A program made the position numbers and the translations under genes. A DNA stretch of 64,000 nt from Rhina ancylostomus (lineage: Eukaryota), in assembly GCA_030265395.1 (NCBI GenBank), contig JARFYF010000017.1:19758970-19822969 (forward strand). The letters are read 5' to 3'. How positions within the stretch are numbered: position 1 is the first letter of the stretch; each line of letters starts with the position of its first letter. A model generated the notes under the pieces. That model was not told where the DNA came from. It did no database searches and was given only the letters and a program-made list of their open reading frames with translations. Shown here in pieces: positions 1-64,000 of this stretch.

Positions 1-559
1 TTGGCAGCCTGCCAAGCAGGTACCTGAGTTCCTTGCTCACTGATATTCCCTCCTTTACATGAGCAACCATCCTCCATCCTTCTAAAATCAGTTTAATCAC
101 TTTTCCTTCTCCAAGTACTTCCACAGCTTGAAAGCCTTATTGAACATTATCATTATCAGCCACATCTGAATGCTAGATCTGCACCAAAATAACCTGCAGC
201 CTGGTGTTGGCCCTTCTGACTACCTGGACCAGACAAAACATTGGTGCAGCGTGGTGAGAGTCAAAGTTAAGTTTGACTCTGATCATTTGATTTCTCAGGA
301 GTATTTGGGGCAGTTGACCACGCCACCATCCTCAGCCGTGTTTCTTGCATTCACCAGCTTATAGATGTATATTTGTACGGTTCCATTCTGACATATTGGG
401 ATGCAGCAACACCCATTCAGCAAAGGCCTCTCTTCATTCCTTTGTAGCATCATCACTGGAGCCTGTGGGCCACTCTGCTCAGCCTTTTCTTCATGTCACC
501 TACCAATATCATTAGCAAGCTCAGAATATTCAATCACCTTAATTACACTCTTCGGAACT

Positions 560-765
560 AATATCCTCAGAGATCTTAACCACTCTACTTCACTCTCCAT
601 GTTTAGAAGTCTCAAACCAGCCCATCCCTTCAACCAACCACTTGGTCAACCTTTCCAATCTTTGCCTCAATTTAAAGTCCAATTCATTTTACTGTTCATC
701 TCCCTCTACAATAATCAATATACATCATCATTTTACATTAAAGACACTATATAAATGCAACTTTT
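560..765 (+). mobile_element. Degraded L2 LINE 3' end
   Basis: Ends in TTTTACATTAAAGACACTATATAAATGCAAC, the L2-type 3' tail, preceded by C/T-rich L2 3'-like sequence. More degraded L2-like sequence may extend back towards position 20. Confidence 0.55.
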
Positions 766-3244
766 TTGGTTGGTAAGTTAATAGTTGGTGCCTATTCAAA
801 AGCTGTAATCAATTAACTGAGAAGCATTGAACTTGAAGGTCTTGGTATCTACACAGATGTCTGTCAAGCTGAGGGAAGCATTTTCCTTGTCAATATCTGG
901 TGTCGGTATCAATGATCCCAGCTTGGATACTGAGTAAAGATACTTGCATTCTGTTCCCACTCATGCCTTGATTCTACCTGAAAACAACAAGCCGTTAATG
1001 TGCCAGTGTGGTAGTTTTAATCGCAGTCCCTTCTGCACTCCGGCAACAGTTTCGAGTGAGATCACAAATTATTGTCAATTTAGATGTTGTTTTATCTCCT
1101 TGCACTAGTAACTGGATAATCTTCCTAACCATTTCCCACAGAATGCGTCATTCCACCTGTTTAGAATGAATTTGAATTCCTTTTCCTGAATTCTATATTA
1201 TAAATATCCACAGGCAACTAAATCTATAAAGGGACAACACTGAGTAAATTCTGCAAAGCTCTAATCCTAAAGTGGAGCCTTGCTGGACAGGAGCACAAAT
1301 TGGAGCAATGAAGTATAGTAATATTGGAGCATCTCCAAGCATTGATCCTGTATGGGATGACTTCACGTAAAAGGGAAAAGTTGCTGAATTTACCTTGGCA
1401 TCTTTGGCAATTTTCAGTCAGTTTTCCCTAAGTTGTTTTATATCTGGTTTACCAAGGATGAAGGACAGTGAACATCATGACTTTTATCAGATGTCCATTT
1501 TTCTTCATAGGCTTTGAAATTCATTACCATGGCCCACTTTCATTAGCTTTCATGTGACTGAGGACAGTGATTTGCGTCAATCACCCAGGGTCATGTATTT
1601 ACACCATGTTCAATCTCTTTGCTTAAGGGCTTTTAAGAAAACTCAGATCTATTAAAAAGCTTTTTGCACTGTATTCTATACTGTTTTAATTATATTATTC
1701 ACTTAGCTAATGACATCTCTGCAGTTAAATGATTTTTATGCTATATTCTATATTAGCATCTGATATTGATTTTGCTTCCTCGGGTACACCCTTATGTTCT
1801 GCAAAGTAATAATTATCTCTGCATAAATACTATGCATTCTTTATGTAAATTAGCAATAGGTGCATATTTGTGGAGAATGGTCACTTTCTCCTAAATTGCC
1901 AAATGTTGGCATAACTTTTCAAATAGATAACTACCTACAAAATTTGGAGAGTACCTGTCATGGATGTTAGCGATCCCATGAGTGATGTTTTACCAGTCTT
2001 GGACTAGGGCAGAGTTGAGACTGTGATGTTCTCTGGATTGATTATGAATTAGATAACAAGTCAGATGGGAGCTTAGGACAGTTACCACAGACTGCTGTTT
2101 CAGGACAGTGGTGCTGTCCAACGATGAACTGAGCTACATCAGGCTGGGAACGCAGTAAATCTGGCTGACCTGCATTTAATGGCGTGTAAGGTCTGCACAG
2201 AGTTGTTATCCTGATTTACTCATCTTACCACTGATCGGATAGGGGTTAAATGTCAGTGTGGCCATGTCACAGAGTCAGTGAAACATTAGGAAGGTGGTTT
2301 GAGTTTTGAAACAGTTTCACCTGCATGATTCTAGAAGTGAGCATAGTGTACTCGCTTTAATTGGTATGGCAGTGGTTTCCTAAGCCTTTAATAATTAAAA
2401 GGGAATCAGAATATGACCAAGAAATGCTCAGTATTGATGGTTTTCAAAAGCACAAATAACTGCTAAACGTCACATTATTTACTACAGTAACAAGGTCTGT
2501 ATGCCTCTGAGGGTTAATCATGTGAATAAAAACCAGAAAGTTGCCAATCCATGAACAGTCTTATGAGCATTAGAGCGTCCTTTTGTTTAAAAGGTCATTC
2601 ATAACTTTGCCTTGTTTCTGATGCACTGTCCATGTTATTGATTGATTAATGTATAAAGTGCACAGAATCCATTTGCTCTATGAAAGAGAATAAACTGGAA
2701 TTTGGTCTCTCTTTATTTTCACCTCTCACTAATGTTTGAAGGGCATCATTTTCACTGGCTGGGTTTTGGGATGAAGTCCTGTTTCTGCCAAGTAATGCGT
2801 TCGAAGGAACATTGATTCTCATCAATGTCAGTTGAATTANNNNNNNNNNNNNNNNNNNNNNNNNNNNNNNNNNNNNNNNNNNNNNNNNNNNNNNNNNNNN
2901 NNNNNNNNNNNNNNNNNNNNNNNNNNNNNNNNNNNNNNNNNNNNNNNNNNNNNNNNNNNNNNNNNNNNNNNNNNNNNNNNNNNNNGAAAGGCTTTTAAGA
3001 TCAAAATGGCTTTCTTCTATTAGTGAATCCTTGCATCCTTAACTTGCATGGGTAATGCATTATGTAAGTAACAAAAATGAGCAGAAATTTTTCCAGAAGT
3101 ATTGTTGTTGTCTAACCTCATCATGGGCATACATGAAGTGAGATCAGTCCATTAGTGGTGGTATAAATACAATGCTTTTGACTGATACCAATCCATCCAA
3201 AAACGGCAAACCAAAGGGAAAAGGTAGAATTCTTAATTTTTTAA

Positions 3245-3475
3245 ATTTTATTTACAGCATGGTAACAGGCCCTTGCGGCCCATCAAGTCCACGCCGCCCA
3301 TTTTAAACCCATGTTAACATGTTCTTTGGAATGTGGGAGGGAACCGGAGCTCCCGGATGAAACCCATGCAGACATGGGAGATTGTACAAACTCCTTACAG
3401 ACAGCGACGGGAATTGAACCCCGATTGCTGGCGCTGTAATAGCGTCACGCTAACTGCTATGCTACTATCCCGCCC
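3245..3475 (-). mobile_element. tRNA-derived V-SINE (HE1-like)
   Basis: Minus strand has box A-like TAGCATAGCAGTTAG and box B GGTTCAATTCC, then the V-domain (GGAGTTTGTAC...TGCATGGGTTTC...GCTCCGGTTCCCTCCCACATTCCAAAGA) and a CR1-like tail. Confidence 0.9.
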
Positions 3476-3589
3476 TATTGTAAATTTGTACGTAGCGACA
3501 AATACTGTATATTTGCAATATACAGTATTTGACAAATTGACAAATACTAGTTGTCATTTCCCAAAATTCTGTAGTGTAGAAACTAACTC

Positions 3590-4025
3590 CACCATTTAAG
3601 AAAGGAAATGGGGAACTACAGACCAGTTATCTTGGCATCAACAGTAGGGAACACGCTAGAATCTGTTACTAAAAATGTGGATTTAAGTGTCAGCATGGAA
3701 TTTTGAAAGGTAAATTATGTTTGGTGTATCTGTTAGAATTTTTTGAGCTTGGCGTGATAGAAAAGGGCGAGCCAGTGGATGTGATGTATTTGGACTTTAA
3801 GAAGGCCTTTGATAAGGTACAAGATGTTATCAAACCAAATCTCAAGACTGAGATGAGAAGAAATCTTTTCATTCAGATGATAATGAATCTCTGGCCTTTT
3901 CTATTCAGGAGGGCTGAAGAACCTCAATCTTTGTGTATATTTAAGACAGGGATTGATAGATTTTTGATATTAAGGAAGTGATATAGCAGGCACGAGGGGC
4001 TAGATGTTTCTATTTCACTTATTCT
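3590..4025 (+). mobile_element. CR1 LINE fragment: RT N-terminal part joined by an internal deletion to the 3' end
   Basis: Encodes GNYRPV, QHGI/LKGKLCLVYLLEFFE and VDVMYLDFKKAFDKV (CR1 RT motifs), then jumps to the ORF2 end KTEMRRNLFIQ...FKTGIDRFL. Confidence 0.9.
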
Positions 4026-5026
4026 TATATAATTTTAGTTCAAGTTACATTTTCAAAAGTTTCAGACAACTTAGTCCAGTCTGAAATTCAGCACTCTAAA
4101 CAGACATCAAGGAGATTTTATTGCTGTTTGTCACAAGTTTGGAAAAGTTCAAGAAAAAGTGTTTTTGAGTACTTATTTTAGTGAATATGCTTACTGCGTT
4201 TGTAGTCTAGATACTACAAATCATCCAACAAGACGTGACATGTCAAATTCAGTAACTGAATCATGCTAATCAGTTGCTAAAACTGTTTTGCTAGTACTCA
4301 GACAGGATGCATATACATCCAGCCAACTCTACTGAAAAGATTTGACTTTGGTAGTTATCTTTTCAAAAGAAAAAGTTACTTCATGTATCAGTACTGTTTA
4401 TAATATTCAACTGAAGCAAAACCAGTTTTCCATTTTGATCAGAGCCTTTGTCATGAAGTCAGTTTAGCTTTTCGAATTGGATGTTGAAGAGGAAGGAAGA
4501 AGGTGTGTGCATGGGGGGTAAAGGAATTCTGGCTTACCTTGAATGAAAGGATGAGCTAGGGTGTTGCAGTGCAACCACTGTAAAGGAATATTGGTCACAT
4601 TTAAGGTCATGCTTATCAATGAAAACTAAGGACTGTGTTGAGGACAGTAAGATGCAAATACTGCAAATGTGAAGTCTTGCTTAGGATCAAGAGTCATTTA
4701 TTCCAATGCAACAATTGTGTCATAGACTTTTAATGACAAAATTTCAAAATGCATTTCATGATTACACACATATTATAACTGAGGATCATGGCATAAACTG
4801 TGATCATTTGCATTGTATTAAAGGTAACTATTTGATAGGTTTAGTTTGGAACCAATTAATAGCAAGGCATAATAATTATAAAAGAGGTATGAAATAATAT
4901 AGTTAATGTTAAGTGTTGCAGGCTACTCAGCTGAGCTGTTGCTTGAACTTTCAATCGTCATACTTCTGAAGTATCTAACTCAAACAGCAATAAAGCCAAT
5001 TGACCCACATGCATGGACTACACTGA

Positions 5027-5103
5027 ACAAAAATCAGAAGACAGCGGATGCAGGAAATACGAACTAAAATCAGAAAATGCTGGAAATACTCAACAGGTCA
5101 GGT
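5027..5103 (+). repeat. Penelope-type terminal repeat fragment (common chondrichthyan repeat)
   Basis: GATGCAGGAAAT...AGAAAATGCTGGAAATACTCAACAGGTCAGG motif, recurring at about 10090, 11890 and 49340 in this window. Confidence 0.6.
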
Positions 5104-6324
5104 GCTGAAAACTCCCAGTTCAATTGTTCACAATTCATGTGAGGGACCCAAAATGGTGTCTCTCAAAAAACTTATATGAAGGAATTTATTGCTACTATTG
5201 ATTATATTAAAGCAACACCCCTTTCAACAGACTTGGGGAAGCATTTTTTTCCATATGAACCCATCCGGATACTGATTTTGCAATAGATTTTTAGTGCATT
5301 ATTAAATGATGCATCTTATATACATTGATTTAACTCCACTTACATCCTTGTGCTGGCTTTCCTGAAAAGTGTCATCCAGTATGGTCCTAGTTCTCACTCA
5401 ATGGAATGTCATAGCACAGAGCCATCTGTAGTTTAATACAGCGAGACTGGTGTGGGCTTGGGTCTCAGTCACTAAGCTTCAGGGAGATGGTGGGATATGG
5501 AATTTACTTAATCGTCATTGAACATGAGAGAAGAATTTCCCAGAACTTGACTTTTCTTCAAGTGATGTTTTCTTCATTCCTACATTATTGTTACTGTGTT
5601 CCTGTTCACAGCAGCTTCTTTTGTACTTCTGTGCAGTGCAAATTTCCTTCTTCCTCGTATGATATATGGCATTAATCGTAATCTTACTTGAGCACAATGC
5701 CACTGTTTAAATCATGTGCATTTTCAAATCGCCCAACAGAATTTCTGAGCATTGAATCCCAGTATGACTTAGCAATTTGTCTACTGGATTTGTGACAACA
5801 TCTTTTGTTGAATGGGTGCCCTACTTCTACAAACAGTTTAGTAGCTGTCCTTGTGGAAAATGGGGTCTGGAAATTCAACTGTGTAATACTTTTTTCGGTA
5901 TTATGCAATAGAAAATCAAATTTTCCAAGAGTAAAATATGATAACTATCATTTCCAGGCCACTTTGTGTCAGTCTGGAAAGTTGACAGGGCATGTCCCAA
6001 AGTGAGTAGTACTTGCTAAAAGTGAAGCATTTCCAGCACTGGACACACGCTGAATGACGCCACTCTTTGTGCAACCTAGTTTTTTCAGTTTTAGTGGGTG
6101 CAATTCAGTCAGTTTTTCCAAAACACCTCTGCTGTGACCAATCATAGACCAATCATGGTTTCAATACTTAATACTTAATTTGCTCTACTGCTGTGCAATT
6201 TAAAGGAATGTCCATGCTTTTACTTGCAACTTTCGATTCTAATGCGTGTTGATTCTAAAGCCTGCTCCCTGTCAACATTGAAATTTTTACAAATCTCTAC
6301 TGGCATTTAAGAGTTTCAGCCTTC

Positions 6325-6677
6325 TCTATTCAAATTGTTGCCAACCACAAGTGGAATTTCTGCAGGATTAATGCAAATTATCCTGGGAGCTTGCATAACT
6401 CCCTCATTCCTTGACAATCACAGCTCCAGTCATCTCCTGATGGATGGATGGATGCTGGGGGGATGAGGGTCATCTGTAGTTTATGTGCCTTTTCATCCCT
6501 GTGTGTTCTGCTGCTGAGCACCACTGTAACAAAAACCATGGCATCGCCAAGGACTGAGGAGAGATTGCTAGTGAATTCCTCAAAATGAGATATTACTGTC
6601 CACACCACTGTGGGAATGCACACTAGACAAGTTCTTCCACTTTGTCATTCTCTGTTGCTTACTGGACAACATAACAA
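6325..6677 (+). pseudogene. Harbinger (HARBI1-like) DDE transposase remnant with stops and frameshifts
   Basis: Hand translation: SIQIVANH..INANYPGSLHNSLIP*QS / GWMLG / DEGHL*..LFIPV..AAEHHCNKNHGIAK..LKMRYYCPHHCGNA / HFVILCCLLDNI. This is colinear with the Harbinger motifs YPGSxHD, GWLLGDxGY, AExxYNxAH, LKMRFRCL and CCxLHN. Confidence 0.85.
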
Positions 6678-6926
6678 GCTTGGCAAAGAGTCCTTGCCCA
6701 GAGTTTTCAGCAAGAGAAGGAATAGCAGGAAGGGGACAGTGAAGGGGGGCTGAGACACCATCAGTAGCACCTACAACAAAGATCACTGGAATGACAGGTG
6801 GAAAAGAACAGAGGTGAAACCTGAACGTGCATCAGTGTCACCCTGTGTGCCACAGATTCTCATTAGGTACAAAGGTCAGCTGATTCCAGGCCTCTCCTCG
6901 ATATCTGCCACCACAATGGATATCTT

Positions 6927-7297
6927 TTCTTTTTCAATCTTTTTATTGGTTTTCAAATCAATACAAATGGTATATGGCATCAAAGTTTGTACATATCTTA
7001 CAAAGAGATCTGGTTANNNNNNNNNNNNNNNNNNNNNNNNNNNNNNNNNNNNNNNNNNNNNNNNNNNNNNNNNNNNNNNNNNNNNNNNNNNNNNNNNNNN
7101 NNNNNNNNNNNNNNNNCAATCATACGGTTAGCGGAAGCAGATAAATGGCCAGATTCAATCCTTGGTAATCTGAAAATTGCAGTAATAGGGTGCAGTTGTA
7201 AATCAATCTTCAATACATTTGAAATAATGTTAAAAATATCTTTCCAGTACTGTTCCAAAAGAGGACAGGACCAAAACGTGTGTCAAAGAGGCTAACT
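6927..7297 (-). mobile_element. 5'-truncated L1-clade LINE inserted in the Harbinger relic, 8-bp TSD GATATCTT
   Basis: Minus strand encodes ASLTH/FWSCPLLEQYWKDIFNIISNVLKIDLQLHPITAIF (L1 ORF2p C-terminus, end of the CCHC knuckle) and ends in AATAAAAAGATTGAAAAAGAAA. GATATCTT is repeated at 6919-6926 and 7298-7305. Spans an N-gap. Confidence 0.85.
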
Positions 7298-8011
7298 GAT
7301 ATCTTACTCTGATAATAGAAAGACCTTGACCTCACCTCAAAGAATCTGCAGTATTCTTGCATTCTCCACACAAAAATGAGCCACTGAATTATATTCTTGA
7401 AATTGAAGAAGTGCTTATTAGTTGAGAACAAGTTTTACCTCTCCAACATGTAACGTGTCAAGCATACGATAACATCAACCTTTGCAATAAAAAAACAAGG
7501 TGTGTTATTTGCCTCAGTATCACATCAAGCCATTATATCCCTTTTGTGATAGCTGTGAGCAGTGTATTCCCCTCCGGTCAGTCTTACAGGCCAGGAGGAC
7601 TACCTCTTCCTATCTGGAGTTATAGGTAATGGTCACATGTAACCTCGGCATGTAAGATAGGAAGCATATTCTTGAGGTGTTCCTATGACATGACTTAGTC
7701 ACCTTAGTTGATGACTGAGTGTATTATTCCCTATCTGTAAGTATGGCAGGATGGAGAGGTGACACTGTCTGACTGTCATTGAGTGAATTGGAGAGATAGT
7801 AGATTCCTGAATGACAGGAGTAAAAGTAACTTACAAACCAGAGTGGTTGTGTAAATTTCTTACCAGTACAGTTGTGTCACAAACCTAGCTTCAGCTTCTG
7901 TCCTACCACTACACCATACTGCCTTCTTTAAACTCTGCTGAGTGGCCAATGCGTTGAGGCTAAGGAAACATACCAGTGGCAAGCGAGTCGTGCAGCAGTC
8001 TCGTCTTCATA

Positions 8012-8185
8012 TCTTGTGAGGGCATTATACTTCTTCCTACATTGCACCATGTTTTGGGACTTGTGACTCCTGTCAGTGATGTCCCCTGTTGCCCTAGCCA
8101 GCCCTTCTGGCACAGAGACCATATTCTCCTGGAGTGGATTCCCTCAATAAAATTTCAAGGTCTTGATTTGTCAATCAGGGGACTC
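8012..8185 (-). pseudogene. Harbinger Myb/SANT-like (trihelix) DNA-binding protein remnant
   Basis: Minus strand gives P*LTNQDLEILL ... VQCRKKYNALTR, matching the PRFSDxxLExLL ... QCRKKxNDLxR pattern of Harbinger accessory proteins. Confidence 0.75.
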
Positions 8186-8979
8186 ACTGCCTCCCTTCTC
8201 TAGTATCTGCCTTATACACCCCATTTTCAACTAGTAGCACAGTGGTGTGATACATATTGTATGGGTTTCTATTCTAGGTCTGGAGATCTGAAGTCAGAGT
8301 TCCATGGCTAAGTATAGGCAAACATGCAAAATTGTACTAAACATTTCCATTTGGGCAGAACAGTTTACATGTGAAAAAACAAACATGCCTTTGTGATTGC
8401 ATGTAATTGCAATCCTTTGACAATTTTGAAAGTGTTGGTGCTCCACTTTTGGAGCAGATGAATTTCTGACTCTATCAGAGGCAGGTGGCTGAAACTTTAT
8501 TTCTTGAAATTCTCCGGACCATTGTTTAAAAAAAATAATTGCACACTTTAATGAGGCTTTCAGCATTTGTACTAGTTAAGTGGTTCGTTAGCTGTTCGAA
8601 GAGAATCATTATTTGTGGAGTATCACAATTGGTTAGATCTTTAGCACTTGCATATTTATGCTAGTTGCAGTGCCTGCCGTTTTGTTTTAAGGTCATGAAA
8701 AAAAAACCTTCAAGAAAGGGGCATCATGCACTTCTCTTAAAGCAAATGTTAAAACATAGCAGCCTGGACTGAAACTGAAAGGTGAGGCATAAGGGTTAGT
8801 TTTGAGCAGAAAGTCATTGGCAATTTGTGCTTGAATTTCTTGTATGTTCCACACTGACAGTCACAAAGGTTATTAGAATTAAAGAGGACCTACAAAATTG
8901 GAATTGTGTATGAGAGTGGTTGGCACCGGGAGGAAAAAGGACAAGTTCTTTTTTTGAGTAAAATCTCACAGAAAGACTG

Positions 8980-9068
8980 AGTTCTAATGAAGAGTTGCCA
9001 TTAACTTGTCCTTCTCTGAGATGTTGACAAACCTATGTATTTACAGTACTTCCTACATTAATCTCAGA
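8980..9068 (-). repeat. Degraded Penelope-type terminal repeat fragment
   Basis: GTTCTAATGAAGAGT..TTAACTTGTCCTTCTCTGAGATGTTGAC..TATTTACAGTACTTCCT is a decayed reverse complement of the repeat at 10087. Confidence 0.4.
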
Positions 9069-10086
9069 GCTTTTAATCAAAACAGATCAATACTAAAAAT
9101 TGATAATATGAAAAGTAGCAGAGTAAACAACAAATATTAAATTTGAAAATCATCAATGTTTATGCTGATCTGTAAATGGCTGACAAGAGTTATTCTCGCT
9201 TCTACTCCTGAGGCAGGAATGAGCAAGGCACAAGTCAGGGCATTTCAACAATTTTTGCAAGTGATAGAATGGTGTACAATGTCTGAAATGTGCAAGCGAG
9301 CATTGTGAAATTACTTCTATATTTTTAAACTGCACCTTTAAATTCAGCTCTCATGTCATTATACTTGGCTGCTGTTAACTGTCAGCAATCCAGATGACAC
9401 CATTTAAATGTACAATTTATTCATGTTGGGGAACTCTTCCTCTCCATTTTCACCATTATTTTCAGTGTAATACAAGAAAGGAAGACCCTCCAGAATGGAA
9501 TTCCTTTGTTTACTGATGTTTTTACATTGAGCTGGAAGTTCATCCACTTCCCATCAGATCATGCCTTAAGGTTAAAATCTTTAAGATGTTTTCTGTAAAT
9601 CTTGGAAAACGAACGTCGCCTTGTGAACATTGATTGTTATTTTTCCACTCGCCTGACTCATTTTAAGTCACTGCTGGCAAGTGAGTGAGCCTTTGCTGCT
9701 GCATTCTGACACATCGTTTTTTTGAACTTCTGGTTTAGATTAAAAATATTACCATTAACACTTAAATTAAGCAAAGAATAATAGGTATCTGGGAGTGATT
9801 ATGAGGCTGTAATATAAACGAAGGGTTCAGATGACATCATAAACTGCAAAAGTGAAGTTTGAGCAATTTACAACCAACTTCTAACCCTGATTAAATTATG
9901 TACTTGAAATTTCTAATTGCTATGTGTTGTTTGTGCATTAAGGGACAGAGTACTAGTTTGTTTCTGGCCATCTGTTGAAGGGGTAGCATTCAATTGCATG
10001 ACCAAAAACTGCAGGTCGTTTAAACTGATTGAGTGAGGTGACTCTGGCTGGTTACATTATTCACCTTTGATAATTTGAGTTTTATA

Positions 10087-10285
10087 ATAAAAACAGAAAA
10101 TGCTGAAAACACTCAGCCGGTCAGCCAGGATCTGTGGAAAGAGAGACTATTAACATTTCAGTTTGAAGACCCTTCATCAGAATTGGGAAAGAGAAATAAA
10201 AATAGTTAGTTTTAAGCTGCAAAGAAAGTTTTGGGAGAGATGCGTAAAATGAAAAGTATATCTATGATTGGGTGAGGCTGGGGTT
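10087..10285 (+). repeat. Penelope-type terminal repeat fragment
   Basis: AAAACAGAAAATGCTGAAAACACTCAGCCGGTCAGCCAGGATCTGTGGAAAGAG..TTAACATTTCAG..ACCCTTCATCAGAATTGGGAAAG. Confidence 0.7.
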
Positions 10286-11884
10286 GCCATGGGAATGAAT
10301 TGTACAGATTGTCCATTGAAAGTTTTATGCTGTATACTAATTTTTTAAAAGTAATATCAGTGCACTGGTAGAGAGGATTTCTGTTTCCAGATATTGGTTG
10401 ATTTCTTACTTTAAACATACATAAATATTTTGTAAAATAATATGTCTAGAAACATACATACTTGTGTAACATGGGCAACAGAGAATTTCAAATTGCAGTG
10501 GAACTCTGGCAGGATATGTTTTATTTGTCCTGACAATTGAATATGATTTTAAACGTTTAAAAAAATGTAAATCACTGTATTTTGTTTTATATACATTTTT
10601 GAGATCAGATCAATTCAAGGAGAAGCTGCAACTTAAAAAAAAATGTAAATTTTGGATGTTCTGTGATGACATGTACTAATCTATGCTTTGTTGATCTTCA
10701 CACTGTCCAAGGAGAGAATGTCAAACAACAATGTCAGTAGCTTGGTATAAACATTGTCATCAGCTGATTCAACCATTACACAACAGTTAAAAGAGTTTAA
10801 AGCAGTCCCTGTTACTTTCCCCCTCTGCACTGCTTCCTGATTAAAGCTTTTTGGAAAATGAATTTTAATCAAGACCCTGACCTGTGCAGCTTTCAAGGCA
10901 GCACTCGCTAAAAATAGGGAAAACAAATAAGCAGTCTCTGCCCAAAGCGGCAACAAAATGATTCATTTCTCTGCTGTCAGCAAATCTGAATAAGTATGTG
11001 ACACTGGGCTCATTCCAACACTGCGCCTCTCACTGCTCTTCCCTGGACTGCTTTCTGTAGATTATAATTAAAAAGTTTCAAGTCTCTACATCTGGCCAGT
11101 AAACTGGCTTAGGTTCCCTGAATGGTGACAGTGACCTTTTCTGCAAACTTAGTTAGATATATAATCTGCACTGTTTTCCATTAACTAGAAACTTAAGGCA
11201 GAATCTGATTATTTTGGATTTTCCCCCTCTTTTTAATTGTTTTACAGCCATAACTGACATGCGGTGTGTTTTCATGCAACAGTTCCCATAAAGTGACATT
11301 TTATTTGGTGCCAGTTTTTATTAGGAACATACAGACTACTGCTGTTAATTAAAGATTGCTTAAATCAAAATTACTGCCTAATTCAATTTTTTTTCAGTTT
11401 CCTTAATGCGATCCTACAGCTAATAGCTCTGTGTTCCCGTTCCTAACAGGAATTAATCGATTCTTGTGCTTTAAGAACCTGCCGTGGTTTTCTGATCTAC
11501 CATCCTCTGGTAGATTGTTTCACACTGGTACTCATTACCAAACAAAAAAGTTGCTTGCATTTTCTATATTCTTTTGGCTTTCTTATATTTAAACTCTTTC
11601 CTTGCCTCTGTTCATTTGCCCAGAGTTTTTCTGGACTAAATCTGTTGTACCTTTGAAAATCGGCAGTCTTTTCCCCAGAGAGTGAAGTGCCAGAGTAAGC
11701 AATATTTCCAGGAAACTCAGTCTCTAAATGCCTGAATCTATCTTGCAATGTTCTTTTAATTCTCCAATAGAATCAATCTCATCCACCTGATGCATCTTAC
11801 AAAGGCCAGGTACAACTTCATAATCATATCCTTCGGTTTAGTTTGCCATCACGCTGTACTGTGCAATCTGATATTTTAGGTGGA

Positions 11885-11980
11885 GCAAAAAACTGCAGAT
11901 ACTGGAAATCCAAAGCAAAAACAGAAAATCCCAAAAGCATTCAGCAGGTCAGGCAGCATCCATGGGGAGAGAAATGACAA
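11885..11980 (+). repeat. Penelope-type terminal repeat fragment
   Basis: AAAAACTGCAGATACTGGAAATC..ACAGAAAAT..CATTCAGCAGGTCAGGCAGCATCCATGGGGAGAGAAA. Confidence 0.7.
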
Positions 11981-11999
11981 TTTACTTACAAATCTTTAT

Positions 12000-13700
12000 T
12001 CCTGCCTGTGTATTACCACCTCTCATTTTATCTGACGACCTCATAAAAAACTGTCTGAAGGTTGAAAAGTACCACATCGAATGGTTTCTTCCTCCCCTCC
12101 CTCCACTTATCTGTCCTGCTCATTATCTCAAAAATCTCCAACAGATTTGTCAAACATGATTTCCTTGACTCTACCCAATCTTTTTTCTAAGCACTCTGAC
12201 AGATGCAAAGTTTTTGCTTAATTTATCTGCATTTTCCTTATTTCCCAACCTCATGTCTCTCTGTAAGGAATCCACATTGAATTCTGCTAATACTTTTCCT
12301 TTTACATTAATAGTGTGTTTTAAATGTTTTTGTTGGATTACTTACGTATTCTTTCTTTTTCCTTGTCAAATCCAAAAATTTTCCCAATTCTCAGGCTTCC
12401 TGCTCTTTTTGGAAATATTGCAAACATTTTTCTTTTGTATTTGTTGTAAACTATGCAGTAATTCTTCAAATTTTAGCCATTGCTTGTTTTCTGCAATGTG
12501 CCTCATGTATTCATAATATGCTTTGTGTAGAATGAAGACCATTATTTCAGATTGAATTAAATAATTTTTAACGTGCCTTCAATTTCCTTATTTATACTAT
12601 GGTACCACTACTCTTTGCATGTCTTAGATGACAACTGTCAATGTCTTTTTCTTAGCTGCACCCAAACTGATACAACTTCCTGATTTCCCAAGCTAACATC
12701 CTTTTTCTCTCCTGTCTTTATCCCATCCTCCTTTTGCCTTCCTTTTCTAAAAGTTGTGTATTCTAGAATATTTAATTCCCAACTTTGGTTACATTGGACC
12801 CATGTCTGTGTAAATGGCCATTAGGTTTTATTCATTGTTTTCTGTTTATTGCTATTAATTCATCTAACTTGTTATGGATTGGCATGCATTTGGTAATGAA
12901 GCTTCAATTTTGTTTCCTTACCATTTTTTCCTTCTCTGACACAAAGTGGATGTACCCTGGTCGATTTGTATGCTCTGTTTTTTCCTGGTGCATTCTGGTT
13001 ATCATTACCCATTTTGCTAAAAAGAACTATTGCTTTCTCCATTTCTTCAACTTTCTAAACTCCCCTTCACCAGAATCCTATCTCACCACTGGCTTTGCTC
13101 CTTATTCCACACTCCCACCCTCTCCACTATCTACAGAAGGGCCAGACTGGGAACAGTGACATAGCAAATTTCTCTACTACTAATGCTGGTCCCCCATTAA
13201 TTGAAACCCATTTCTCCTATACCAGTCTTTCAACCTTGTATTCAATCATCTGATTTTATTGATCCATGCTAATTTGCAAGTAACTCGTGCAGTAATCCAG
13301 AGATTATTGTTTTATGGTTTTGCTTTTTAAATTAGACCCTTAAGCAGAACCTCTTCCTTCATCCTAGCTTTGTCATTGGTTTCCATGTGGTCCTACATGG
13401 ACCATGATAGCTGGATCTTTCCTCTCCCAGTACAATTTCTCTCAGGCCCTGAGAAAATGAGCTTAATCCTGGGATCAGACAGAGAACAGTCTTTGAGACA
13501 AGACTCTCTCAAAGCCATTTCGTCTTGTCCTTTTTACATTTAATCTCAGGGCTGTGATTGTCTTTTGGAAGAAGGGGTCCAAGTAAATTTATCCCTTCCT
13601 GATGCAGCAGCATCCCAATCTCCATCTCCAGCTTTTCAACTCTGAACTGAAGTTGCTCGGGCTGCAAACCCTTGCTGCAGGTATGGTTGCCATTTGGGTC
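12000..13700 (-). mobile_element. Heavily internally deleted CR1 LINE retaining ORF1 and ORF2 pieces
   Basis: Minus strand about 13685-13575 gives CSKGLQPEQLQFRVEKLEMEI (CR1 ORF1 zinc finger/leucine zipper). About 13417-13383 gives DPAIMVHVG (SGNH esterase PxxVVHVGTND). Scattered ORF2-like patches lie towards 12000. Confidence 0.7.
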
Positions 13701-14214
13701 AGACTCCTTGAGGTTTGTTTTGCAGAATATTCTGCAGCACTCTGCCTATGACTGTGGAGATGAGCCCTTAACTAATGTTTGATTTGAGCCTCCAGCATCA
13801 TTAAAGCAACAGTCAAGTTTCAGACCAAAATGGCTGAAAACCTCACTGCTGATGATCTTTGGGTTTTGCTCAGCTGTTGACAACAATAAGGTGAGTTACA
13901 CACAAATAATGTTAGAATACACAAGAATCTCACGCAATGCAATGTTAACAACAGCTGTTATCTTTGCCAGAAACAGATGCAATATTGGTTAACTTTGCTT
14001 TAGCATAATTTTCAGCTGCACCAGTGCCAGATTTTCTTGTTTTATGCAGGCAGATTTCTTGGGCCTTGTCTGTTATTTGCATCAAGACTTCCCCATTTAT
14101 GAGAGGAGGGAGTCGCAGGTGAACCTCCGTAAGATTTGATTGCCAATAGCATGAGGCAGAAGGAGGGTGGAGAAATACCAATGGAGAGGAAGTACAGGAA
14201 GCTCAAATGTCTGG

Positions 14215-14648
14215 ATCAGAGATGAGAGGTTGGACAGACTTGGATTGTTTTCTCTGGAGCGTCAGAAGCTCAGGGATGACTGGATGGGAATATATAAAAT
14301 TATGAGAGGCATGGATAGGGTAGATTGGCAAAGTATTTTTCTCAGGGTGGAAATGTCAGATATTAAAGGGCGTGGGTTTAAGGTGAGATGGGGAATGTTT
14401 AAAGGAGATTAAGGCAAGATTTTTGTTTACACAGAGAGTGGTTGGTGCCTGGAACGTGCTGCCAGGGAGGCGGTAGAAGCAGATCCAATGACAATGTTTA
14501 AGAGGCATTTAGACAAGCGCATGGACAAGCAGGGAATAAAGGGATACAGATCATCTGCAGGCAGATGGGATTAGTTTAGATTAGAATCATGGTTGGCATA
14601 GACATGGTGAGCCGAAAGTCTGTTTCTGTGCTGCACTGTTCTATGTTA
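14215..14648 (+). mobile_element. CR1 LINE 3' end
   Basis: ERLDRLGLFSLERQKLRDD..IYKIMRGMDRVD..RGFKVR (ORF2 C-terminus), then the 3' UTR ending CTGTTTCTGTGCTGCACTGTTCTATGTT. Confidence 0.95.
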
Positions 14649-17600
14649 AGTAGGTTTCAGAACATTACATAGATTTACATATTCACTGTTGTACGAGTAC
14701 CTGCAATCTGGATCTTTGGGCTGTTCTCTTTTGCTATTTCATTTCTAAAGTCCTGACATGCTTCAATTATTTTTATTTCCTGGTTTTTCTTTTAATTTCC
14801 TGTCTGAATTTTTCATTGTGTTTTAACATAATCTTTTCACTCTTGTAGGTTTCATCTGTGTAGCCTTAATGAGCTTTTTTTCAGATTTTCTGTCCGAAGT
14901 CCTATTGCATTTTATTCCATTTATTTTGTTCATAACTCGTTATTCTTTGATACCTGCCTGATTTTAGCAATTTATAACAAAGAATTTTTAATTCTTAAAG
15001 CATATTTCTGACATTACCCCATCATCTCCAAAATACTAAACTGTTTACTAATCATAGTGGAGTTGAAAATGCATTATTAAATAGAAATAATAAATATATT
15101 AATGCATGTGATTAAAGTGTTTCCATCAGTTATTGTTTAAAAAGCAATATTCCCACTTTAATTTTGTTACTAATTTCATGCAGCATAATTTCAGTGGCAT
15201 CTTAGCCAAAGTACAGTGACTTGATGTTCCTATTCCCTTTCATCTGTTGGCTGTCTGCAGTACTAGGCCACTGGTTGTGTGGCCCTATGGCCAAGGTAAC
15301 CACTTGTAGCCATTTGGTTGGCAATGGTCTCAATTCCTTAGTTGTGCCACAATCATTGACCAGGAGGCTCCACTCCCAGCACCTTCCTGATGGTCATTGA
15401 CAATTCATGGTTCTCAAAAACTTGTTTCACTATCTCCAAACATCTACTCATCAATAACATGCAAATTTCAATAATGCCTGTAAATATAAAACATCTTTAA
15501 AAAGCATTTGAATTATTTAAAAAAATACAAAGAAATGAAAAAAAACACTTTGTTAAATGTTTTTAATTAACGCAAGAAATCCCATTCAAATGAAGGGGCC
15601 TGAGCTTGATGCACAACTGGCACAAAGTTCAGAGGCCAGATACAGAGAGCATCCAATGTCTGAGCTCTGTATGCTACAGAGTTGTCTCAGAGCAGATTCA
15701 AACGTCTGAAGTACTCTGACACATGCAACACAGCTAACTGATTAGTTTTCTATGGTTCTACCAGCAATACGATACAGATATATACGCTGTGGCATTTTAT
15801 TTACACCAAACTTTTGTGCCAGTTTTCCTGTTACCTCATTCCTCCTTTGTATTCAGTAACTGGAAAAACTGAAACCAGAATAATAGTCACATAAACAGTT
15901 TAATCTAGTGTAATTTGAGTTTGTGCAGAAGGCCACTGGTTCTCATCGATCTGATATGACTGGTATGGACCACTGAGTCGGCATTCCTGACATTAATAGT
16001 AGCATCAGTTCCAAAGTTCATGACTGTACTTCAGCATAAAGTTCTTCAGGTGAATGAGCTTGCTATAAAGATGCTTCATAAAGCAGGGATCAGCTGGCAG
16101 AAATATATTAGTGGAACAACATAGCTCCCAGATTAGTTTTGACTGCCTGAACAGGTTAGAAAGGAATTTTCCAGTATATGTTTTCCAACATTTTCCTATA
16201 ATTTTCCCTTTAGTAGGTTGGTGTTGCAGGAGTGGGTGGGTGGTTTAATCATTATGTTCCAGCCATTGTGAGGCATGGGACTAGCTTGCTGCTTTTTTGT
16301 GCCCTTTAGTTTTGTGAAAATACACATGTTTTCTATAAAGGACTTCTGACAGCGGTAACTGTTAATCAAATAGTGTTTATGTAAAGTTTGTTTTCTGTCT
16401 GTGTTGGATTTGATTCTTGAAGTCACCGCATCTCCACATTATCTTGCATTTTCTTACAACATAGGTGGTCATTCAGCCTGTTCTGAGCATTCCCATCATT
16501 TTCTAAATAAAAACTGTGTCCAAGCACCCATCCTGTTTTCCACATCCACTTGTTTTAATCCTTGCCCCTTTGATGTTATTTGCTGAATAACAAGCCAGAC
16601 TGCTGTTTTGCATTTTAGAAGAATGCTTAATAACATCGACCGTGTTATTAAAAATAGTACTCAAAATGCTTCTAATTTCTGCATTGCTGTACCTGAAAAT
16701 AAATTACAAATTTTCCCCCTACTTTAATTAAATGACTGTCAGTGTGTTGTTTTCTTCATCTCGCCCCCTGTACCTTCCCATTACCTCGCACAGATAAAGA
16801 ATTGCTATCTGTGGAATGTTAAGAAAGCTTCTGGGTAGCAAGGCTCATGAAATTTGTCACAAGATCTCATTTTCTTCATTGCTAGACGTGATGCTTATAA
16901 TTGATGTGGAGGCTGTTGTAATTTACTGGCCAGCCACAATTATCACTCACTCTCTGAGGTGATGTGACTGCAATGTAAATGCAGTGAAATAGAGGAGCTT
17001 TGCTGAAAATGTTGTTTTTGTGCGTGCATGTATAAGTGTTTGTTGATCAAAGGATAAATTCTGAATGAGCATAATGCTTAAAACCTTCAGTTCAATTTAT
17101 TCCTCAGTTGCCGTGAGAATGCCTCAACCTGCTGGTTAATACAGAGGAACCATTAGGTTTTCACCCAAAGCAGGCTATTTCATGAGATCTTTTTTTTTCC
17201 CTTTTTTAATTTACTGTATATGCAACAGCTCTAAAGATGGTGGCAGTGGAAATCACTGAGGCACGTTTGTGTTTGTTTGAGGTGACGGGAGACACTGCAG
17301 GAGCAGCAAATTTCATTATATGTTTAAAATTGAGTGTGACTTTAATAAAGCGCAAACAGGTTTTAGATATCCAGCACAGTACTAATATGAATGCAGGAAA
17401 AAAAGGGCTCAGTCGTCCATGCTATTATCTTTATAGCATAGGAAAACATGCTGCAGGCAATCAGCATGAAATTCTTAATTGCTTAGCCTACTTATGCTGT
17501 GCTCCAGGGACAAATCCAGCAAATAAAATTGCCAGTAGGACCCTTATGTTAGTGCTAGGTCCCTGCCGTATACAAATGATTATTTTTAACTACTGCTTTG

Positions 17601-18379
17601 TTTTATAAGAATGCCCGAATGCTTTTCACCAATGCTAATAAACCATGATAATGTTAAATAGTCAAATACATCAATGCAGAGAGTGTTTAGATGATAAGAT
17701 TTTGCATCAAGTTAATAATAAAATAAAGTAAATAATGTATGCTAGTGGAAAGTATTGAAAGCAGAATTGGTTTGCTATTTTTAAAAAATGTTGCTTGTGA
17801 TGTAAGCACAAATCAATGAGTCTTAAAATGCAACATAGATCTATAATAAAAGTTTAAGGAGGTGGAAGGCAATTTGTGCACAGTGGTGGAATTCACTGAA
17901 ATAACAGGTTTCCCCTTTGCTAATACAGCACTGAGTACTCCTTCCCCACTAAATGTCCATGACAAAGGATTTTTGGCCCCTTCAATTATTTGGACAATCA
18001 TCTGCTACACATTGAATGGACAATTTAGAATTAAAGTAAACAAAATATAGTAATCCAGTACAATTATTGAATTCCTACAAATGTTTTCTGCACTTCCATT
18101 TGTTTGGGCCACTTTATCCAGTGTGCATGTTAATTTACAATATATATTTTAAGGTGTGAGGGGTTGCATGGTAGACTTTACGTAGGCTAGCAATTTGATC
18201 AACAGCATTCAATTGTGGACATGTAGAAGACTCAAAGTTCCAATACCATTGTTTTGTTCTTGTACAAAAAAATCATCATAGTAGCAGTATAAATTAAAAA
18301 ATAACATTTATCCTCCCCTCTCTTCACTTGATCCTATATTTACTCATTTGATATTGGGCCTCCTAACTGTAGTCATTGC

Positions 18380-19012
18380 TAAAACTATTGATTTCCACCT
18401 CTGCAACATCCTTTTCTCTGCTCATACCTCAGCTTATTTGTTGGTGAAACTCTCATCTTTGTCTTGTCACCTCAGGATCTGAGTGTTCTAGTTCTCTCCA
18501 GGCTGGTCTTTTTTGTTGTACCCTTGAGTTCATCAAAAACTCAGCAGCCCTTGTTCTTACCTACAGCAAGTCATGTCAGCTCATCATCCCTGTGCCACTT
18601 GACCTATGCTTATTCCCGTTTAAGTAATTAAAATTCTCATCTTTATCTTCAAATTTCTTCATGATTCTTTATGTCTCTATGATCTCCTCCAGCCTGACAA
18701 ACATCCAAGATAGCTGCACCCCGCAATCCTGGGCTTTTACTTATCCCCAGATTTCAATGCACAGTCGGTGGCCTTGCCTTCAGCAGCCTTGGACCTAAGC
18801 TCTATTATTGCTCTTCAAACTCACCATTTCCAATTTACTTTCCTCCTCCTAAACACTCCTTTAAAGTAATACTTTGAGTAAGCTTTGGTCTTATGTCCTA
18901 ATATCTCTTTATGTTGCTTGGCTTCAATCTTTTCTTTGATTACACTTCTGTGCAGCACCTTGGGACATTTTATGCTGTGTTAAAATTGCTAAATAAATGG
19001 AACTCCTTGTTG
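18380..19012 (+). mobile_element. L2 LINE 3' portion
   Basis: ETLI..VTS, LEFIKNSAA.VL, HIxPxL-like and KILIFIFK patches, followed by the L2 tail GCACCTTGGGACATTTT..GTTAAA..GCTAAATAAATG. Confidence 0.85.
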
Positions 19013-19544
19013 CTAATGACTCATCTCAGTCAATCATGTTCTCCCCAGAAGAAAATTCAAAACAAATTTGAAATTGTAGCATATTATTTGTTGCTGTTTC
19101 TAATGAGTCCCCTGTAAGAGTCTTGTAAGCGTCAATATTGGTTTCAACGAGAGCTCACTGTTTTTTACTGTGTGAAGATTTGTTTTTGACTCAAGCTGAT
19201 AGCTTTCATTTTCAAGCAAAAGGAGTAGAAATTCCTCCTGGCAAAAATGTTATCATTAGGCAAAAAGGAAATTGGATATTACAAATAATAGACCCGCTTG
19301 TCTCCTGCTGACTTGGACAGTGTTCTGAACCTAATTGTGATGCTCCCTTTCTGCAATATGGGTGGGAACTACTTTGAGCTCCTGCTTGTCATTCACGTAT
19401 TTGGGGAAGGTTTTTGTGACTGGAATCTGGTAGGTACTTTGTCACTTCTATCAGGTATGCTAACTTCCTCTAGGTCCAGAGTGTGTTTCAGAGAGCAGGC
19501 AGCTGCTACCTGCTACATGTTGTATCACCTGTCGCCCTCCATCG

Positions 19545-20140
19545 ACTTACCATGACTGACTGCACCCCTGCCTCAGCTTACATGCCACTGAAGGCTTTGT
19601 CTGTGCCTTTGATGATTTTAGTTTCTAGTTTCAGAGACCAACTAAGGTAGGAGTGCAATATTAAACTCTAGATATAGCAAAGTTCTTCTGCTACATCCTA
19701 TCGTCCACCAAGTCCAATTCACTGATGTCTCTGTGTTTGCCCATTTACAAATGCACAAGGTCCACTTCAACTTTAAACCAATTAATCTTATTTTCAGATC
19801 TCTCCTTGGTTTTTCCCACTACCTCTCCCTCCCCCTTTTATTTCTAACCTCCATCATCCCTCAGATCGCTGTGGTCTTGCCTCTGGCATACTCTAGGTTG
19901 TTCTGCCATTGGTCACTGTGTCTTCAGCTGTCTGGGGCTAAGGGTCTAGAACTTCTGCCTTGGGCCCCTATGGATCTAACCCTCCACGAGTCTCTCCTCT
20001 TTTAAATTCCTTCTTGCAGCCTGCTTCATTGATGACCTTTTATCTCCTCCTGCGGCTTGTTCACCTTCATTGTTTGATATCACTCCTGTCAAGGGCCTTA
20101 GAGTGCTTTACTGCACGGAAAGTGTGTTAAAATAATACAA
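19545..20140 (+). mobile_element. L2 LINE 3' portion (degraded)
   Basis: Same order of motifs as the 18380 copy, ending CTCCTGTCAAGGGCCTTAGAGTGCTTTACT. Confidence 0.7.
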
Positions 20141-21294
20141 AATTTTGATTCTGTTAACTTACCCGGCAAGTCTGTTTCTATGTACCAACTAAGACACTGT
20201 CCATTGGCTCAGTGCTAGAAGTATTACTTAAATAGCAGCATCCACAAAGTTTAGTTAGAACAGTTACAATATACTGCTTCAATCCTTTTAATTTCACACA
20301 GAAACTCTTTCGGTGCAGCCCTTCAAGTGGCTGATTTGACATCCATATGTGGGTATAAATAATACTTATTTCAACTTAAAGGGAGCGATCACCAGAGTTA
20401 GAAAGTAGCTAGAAATCATGGGCATGACTGAAGTAGCCATTCACTAAAAATTACCAAGAGCACTGCAGCTGAGTTGGTACTTTAAGTTGTTTATTAATAA
20501 AAGTTTTATTCCTGCACAAGTGAACACACATACACACATATACTCATGTGGAAAGATATATCTATCATGGAAAGAATATTTGCTAACTTGGCCTTATCAA
20601 TTGAGCTCCACTTCTGCATATTTTTTGATAGACTATCAAATCTGATGAGTGGATCTTCTGGTTAAGCTATCCAGTTGTTAATGCACTGATCAGGTAAAAC
20701 CAAAAATGAGGTGGGTACATAAAGTTTATTTGTACCCAGTGACAACTTCTCGACAAAGTACAATTGGTTGTGAAAACCATCACTGGAGTAGTGATATTTG
20801 AGGCTGCCTGATATATTCTTGCTGTTTGTTCCCATTAAATCTGGTTTGTCTCTTTTGATTCAGATGTAATAATGGTTAAATAAGCTTTCTTTTAATCCCA
20901 TTTGTAAGGATACTTTATCCTCTAATGCCTGTTAGCTGTACCAACATCTGGGCAGCATGTCAACATAGAGACTACAGAGGACCTAATCTGAGTTGTACAC
21001 TGCCACTAAGTATCACAGGGATTTTGAAGCATTATGAATGTTAGTCTCCGTATCAGGATAGATTTTACTGTGATCCATTTAAAGACATGGTTCCTGCACC
21101 TACAACACTCTTGTTCGCTCTACCTGTCCATTATGGCCTACAGAAGTCAACAATGTTACACTTGTGGCTAGTTTATTTTGGAAATGCCACTGATGCAGCA
21201 ATTTGGTTACTTTGTCCATTATAATAGTTAACTAATTACTTTCTTTGGCCTAGTATTCAGTAAAGCGATGTATCCCATTTGCAAAGACAAGCAA

Positions 21295-21600
21295 AAATAA
21301 CAATTTGCATATCAACTTTCATGATCTTAGGTTGGGCCAAAATGTTTTGCAGCCAATTTGCAGCAAGGTCTCTCAAATAGGAATGAAATAATTTATGTAT
21401 TAGTTGAGTGATAAAGATTAAATATGATATTGGGAGAATCTAACTGTTGAGGATGTTTAATTTTCATCACAGGGAGACTTGATTTAATACTTCATCTGAA
21501 AGATGGTACCTGCAACAGTCAGCATTCGCTCAGTGCTGCACTGAAGCGATAGCTTTGAATGGTGCTCAAGTCTCCGAAATATGACATGGACTGCCAGCTG
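21295..21600 (-). mobile_element. Deu-domain SINE (SacSINE1/AmnSINE1-like)
   Basis: Minus strand CAGTGCAGCACTGAGCGAATGCTGACTGTTGCAGGTACCATCTTTCAGATGAAGTATTAAATC matches the Deu core; an L2-like tail lies at about 21300. Confidence 0.8.
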
Positions 21601-21689
21601 CTACCTCCTGTTTAAAAGTAGTACTGTTGACTCATGATTGACCTATTGCTTGATTTTGTTCAAGTTCTCCATAAACATTTCATTTGCAA

Positions 21690-21945
21690 AAGCTGAGCAA
21701 TTGCATTGGATTTTGTCAAGTTCAGTTCCTGGTTTGTGGCTGGGTTCATCATAAATAGATGGTGATAAGAAAATAAAATTGGCCTCGATATCTCTGGGTT
21801 AAAGAGAAGAAACTGAGCCAGGGTTTCTATTCCTGATGACTGGCTGCCAGGAGGATGTCAGTCATCATTTGTGATGCACAGTCTGTTAACCATCACTGTG
21901 GACTTTAACATGAAGGATGGTTACTTGGGTGAGATATTGTATCCC
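21690..21945 (+). repeat. Unclassified old SINE-like repeat
   Basis: Box B-like AGTTCAGTTCC, then GAGCCAGGGTTTCTATTCCTGAT and CATGAAGGATGGTTACTTGGGTGAG. Weakly similar patches occur at about 2000-2045, 51860-51925 and (minus) 61950-62090. Confidence 0.4.
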
Positions 21946-24900
21946 TGCAAGGAATTTCCAAATTTGGAAAGGATAACATAGCAAGCAGGTACGCCCAATG
22001 CTTTCTTGAGTTTGCACAGTCCAGTATGTGTTTTATAAATCTCAAGATAGCTGCATGATCAGTCTGCTTTTCTCTCTCAATTCATTCCAAAAGCTGGTCG
22101 CTGCTTTAACAAATGTCTCATGTTTGGAAATAAAAGCATTAGTTTGCTTTAATATGGTAAATCCAGTGAGATAATTCTAAAACTATTGACGAAGCAAAAA
22201 CCCTACAAGCCCAGTCTCCCAACTGAGAAACAGGAACATTTAGAGATTGGTGTAATTAGTTTATCAATTTTGTATGACTTCTACGTTGTAAAGCAATCTG
22301 CAGTAAACCAGGTGATCTGTTCTGTATAATATTGATGATCAGACAAATGCACATAAGACTATCTGTGCAAATACTGGCAACTAATGGAACAATATTTGTC
22401 CAATTGCAGATGGTGATATTAGTGATGTTTTTGTTTTTATTTTCACAGTATTTGAAAGAATAGACATATTCAGGAAGGGTGTGGTGTTCCATTGCATGCT
22501 CCAGAACAAAGTAATGGTGACTGGAACCGAGTCACCACTCTAATTGGACAAAGGTATAAATTAAAGGTGAGGCCCACCCCCCGCCCCCACACAGAACTTT
22601 AAGTAGAAGTCTTTCCCTGCAGCCAGTGTCACAAGGCATGTGGAAGGACTTGTACTTAAACGTAACATTGGAAAATGTGATGCGTTGGGTGCTGCATCTT
22701 TGTTGAAGAAAGGCCCGCCCAAGTGCCTCCTAACTCATCTTGAGCCTCCATTGACTGCTGTTATACCTACTCATCTGGTACTTATCCTGACAGAGGGAAA
22801 TATCTCTGGAATGTGGCAGTAATACAAGGATTTGACAAACAAAACAAAAATAGTTGCAGTTATTAAAGTGAAAAAAAATGTACTTGCATATATTTGTGTA
22901 TGGAAATCACTCCCAATCTGAGAAGGATAGAATACTCAGTGGTTCGCAAGTGACTGTAATTTGCAATGAATAAGTTATAGATAATACAGTGATAAGTAAT
23001 AGATATGGATTAAGTAGTTATAAAATCAGGAAGTGGATCAAAAAATCCAAGATGCTGTTCCTTAGAAATAAAAATGCTCAACACTTTAGCAATGTAGTCC
23101 AGGTAACTGAACATTTTGATGGTCTATTGACCTAAAGGAAGATACTTGTCACTGGCATTGAAATATAAAAATGAGTTCACACAGTTCATTCTACTCAATG
23201 TGTAATATCTCTGGCTCTTTTAAATTCATTAACCTCACATCCATTTTGGTATTGACGGGCGAAGTGGTGTGGATTAATGTTTCAGGAGACTGGTCCTCTG
23301 TGTTCAGCCCCTTTCACTAGACTAGTAAATCCATGATAAACTGTACTTGGAGCATGAAGGTCAACACTTCTGGTTTGGTAGTCCCCGGCTGATGATTTGA
23401 TCTGACTTGAATCAAGCTAACAGCTAGTTCATAAAACAGAGTTAAATTGCAACCCATGCCGATAACAGGGCCTCAGTGGAGACTGCATTACTTAGTCATA
23501 TTTAAAGGGCCACTTTCTGTTCAATCCACATAGGTGTCTGTGGGCTACTTAATAAAAATACACTTTTAAAGAACCAACTCTCATTGTGATACCCATTTCT
23601 ATTTCATCCTTCAAAATCATTTCTTATGTTGACTTGATAGTGATCCTTATCAAAATGCAAATCTGACTCATTCAATTGAATTAAATTGGAAAATATCAGA
23701 AAATATGGGATTGTATATATGCATGATGTGGCTGGCAGCTGTTTGAACTTGTGGTGGCCTGTGTTGTTAGCATGTGATCATATGATGACATGGCATAACA
23801 CAAAGCAACATCTCAGTATCTAAGTTTCGGTTCAATTGAACTTCTTTCTGGTTTATGCCTGTGCCAGCAGATGATCAGACATTTCTCACTCTTTGCAGCT
23901 GTTGAAGTCAAATATTTAGTACATTAAAGGCTGTGTGGTACCCTAAGAAAAGCACCTGCTTTTCATTACAGATCAGCCAACTCGCTTGTCTTTCCCAGCA
24001 AGATTACTTCATAACTTGCCCAAAGACTCCACTTTCCTGTTTATTTCCCCTTGATTCTTATGAACTGTGGAGAAGAAACAGGCTGGTTTAACGACGTGTC
24101 CCAACTTTATAAACAAAAATCTGTTGTGACATAACTGGTGGCATCAAACCCTGTGACATGTGATGGAGATAAAAAGTTATGTTTCTTATCACTCAGGATA
24201 GAATTAAAAGATTTTATAGGCAGTAAATTTTTTGCCAGTGGCCATAACTGTCAATGGAAACAATTCTTTATTGCTGGTAAAGAAATGTTCAAGAAGTAAA
24301 CTGGGTGACAAATTGGAGAATAAACTCTGGAATTCTGACGTTAGCCACTGCAGCAAATGGTAAATTCCCTTTTAACTTCAAAATTGGAATCCGTTTTATG
24401 TTTTGGGTGAAAATAAAACCAAAGATCAAAAGAAAGAATGAGAAATGGTGACTAAAAGAGGAAACAAGAAATATATGCATGCGCAGAAGCATGTGCAGAA
24501 ATTGGATTGGACCCATTCTTGTGTGCAAGAATGTGGCATGCAGTAGTAGAGTCAGTTTAGCTATCTGCATTAAACAAAAATCACCAAATCGGGTGTCAAA
24601 TTATTTGAAGGGACACTTTTACATTTGCTACCTTGAATGTAAGCCTCAAGCTGCACATTTCTCAATGGGACCTGCTTGAGAATCTCACAATTGCATTGAT
24701 CACAGAGAAGGCTTGTCGGATCTTAAAGGACCTCTCTCCACCGCAGCTGCATAAAGGCTGCTTTGGAGGTGATGAAGGATGCAAGGGAGACATGGCAGTC
24801 TTCTATTTGTGTGGTCAGCCATCCCACACACATGACTATGTGCTGTGGCACAGTCCAATTCTGTGATTGGTCCCATGCCACTGCAAGGTGTGGGGCAATC

Positions 24901-25374
24901 AGTGTGGCAGAGATCATGGTATGTTGTGAGGAGGTGCATTAAAACAAAAAGGCTCTAATCATTGATGAATATGCAATGTATGTTTTGAGCATTACTAACT
25001 GAAGCTGGAGAATATGTGCGCAAAAGATCAATGACCAAATGGAGCTCCTTTAATTCATGATTTAATTCACCCTTTAATTGATCATCTTCAGTGGGTTTTA
25101 CTCTTTGTGTGACCATCATGTGACAGTTATTGTACTCAATGTGGGAAGTCCAATATCAGTGAGTAAGGGCCGAAAGGTGCAGTGCTGAATTATTGATACC
25201 ATTGTACATGCATCTGAAGCCATGTTAGATCAAATGCTGTAGCTTGGATCCCAATCAGCTGTTCCCGATCCAATATTGCAGTGGTTGTAATTTCATCCAG
25301 ACGTGTCAGCAAGCAAGATCGAGCTCTGGATAAATTTTGTATGCTTAGCACCAAGGAAAGGCATTAACAAATTT

Positions 25375-27022
25375 GTTTGTATCATTTGTATTTACCGTGG
25401 AGAATAGTGAGTTCAGGGAAGATAGTGAGTTCAGGGAAGATAGTGAGTTCAGGGAAGAGAACAGTGATATTCATTATGAAGCAGGAGGTGTTTTTGGTCT
25501 TGAAGCAAATAACGGTGTAAAATTCCCAGGATCTTATGAGATGTATCCTAAGACATTGTGGGAAGCAAGGGAAGAGGTTGATGGGCGCTGGCGGAGACTT
25601 TGGAATCTTCATTAGCCACAGGTGAAGTACGGAAAGACGAGAGGATGGTAATGTTGTACCTTTATTTCAGAGGGCCTGTGAGGAAAAGTCAGGGAACTAC
25701 AGGCCAGTGAACCTTCCATCAGTGGTGGGAAAGTTACTGAATGGGATCCTGAGGGACAGGATTTATTTGCACTTGAAAAGGCAAAGATCGATTAGGGATA
25801 TTCGGCATGGCTTTGTTCATGGGAGATTGTGTCTCAAATTTGATCTGAGCTTTTTTGAGGAGATGATCAAGAGGATTGATGAGGGCAGTGTGGTAGATAT
25901 TGTCCACGTGGAATTTAGCAAGGCCTTTGATAAGGTCCCTCCTGGTAGGCTGGTCCAGAATGGGATCCAGGCAGAGAGAGCAAATTTAACACAAAATTGG
26001 TAGGAGGGAGAGGGTAGTAGTGGAGTGTCGCTTTTCAGATTGGAGACCTGTACCCAGTGGTGAACCACAGGGATCGGCACTAGGTCCTTTATTGTCATAT
26101 TTATATTAATGATTTGAAAGAGAATATAGGTGACATGATTAGTAAGTTTTCAGATGACTCCAAAATTGGTGGTATAGTGGACAGTGAAGAAGGTTGTCTA
26201 AGGTTACACCAGGATATTGATCAACTGGGAAAGTGGACAAAGGAATGTTTGATGGAATTTAACACCGACAAGTGTGAAGTGATGAATAGTGGGAAGTTAA
26301 ACCAGAGCAGGACATGCACTGTGAATGGCAGGGCCCTCGGGAATGTTATTGAACAGTGAGACCTTGGAATACAAGTACACAGTTCCCTGAAAGCAACAGC
26401 AAAGATAGACAGAGGGCTGAAGGAGACATATGATATGCTTCCCGTCATTGCTCAAAGCATTGAGTATAGGAGTTGTGACATTGTATTGCAGTTGTACAAA
26501 TCGTTGTTTAGACCACACTTAGAGTCTTGATGCCATGCTATAGGAGGTATGTGATTATGCCAGAGAGAGTGCAGAAAAGAGTCAAAGGAGTGCTGGTTGG
26601 ACTGGAGGCCTTGAGTTATAAGGGGAGATTGAATCGGCTAGGACAGCTTTCCCTGAAGCAAGGCTGAGGAGTGACCATAGAGAGGTGTAAATAGGGTAGA
26701 TGATTGCAATTTTTTCCCCAGGGTGGGGGAGTCTAAACCTAGAGTATATAGGTTTAAGGGGAAAGGAGAGAGACTTAAAGGGGATCTGAGGGACAATTAT
26801 TTTTTCACATAGATGGTAGTGGATATATGGAATGAGCTGCCAGAGGAAGTGGAAACAGTACAACTACAACATTTAAAAGACATTTGGATAGGTACATGGG
26901 CAGGAAAGGTTCAGAAGGATATGGGTCAAATGCAGGCCAATGGAATTAGTCTGGAGAGGCATCTTGGTTGAGTTGGGTCAGAGAGCCTGTTTCCAAGCTG
27001 TATAATTCTCTGAATCTATGAA
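25375..27022 (+). mobile_element. CR1 LINE, ORF2 reverse transcriptase through 3' UTR, multiply disrupted
   Basis: GNYRPVNLPSVVGKLL, RHGFVHGRLCL, VEFSKAFDKVP, PQGSALGP, SKFSDDSKIGG, FNTDKCEV and LYKSLFRPHLE, then a tail ending (ATTCTCTG/AATCTATG)n. Confidence 0.97.
25404..25458 (+). repeat. Perfect 18-bp tandem repeat x3 (ATAGTGAGTTCAGGGAAG)
   Basis: Units at 25404-25421, 25422-25439 and 25440-25457, inside the 5' end of the CR1. Confidence 0.95.
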
Positions 27023-30000
27023 TCTAGATTTACCTTAATTTCTGTCAACTTTAAAAATAAATGCGTGTATTCCTGCAAAAAGCTGCCACAAGAAAATGCC
27101 CAACTCTCCAATTATTTCAAATCACAAATGAGACATTTTGAGGAGCAATTCTCTTGTGTTCTAACTGTAATTCATAAGTGGAAAATCTGATCAGCTTGCA
27201 CTTAGCAAGAGTCCAGCCCCTCACTCAGCTCTCAACAATCAATATATGGCCACAGGTCTTGATCCCTTTTTTTTAAGCTTTGTTGACTTTGATTTACTGC
27301 AATGGTCATTGACACAATGGAAAATGATGACATTGCACCAATCACAACTGTGACTTCCCTGGTCCAACAAACTTCATCAACATTTTAGAAACGCTCATTC
27401 AATTATTATTGATCAAGCATTTATGGAACCAAATAATTATACACACTTACATCAGGGAAATAATTAAATGGGGAAACTTGTTATTCTAGAATACTTTAAG
27501 AACTGTAAAGCTCAAGTTTTGATGGTAAGATCATTTTGGTTTCATGCTGTATCAGCAAAATGGAGGTTGACCACTGCTTTTATGCATTGGACTATTAAGA
27601 GAAGAATCTATGAATTTACTCTCCTGACCACTACATAATATCTCCCACTGGAAAGTTCACATGAGTGGGCACTGCACAAATTTTTTAAAAAGAGTGAACT
27701 TTAATAGTTAAGTTCTCTAGTGTTAAATAACCTCTTGATCTTCACTCACACGTGAAGACTCACCACTTGAGCTAAGTAACAGAGCAAACGCAATTGTTAC
27801 TAAATTCTGCATCGTGCTGAGTTGTCATTGCAAATTCTGGAGCGCTGTGTTGCTGATCATAACTCGCCTTCTGATTATGTAGCAATGGTTACAGAGAAAT
27901 GTGTTGTTCCATTGGGTGAATGAAAAAAAGCTTGTTTGCAAGTTTCATTCTCTGAACAAACATTCCTCATGATCTAAAAATATTTTTATCACTTCAGAGA
28001 AAGGATAACTGAGAGAATCAGTGAAGAAATGACAAGTTTGACTTCCCAAATTTTTGGAGTTTAGCATTTAATTAGTGCGATATTTACCATTCTGCTCTTG
28101 GTGAGCAGGGATTGATCCCTTTTATCTAATTGGTATTAGAATAGCTTAATGTGCAATATCAGAACTGTATCAAATGCTCATTTTGATTGGTTTGCTTGTG
28201 TTTTAGCTGGCAATTATGATGTGCATTCAACAAAGTATTAAATATTTTTGTAGTTTCCTTTGGCCATTCAAAAGTGACACTCAAATAAATGTAATTACAT
28301 CACTGACTCCATTAACTTAAAGCATTTTAATCTTAGGAGTTTTTTTCTTTCCAATTCAATTTATTGTTATCTCTGGAAGTGTTTGTGGGTTACCACAAGT
28401 GTACAATGCTGAAAGATTCTTCCACAGGTGAAGCCTGGCAGAAAAATGGTGCTGCATAAGGTGCCATACAAGTTTCATTTAGCCAACAAGGAAGTGATTT
28501 TCTTGTGTCCAAAGTATGCAATGCATTGTACATGGGTATAGCAAATTTCAGCCTATTGCACAATTTTAGTCAGAAACTTCTGAGAATTACTTTGGAGCCA
28601 TTTTGGGGCAGCTTTGTCTCTCCAGATGGTGACTGATAGGAGTGAGTACTGCACATCTCTGAATGCTAGTGGGCATCATGCCATTGGAAGTGGGCACCCA
28701 GTACAACCACCCTATCCAAAGAATCCTGGGAGGCCTTGGCTGCCAGCTTAAAGACATCGGTGTCATCTGTGGAAAATTCTAGGGTTGGGTACAATGGCAC
28801 ATCGTAGCACTTTGGGAAGGGTGATCTCCTAACCCTTATACTGGGACAGGGCTTCCTCACCATCCCCTCCTATTATGATCTCCTGTGTCCATTTCTGAAA
28901 TGCATATGCTTGCCACATTATTGCACTCTGACGTCAGTCATGCATTGCATGTTGCTTGATGCCATTGCTCTGCACCCAGTAACAGCCTTATGTAAACATC
29001 AGAAGACTGCAATAGAATTTACCAGAGGTTGCTACATGCACAGAGGAATGACAGTCACTTAGGATAATTTGGAATTGAAATTCAGTCACATAGTACACAA
29101 AAACCATGTGTAGCTCAATAGTATTTCTAGGCCACCATCTTTCTGTTTCCCTTCTAAGTATCAGCTTCAGATAATAGTGCATTTTATTTCTACAAATACC
29201 TGATTATTGAAATGAACCTTAGCTCTTTAGGTATTAATATGCTGAACCTGAAAGTCCTAATTCTCAAATTCTAAGAGTAAACATTAAAACAGGAACCTGT
29301 CACAACTGGAAGCAGCAGGCTCACTATTTGAGATATGGCATTGTAAAGTAGAAATAAAAGATATTGTTGTGCCATTTAAGTAACATTAAGGTTCCATTAC
29401 AAGCATTGCAGCAGACCTGAATAGATTATTCTTGGCATCTCTAATTCACCTTCTGTAAGATTATCGAATGCAATAAAACAGCTGCTTTGGACAAGAATGC
29501 ATATTAGTAAGAAAGCTCGGCAGTGTATGCATTATTACTGCATTACTGTTGTGTCAGTCTACTTTGGAACATACAACTTATGTCAAGTAACCACCTAGAA
29601 AGTATGTAGAAGATCGTCCATAATTTAGAGCTTTTAGCATGGGAGGGTGGAAGAAGAAAGGTGCATCATCTTTGAGCATGCTGCTTGTGTGTATCAAATC
29701 AACACAGAGCAGGCAGGGTAATTGAGGGGACGCTGTTTTTTTTCATCATGTTTACTCGGCACCTTTGGTTTTGTGCCACTTACGCTTGTATGTCAGATCA
29801 CATGCGGGCAGTTGGTCATCCTTGGTTTATTGGTGATTTGCCTGCATGAAACCTTACGGAGGTCAATATTACACATGAGAAGTAAGTTTAATAAAATGTT
29901 CATTCTCCCAAACAAATGCTGTTGTTGTCAAGTTTGCTTTGCAGTTGTTTTTTTTCGTCCTCTGTTTTACAGCAGTTAGTTGTTTCACAGTCAACATTGA

Positions 30001-30399
30001 TACTCATTCTCTAATTTCCAAAGACAGTATTCCATTTGTAGCATGTTATGCGGTACAAAGAAGATGCAACATAAAAATGTACCGCACTTAATTAGGGACT
30101 TGGATTCTTTTGAAATGTCATTGTATGTGAAGATTAAAAAAAAATCTTTTCTGAGCTTCAGGAGGTTGATAAAAGGCTGCTCCATCCTTGGGTAACTTTT
30201 AACGATATTTTTGCAGACAGACAAGACATTTTCCGATAGATAGGTATATGGTCATGGATAGCTCCATTGTCAGAACTGGTTTTGATTTCATTTTATGTAT
30301 TGTTTCAATATACAAACAACAAGCATTGCAAATGAAATATCAATTTTATGCCAAGCTTTTATATACATTCTGCATTTCAGGAACCTTCAATGATCTGGT

Positions 30400-30872
30400 C
30401 CCTCTCCTGTTCTACCCTCCTTAAACCTGAAGTTATTCAAAAATTTGCGGTCTCTGTCCTAACTTGTATCAACTTCCTTATACCTCTCACCCCTCTGCTC
30501 ACTAACCCTCATTGGCTCCCACCAAAGTTACCTGATTGTAAACTTCTCACCTTTGTTTTTAAATCCCTCCGTGGCCTCTCCCTCCAAATCTTTGTAACCT
30601 CCCACATCCAGGATATCTCTGTTCCTGAACTCTCACAAATCCCTGATCATATTACTCCATCAAAGTCAGCTGTGACTTCAGCTGCTAAATCTCTGAGTTC
30701 TGAAATTCTCTCCCTTAGTTTCCACTACTCTCTGTCTATTGTTCCACCTTAAGGATATCCTTGCCTCCATAATCACATTTGACCTAATATCTTATTGATT
30801 TTCTTTAATGGTCCCATGAAGCACCTTAGAGCATTACTACATTATGGGTTGTGCAAAAAAGCTAGATGCTGT
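30400..30872 (+). mobile_element. L2 LINE 3' portion
   Basis: ORF 30348-30752 contains LLKPEVIQKFAVSVLT..PLTPLLTNPHWLP..CKLLTFVFKSLRGL (L2 ORF2 C-terminus); tail TGAAGCACCTTAGAGCATTACTACATTA. Confidence 0.85.
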
Positions 30873-33864
30873 GAAAACTTTCATAAGAACTAATGAATTT
30901 CATATTGTTTGTCCATGTGTTTAACATTTGACATTGGGGCTAAGTATGCTGAATTTCCTAACCTTAGACCTCCTAGATACTATAACTCAATAGTTTCAGT
31001 GATTGGACAAACTGTTAGTTCTTCATTGGTAAATTTATGTGCCATAATCAAGTGCAAGTTCCATTTTTAAGCCCAAGTGATGCCGGAGACATTAATCTTG
31101 GCCTCAGAAATATCCAGAACAGAAAATAATTATTTCTCACTTTCTAATCACTTTGTTGTTGATGTGATGTGTGGTTTAAGTGTTGAAGTCTAGTTGCCTT
31201 TTGCCACTTACTTTGGCTCATGCATAAAAAATGCCACTTCATTTAAATTCTGTAGAAATACCATCTATGCCTATGTCCCAGCGCAAATCAGTGCTTTCAA
31301 GATGTGCTGTATTGGAAGGAAAATGGATGAAAATAGCATTATGCTGAGTGCAGTAAGAATTCTTTTGTGGTCTACTTTCTTACCCCGGGATGAGTCTGAC
31401 AATATTTGATAAAGCCTGATAAATATTTTCTGCATCTCGTATGTAAAATAACATTTTTGTCTTACTTCCTACACTATCTCCTAATGTTATCTGATGTGCA
31501 CAAACAACTAATTTATGTTTCAACAGGTTGTTTTGTATTAGTCTCTCCAATGAACAAATGGTTTTAAACTTGCATTCTGCTGTCTAGAAAATACTTACAT
31601 TAAAAATATCAATAAATGTGGAAACAAGGATGAAATTGTGATGATTTCCCAATGCCATTGGCCCTTGGTACTGGTGACTGTCCTTCATGTGTAATAGTTT
31701 TTACTATCTATGACCCACTAATTGATCTGTGCCGCCACTGGCTCTCAATGAATGTCAATGGCAGCCAATTGAACAGAGACTGGTGTCCACTGAGGTCAAA
31801 ATGTGCCAGAGTGCTCATAACACATAGAAAGGTTTTTTAACAGTTTTTAAATAAACTTGCATCCAATAATTAAACTAACCTTCACTGTACTTAACAGACT
31901 ATAAGACAAGGACTGCTGTCCCTTGGGTTATTGGCATAACCTTTGGGTCAACAGTCAACTGCAACTGCCCCTCCAGCACAGTCAATATTTGTAACATATA
32001 ATAATGCATTTATTTAAAGTTTTTAAACAATTAGCTAAGATGATAGATTTCCACCTTTAGTTTTGACGTAGTTTTTAAAAAGTTATGTCAAAACCTCTTA
32101 AAAATCATGCAGTTGCTAATATCTAAATAAAGCTAATCAGATCTGTATTGTAACAAGCCTTTTCTGATTGATTTGATGTAATATACCCAGAAAATAATTT
32201 TGGGTATCTAAAATTATTTAAATCATAAAGCCTTATAGAATAAATCAAAATTCGAACCATTGAGCAAGAGTTAAGTGTTAAATATGTGCGTGCTTGCGAG
32301 GTGTGTTGGGATGTCTGTCTGTGAGCCTGTGTGTGTGATGTAATTGAAACCAGAATCTCTGCACCTTTGCCTTGTATGTTTTAAACAAGCCTTACAGCGA
32401 ATGGCATCCGCTAGCTAAGAATTGATTACATTAATTGATATGCCAATAAATGAACTTGTTATATCCGCCATTGGTTAGGGAGATGGGTAACAAGTCACGC
32501 TGATCAATTGAACCAATAAAGATTTCATCCATTAATGAGCAACATGGTAATTAATGTTTTCCATAAACCAATTAGGCTTGGTAGAAAATGTACTAGTTAA
32601 GTTGCTCAGAGATTCTGGGACACTGTGGCAGGTCTTTAATACCAGATCTTTGCAAGCAGATTGTTGACCAGCATGTTTAATTTTCAAAGCATTGCTATTT
32701 ATATGCGAGTAGTGTCTGAATATCCATGGGACTGACAGCTCTGCGCAGTGCTGTTGTATATTCCACTTGTGTCAATGATGTCCGTGTAAGGAAATAAAGC
32801 TCCTTTGTGCTGAAGTGTACATGACAGAGTAAAAAGGAAATGAAGGAATAAATGTGAAATAAGTAAGCTGTTCAGCGGTGGAGAATGTCGATGCCTACAC
32901 CTGCTCAAGATTTTTCTTTGAATTGTTAGATATTGACCCTCGAGACCCCTGTGGATTTCCTAATTGAAAATTAATATTGGATCAATGCAGTGAGTTATTT
33001 GCATATTGATCATAAACAACTTTGAAGGCACAAACTATGTGGAAAAGACCAGCTGGATCAATAGGGCCCTTCAGTAGACTTCAGTGTAGTACATCACATT
33101 ACACCACACTGCACTAAAGGTTAATGACTCAGAGCAGTTAAGTACCATTGTTGCTCAGAACCTGCGGAGAGAGATTTTCTTTGTAGCACAATGGAAAATT
33201 GACATGTCAACTTTAAACTTGGAGCAAAAAATGAAAATGTGTGAACAGGACACCCTTAACCATTCTGATTTGTGAATGTAAAGTGAAAAGGACAGTTGCT
33301 CGATGGACTCAATTTTTAGATTACCGCAGTTGTTTCATTTAGAAAATTGGCAGGATTTTATCATTACCGGGATGTTTATGCCATTCCTGATTTACAGGAT
33401 AGGCATTTTATTTAACTAAGTGGTATCATATGCAATGCAAGTATCTAAACACCTAATATTAGAATGCTCTTTAGCCTTCACATTTGGATCCCATTTCTCA
33501 GTGTTCACACTTCATGTTTCAGAAGGATCACTGGATGGCAATCAAGAGCCAAAAGTCCAACTAAATCTCCTTCAATTTGGGGCAGTCCTTCCACAGGCCT
33601 GGTCAATTTAACCAAGTTTCCTTTATGCATCCATTCTTGATTTCTGATAAAATGTCTGCTAACAGTGTCTGGTTTTGGAAGATATTTAACCTAGTTTTGC
33701 TTTTGTTAAATCATCCTTTGATTTCTTTTCGCGTAATTGACTAGATGCTGTTCCAATGGTAGTTTTAATACATGAGCAATAATGATGTTTCTGGCATAAA
33801 CACCATGGGATTAACAAATCTATGGCATCCTAACTAGTTGATGAGTTTACCTGTAACATGAGAA

Positions 33865-34435
33865 AGCAACAACCACAACTTTGATTTATGTGGAGCTTTT
33901 TTTGTAGCAGAACATTGTAAGATCTTGCATGAGAGCATTATCAAACCAGGCTACATAGGACTTGGCAGCTGAAGGCATGGTCATCAATGGAGAAATGTTA
34001 AATTTAGGAGAAGAGTACGGTATTGGAGAATACAGTATTGGTATCCCAGAGGGTGTAGAGTGCAGACACAGGAAGGGTCGAAACCCTGGCATAAGATAAA
34101 AATAAGGATGAAAATTCTAACATCATGATGGCCAAGGGATGTGATGCTAGTTGAAAGATGGACAGCAGAGCTTTGCGTAACCTCGAGGTTACAGGGAGTA
34201 GGGGAAAGTCAGCCAGAAGTGCAGTAAATTAGTTTAATCTGCAGGTAACAAAGGTATGGATGAGGATTTCAGTAGTAGATAAGTTGAAGCAAGGAAAGAG
34301 TCAGGCAATGTTATGGAGATTGAAGCAGGCAGAGTTAGTGATGGCATGGGAGGTTTGTAACTCAACTTAAGGTCAACTGCGATACATAGGCTGTGAGAAG
34401 TTTCAGACAGTTATCTAGGTAGCTAGGAAATGGAT
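33865..34435 (-). mobile_element. L2 LINE 3' portion
   Basis: Reverse complement of the L2 end: CTTGGCAGCTGAAGGCATGG, GAGGTAACAAAGG-like TGCAGGTAACAAAGGTATGGATGAGGATTTCAG, GGCAATGTTATGGAGATTGAAG. Confidence 0.8.
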
Positions 34436-34460
34436 TTTATGACAGGGACCAAAGAAAATA

Positions 34461-34716
34461 CTACCTCAATGCACTCTGTGCTAACCCAATGTCACTGCAC
34501 TGATCTGTATGATCGGTATGCAAGACAAGTTTTTCNNNNNNNNNNNNNNNNNNNNNNNNNNNNNNNNNNNNNNNNNNNNNNNNNNNNNNNNNNNNNNNNN
34601 NNNNNNNNNNNNNNNNNNNNNNNNNNNNNNNNNNNACCTGTATGATCGGTATGCAAGACAAGTTTTTCACTGTACTTCGGTACAAGTGACAATAATAAAC
34701 CAATACCAATACCAAT
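34461..34716 (+). mobile_element. Young LINE 3' terminus (Rex1/Babar-like) with (CCAATA)n tail; spans a gap
   Basis: TATGCAAGACAAGTTTTTCACTGTACTTCGGTACAAGTGACAATAATAAACCAATACCAATACCAAT. The family assignment is from memory of batoid repeats and is tentative. Confidence 0.6.
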
Positions 34717-35229
34717 TTTCCCAGTACTTAACTAGGGGTAACTTCTGCTAAACCAGTCCAAGATGTCAGACAAGCACTCAATTTATGGAGTGCTCTGCAT
34801 CTCAGTAGGGTTCTCTCAGTCTCCTGCCGTGATTTCTGTCAGATGCACATTAAAAAAAATCACAGAAATGGGCACTTTCAGCCATTTTCATTTCTCTAGG
34901 TACTCTGCCAATCATCATGTAAGGTTATGGCCAGAAGCTGGGAAATAGATGTGGCCTGATTTCAGCAAGCGTTATAGTATTAATTCAGCTTTTAAGGGTG
35001 ATCCATATTTCAGTTTTCACAAGCAGTCAATTAGTGATAAAAGTCATAATTTTTAATACACAGTTTGACAATATATAGTTTAGGAGTAAGACTACCTTTA
35101 ACAAATAAAGAAAGGAAGTTGTAGTTGTGCAAAATTTCTTTGAAGTCTAGTGGCAACTTTGCGGGGCATGTTGTAAGCTAGCAGCAGCTTGATGAATGCT
35201 ACAAATTAATTTAGATTGCTTTTAGGAGC

Positions 35230-35480
35230 TTTGGATGAGGGAAAGATGTTAATCCACTTGAAGAAATCCCTGCTCTTTGATATGTTCTGTCAGATTTCTT
35301 TGTATCCACTTGAAGAAAAAGAGCATAACCTTGGTTTAATGTTATGGTATGAGGAAATAGAAGTGCTCCTTTGCCACTTTTCTGGAGTGTCAGTCTCAAG
35401 TACAAGTTCAAGTCCTGCTCTGGTATTGAAATCACAACCTTTTTACTTGGAGGCAAGAAATCTTTTAACTTAATCAAGAG
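35230..35480 (-). mobile_element. Degraded Deu-domain SINE
   Basis: CCTTGGTTTAATGTT..CTGGAGTGTCAGTCT..TCAAGTCC..TTGAAATCACAACCTTTTACTTGGAGGCAAGA is the reverse complement of a tRNA head plus Deu core. Confidence 0.6.
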
Positions 35481-37199
35481 AAAAATGAGTTTTGTACCAT
35501 TTATATGAAACTTGAAGATACTTCTGAATAGCAAGTTTGAGTGTTAGCATCTGCTATCCTTCAGCCAGATGCTTGGGAGCTTGTCATGCCTAGTAGCGGT
35601 CTTCTAAGTTCTCAGAGTTTTATTTCATATATAAGGGGTCTTGAGTTGAGAGTTGTTCATGTCCATCAGCAAAAGAAAACTAAATAAAACAAGATAGAAG
35701 CAAAGATATTGATCAATTTTGAAAGGCAAAGAGTACTTTAGTCCAAGCCTTTCATAAGCTTTGATAGCACTGGGAATGGTGCAAGTGCCTGACTCTCCAG
35801 TCCTTCACAAATCTGAAGGATGACTTGTTTTTTCACTCCTTCACACAACAGGCTGAGGGCATCTTCGCAGAAAATCACAAAAGTTGAAGTTAGCAACTAA
35901 GTATATTTCAAATTTGAACAAGAGAGAGATATGAGAGTGCTTTCAACCTGGTGTTGTCCAGTGATGTTTCACCCTAGGAATTTGATTATTTGACAACACT
36001 AACAGGCTTTTATTGAGAATAATGCAATCTATCACTAGTGAGGAATGATGTTTATTTTGAGAAGTCCAGACATCTAAAGAAAACAGAATTATGTTGTGTC
36101 CTTAAATACTCACAAGTATCCCAGGAAATATTTTGAGGAAAAAGCCATTATCTATTAATTCTTGGATATTATTAAAACACTCATGGTTGCCCAAGCTTTA
36201 GTATTTTCTTCAGCTTTTAAATTTAATTTTTTAAACATATGAAACTGAAGTGGCCTAAGACTATTAAGTCCCAAAACAGCAACCGTTCAGATGGAGTTAT
36301 ATCATATGCACAAATTTTGTTGGCTCATTGTTAAAATTGCTTTTCTTCAGAATAGTAACCAAAACTTCCCAGGCAGAGACCAAACCTCAGAACTTTAAAT
36401 TTAAAGCCAGCAGCTCTCAGCAGAATTGCTGACATTAAACTACAAAATTAGCCACACATTTTGGATTCCTGAACAAAGGGGCATCCTGAATGTTAGTGCA
36501 ACTGACTGTCAATTGTTACCTTACCAATGGATTCCTTATAGAGTCCAGCAGTGGTGTGCAAACTTCCACAGATATCCCAGCACTAAGGTTGGGTCATCTG
36601 CCCACTGAGCCTGCCTCAGGTTAATCCAGTCGGTATAAGTCCAGTGGGGCTATTGATTTCAATTGGAAGAGGCAGCTTCTGACAAGGAATGTGTACACAA
36701 TTTTTTTTTATTGTATTTGTTTGATTTAGCTTTATTTCATTATTTACAAGCATTTATTAGAGACTTTTAAAAAATTTAAAACATTAAAGCTATTTAATCG
36801 TTCAATGTTTTCTAATATTTGAAGATGTGCAGATATACAATTGCTTTGACAAGTTTTGACAGGAGGTAAGTCTATGGGTGTGGCTTAAATGGTTGCCAAG
36901 GTACTTCTAGATGGGCCTGCCATTTCTGATGGCAAAGTACTTGTGCTGCATTGGGCCTCACTGATCAACTGATCGCTGGATTCTGAGTGGGTGATTGTGC
37001 TGAGGGCCCAGTCCAATGGGTTCTGGAGACAACTAGTGAACACAGGTAGCAGAAGATCTGGCCAGAATGTCTACATTTGACCTGAGTGGGCAGATGCATC
37101 TTTGGTCATGACTTGACTTTATTTGAATCCATAGCTCTGAGGCAGTGCACCTAGCTGCTGTTGAAGCCCATTTAGTAACTGGCCCTGGGATATACTGTG

Positions 37200-37388
37200 C
37201 AAGGTATTTATACTTTTAGAATTACATATAATCATGAAGGAGGATGATATATTTCTTAATGCCAAAGGAATATGAAGAAAAGGTAGGAACAGAATATTGA
37301 TTGGATGAAAAGGTATGATCGCGTTGAAGGGTGGAGCAAGCCTGCAGGGCTGAAGGGCGTACCCCTACTAGTTTCCTTTTCTCTATGA
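37200..37388 (+). mobile_element. CR1 3' UTR fragment
   Basis: ATGATCGCGTTGAAGGGTGGAGCAAGCCTGCAGGGCTGAAGGGCGTACCCCTACT matches the CR1 3' terminal stem motif. Confidence 0.7.
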
Positions 37389-38002
37389 ATTAACAACAAT
37401 TGTGAAGGATTTTAGCAAAGAAATGTCACTGCAATTTTTGGTCTACTGGGGCTTTTGTTTGTAATTAACGCAGTGGTAGGTGGTCTCAATATAATCCAGT
37501 ATCTGAAAGACTTTGCATATTAATATTTAATGAAAATGACAAGTGAATCAAATGTGATTTTAATAGTGTGTACACCTTTTTAATGTGCACTGTATATTCT
37601 AAGAATTTTTAAAAACTAATGTACTTTGTGTTGCTGTCTGTCACTCTTTCTATTGTTCAGACTCAACTTTTGATACTGCTGCTTCCCTGTGAAATGAGGT
37701 TTCTCTTTGCTCATTTCATTCCCCACCCAAACCTGATTTTCATCTGACTTGAACCCCTTGTGATGAGGTAACCGGTTCTTTCTGGTACGTTATTAAAGAA
37801 CCTGCCCTTCTGTGGTAACCAAAGTAGGTTCAGAAGCCAGGCTGCCTCTGATTGCTTCATCACCAGGCCTTCTGTTGACTTTGCTGTGCTGAACTGATGA
37901 ACTGAGACTGGGGACAAGAGCACCTAATTGAAAGAAAAAGAAGAAAACACTTAGCAAAAACTCTAGGCTCTGTTTAAACAGGGATATAGAAGAGTGGGTT
38001 GT

Positions 38003-38057
38003 TGAACTGGCCATAATTTCAGCCTTTAGTCTAGTGCATTTATCTGTCCCACTGAGG
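38003..38057 (+). repeat. Left arm of 55-bp long-range inverted repeat (partner 39448-39502)
   Basis: 46 of 55 positions are complementary to the partner, ungapped, by hand alignment. Confidence 0.92.
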
Positions 38058-39447
38058 GAAGACAAACTTTGTTTATGTAGGTTGTACTGAAAATGATTTT
38101 TTTTCCTGGAAGTGCTAAATATTCTAACTTGTACATATTTAATTTCCTTGTTAAAATGGTTACACATGTTGTTGCAAAAAGTTATTTTCATAAAATTCCA
38201 TCCAGTTCAATTATGTTTCTGCAATAAGTTGCCATTGTTTAAAAAGTCATTATTTTTGATCATTATAGAAAAATTGGTGGTAATATTTATTTTGCTTTAC
38301 ATTTTTGACTGAAACAGGAATGTACAACTTGAGCAGTTTTAAAAAAACATTAGGAATGCTACAGGACAGAAAATCTTTATCCTCTTTAATTAAATGTCTT
38401 TTCAAAAGTGACAGAGATAATAAAACCAGTTTGTCCTTTGTTTTTGTGGCACTGAACTTCACGAAGGTAACCCAATTGTTAATTATGGGATTTCAGTTCA
38501 AAGACACCCAAGTTTCCCTGGTCCTGATGGTGGGAAGCAAACATGCACATCATTGCTGAAGAGCTCCAGTGGCAGCATTTTTTTGGTCAGGTACTAATGG
38601 CATGAAAACCAGTGCTTCCATTTACATTTCTGTCCTGGATAGATTCAGATTCCTTTTTTTCAAAAGCATAGCATTGTAGGTGCGCTTTATAGTCCCAATT
38701 TTGGATTCAACAGAAACAATGGAAAAGTTGATTCACTTGAGTAATTTCAAACAACCATACATGTTCAGTGGCAAAATTCTTCTTTTCATTCTTTTCTTCC
38801 TTGACTGTTGAATGTGTACTATTTCTCCTCCTGTGAAAAGCTAACAGCGGAGTAAATATCACTGCCATTAATNNNNNNNNNNNNNNNNNNNNNNNNNNNN
38901 NNNNNNNNNNNNNNNNNNNNNNNNNGTTTTACATTTTTACTGTGTATTTGTTTGGTTATGACTCCATCCATTTGAATTTATTCAATTTCTTTTGTTCATT
39001 TGATGTCAAATGCATAAAGCTAACTTGAGGGTGAGAATTTGGTTAAAGGATACTGCAAATATGTACAGTGTAAGATTGTCCTTTGTGTTCAAAGCAGCAC
39101 AAAAATGGCAACTGACAAAACTCTGCGTTTCTGCCACAAAGCACGAAAGGCAGGTTTTGATCACTTAGCTTTCTAAAGAATCTAAATAAAAAATCTGAAG
39201 GAAAATGGAAGCTTTTCAGTTTTTAATGCAAAATTGTGCTGTTTTCAACTATTTGGCAATAGAATAACAAATAATCATAGGCACATTTGTGCAGCACAGC
39301 ACATTTCCTTAAGCCACCCAACTGATGTATATACTTAATTGTTCGCACGATGGCCATCTCCTATTGTGTGTTTGAGCCAAGCAAATAAATGAATGTCATG
39401 AACAGCAAAATTGTAAGAATTGAAGAGCATGCACTTGACATCAGTGA

Positions 39448-39502
39448 CCTCACTAGGGTAGATAAATGCACCAGACTAAGGGCTGAAATTGCAGCCAGTT
39501 CA
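39448..39502 (-). repeat. Right arm of 55-bp long-range inverted repeat (partner 38003-38057)
   Basis: CCTCACTAGGGTAGATAAATGCACCAGACTAAGGGCTGAAATTGCAGCCAGTTCA versus the reverse complement of the left arm, CCTCAGTGGGACAGATAAATGCACTAGACTAAAGGCTGAAATTATGGCCAGTTCA. Confidence 0.92.
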
Positions 39503-41929
39503 GATTATTATTTTCCAGGGAAGTCTTTGTTGAATAGAGGAAGCTTGAATTCTTCCTCTGCTGAAATGATTATCAGTGGTGGGGGGAGGGAGAGAGTGGA
39601 AATGCAATTACTCAGATCCTTCCACCCCTCTGAAGCAAGACAGATTTAAGCACGTTGGCTCATTACTCCACTCTACTTCCTGTTAGCATCGGGCTTAAGC
39701 TATTTCACCTTTCTTAAATACCCTGTAGGTTCTTTGCTATTCTAGAAAAATGGCAGTTTCTGAACAAAAGAAAGGCCTTTTAAAATATATCTCTGAGAAA
39801 TATCCAAGTTAAATGAATAAGCAATAAAACTATACCTTCTACAGAAGTTAGTTCTGTAACTTATTACTTAGTATAATTCACTATTAAAACCAGCTTTAAG
39901 AAATGTAATTTGAAGTTATAATCACATTCTGAATTATAACATCCAATTTGACTGTTCATGGAAAAACATTGTGGTATTTCTGCTGTAAAAAGGAATCTCA
40001 CCGTGCATGTTACCTGTCTGCGATTAGCCAGACATTTGAGGGAAACTGACTGAATCTTCATTCTCCCAGTGTATATCCTCATTTCAATCCCTCAGTTACA
40101 CTGGTAGTTTTTTAATTGACTGAGAGGTGTCCAGAGCCATCTGCTTCCCTTTCTGATGATTTTCTTTTGGCAATTTGAATTGACATTTTTAAAAAAATTC
40201 TTGAGTAAAGTGCAGTAGGGTTTCCCTGCTAAGCACAGAATGTAATGTTAATTTTCTACGACTGAAGTTTAATCTACTTTCAGCTCCTCTTGCATACTGC
40301 TGCACAAAACAGAGACTTTGACGCATGGAATGATTTTCATTGGATGTTTTGATGTCACTAGGATACTGAAAAGCAAAATTCTAAGGTGCATATTCTTTGT
40401 GTCAGGTTTACACAATTAGAATATGCTTATTTTTGCGCATTGACCAGATGCACATGTATGACTGAGGTGAAAAATAACAAATGGTCAAATTACTGTCTCT
40501 CTTCAGTTCTTGGCTATAGTAATAGTTTAAACAAAGAAAGTGGTTTGCTTTTCAACCAGACTACTGACCCTAATCCATGTTATGAATAGCCTTTCTCTAT
40601 GTTTTAGGAAATCGAATTTTTTTCTGTGTGTCTGCTGATGTGTAATTTTAATATGAAAAGAGGAGCCACGTCACTTACTTATTTTGCTGTTAGTTATGGC
40701 TGAGGTTTACAAATGACCTTGGGGCAGCAAGCACTGGTCTTGCAGAATCATAACAAGGAGGTGTCTGTGCCTTTTCTGCTTGATGAATATTCCTACCACT
40801 TCAGGCATGCTGTTATTGTAGGAGATGGAAGGTTTGCAGAAGTGAAGTGCAGAATGCAATTAGCCAGGCTTGTTTTTTGCACTGTGACCCGGAATATATT
40901 CAGTCTTTCTAGACAGTAAGCATATAAGTTAACTTAAATAGCAATGGAAAAAATACATATACAGTTAGAAAAGAAGAGCTATATCTGACTTTTTAGGGTG
41001 TAGCACCTAATCTGTTCAGCAAATTGGTTAAGAGATGACCATTGTTTACCCTCAGCTGCTGGCTGTATAGTTTATTAGCTAGATGAAGGAGTTAAACATT
41101 TTTAGCAATAAAAATTGCTGTGTAACTGACAGATTTTAAAATTATTGAGAGAAATATGCTTCTGATTATTGGCTTTGGAGAAATGAAACTGAGGCACATA
41201 ATTATTCATTGTATTAAAACAGGTTATTTTACTTTTCAAAAAATAATAGTTGGGATTTTAATAACACATCCATATTTCACACTGCATCCAAGGTTATTTT
41301 GGTTGTTTGAAAGCCTTGTGCTTTTATAAGCTTAAGGAAAATAGAAGTGCACCTAAATTTAACATTTTGTAATTGGCCACAATTTTAAACACACTGAGGT
41401 CAGACTCCTGTGTGGGTAATTGTAATGATTTAGGGTAAAGCTAGCTAAATTACTGCATAAACTACTCGTTATAAAATAGTATATGGTAGGTGTGCTGCCA
41501 AGTTTAATTATCTTAAAAAATTTCAGTTTTGCCCCAATGCAACGTGTTAAGGGCAACCGACTCTGCATGAGCAGGAAATGCGTTAAGAGCTCTGCCATTT
41601 TCCAAGTAAGCAAATATGTTTGCACTCTCAATTTGATAATAGGTTGGCATCTGGAGTAGTGATGACTAAGTTTGTATGCATGCAGAATATACATGCACAT
41701 CCTTAGCTTCTCTCCCTTGTGATGTTTGCCATTTTCTGGTTTGAGATTGCTAACAAAAAAGTTTGTTCCTGTTTTTGGCAATCAAGTAAGAAGACGGCTC
41801 ACTTGGATCCCTTGGAGAAGTATTTAGCCTGCTTGGGGATCTGGAGGAATGTAAAAATCCTTGGAGGTTTCTTCATTAGAAAGGAGTATACATCCAACCC
41901 TGAAAATATCCAGTAACCCTGATGCCATT

Positions 41930-42185
41930 TGTGAAGAGAGAAGCAAGAGATAATATTTCACGTCATTGGGCTTTCATCAGAATTGGAAAAAAGTTGTAGA
42001 TCAGGTGGTGTGGCATTGAGAAAAGAACAGAAGGCGAGTTGTATGATAGGATGGAAGCCAGGGAAGAATAAATGACTAATGAGATTAGGATGCAAGGCAA
42101 AGGAGGAGGTTGTGGGTTTTTGCCAGATCTGAATGTTGCCTGTTTTTATTTCCATTTTTCAGCTTTGGCATTATTTTGTTTTTGT
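41930..42185. repeat. Penelope-type terminal repeat fragments (forward, then inverted)
   Basis: TGTGAAGAGAGAAGCAAGAGATAATATTTCA..TTCATCAGAATTGGAAAAAG, followed by the reverse-oriented TGTTTTTATTTCCATTTTTCAGCTTTGGCATTATTTTG. Confidence 0.55.
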
Positions 42186-43003
42186 AACTAACTGATCTTG
42201 CAGGGTGGGTACACTTCGGGTGTTCTGCTCCACACCATTCAGGTCAGTTGAAAATAGTGTATGAATGCATGAACCCCATTATTTGGATTTAAGATTTTGA
42301 ATATTGAACCTTCAATATTTGAAGTCTAAATGCAGCTAAATGCACAGTCTTACTGCACACTGCGGTGGATGGTGGGGGTGGGAGGAGGTGTGTGTGTATG
42401 TGGGGGGGTGGGGGNNNNNNNNNNTAAGATGCAGAAGGGGGGAGGTGGAGAGAACAGCGCTTGTTGAAAGAGAGTTTCTTGGTGTGCTGAGGATTCCACA
42501 TAATAAATTGGCTCCCTTTGTTATTTGTGGCCAATTAATACAGAACGTACATCGAACTGGAAACCTTTCATATGCAGCAGGGCACAGATTTTCAAAATAA
42601 ATTGCATATATCCAGATTAACTTTACATATAACAGGGCTAGATATACAGGCTCTGTGGAACAAATTAGGACTTGGTGAAAATGTGCTTATCTCAGGAATT
42701 TCCTTAGATAAGATTTGCATATAAATGGATTAGAGTGTATATCCATATACACTATATATGAAAAAACGTACAACATCATGAATAAATAATTATTCAAATG
42801 ATTAAAATTAAAAAGGACCATTTGTAGCATAGTGAAATTTTCTTATTATCCTTGAATTTCAAAAAAATGAGCAACTTCTTGTTAATTCCAACATAAATTA
42901 GCCTGTTTATACCACAGTGGAACCCAACTTAATGTCTGGATTAAAAGTATCTTGACAATAGCCTCTATTTAATATCTGCTTAAATTTTTCACATCTTGTG
43001 TAG

Positions 43004-43045
43004 GTATGAATGGATCTGTCCTGACCATTTTGAATGCTTTAGCTT
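43004..43045 (+). other. Candidate 42-nt cryptic or recursive-splice exon
   Basis: Pyrimidine tract TTTTTCACATCTTGTGTAG is immediately followed by GTATGA; a consensus donor GTAAGT lies at 43046-43051. Confidence 0.3.
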
Positions 43046-43464
43046 GTAAGTAGCCATGAACTTTGCATTAATCATTCTGCCCTCACTCCTCTTATCTGTG
43101 TTAGAGCCTTGGCTATATCATTCAGTTGTNNNNNNNNNNNNNNNNNNNNNNNNNNNNNNNNNNNNNNNNNNNNNNNNNNNNNNNNNNNNNNNNNNNNNNN
43201 NNNNNNNNNNNNNNNNNNNNNNNNNNNNNTCTAAATCAGTTGTTGCCTACTTTTAGCACATTGTTTGGAACGTGCTCATTGTCTTTACATTTAATTTGTC
43301 TTTGACTTTATTAAAACATTGTTCAACTGCATCATATTAGATTACTCTGTTTTGAATCCAGATTGATGTTATGCAATGTCATGTGGGACAAAAAGAGGTC
43401 CTTATAGTATTGTGCAGTGTGGCCATGTTTTGTTCATTTTTGTTGTGTAAATGGACAAAAGGAT

Positions 43465-44040
43465 ATACAAAATTAGGACAGGAGCAGGTTGTTTGAGTTT
43501 CTGCAACATTCAGTTTAAACCACACTGATCTTTACCTCCATTCTAGCCCACAAATTCCTTGATTCTGTTAGTGTCCAAAAATCTATTGATCTTTGTCTTG
43601 AGTAAATGTTTGTTGACTAAGTGTTTGCAGCCCTCTGAGTTATAGAATTTCAATAAGTCAAATTGTCAAAGGAAGACATTTCTGCTCATCTCGATCCTGA
43701 ATGGCCCTTGTTCTGAAACCATAACCCCAATTCTAGATTTCTAAGCTGGAGAAACATCCTCTTAGTACCTTGTACTTTAGGAGTATTCTATGTTTCAAAG
43801 AAATTGCCTCTCTCTTTCTGGAAAATATCAAGCTAATCTACTCAACCTCACCACACAGGACAATCCTCTTAACCCATAGATCAGTCTTCATTGCACCCAC
43901 ATTTAGGCAAGCATATTCTTCATTGAGGAAGCCAAAACCCTACCTTATATTCCACATGTCATCTTGCCAAAGCCCTTTATAGTTTTAGTAAGAATTCTTT
44001 ACTTTGGTGCTTTATTTTACTTACTACAGTAAAGGCTGAT
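43465..44040 (-). mobile_element. Degraded CR1 LINE 3' portion
   Basis: Reverse complement of a CR1 end: AAATTAGGACAGGAGCAGG, AAAAATCTATTGATCTTTGTCTTGA, TAGAATTTCAA, ACATTTCTGCTCATCTC. Confidence 0.8.
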
Positions 44041-44319
44041 ATACTGTAATTACCTCCAAGTTAGCTGCGATTCATGTACAACATCTCCCAGGCCCTTTTT
44101 CATGTACAGATTTNNNNNNNNNNNNNNNNNNNNNNNNNNNNNNNNNNNNNNNNNNNNNNNNNNNNNNNNNNNNNNNNNNNNNNNNNNNNNNNNNNNNNNN
44201 NNNNNNNNNNNNNTACCTCCAAGTTAGCTGCGATTCATGTACAACCGCTCCCCGGCCCTTTTTCATGTACAGATTTTTTTAAACTGCACATTTATATTTA
44301 TCTCACTAATGTGAATGAG

Positions 44320-44490
44320 TTATAGTCATAGAATCATACAGCACAGAAACGGGCAGTTTGGTCAACACGTCCATGCTGACCAAGATGCCAATTTAAGCAA
44401 GTCCCATTTCCCATATCCCTCCAAACCTTTCCTATTCACATACCTGTTCGAATGTCTTTTAAATGTTGTTATTGAATACCCTCATTCTTT
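44320..44490 (-). mobile_element. CR1 3' terminus
   Basis: ATAGTCATAGAATCATACAGCACAGAAACGGGC..GTCCATGCTGACCAAGATGCC..CCCATATCCCTCCAAACCTTTCC..AATGTCTTTTAAATGTTG, the reverse complement of ends like 26870-27020. Confidence 0.9.
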
Positions 44491-45251
44491 TCCATTCTGA
44501 AGTAAACAGCTTGTTCAAACTGCCAATCCAAAAACAAATTTATTCCTACTCTCCATTTTTTGTCGCATAATTGCATTTTCTTATCCTGTTGAGATGGAGT
44601 TTAATTTTCATTCACATAATGAGTCAAGCTTTCTTTTTTAACAACTGAAACCCTTAAGTGAAAGGACATATATATCAACATTTAGTTCAAAGTAATAAGT
44701 TGCATTCATTTCAAACTATAATATGAAAGAACTGAAAGATGAAGGGAAAAAAAGTAAACACTGAGGGATTTGCAGTTAGGTACTTTCCTAGTGAGCTGTG
44801 CTCCTGAGTGTGAATCAGTCAAGACTGGGGAACCTTGTGGATCTGCAGATGTGTTGAAGCTTGAGTTAAATGAGAGAAACAGATCTCAGGTCTCTATACG
44901 CAGTGTGGCCACAAATCTGGCATTGCACCACATGTTTGTATATTGCACATAAACAATGAGATTACCCTTTTACAGAAGAGTACTAAAACCTGATATTGAA
45001 GTGCAAAAATTAAATTACCTTTCTTCTTTTGGTTTTGTGCCCGACTGGTGCTGCCAGTTCACAATAATATGCCTCCTGTAGCCAGTTCCAACCTCGGTAA
45101 AGGTAACAGAAAGAATTAGGGAAAAACACATCTTACCAACTGCTGAACTGGAAGAATACAGCAATTTCTTTTGAAATTTTAGTAACTACATGAAAACTGC
45201 ATGTTAGAAGCCAGTGCCACAAACAACACAAACAAACATGACCTTAAACAA

Positions 45252-46035
45252 TTTTAGAACTTTAGAACATAAGGGGAGCAAGAGTAATCACTGAATCCCC
45301 GAACTACTCTGCCATTCAGCAAGATCATGACTGTTTTTTTCACTTCATCATTGTTTTTTTGTCCTGTCCCCATTTCCCTTGATTCTTCTGACATCCAGGA
45401 AATCTGTTGAGGTTCTTTGTTTTGAAAGCATTCAGTGACTGAGCCTACACAACCCTTGATTGATCAATTTCTGCTTAAGGAAATTTTTGTATCTCATTCC
45501 TAAGTATCCTAGCCTTTATTTTGAGAATGATCCCAAGATCTGGTCTTCTCAGGCAGTGGAAACATTGTCCCTATCTACTCTGTTGAGCCTTCTAAGTCTT
45601 GTGCTTCAGTGGGGTTGCCTCTCATTCTTTAGAACTCTTAGAGAAGAGACCTAACATACTTAATCTCTGCTAATATGTCAGACCTACCATCTCAAGAGCA
45701 GACTGAAGAATCTTGGCTGCACAGCCTACCATCATCTTTCTAAAGAAAGTATATCCTTCTATAGATAAAGAGATCAAAATTGTACACAATAGTCCAGGTG
45801 AAATCTCAGCAAGGCCTTTAGAATTGTAGTAGGACATCCTTATTCAAAAAATCCAAACATAAACATAAAGCCCAACATAGCAATTGCTTTTCCTAATTGC
45901 ACCTGAATGTGAGCTTCCAGTGACTTGTGTACGATAATGCCCAAGTCCCTTTGAACATCAGCATTTCTTGATCTCTCATTGTTTAAAAAAAAACTCAGCA
46001 TCTGTTTTTTTTCCCACAAGTGGATAACCTCATAT
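45252..46035 (-). mobile_element. CR1 LINE 3' portion
   Basis: Tail TTTAGAACTTTAGAACATAAG, CTGCCATTCAGCAAGATCATG, and ORF 45840-46097 YEVIHL..ADVQRDLGIIVHKSL..QVQ..KAIAMLGF. Confidence 0.9.
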
Positions 46036-47735
46036 GGTATTTTTCGATAAATAAATTCAAAAAGTATTAAATAGGTGTGGCTAAGATTGAGCTTCAAAAT
46101 CTATCTAAATTGAAAGGTAAAGGTAAACAGAGGGAGTTTAGAAGCCCTACATTTTTAATCATTTTTTTTCTATGTACAATATTGAAGAGAAAGGGGAACC
46201 ATTGACTTGTATTAAAATTTTTGAAGTAATGTGCATGGAAACTGCAGCGCTATATTGCTAAGTTTAGTACTTGGAGATGACCAAAGCACCAATCTCGTCC
46301 CATTTGGGGAAGGACCTGTAATGCTGAAGCATATCTCTTGGACAATTGATAAAGCAGCTGTGTTAACACCTATATCACAAGATCATATCATAGTTACTGA
46401 ACAATGAATGTGGGTAAATTGAAAACCATAAAAATTGAGTAACAGAGCTCTGTAGCTTAACTTTGTTTCCATTCTTGCGCTTTCCCTGGAAGTGTCTCAA
46501 GAATTCATAATCTGATGAAATTATTAAACATAAGCAATAAGTCATATAAAGCAGGAAAAGGGAGAGGATTGTCTGCTAAGATTTTGTCAATGATAGATGA
46601 TTACTAAATTCACCATCTCTACTCAACTTGGGCAAGAATATACTTGGGCAGTTGGGCTGTAACTTGAAAGTTAATTATTTTCTTTTTTCCATTTGATCCT
46701 CAAACATTGTACACCAACTGTTGGAAAGCAACGTTGAGATACAGGGACAGAACAACGAGAGGAAAGTGGCCATTATGCACTTGAAAGAAAATTATTAATT
46801 TTACCCCTTTCTGGAGTGGGGATGTTTATTTCCGTCTACTCTTAAACAGTGCTTCTTTGATATACTGTGGGTGCAAGTGACCTGACCTTTCATTTACCCT
46901 TCTAGAGGGGCACTTGGTAAGCTTAGAACAAGCTCAGATACTCAACCAGCTGGCTTTGAAAATACCATGAGCACTTCCCCAGAGGATTCCAGCCGAGTAG
47001 AAATTATACATCCCGCAGCCCCAAATTTTCTTCAGTTCTGAATTTCAGTTTTTGAATGCAAATGCTATTTTTATTTTATAAAATAAAGTCCATCTCAAGC
47101 AACACGATCAGATGAATAACAATAGTATTGTGTCATTATCCTTATCACCGAGCACTCTTCTTTGTACAAAATACGTCGCCATGGTGATGACAGCCCACTG
47201 CTTGTCCGTCACATCAAACATTTTATGCCATTACGTTAAAGTGAATTTTGCTATTGGGATTATTAAATGCTCCAGCATTTCAAGCATTCTTAAAATATAT
47301 ATAATGGATTTGCATGAAATTGTGTCCAGTTTGAATGCTGAGAACTGATTGGGAATAATTTGATGCACCTTCATGCAAGGTTCTTAATTTCGGTTTAAGT
47401 GCATTAGAGATGGGTGGATGGAAGGGTGGTGCTGGTGGAGGTGCAGAGGGAGAAATGCCCAGCAGTTGACAAATTTATTTAGGACTATTAAGGCATTTAA
47501 GAACTGAAATAAGGGTTAAAGGTGTGATCAAGTGGCAGGAGCAAGCACCATGTTCCTTTTATTATCAATTGTAAAAAAATCATAAAGAATGCATTTGTGG
47601 ATTAGCAAGCAGAATAACTCTCCTTATGTGTATTCAAATTGAAGGATCGAGTCTGTAGTATATGAGCCGGATTGTCACTGTTGTCCTTATGTGTCGAGTC
47701 TGTCTTCATTTTGGCAAAACTGTATACACAGCCAT

Positions 47736-48379
47736 CACATATTGTTTAATTAATACTCCAGTGTTCTTAATCTTAACCTTCTAATAACACATTCTCAAGT
47801 GCAAACCTCAATGCCCAACATCATTGAATAATCAATACAGTGAAATAGTGAATATGTTAAAGCAGACTGGAAGAGTGAAAAATAACAAATGCGGCAAATA
47901 CATTGCCTCTTAGTGAATGCCAGTATATGACTGGATTGAGCTGTAAACAGGCCATCCCTGGGTTATGAACACCTGACTTACGGACACCCCTACATACAAA
48001 TGAGCTTCCATATTATTATTAAATTCAGAAGTCCAAAGTATGTACATACGTTCATTCCTGCAAATGAGAGAATTAGTTTCCTCCCTCTCTCCACTTTTAG
48101 TAATTCCTCTAATCAGGCTTATGTGCTTTGATGCTGTTCATTATAATACTGTGGAGGTGTGGATGGATGGTTACCATATTGAGTGATTTTTATTTTGTGT
48201 GTGTTTTCCGACTTGGGGACAAAATTGACTTATGGACAACAGTAGAAATGGATTCTGTTTGTTACCTGAGGACAGCCTGTAATCAGAATCAGACCAATGC
48301 ATTAATACCATTATTATACAGTAGGTTACATTTTACAATGATCCAATGAGAAAACGGATCAGTTCCTAGTACTAACAGT
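47736..48379 (+). repeat. Left arm of ~300-bp long-range inverted repeat (47736-47947 + 48280-48379, interrupted by a MITE)
   Basis: Reverse complementary to 52129-52655. The best block, 47736-47854 vs 52535-52655, has 17 mismatches and one 2-nt gap over 121 columns (hand count). Confidence 0.93.
47948..48279. mobile_element. Tigger/pogo-type non-autonomous DNA transposon (MITE)
   Basis: TIRs CAGGCCATCCCTGGGTTA and TACCTGAGGACAGCCTG, a TA on the right flank, and the subterminal motif TGACTTAYGGACA near both ends. Removing it restores the inverted-repeat arm. Confidence 0.85.
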
Positions 48380-49334
48380 CCCAAGTGCAAACCTGTATTT
48401 AAACCAGCACCGATTAACAGTCTCTCTCAGGCCACAAAATGTGTGGCCGGTAGGAAAAAAAAGTTCTATTGATGTGACTAAGGTCAGACCTGCCATTGAA
48501 GCAAAGTAGCGGGGATTTAATCTCTGCCATGTTATACCTCACTAGAAGCTCCTGAAGCTGCCAAACAGAATCGCACTGTTCTCCAGGCCTACCATCCTTC
48601 AGCACAAAACTGTATTTAAAAATTACAAAGCATAATAAAAAAAACAATTTAAACATACTGTTTGATTCATTTATTATGTCTTTGGTCTTGATGCTGAAAT
48701 TAGAGCTAATGTAAGCTTTATTTTGGTGGTTACTGACAGTAAATCATAGGAGAAGCGGCGGGGAGAAGGAGAAAAAATAAGTGTTGATTACTTTTTGATC
48801 AAAGTAGCCCATGCAAGCACACAGCAAAAACATTTACAGTGACGTTTTCCCTTTTTCTTTTCACCCACAATTTCTAAATGGCCTGTTTTATCAATATGAC
48901 TAATCCTCCAACTATAAATTCACAAAGTACTCTATTTATTTGCAATGATTTTCTTTTTCTCTAAGTTGGATAATTTTCAAGTGACTTTATCAGGCATATT
49001 AGGAAATCTCAATGAACAAAAACAAGGATTTGAATGCATTTCGTGGAATTTTGTCAAATGACCTTATTAAATATGATGAGAGGTAAGTGTTTGCAGGTAT
49101 CACATGAATTGGCACATCTTCCATAGTCAATTTTAAGAGCAAGATATTTAATTGATTTGATATGCTGTTCACTTCGTCTGATTTCACGTTGCATCAGTTT
49201 CTAGCACTAGCATGCAACTTTGTGAGTAACAGAGGCTGCCAGTGAATTCCAGAAAGGACTGAGAGTGTTGACTACAATTCAGAAATTGTAAGTTCAAGTT
49301 AAATGAGTCATTTTCCAACTGATTCCTGCAAATG

Positions 49335-49445
49335 GGAAACAAAAACAGAAAATGTGGGGATAGCACAGCAGGTAGATGAACCAGTCTTTCACCCTCCAGA
49401 GATTTCCAGCTTTCTCAATTTCAGCTTTCCAGCATTAGTGGGTTT
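49335..49445. repeat. Penelope-type terminal fragments in inverted arrangement
   Basis: AAAAACAGAAAATGTGGGGATAGCACAGCAGGT, then the reverse-oriented GATTTCCAGCTTTCTC.ATTTCAGCTTTCCAGCAT. Confidence 0.5.
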
Positions 49446-51061
49446 TCTCTCCTCATGTATGGACAAGGCCAATCTGAAGCCAGGATTGCAAAGCTAAAAA
49501 TGAGAATGCCATAAACTGGAGTTCAAATTTCCTCATGTTAGCAAGGTCTTTCATGCATGTGGAATGTAAGCTGGGCCAGAGAATAAACAAGACACATCCA
49601 AATGTACTGAAGATGTGAAAATTGTGCTGAAAAGAAAAATGAGAAGTGCCTCAGCAGACCAGCGTAAATATTGAAAGATGAGTGTAATGGGAAGACGCTG
49701 GGCAGTCCTCATGGAGGAAGAGACATAGAACTAGGAGTCACCTGGGTCCTCTCTCAGAACACCAGAGAAACAACATTGTTTGTCTGTTTTTCACTGTAGA
49801 ATGTGCGGAGTTGCATGGAGGGGTGAATAATGGGGAAATGGGGGAACACCTTGATTTTTTTTAAATGGTAAAATGACATAAAAGTCTTGCTGCTCTTTAC
49901 CTACACAGAGTCCAGATAGGATTATTTGATATAAGAAAATTTGTGAATGTTCATTTTGAAAAGCACTTATGTGGACCTGCATTATATCACAGGAAACGGG
50001 TGTCCTGATTTAAGGCCACTGCCTTGCACAACACAAGCCTATAGCCTCGTGGTTTGCAAACAGCAGAAAGCCTTTGAAGAAAACCTGTCACTGTGATGCT
50101 GGCTAAAATGGTCAGGGTGCACATTTGCAGCCACAAAATTACAGCAAAGTTGATAGCATTTTGTCTAGGACTGTGAGGCAGATATTTCACATCTCTTCCT
50201 GTAGGCTATTTTCTGCACAATGAGCGTGAAACACTAGCCAAAGGCTGGCATCACTCAGCTACTTGAAGTGTGCTAAGGGCTGAGGACATTAACACTGTCA
50301 TGAGCTGCAATCAAATCATGTTGAAATATTTGCCAGTGGATTGGAAAATGCAATAGTACAGATATGGCAAGAGAAGAGGTAACAGGACACCTATTTTCCA
50401 TTATGATGGAGATATCAGCCCATTTTGAATATGTATAACCCAGAAAACATATTGATTTTTCATTTGGAATAAAAATCACCAACCTGAAACTGTCAGATCC
50501 CTTTGTTAATAGCTCATCCCCTGTAGATACAGTTCGCCACAAACCAGTTTTAATTGCAATGCATGCACTCAAACAAACAAGTAGCAAAAAAGGACAAGCT
50601 GTCCTCAAGAGTTTAGCTTTTGAAATCCCGTTTCCAAAATAAAACAATGGCACAGAATTTGCCACTGTCAAGACATCTCACAACATACCCACTGTTTTTT
50701 TTATCTTGTCATTCCATCTGAAGAATTTTAGTTGCAATTGTTGGAAGTGTGGTGAAGCTTACGACAATTGCCGATAATGGTGTGGTGAAGCTAACCAAGC
50801 AGGGTTTACTACCTCGTTGAGCCATGGGACCAAATGATTATCTCCTCCACAAGTGATTGTTATCATTGTTCCTTTCCCCATTTTTGACTGAGAGGAAAGA
50901 GGGTAAAACTAGACTGAATCTAGTTTTCTATAATTCCAGGCGGTAAAATAAAGCAAAGAGAGTATGGACTATTTAGAGAGAAAAATTATCAGAAAGATGA
51001 CAATTTTTAAAAATTGAAATTCGTGAGGTACAATGTACAATAGGATTGGGACTCCTATTTC

Positions 51062-51136
51062 CTGTTTTGCTGTTCAACTCCCCCACATAAACCCAGCTCT
51101 TCCAGGTTGATGTAGGAAAGTTGAACAGCAAAACAG
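51062..51136. other. 75-nt hairpin (perfect 18-bp outer stem, 14-bp imperfect inner stem, 11-nt loop)
   Basis: CTGTTTTGCTGTTCAACT (51062-51079) pairs exactly with AGTTGAACAGCAAAACAG (51119-51136). 51080-51093 pairs 10/14 with 51105-51118. Confidence 0.92.
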
Positions 51137-52128
51137 TAACATATTCAGTTTGTGAATAGGTCCTTGCATTGTTTAATAAAACTTTTATTTGCAGCAGTAT
51201 ATTTAATTTATAATAACAGAGAGGTTGAAGTCAAGATTCTGGTTTGCAGGTTTGATGGTGCAGTGGGTCAAATTGATCAGCACTGCTTCAGTTAACCAAG
51301 CACTCTCAATCTTGCCTCAAATTGCTGAATGACTTGCACACCAACATCAGCATCTGCAATAAACTTGCCTTTGTTTTCCCAGTACATTTTGTATGTTTAA
51401 TCATGGTCTCATTTGTCCACATAATAAATACCTAATGCTGAAGTATTCCAGGGATAGTAACACTTTCATTCCACTCACCAAAATAAAATTCCTGGTAATA
51501 TGGTTGTCACAGAATGATAGGTCTGTCATGATGTTTTTTATAAAATGATAGGGTGGAAATTATTGTGGCTGGTTTAGAACCAGAGGCTCATCTACTTGAT
51601 CATCACAACATCTGTGAGGCTTCAACACTTCAGTGGAAAGTTCTTGGGTTAAAATAATTAAAAGCTTCACTTAAGGAAGATGTCAAGATTCCCCTGGTGG
51701 ACTAATATGTGAAAGCTGTTGACCAGTACAGCACTAAAATATTCATTCTAAAAGGGTCATAATTTTGGCATGTGAAGTTAGCAAAGGTAGCATTTGGTGA
51801 GCTGCAGTTTGCTTCCACACCTTAGAAAGGGGAATAAGATGACCAGAACTCACCAACCTTGCTGATGGAGCTGTGATTCTCTCCGAGGTTAAACAACTCA
51901 CTAACACTAAGGGTCAGGAATGGCCTTCAGCATTCATAAAATTGCGGATCTTTCAGAGATTAAAAATGAATAGGGCCTGTTGTTATAGAGACCACTCGAC
52001 CCATTGGGTCTAACTTGGTTGATGATTCCAAAGTCTTATGATCAAAATCGAGGTAAAGTGTCTGGATAGGAATGTGGAACAAAGAATTTGATGTAGATTT
52101 GTGATCTTTCCATCTTCTTATCCTTTTA

Positions 52129-52655
52129 ATTTTAATAATGGGAGCATGATCCATTTACTCATTGGATCCTCACAAAATGTAACCTACTGCATAATAACAG
52201 CATTGGTGGATTGAAACCACATTCTGATTACACAGCTCACTCCAGTCACACCCCACTGCTTCAGTGACCCAGTTTTTAACCTGACCTCGGGTACTGCCTG
52301 TGTGGAATTTGCAAATTTTCCCTGTGACTATGTGGGATTCCCCCAGCTGCTCAGTTTTCCTTCCACATCCCAAAGGGTGAGAATAAGACTAATGGGACTG
52401 CTTTGACTTAGACCCAGTGAGCCAAGTGGCCTCCCTCTGTTTCATAAGGAAATGTAGCATATATATTACCACTCACTGGGGAACTGTGTTGTTGGTGCAT
52501 TTGTTATTTTTTGCTTTTTTATTCTGCTTTGATGTATTCAGTATTTCACTCTATTGACTCTTTAATGATATTAGGCATTGAGGTTTGTGCTTGAGAATAT
52601 GTTTCTGGAAGGTTAACATTTTAAGAATACTAGAGTATTAATAAAACAATATGTG
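52129..52655 (-). repeat. Right arm of ~300-bp long-range inverted repeat (52129-52249 + 52456-52655, interrupted by a V-SINE)
   Basis: For example, GATCCATTTACTCATTGGATCCTCACAAAATGTAACCTACTGCATAATAA is the reverse complement, with mismatches, of TTATTATACAGTAGGTTACATTTTACAATGATCCAATGAGAAAACGGATC at 48311-48360. Confidence 0.93.
52250..52455 (+). mobile_element. V-SINE (5'-truncated, degraded)
   Basis: CAGTGACCCAG..CCTGACCTCGGGTACTGCCTGTGTGGAATTTGCA..TCCCTGTGACTATGTGGGATTCCCC..TGCTCAGTTTTCCTTCCACATCCCAAAG (V-domain), plus a CR1-like tail GAGCCAAGTGGCCTCCCTCTG. Confidence 0.88.
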
Positions 52656-53494
52656 TACATTCTTGCCCATGCACATTTTGAGTTCCGCTTTTGCAGCAGG
52701 GAAACTTCTATCCCATTTATCTGGGCTGGATTTGAATGCAGTTGAAGAGATGAAAAGTTGATTTCTTGCTCACTCCAACATCAAGAGGACTTGAACCAAC
52801 TGTTTAAAATATTACCATCAGTTCTATTGCTTTTCTGGGATCCTCCTGTACAATTAAGCAAAACAATTAAACTGAGTTTGGCATCAACACAAGGTGGACA
52901 AGTGCATATCAGTGCAGAAGTGGCAGTATCATGAAGTCCATGATTCACACCGAAACCAGGGAGACGGGACCCTCAGCAGCATACTTATTTGCTATTTTGA
53001 GTTTGAATGTTGTGCAGGATAACTATTTGCTTTTAAACTGTTTTTAAGCTTTTTAATGAATATTTGCAGGCCTTTCATTATTCCTTTATATTGTCATTGA
53101 TGCACTGAGGTGTGAGTAGTTACCATTCAGTTTTTAGTTTGTCTTTTCAAAGTATTTTCTTGTTACCCTGGACTCCAGCAGAGGTAGTAAGCAACTAAGC
53201 TGGTCGGCAGCCGATCTGTTGTCGGGCATTTCCCAATGCAGACCAGATCAATAAAACCTATGCGGCAACGTACTGCTGTGACTGTGACACTAACTTCCCT
53301 CATCCTCTGCACACTTGCTTGAAATTGTGATTCAGCTGAAATTAAGAACTTTAGGAAATGGGGAGCTTGATCACTGAATCCTGCCACCCAATGGTGCTTG
53401 TTTTCAGAGCTCCAGAGAATGACCCCATCTGCAAGTGAGCAATACTGGAGTGCATCTCTTGCACAAATGCATTTGTTCCAAGATGAGGAATTTC

Positions 53495-53820
53495 AATTAT
53501 AATGGTTGACTAGAGCTTTTGGGATCTCTACCTTGGAACAAGAAATGGTAGAAATGTATAAGATCTCAACTATTTTAATCAGGTAGATAGGAAATCTTCC
53601 CATTAGTGGAGGGGTCAAGGACATATTTAAAATGATTGACAATGGTGCAAGGAAACATGTCATTTGCACAGACATTGTGGTGCATGCAGGTTCATTTGTG
53701 GTTTTCAACATTGGGGAAACAGAGCAATGAAGTTAACAGGATTACTCTGCAAAGAGCTGGTACAGACTTGATGGACTGAATGTTCATATCCAGCACTGTA
53801 ATGATCCTGGAAGTCTATGA
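53495..53820 (+). mobile_element. Degraded CR1 3' end
   Basis: LGSLPWNK/EMVEMYKI-like patch and the 3' UTR AAAGAGCTGGTACAGACTTGATGGACTGAATG..CACTGTAATGATCCTGGAAGTCTATGA. Confidence 0.7.
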
Positions 53821-54481
53821 AATGCACACCTCTCGCAGAATGGCAGGTATGCTGAAGTTGTGCGAAACCGAAGTCAGGTGAAGTTTTACTTGGACCTTTA
53901 CTGCAGCTGATCTCAAGTTGGACCCTGTGGCCATGGTAGATCTGTGACCACAGTATTGGCACTTAAGTTATTAAGGCACAGCCCATTTCAAGGTGATGTG
54001 TTGCTTCTCAGAATCAAATTCATATTTTGGTTTAATTATATCTGACTTTCAGATCAAAAGAAGATTCAGATTTACTCGCACGTAGTGTCTATTGGCCTAT
54101 CTCTTTTAACACAATGAGTTTCTTAGAAGAACAGCTGTGAATCCATATAACTTCCTTGTACCTACAATTTAATTTACAGAGAGTGTCTTGTGTAAAACAT
54201 TCGTGAATCTATGGCACAACTCCCCATTCACCAGCCCCTGTGATAAATTACTTCATAAAGCACAACACCACCCCCAACTCCCACCAACACCACCCCCCCC
54301 CCCCACCATGCTCTACCCCTTGTGATGCACTTTTCAAACCATGGAGTGCTCCACCACCCCCTTTGTGTAATGTAATGCTTGCTGCATTCTAGTCTCTGGC
54401 TAGCTGTGCTCTGCAGACCTGATAGCATGTACATAAAGCTGATGGAAGAGGCAATCAAAAGCTGCACTGTGAAATACCTGC

Positions 54482-54542
54482 AGAGAGAGAGAGAGAGAGA
54501 GAGAGAGTGTGAGAGAGAGAGTGTGTGAGAGAGAGGGAGAGA
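54482..54542. repeat. (GA)n/(GT)n compound microsatellite
   Basis: AGAGAGAGA...GTGTGAGAGAGAGAGTGTGTGAGAGAGAGGGAGAGA. Confidence 0.95.
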
Positions 54543-54766
54543 TGCAAAATAGTTTTAATTGGGACAATTTTAGGCCATCCAGTCACCGTATGGCTCCTCT
54601 GACAAAACAATCTGATCATATTTACACAGGTTACATTATCTCTGATGGGGTTGTTGCAGCTGCTGTTAAGTTCTTCAAAAGTTATGCCAAGGAACCTCAA
54701 GAATACTTACTTTCTTTTCTCACCGAACAGCTGGGGAACTTAATGAGCAAAAATCTCAATCAGCTA

Positions 54767-54793
54767 ACCTGACCTGACCTGACCTGACCTGAC
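54767..54793. repeat. (ACCTG)5 pentanucleotide repeat
   Basis: ACCTGACCTGACCTGACCTGACCTGAC. Confidence 0.95.
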
Positions 54794-56761
54794 TTTGCAT
54801 ATTGTCTTTAATAAGGACTTACATTAAAGCATTGAAGAAACTGTTCATTCTTTGGGAAGTGGAGGATTGTCATTGTTCTGGGGCCCCCAGTCACTGCTGT
54901 TTGTGATTAAGTTGATGTGTAAAGTTTTGCTGTTTGCTGGATTCGGCCCCTTCACAGCATTGGCACAAAGTGCTCATTCACATTTAGATTAGTCTAACAG
55001 CTCCAGGGGTCAGTCTAAGGTCAGACTTAGTAATGATGTAAGGAGAGGCATGTCTGGGATTCTTATTTTGAACTGAAACATGTACCAGGAACTATTGAGA
55101 AAGATGCACTGGCAAGTAAAACAATCCAGAGCTGTGGGTACAATCTTTCTGCTTGATGCCTTAACGGACTGTGGTCGTTGTCTTTAAAGTAACCTTCTCC
55201 TTCATGTCCTGCTTTATATGGTCCTGTTTACTAGGCCCAATGCAGCAGATTAGTGTTGTTGGGGTATTGTTTTTTTTTAAAAGAGGGAGGTTGCTGTGAT
55301 GGTAGATGGCATTCAAGCAGAATGCACAATTTTTGCAAGAAAATGTAGATGTGTTACAGCAGTAGGGAGATGTGTAGAGATGGAGAGGTGCACAAGATCA
55401 AAAAAAATCCTGGACTATGCATGAAAGAATCACAGCATGGAAGCCAGCACTCATTGTCTCTGAGCGCACTCCTGCCAGCGGTGCATGTCGTTTCTCATTT
55501 TATTACAATAAAAAGGCGCAAGGATTGTCACTTCAATAACCACGATGCAATTTCTTTTTTTATATAATTTTTTTTAAAAATTAGGAGATTACCCTTACTT
55601 TGAAACTACAATTAACTGCTAGTTAAAATCCACAAGTGGAGAAATGCCTTTTTAATGAATAGTTAATGGTTTGTTTCTTTTCGCAAAGAGATCTTAGTTA
55701 TTCTTGTCACAGTGTAATGAAATTGAACTGACTGACGGCAACTTGGGCCTCCAGGAATAATATCCCGTTTGTGGCTGAAGCACAGATATTTTACAGGCAT
55801 GAGCAAAAGATGAAATGCGGATGCTAACCGACCTTTGCCCTTCCTGAGTTACTTCATACAGTATTAGCGTTTGATGGTATTGGTATGTGAGGTACCTTAG
55901 CTTTCTTTGCAAACCTGATTTATTTTTTGCATCCTTTGATCTTTGTTTTTTTTAAAAAGTCCTGGGATTAAAAAAAGTTGTATTTTTTTAAAAAACTGCC
56001 ACAAAGTAGATTACATCGGTAAGAAAAGTCTTATTAAAAATCAATGTAGCACAGCAGGATAAGAGGTGGTAAAATATCTTTTCATATGATGGATTCCATC
56101 AGGAGGTAGATATCCAAGTCGCCACAGGGACTGCCTATTGGAATCCTACACTTGGACTGAGATTTTAATATGATTAATTGATGTGGTCCAAAATGGTGCA
56201 TGCAGAAAGCATTATAAGATTCTCTTTTTAAATCAGTTTATTTTTATTGTATCATGCCTGGTATCCAGACACCATGGTGAGGTATATTATTACCATGTGC
56301 ACAGGTTAGTGGGGGTGGTGGGGGTTGTCTCAGGGAACAGGTTGACTTTAAGCGTCTGCTTGCTTAGAGTGACACCTATAGGTCAAATATGGAAACAGGC
56401 AGACTCACAAACAATTGTATCCTGAACTATGCTTCCAAATTGAAAATCTTGAAGTATTCAGCATGATTTGGGCATATTTTATATCATCACCTTCTTCTGA
56501 GCATACTGTGTCTTTCTTAAGTGGCCTTAAATGTGACTTTGCCAGTAGACCAGCATACAATACAAATGAAAATTATGGTAAATTGACTATTTTGGATACA
56601 AGTCAATTAGGTTCTCCTTGCATTCCTCCCAGTAATGTTCTGAGTACATGTGTTCAGCTTGGAACCCTTTGTGGATGTGAGACATCCTATTCTGTGCTTT
56701 GTCTAGCTCATTGCTTTCTTTAGAAGCACATTATTCATTAACATTTTTCCTCTTCCCTCAG

Positions 56762-56869
56762 AAGAAAACAACGAAGATGTGGAAGGGCTTAATGAGTCCA
56801 CGCAGGAAGCAGAAGATTCTACCAAAGACAAAGACAGTGGGAGTGAGAAGGAACCCAGCAAAGAAACAG
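56762..56869 (+). CDS. Internal coding exon (108 nt, phase 1-1) of a long-intron gene; acidic low-complexity peptide xENNEDVEGLNESTQEAEDSTKDKDSGSEKEPSKET; tentatively MACROD2-like C-terminal tail
   Basis: Branch-like CATTAAC, strong tract TTTTTCCTCTTCCCTCAG, purine/GAA-rich exon body, donor CAG|GTAGAG, and length divisible by 3. Gene identity rests only on resemblance to the DDNNEEEEDVE segment following the macro domain in human MACROD2. Confidence 0.8.
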
Positions 56870-59800
56870 GTAGAGCAATACATGCTGCTTATTGTTCAAC
56901 CTAAATGTTTCCAGACCACTAACAGGAAGAGATTGTTGAGAGCATTTTCTAAGGAGTGGCTCCACATTTCTAAATTATGTCAATATATTTCCACAGCTAA
57001 GGTAACAGCAAATTTTTGTTGCTTATTTTGTTTTCTTATAAGTAATAGGCTGTGAGAGATTCAAAACAAAGGTAAGATTGTCAGTCCACCAAAATGATGT
57101 GCATTTGACTTGAATAGACACAACTCGATCCAACTTTTCAGACTTGATTTATTGTGATTCTATAAGTACGCCTGCAAAGTCAAGGCAGACACAGGCTGAG
57201 GAACGCCAGTGCACATGACTGAAATAACACAAGTCTACACTTGAGGTTGAAATAACCTAGATCTAAAACTTTTTGGATTGTATGCTGCCCAATGCATTCA
57301 GTCTTGTCATTTTGCCAGGGTTTTCATAATGCGTGGAAGTCACCTGTTATATGGCCAGATGACAATGTGGCATTTTACCCTTAAGCTGTTATTTGGTTCT
57401 TTTGTATGCTGTAGAATGAGTTATGTCTTGAAGACCTAACTGATGAGATTAGGCATGGAAGGTCACAGACTGGCCATCTGTAAATTCTGTTAGAATTATG
57501 CTTTAACTTGACAATTATTTCAGGGCATTATTCTTAGTGAAGTATTGGGAGCAAAGATATTTGAGTCCCCTCAGAACATTCCTTATGTTTCCCCATAGAT
57601 AAAATTGGACACAAGAACACAATTAAACCCAAAAGTCCTGAGTGATAAAGGCAAACTGAATGTTATTTTATAATTGCTTGCACCTTGATGTATCGTTCTG
57701 CTCAGGAGATTGGCAGGACCACATGGAAACTAAGAAAGATTTTTGGTCCAGTTATAGCATAATGATCACAGGCACAATATTGTCAGAAAATTATCTAGAG
57801 TAACACATTCTTTAAAATGATCATCTGTGAAACATTTAAATATTCATTGTTTGAAATGTATGTAGAGAAACTTAAGAGACTTTCTTTTAAAAAAAAGTGT
57901 CATACCTGCATAGTCAATGCAATCTAAAGTAGTCTTAGTGAAACAAAATCTGTGTTCAAAATGAATGGCTAAAAATCAAAAGAACATTATTGAAGGAGTT
58001 TGGGATTTCACACAAAGACCATTTCTGTTAATATTGCCAATCAATTTAAAAAATAATTTATCCAAAATTGGTCTAAAATATTAGCCTGGCATTCTCGGTA
58101 ATATGGCTGCTTACTTCAACACCACGCTTCTATTAAATCTCCACTTGTGTCTGGCCTCATTTTGTTATACAAAAAATTATTCTTTGATAACACAATTTCC
58201 ATAATAACTAGTTTTTCATACAAAATGCTTTGTGATTGCACAGTAATTCTTTTAGATGAAAATTGCTTTATCAGACCATAAAAATGAATAAAACCTTATT
58301 AATATGATGCATTACTTTAATGAATCTACTTATGAAGTTTTAGAGCATTTAAAGATTAGTTAGAATTATAAAACTAAACAATACTAATTGTGATAGTCTT
58401 TTCATCTGCATTTTATTTTTCATAAAGTGAGCCGTAAGAGTTACACTTTGGCACCTCTATTCAAGTTGAATTTCACAAAGGTTGCTGTATTTTACTCAAT
58501 TTGTTACATACTTGTGATTTTTAACCTGTGTGCAAAATTTACCATGTGCTATACTTTTGCATGAATCCAACTCTGCTACTCATGAATAATGTATGTGTTC
58601 TTCAATACCATGTAATCAGCAGCTTCTTGGTATGATGCCACTCTATATACCATAAATTGTCATATAAGACATTCCTTTGTTAGCTGTTGGTGAAGAATCC
58701 ATAAGTAGTGCCAATTTGCAATTTGGTTGAGAAGATTTACTATGCATGTATATAAGCTAGAACATGAAACAATGATGTAACAAGACAAAAATCCCAAAGG
58801 TTTACATTATAGCCTGTATGCCCCTGATAAGGGTATGTAAATATGGCTACAAATTCCTGAAGCCTTCTATGATGGCTTGGTATGAAAGCATCCATTATAT
58901 GTGTTCCAAAGCTAGTGGTAGTACATGTAAGAGGATGAAGAATGCATGTTATCAGCCACAATAATCTCTGATTTTCACAACCCAAGACTAGCGATGCATT
59001 GTAGTTTTAGATGATCAATTGTAATTTTACATGATTATTATTCATTACTAATGTTGCTACCATATCCTGTAGACTCTCATAGGTTCACACTTTGCAGTTA
59101 AGGATCACTTGTCACACACCTGCACATGGTAAGGTCATGGTTTTCATCTTTAAGAGCAAACCCCTGTAGAATTAAGAGGAGCCCAAAGNNNNNNNNNNGT
59201 TTCTTCACGTAATTTTTCAAATTGCAAGATGTTCAATCAAACAAAACTCTCTTAAATCCTCCCCATGTTAGAATGTGACTTTACTAGCTTTTGACAGAGG
59301 AGAGAGACGAGGGGCACAGTCACAGACATAGGGATAAGTTTCTCATGTCTCCATGCCAGTAATTTAAGATTTACTCAACACTGAAGATCAGAACTGCTCT
59401 ACTAGTTTTCAGTGAACTACAATCTAACTTCCAATACTGATAGCACAAACATTACGTAAAACCTTATGAGTCTTGGATAAGATATAATTGAGTCACAAGT
59501 TGCAAGTCTTGTATAAATGTTTTGCTTTCCAACTTAATATAATTACGAATCTGAAAATTGTGCACTGAGATCTGACACTGAAAACAGGTTTACAGCTTTA
59601 TTTTTGCATAGCAAGTCACTGGTCTATAAAACACCAAACAGCTCATCTGCTACTGCATTTACAGAGTTGCTGCTCTGGCTTCAGGCCAAGAGGACAGATT
59701 TATTTTTTTTTCTGATACTAGTACTGGTAAATTTGAACTTAGATTTTTAGAAGTTAACTGGCAGACTCGATCCTTAATAAGAGCCTATGCATTTTTGAAA

Positions 59801-62479
59801 CCAAGAATTCACCAGTTAGAGCTTCAGAAGTCTTCATTATCAATAGAGGAACCTGCCTACATCATTAAAATTAATTTAAGGAGTAATGATTTTATATATA
59901 ATGTTAAGATATTCATGGAGGCAAATATTGAATAATTCCTACTGACTAAAGGTAATTATCATATCTCACTGTTGTCCTTGTCCATCCGACACGAAGAATG
60001 AAAGAAGGTCCATATAACTTTCTTTGCAGAGAAGTGATTTAAAACCAGATGTCGTCAACTTCTATGTCATAGACAATGTTTAAGAGATGTAAATGGGCCC
60101 AGCTATAGTTGTAAAAAATAACAAAGTATGATAAATATTTCACTTATTACTAATGGAAGGGACATGGAGCGTGCCATTTTGGTGCATTGGATTAATTATT
60201 TCTAACTATAAATGTGATTCTTCATACCTACTGTGTAGAAAAAGGGAGATCGTCAATAATGTGATTGCTGTTGTGTTAGAATGTGTGTAGATGAAGATAG
60301 TGTACTTTCCTGGTCAGCAATTGGGTGGAATTCACCAATAATCTACAAATAATCGTAAAAAATGACAAATGTTTCATCATCTAGTGATTCTGAATTTCAG
60401 ATTGGAACATAATAATATGAGAGATGAAATAGATTGGCAATGGCAAGCAACACCTTTGAAGGCAGTTTGCTGATACATTTTCTTGGCTAACGGATGAGGA
60501 AATGTAATGCTAATTCGGGCAAAAAAATGCAGGCTTTTCAGATTAATATTTTAAAATATTGTTGGATGGTTGTTATCACATTTAACGTTTCAAAGAAATT
60601 GCTACCAAAGGCTGGAAATGTGAATGAACAACATGAAAAATGAAAGGTAATACTAAAGCTAGGAAGTAACACCATCAAGCCCATTGATTACTTGGCTAAT
60701 AAAAGAGGGTTTCTCCGAGCAAACGGTCTCTGAAAGTGTCTAATCATTGCTGTGCCCTATTCTCCTCCACGAGTTCCTGTACTAAAAATAAAATATTTAT
60801 GAAACCATGGCCTAAAGGTTGGAGTTGCTCACCTAACGTTGTGCGATTAGTGAAATGGACCGTTTCTGATTTGAGTTGGAGAGAGAGGAAGGGAGCAATA
60901 GCTATTAAAGATGGTATTAATGGACTGCAAGCAAAGAAAAGTTGTCATGGAAGTGTGTTTATGGTGTATAGTGCTGGCAGGCATGATTTCGATAGGCTTT
61001 GACATGTTTAACATAAATGTATACAGCAGGGCTCCTGCATTCATGAATAATTCCTTCAGGCCCCATGCCTCCCTAATTACTGAAATTGAAAAAATAGGTC
61101 ATGCGCATCTTTACTTGAACAGCAGTATTTTTTCCTTCTCTGAGTGCTTGATGTGCAGAATACATCTGTGATACAATGAGCTGGCTGGACAAACAGCTGA
61201 AAGGGCAGAGAGAATGTAAGGTGAACAAAAAATGGTGGAGAAAAGTTTCTTTTATATTAATCAGTTCAGAGCTTTACATTTTTAAATCTCTAAAAAAGAA
61301 AGGAATAAAGGATCCAGTTTTAATTGTCAGGCAAGCATTAAAAGGAAGACACTGCAAGACTATTAATTTCTAATACATCTGCCTGAGAATATTTTGCTAT
61401 TTTATTAATTTTTACTGTGAGAGACTCTAGAGTACTATATAGGAACAAAAAAAAATGACTGACTGTTCCACATTAAAAAATATATATTGCATTATTTATT
61501 TAAATACTTATAATAGAATTTCAAGTACCCAGCTTCCTTATTATGGCTTTAACTAGGTTTTGTTCTACACTCCTTAATTATCAGATCTATACATTATCAA
61601 TAATTTATTTTCAAAGGATCTCCCATCTAAATTGAATTTTTAACTTTATTCTCAGCCACTGATGGCACAAAGAATGCACAAGCCAAGCCAGTATCTTAAT
61701 AGCCAAGAGTATCATTAAATCTTTGCCAATATGCCAGCAAATAGTATGTGAAGTTGGACTGCTGTTTGAAATATGAATACGCAGCACAATGCAGAAATAT
61801 AAGAGCAAAGTAATATAAACCGAGACCGGTTTATTGTGGCATTTTTAGACTCCTCTCCCTTCTCCCTTGTCTTTTGCTCTACGCTTTAGCTTGGGAGAGC
61901 AAAAACATCAAATCTGTGGATTTTTCCAAAGATGTCATGAACCACCATCGATTAGGCCCCTTGTCCCATGCAGTCTCTTTCACCAGTCAGATTTTTCCTT
62001 CCACTCTGTGATGACATAGCCAAGGCCAGCAAATAGGAAGAAACCTTTAGTGCAGAAACCAGCTGAGACTGGAATCTGAAATTGGGTCCCTTTGTTAAGA
62101 GTCAGGACCCCTTGGGTTGCATCTACCAAGACACAAACTCACCTCTTGAAAACATCCCTGCTGTCAGTTTTTTAAATATAAATTGACAAGTTAACTGTAA
62201 AGCTGAGACATTTGGAGGGAAATGCAATGTAGGTATGATTTTTGAATCCTATTCGCTGGTGCCTGTTTAATGACCTACCTAGACTGCAAAATCAGAAGTA
62301 ACGAGTATTAAAGCTGTCTAATATACCATAGCCTTCACATTCAATTAAATCACTCAAGGGTAATTTTTTCCACAGAGCCATAAATAAAGATGGAAGATGA
62401 TTTCCGCAGCAAAAATTAACCTAATTGATGATACCTAAAATCTTTTGAGAGGCAGAGAATTGTGAAGGAAAATGTCACA

Positions 62480-62560
62480 AGGGTTAGATTGTTCGAGTTT
62501 TTAGCATCAGTGCCGTACATCAGTGAGAGGTCTGCCGTCTTTATAAATGATGTAGAATGC
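62480..62560 (+). mobile_element. Short Deu-domain SINE remnant
   Basis: CAGTGCCGTACATCAGTGAGAGGTCTGCCGTCTTTATAAATGATGT resembles the Deu core GAGGTGCCGTCTTTCxGATGA. Confidence 0.35.
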
Positions 62561-64000
62561 TTGGAGCATGGTAGGGTGGAATATTTCCATGCTGGATAAA
62601 TAATAAACTTTAGACACTTCAGACAATTTAATCCAAGAATGTATTATGTCTTAATAAGAATGTACCTGATTGACATTTTTTCTGTGAACCTCTGGCTTTA
62701 TANNNNATTGCCTGAATTCCCAGCACTCTCCCATTCTTTTCAGTCAGGTTGCTAATGCCCCAGAAACAAATGAAGCCAAAGCAAGCTTTTATTATATAGA
62801 TATCTCTTTTATTGGTCAAATCTGGTATTCTGAATTGGTTTTGATGGCAGGAATTTCATCTTCATATCTCACATTATAATGTCACTCATAAAGATATTCT
62901 GACTGATTAATATTCATTTTTGCCATATATTGAAATTGATTTATTTGAACTGCAACCAAAATACCAGTAATTCAATAGGTAACAAATGATTGATGAAATT
63001 CTGTCTGAAAATATTACATAAAAAATGCATCATTCTTGATGTAATTTAAAAAACATAGCTTTATACAGGGTAAAATCAAATCAACCAAAATGCTTATGCT
63101 AGATAACTATGAGGACACTATAGACACATAGATCATGTATGTTAGAAATTACACTAGGCATAAGTTACCACTTAGTCAGTCTTCTAGGAAAGGGCAATAG
63201 AGAAAGGAATCTCATTGGTATGAAAAATAGAGACTTCTTGGCTCAATAGTGCTGTAATCTGGACCCTGACCACCTCTAGTACATTCGCTACAGAAAAGTT
63301 CCAGTTGAGAAGGACAATGAGCCCATTTCCAACTTACCTCAAAGTTTAACTACTGCCTGTTGATAGATATGCCATCAACATTGATATTCAAGGTCATAAA
63401 AGAATCAAGAATCTGATCCAGTTCATGTTTACCATGTGAGTAAATTGCATGGTTCTTAATCGTAGGAATAGGAGAAACAATACATAAGGTGGGTTGTGTA
63501 ATTCCTGCAAAGTACTGATGAAGCACGGGAGGGCCTTAATATTTTTAGGCTTGCACTTCATTCTTCACAGTATTCGTATCAAACCTGCCCTCAGCACTGT
63601 TGTTTAAAAAAAAATCCCACAACTGAAATATTTCAGTTTCTTCTTGTTGTAATTAAATGGAACTTGAGATAAATGCAGGAGATGGGTTTGCAATATGAAA
63701 GTGTACTTAGAAACCAGGCAGCTTCTTTTATTCCTGCATTGGATTGTGCTCCATTCCATAAGAAAAATTCTTCAACCTTCTGTGAGGCATTCGATTTTTC
63801 CTGAGTTCTCCTGTAGCACTTGTGATGAATGAATATCTGAATATGATTTACATTCTTTTCTGTTAACTGCTTTTTGGTCTCACCTTTAAACAAAAATCCT
63901 TTTGCTTCACATACCCTTATTCTGTGATCTACAGCATCTGTTTCATCCCAAGCAAATAGGTCAGGTTATCCCTGGATGCATTTATCCACGTTATTACCTT

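Follow-up and report, generated by a model that had tools for sequence, protein, structure and literature searches.

In a 64,000-nt stretch of the Rhina ancylostomus genome (contig JARFYF010000017.1, hereafter the window), a first-pass annotation made from the letters alone had pointed to an inverted repeat of about 300 bp, each arm of which is split by a different transposon. This raises the question of what such a pair is: the ends of a mobile element, the scar of a rearrangement, two copies of a dispersed repeat, or a structure maintained by selection or gene conversion. We favour, with a probability of roughly 0.4, the long terminal inverted repeats (TIRs) of a dead non-autonomous cut-and-paste DNA transposon. 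The parts of the locus are as follows:

47713..47945, + strand: left arm, outer part, 233 nt (BLAST and alignment)
47948..48279, no strand assigned: MITE in the left arm, 332 nt, CAGG...CCTG ends, flanked by AA (left) and TA (right)
48280..48375, + strand: left arm, inner part, 96 nt (BLAST and alignment)
48376..52131, no strand assigned: interior, 3756 nt, non-coding, with host-like dinucleotide and order-3 composition
52132..52248, - strand: right arm, inner part, 117 nt (BLAST and alignment)
52249..52457, + strand: SINE fragment in the right arm, 209 nt, with a 2-nt CA repeat at its ends
52460..52667, - strand: right arm, outer part, 208 nt (BLAST and alignment)

The inverted repeat proved to be real. 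With the nested insertions cut out, the arms, about 330 bp each in opposite orientation around about 3.8 kb of non-coding DNA, aligned with 255 identities in 316 ungapped columns (80.7%). Self-BLASTN recovered both segments on opposite strands (47736-47892 vs. 52655-52497, 159 columns, 82.4%, E 1e-38; 48278-48375 vs. 52232-52132, 101 columns, 76.2%, E 1e-11), and a separate repeat search agreed. The TE-free arm alignment scored 338, while the maximum was 53 in 356 comparisons of the left arm with other real tiles of the window. The identity of about 84% that had been counted by hand over the best 121-column block was exact (102/121, 84.3%). Arm limits given initially were broadly right, but the outer ends reach 47713 and 52667, past an 11-nt stretch of the left arm (47725-47735) that is missing from the right arm, and the inner ends were found at 48375 and 52132 instead of 48379 and 52129. 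No run of N occurs in 44214-59188, and the arms, at 80% identity, are far below the gap-overlap duplicates of the window (95–100%); the inverted pair is therefore not an assembly artefact. The arm ends are sharp and the pair is co-linear. As first reported, no third copy of the arm was found in the window, here by nhmmer search with a two-arm profile (best other match E 0.21, 40466-40513).

The left insertion, which by its signature we take to be of the Tc1/mariner-Tigger type, had no other copy in the window. Sixteen of its 24 terminal bases are inverted-identical, and the AA on its left may be read as a mutated copy of the TA. According to an excerpt of PMC6887750, Tc1/mariner-type MITEs carry short TIRs (about 24 bp) and a target-site duplication (TSD) of TA. 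One CpG is left in the right-arm SINE fragment vs. 12.3 expected, and the window has a second, related copy at 3287-3407 (E 8e-7). The fragment is presumably V-SINE-like, a type with a V conserved domain and a tRNA-derived head; ARAGORN found no tRNA. Each arm continues in register beyond its insertion, and both insertions carry short end repeats of their own; thus the arm pair is older than both the MITE and the SINE, as had been proposed. On the aligned arms the two insertion points lie 16–20 nt apart, in line with the earlier estimate of about 20 nt, and the chance of points that close is about 10–12%.

The arms differ by 41 transitions, 20 transversions (K2P 0.23) and 7 indel events. Mismatches are spread evenly and leave no conserved core; the longest identical run is 16 vs. 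21 expected, and the window variance lies at the null mean. Transitions compatible with G-U pairing number 21 on the + strand and 20 on the - strand (95% CI 0.35–0.67) with refined arm boundaries, while rough boundaries gave 21 vs. 18. The duplex energy is -325 (+) and -322 (-) vs. -325 ± 10 for the swap null, which places it at the 48th percentile, with 48% of 300 swaps folding as well or better. Five of the eight adjacent double transitions are TG/CA doublets of CpG decay, and two CpGs survive on one side. The even spread, the lack of G-U bias, the mid-null energy, the indels and the CpG decay all speak against selection for an RNA stem and against gene conversion that is still ongoing. The arms appear to have diverged like unselected DNA, and the inverted repeat is very probably a neutrally decaying fossil. 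Its sequence suggests no present function.

One option offered initially was a selected long-range pre-mRNA stem 4 kb upstream of an exon, with the insertions tolerated as opposed bulges; such a stem would influence that exon. The candidate exon, about 4 kb from the arms, is the following:

56762..56869, + strand: putative internal exon, 108 nt, phase 1-1, AG/GT ends, open frame

It begins 4.1 kb downstream of the inverted repeat and encodes an acidic peptide, which may resemble the acidic tail of MACROD2. No protein matches were found for the peptide, and a motif search for the preceding exon of the host gene gave nothing convincing. With both insertions in place the arms cofolded with 261 inter-arm pairs (-453 kcal/mol); however, such pairing is expected of any 80%-identical inverted repeat. 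Neither the G-U-compatible transitions nor the energies point to strand-specific preservation of pairing, the arms carry indels and have no core, the nearness of the insertions is within reach of chance at the 10–12% given above, and no Rfam match reached the gathering score in the 64 kb. We therefore regard this proposal as unsupported and highly improbable. The pair resembles inverted Alu pairs, the passive ADAR substrates treated in excerpts of PMC526178 and PMC4066801, in having arms of about 300 nt and about 80% identity within one intron that could fold unselected. Unlike Alus, the arms are not SINEs by the tests run, and their spacing of 3.76 kb is at or past the cut-offs of 2000–3500 bp in these excerpts. 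Editability of human inverted Alus decays with an 800-bp length scale according to the part of PMC4066801 used here, which at 3.76 kb gives about 0.03 percentage points over background, a figure whose use for cartilaginous fish is an extrapolation. In a further, highly improbable reading, the arms, having begun as mobile DNA or as a rearrangement scar, would have been taken over in rays and sharks for a conserved long-range pre-mRNA duplex of 330 bp. This duplex would loop out the 3.8 kb between them and tune editing or splicing close to the 108-nt exon, with selection on overall pairing instead of single pairs and insertions surviving only as facing bulges. Single-genome tests give no sign of a duplex co-opted in this way.

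The arms could also represent a far older inverted micro-duplication, kept at 80% by recurrent gene conversion. A weak 41-nt inverted match lies 660 nt farther out on nearly the same diagonal (47017/53367). Its on-diagonal score was reached by 1 of 300 real-sequence nulls; it was noticed post hoc and stays unexplained. Yet the flanks between this match and the arms gave no alignment in 12 global tests (z between -0.6 and +0.8), and the interior showed no inverted self-alignment continuing the arms. Followed up as extensions of the arms, neither the region of an inverted 11-mer near the inner diagonal (48516/51954) nor that of the 41-nt match aligned better than real-sequence nulls, 169 of 188 of which scored as well. 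The mismatches are uniform with no converted or homogenised tract, and each arm has its own insertion and its own CpG decay. Gene conversion, likewise among the original suggestions, finds no support here and is very unlikely.

The leading reading is still the one in which the arms are long TIRs, although the first-pass annotation's picture of an element with no recognisable transposase comes with no convincing TSD and no coding remnant. A non-autonomous element of about 4.4 kb, made of TIRs of about 330 bp and non-coding filler, would have entered a long intron. Both TIRs would have been identical at insertion, their ends presumably bound by transposase. Entry of the MITE into one arm and of the SINE into the other, evident from the alignment, would have come later, and the arms would then have drifted by about 0.11 substitutions per site each, with a pattern of CpG decay of the methylation type. 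Terminal inverted repeats, as expected of a cut-and-paste transposon, are present as a sharp-ended, co-linear pair with no third copy in 64 kb, and their transition excess, even mismatches and balanced G-U-compatible changes are those of a neutral fossil. In simulations with a window-matched CpG rate, at least five doublets arose with a probability of 0.36 from a CpG-undepleted, TE-like ancestor vs. 0.06 from a host-like one, but the likelihood ratio falls to about 1.5 at the calibrated rate once surviving CpGs are counted too. TpA observed/expected is high in the arms (0.91 and 0.84; 8 and 24 of 171 tiles as high) vs. 0.61 in the interior, whereas by order-3 composition the arms stand at the 12th and 72nd percentile and are at most weakly distinct from host DNA. 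A transposon is also favoured by the presence, in this intron, of another inverted pair that is unrelated to the first (38003-38057/39448-39502; 55 nt, 1.39 kb apart).

The ends are ambiguous. There is no TSD at the outermost aligned positions (47713/52667); the best direct repeat nearby, of 7 nt, lies 6 nt off register and is equalled in 5% of 300 random end pairs. One boundary reading gives TA/CAC...GTG/TA at 47727/52655, with the TA pair at 47725-26/52656-57. This reading needs the tip to carry a 9-nt indel, and 39 of 2102 random 30-nt tiles contain TACAC. Beyond this boundary 8 of 10 further flanking bases are inverted-identical, which is true of only 8 of 4287 TA sites. As such a palindromic flank is so rare, these 10 bases probably belong to the arms, and the TA TSD becomes doubtful since inverted similarity runs about 10 nt past it. 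The excerpt of PMC12730594 describes the CMCT group (EnSpm/CACTA, Mirage, Chapaev, Transib, ESTA) with 5'-CA...TG-3' ends and TSDs of 2–5 bp. Like its non-autonomous members the locus has TIRs around non-coding DNA and, in the boundary reading above, 5'-CAC...GTG-3' with TA on both sides; it also has a short motif repeated near one end. Unlike them, it is left with a doubtful TSD and contains no transposase remnant; moreover, the CMCT lineage with a TA TSD is fungal in that excerpt. The repeated motif overlaps the following feature:

48382..48394, + strand: 13 nt identical, in direct orientation, to 47796-47808, immediately inside the inner junction of the left arm, recognised post hoc

A direct match of this length was reached by 1 of 1022 other 60-nt tiles. 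The motif itself, 11 nt long, is present only at 47715, 48388 and 48605 (3 vs. 0.20 expected; post hoc), near the left end like subterminal repeats, while a looser version was not enriched (19 matches vs. 16.4 expected).

The interior yielded no transposase, reverse-transcriptase or recombinase domain by Pfam in 116 ORF fragments or six read-through frames, and with that no TE domain such as the CMCT DDE transposase with its C(2)C and H(3-4)H motifs. In the control, the decayed LINE of the window gave RVT_1 (E 1e-4) in two of three frames and a shorter LINE piece in none of three. A PDB sequence search with the six interior frames (best E 0.18) carries no weight because the LINE control frame also came out without reverse transcriptase. 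DIRS-type retroelements resemble this locus in their overall size of 4–5 kb and in having inverted termini a few hundred bp long; here, however, reverse transcriptase, RNase H and tyrosine recombinase domains were not found. A search for the DIRS internal complementary region, which should match the outer termini, gave nothing significant: its four alignments were matched or beaten by 17, 2, 77 and 26 of 200 shuffles, that with 2 being a gappy A-rich match away from the terminus. In composition none of 14 comparison windows is as host-like as the interior, and LINE pieces score lower, which speaks against a transposon. Its CpG content as a test for a foreign body hangs on the assumed rate, with 0%, 5% or 95% of simulations as low.

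A close rival, a micro-inversion with an inverted duplication that the first-pass annotation had not listed, fits about as well and is quite possible: staggered breaks or a replication template switch may have inverted some 3.8 kb of old intron and left, at one breakpoint, an inverted copy of about 330 bp from the other, so that the arms would be rearrangement scars in ordinary host DNA. The absence of TSD and coding remnant and the host-like interior agree with this, and the 13-nt arm copy just inside the left arm looks like a templated insert at that junction. An inverted duplication at both ends of the segment, the staggered-break geometry, is present and has no other copy within the window. 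In the excerpts of Ranz et al. (2007; PMC1885836), inversion-borne inverted duplications of Drosophila have a median of 321 bp (range 46 bp–1.9 kb), which the arm length matches, and the same mechanism is invoked for hominid inversions in that of PMC2817401. Like those cases, ours is a single inverted pair of non-repetitive-looking DNA, with no TSD and with decay by substitutions and small indels. Those, however, are large inversions proven by the ancestral orientation in an outgroup, while ours spans 3.8 kb and skew gives a mixed picture of whether it was flipped. The interior T-over-A skew is -0.039 vs. a mean of +0.036, the reverse of what most of the window shows; only 17 of 1031 overlapping windows go that low. 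For k = 1–4 the k-mer strand score of the interior ranks last among 15. Yet the G-over-C skew (+0.048) has the host direction, and T-over-A skew is slightly negative also at 45–47 kb and past the exon. Flipping the interior does not improve the fit, because the sum of the two skews is low in both orientations (the observed value is reached by 91 of 1031 windows, that after flipping by 43). The TG/CA doublets and the raised TpA also lean to TE-like arms and away from an inversion. That combination of TE-like arms and host-like interior is what two separate insertions, or a local hop, of a short dispersed repeat facing each other around native intron would predict, and the arms were judged without a repeat library, so that their being unrecognised says little. 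Still, we consider this unlikely: the remaining 59 kb hold no third copy, whereas other families here have 2–5 scattered copies; inverted self-comparison showed no TIRs within either arm (46 and 81 of 300 shuffles scored as high); no TSD was seen by eye around either arm; and the best Pol III B box reached an unconvincing 9/11, in a weak test that scored the real SINE fragment at 8.

As it stands, the locus is of little importance. If it is a transposon fossil, it would add an uncatalogued long-TIR family to the repeat library of this cartilaginous fish; narrow-term searches in a partial literature collection returned no matching paper on elements of this type for sharks, chondrichthyans or vertebrates. 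Should it be an inversion scar instead, it would provide a dated case of a staggered-break inversion of kilobase scale in a vertebrate, usable as a phylogenetic marker. Only the unlikely case of an RNA stem would surprise a specialist.

Some minor features of the interior were also recorded. Hairpins were not significantly enriched (p 0.15–0.53 at four thresholds). A search with some 40 tiles matched 49215-49340 to 15295-15424 (E 0.018), which we did not find convincing, and dating by nested repeats was abandoned with too few alignable columns and a poor global alignment. Six sub-threshold Rfam hits in 47500-52900 are generic hairpin matches, five of them on this palindrome, which is probably a separate, younger mini-MITE:

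51059..51139, no strand assigned: palindrome, 81 nt, with an 18-bp perfect stem and TA flanks

As shown by self-BLASTN, ten off-diagonal matches at E<1e-4 are present in the window, which has 37-38% GC, consists of non-coding DNA and contains nine assembly gaps, none of them between 44214 and 59188. The top match pairs 47736-47892 with 52655-52497 (82.4%, E 1e-38). Joined to it by a 25-column link (47928-47950 vs. 52248-52224) is another block with the same inverted layout (48278-48375 vs. 52232-52132, 76.2%, E 1e-11). With both insertions excised, the arms, of 329 and 325 nt, give an alignment of 338 columns, with identity at 255 of the 316 ungapped ones; the divergence comprises 41 transitions, 20 transversions and seven indel events (K2P 0.23). 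The alignment score was 338, against a maximum of 53 in 356 real-sequence comparisons. The inverted repeat described in the first-pass annotation is confirmed, and its hand count of the best 121-column block (102 matches) was reproduced. Its outer ends needed correction: the true ends, 47713 and 52667, lie slightly further out, across an 11-nt indel.

Features discussed in the text (window positions)
47713-47945 and 48280-48375: left arm
47948-48279: putative MITE in left arm, 332 nt, CAGG...CCTG ends
48376-52131: interior, non-coding, 3.76 kb
52132-52248 and 52460-52667: right arm, inverted relative to the left
52249-52457: putative SINE in right arm, 209 nt, 2-nt CA repeat at its ends
56762-56869: putative exon, 108 nt, phase 1-1, acidic 36-residue peptide
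38003-38057 and 39448-39502: second inverted pair, 55-nt arms, 1.39 kb apart
25500-27100, 14230-14650, 3590-3990 and 44320-44480: decayed LINE fragments, used as controls; the largest gives RVT_1

Since each arm continues in register across its own insertion, the pair must be older than both, as had been proposed. The left insertion is tentatively assigned to Tigger and the right one to V-SINE. The MITE termini are inverted-identical at 16 of 24 bases, with TA flanking one side and AA the other; short TIRs and a TA duplication are described as MITE features (PMC6887750). Another copy, related to the SINE, lies at 3287-3407 (E 8e-7). Because the SINE in the arm has kept a single CpG against 12.3 expected, compared with 12 against 15.6 in that copy, it is old and was probably inserted soon after the arms were formed. 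The insertion points are 16-20 nt apart. Two independent insertions would fall that close in a 329-nt arm with a chance of 10-12%, whether or not the MITE is limited to TA sites, and the closeness therefore needs no special cause.

Three tests indicated that the arm similarity is not under maintenance. A selected pre-mRNA stem, one of the origins suggested previously, is most improbable: transitions leaving G-U pairs showed no bias (21 on the plus and 20 on the minus strand; p 1.0, 95% CI 0.35-0.67), the plus-strand duplex (-325 kcal/mol) has the energy expected when left and right are swapped at random at the mismatched columns (mean of 300 swaps -325 +/- 10) and does not do better than the minus-strand one (-322 kcal/mol), and mismatches are spread evenly. 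The transcribed strand was inferred from one putative exon, 56762-56869, and the strand tests cover both directions. This exon is the only clear one noticed in 64 kb; its peptide gave no protein match and may resemble the MACROD2 tail. Pairing between the arms is still feasible, at 261 inter-arm pairs when neither insertion is removed, but any repeat of such kind can pair. Editing of inverted human Alus drops with distance (PMC526178), with a decay length of 800 bp in human data (PMC4066801); extrapolated across species, this decay would leave editing at 3.76 kb about 0.03 points above background. Upkeep by gene conversion, also suggested previously, is just as improbable, given the even mismatches, a longest identical run of 16 vs. 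21 expected, and CpGs that decayed differently in each arm; TG/CA doublets, which make up five of the eight adjacent double transitions, mark such decay. Window variance and mismatch adjacency showed no departure from 5000 permutations. Functional interpretations are not supported.

No TE domain was found in the interior, either in 116 ORF fragments or in six read-through frames. As a control, a decayed LINE, presumably CR1-type like the other fragments, gave RVT_1 in two of three frames, whereas nothing was found in a short LINE piece, so the domain search has real but limited power; a PDB sequence search was uninformative on the interior because its control failed. The dinucleotide profile of the interior is that of the window and more host-like than in all 14 comparison windows; LINE pieces score less host-like, yet within the spread. 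The T-over-A skew is reversed (as low in 17 of 1031 overlapping windows), but the G-over-C skew is not, and the summed skew is matched no better with the interior flipped than as it stands.

Among the features of a DNA transposon, TIRs are present, a transposase is absent and no TSD was found at the outermost aligned arm ends; a 7-nt repeat near them is out of register and equalled by 5% of 300 random pairs. An alternative boundary at 47727/52655 reads TA/CAC...GTG/TA, in agreement with the CMCT-group ends described in PMC12730594. Beyond this TA, the next 10 bases per side are inverted-identical at 8/10, and because such flanks are rare (8 of 4287 TA sites) these bases are probably part of the arms. 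Just inside the inner end of the left arm, 13 nt of its sequence appear again (one of 1022 other tiles reaches 13 nt). An 11-nt motif is present three times, never more than 900 nt from the left end (0.20 expected); its looser version was not enriched. Both were noticed post hoc, and they fit transposon subterminal repeats or a templated rearrangement junction equally well. At a calibrated rate, the five TG/CA doublets have a probability of 0.06 under a host-like ancestor vs. 0.36 under a CpG-undepleted one, a ratio that falls to about 1.5 once the surviving CpGs are counted too. Both arms have high TpA, and we lean toward regarding them as TE-like.

A neutral relic, common to the transposon, micro-inversion and two-copy readings, is our main conclusion. 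All live readings are of established kinds, and for the origin a transposon fossil competes with an inversion scar; the weights were assigned by judgement and not computed as a posterior. Both arms may be the long TIRs of a dead non-autonomous DNA transposon (probability roughly 0.4). This would account for the TE-like arms and end motifs as well as the geometry, provided that the TSD has eroded and the filler is host-like. DIRS elements are defined by coding domains and an internal complementary region; they were rejected, neither having been found here. A micro-inversion with staggered-break inverted duplication is only slightly less likely and accounts for the missing TSD, host-like interior, reversed T/A skew and arm length, but agrees less well with the CpG data and the G/C skew. 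Inversion-borne inverted duplications, whose median length in Drosophila is 321 bp (PMC1885836), are also invoked for hominids (PMC2817401); non-homologous, template-switch routes are a frequent source of small human inversions (PMC6748972). That the arms are separate, independent copies of some unrecognised repeat is unlikely; nhmmer found no third arm copy in the window (best other match E 0.21). Old repeats are described as hard to classify (PMC5753468). The literature on long-TIR elements in sharks, chondrichthyans or vertebrates, partially covered, gave no matching paper, which is weak evidence of absence.

The best non-self similarity to the left arm is a 17-nt exact A-rich match at 40467-40483, too little for a third copy. 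A weak inverted match (47017-47057/53330-53367) lies nearly exactly on the arm diagonal, roughly 660 nt beyond each arm; the sequence between does not align, and the match is probably due to chance. The arms of the second inverted pair are identical at 46 of 55 positions, with transitions at eight of nine mismatches; no third copy, clear TSD or TE domain was found for it in the window, and its interior is host-like with a 53-N gap. Near-identical direct repeats at 34505-34668 and 44051-44276 (31 nt at 100%, 63 nt at 95%) flank 100-N gaps and are scaffold overlap artefacts. A perfect 18-nt tandem repeat (25404-25458, 3.1 copies) stands directly upstream of a LINE fragment. Four same-strand copies of a short dispersed repeat, presumably Penelope-like ends, were seen at 5033-5105, 10058-10160, 11882-11995 and, inside the interior, 49320-49373. 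Weak degenerate palindromes occur at 49396-49519, 49975-50103 and 56065-56172 (E 0.002-0.02, tiling), and palindrome enrichment in the interior was not significant. At 51059-51139 lies the window's strongest local palindrome, which is TA-flanked with small hairpins on both sides and matches Rfam only below threshold. Its minus-strand RNA folds into a stem of about 35 bp that includes G-U pairs and a single mismatch (-52 kcal/mol, z -11.7), and the plus strand folds more weakly (-38). It is probably a mini-MITE or, less probably, an antisense hairpin RNA.
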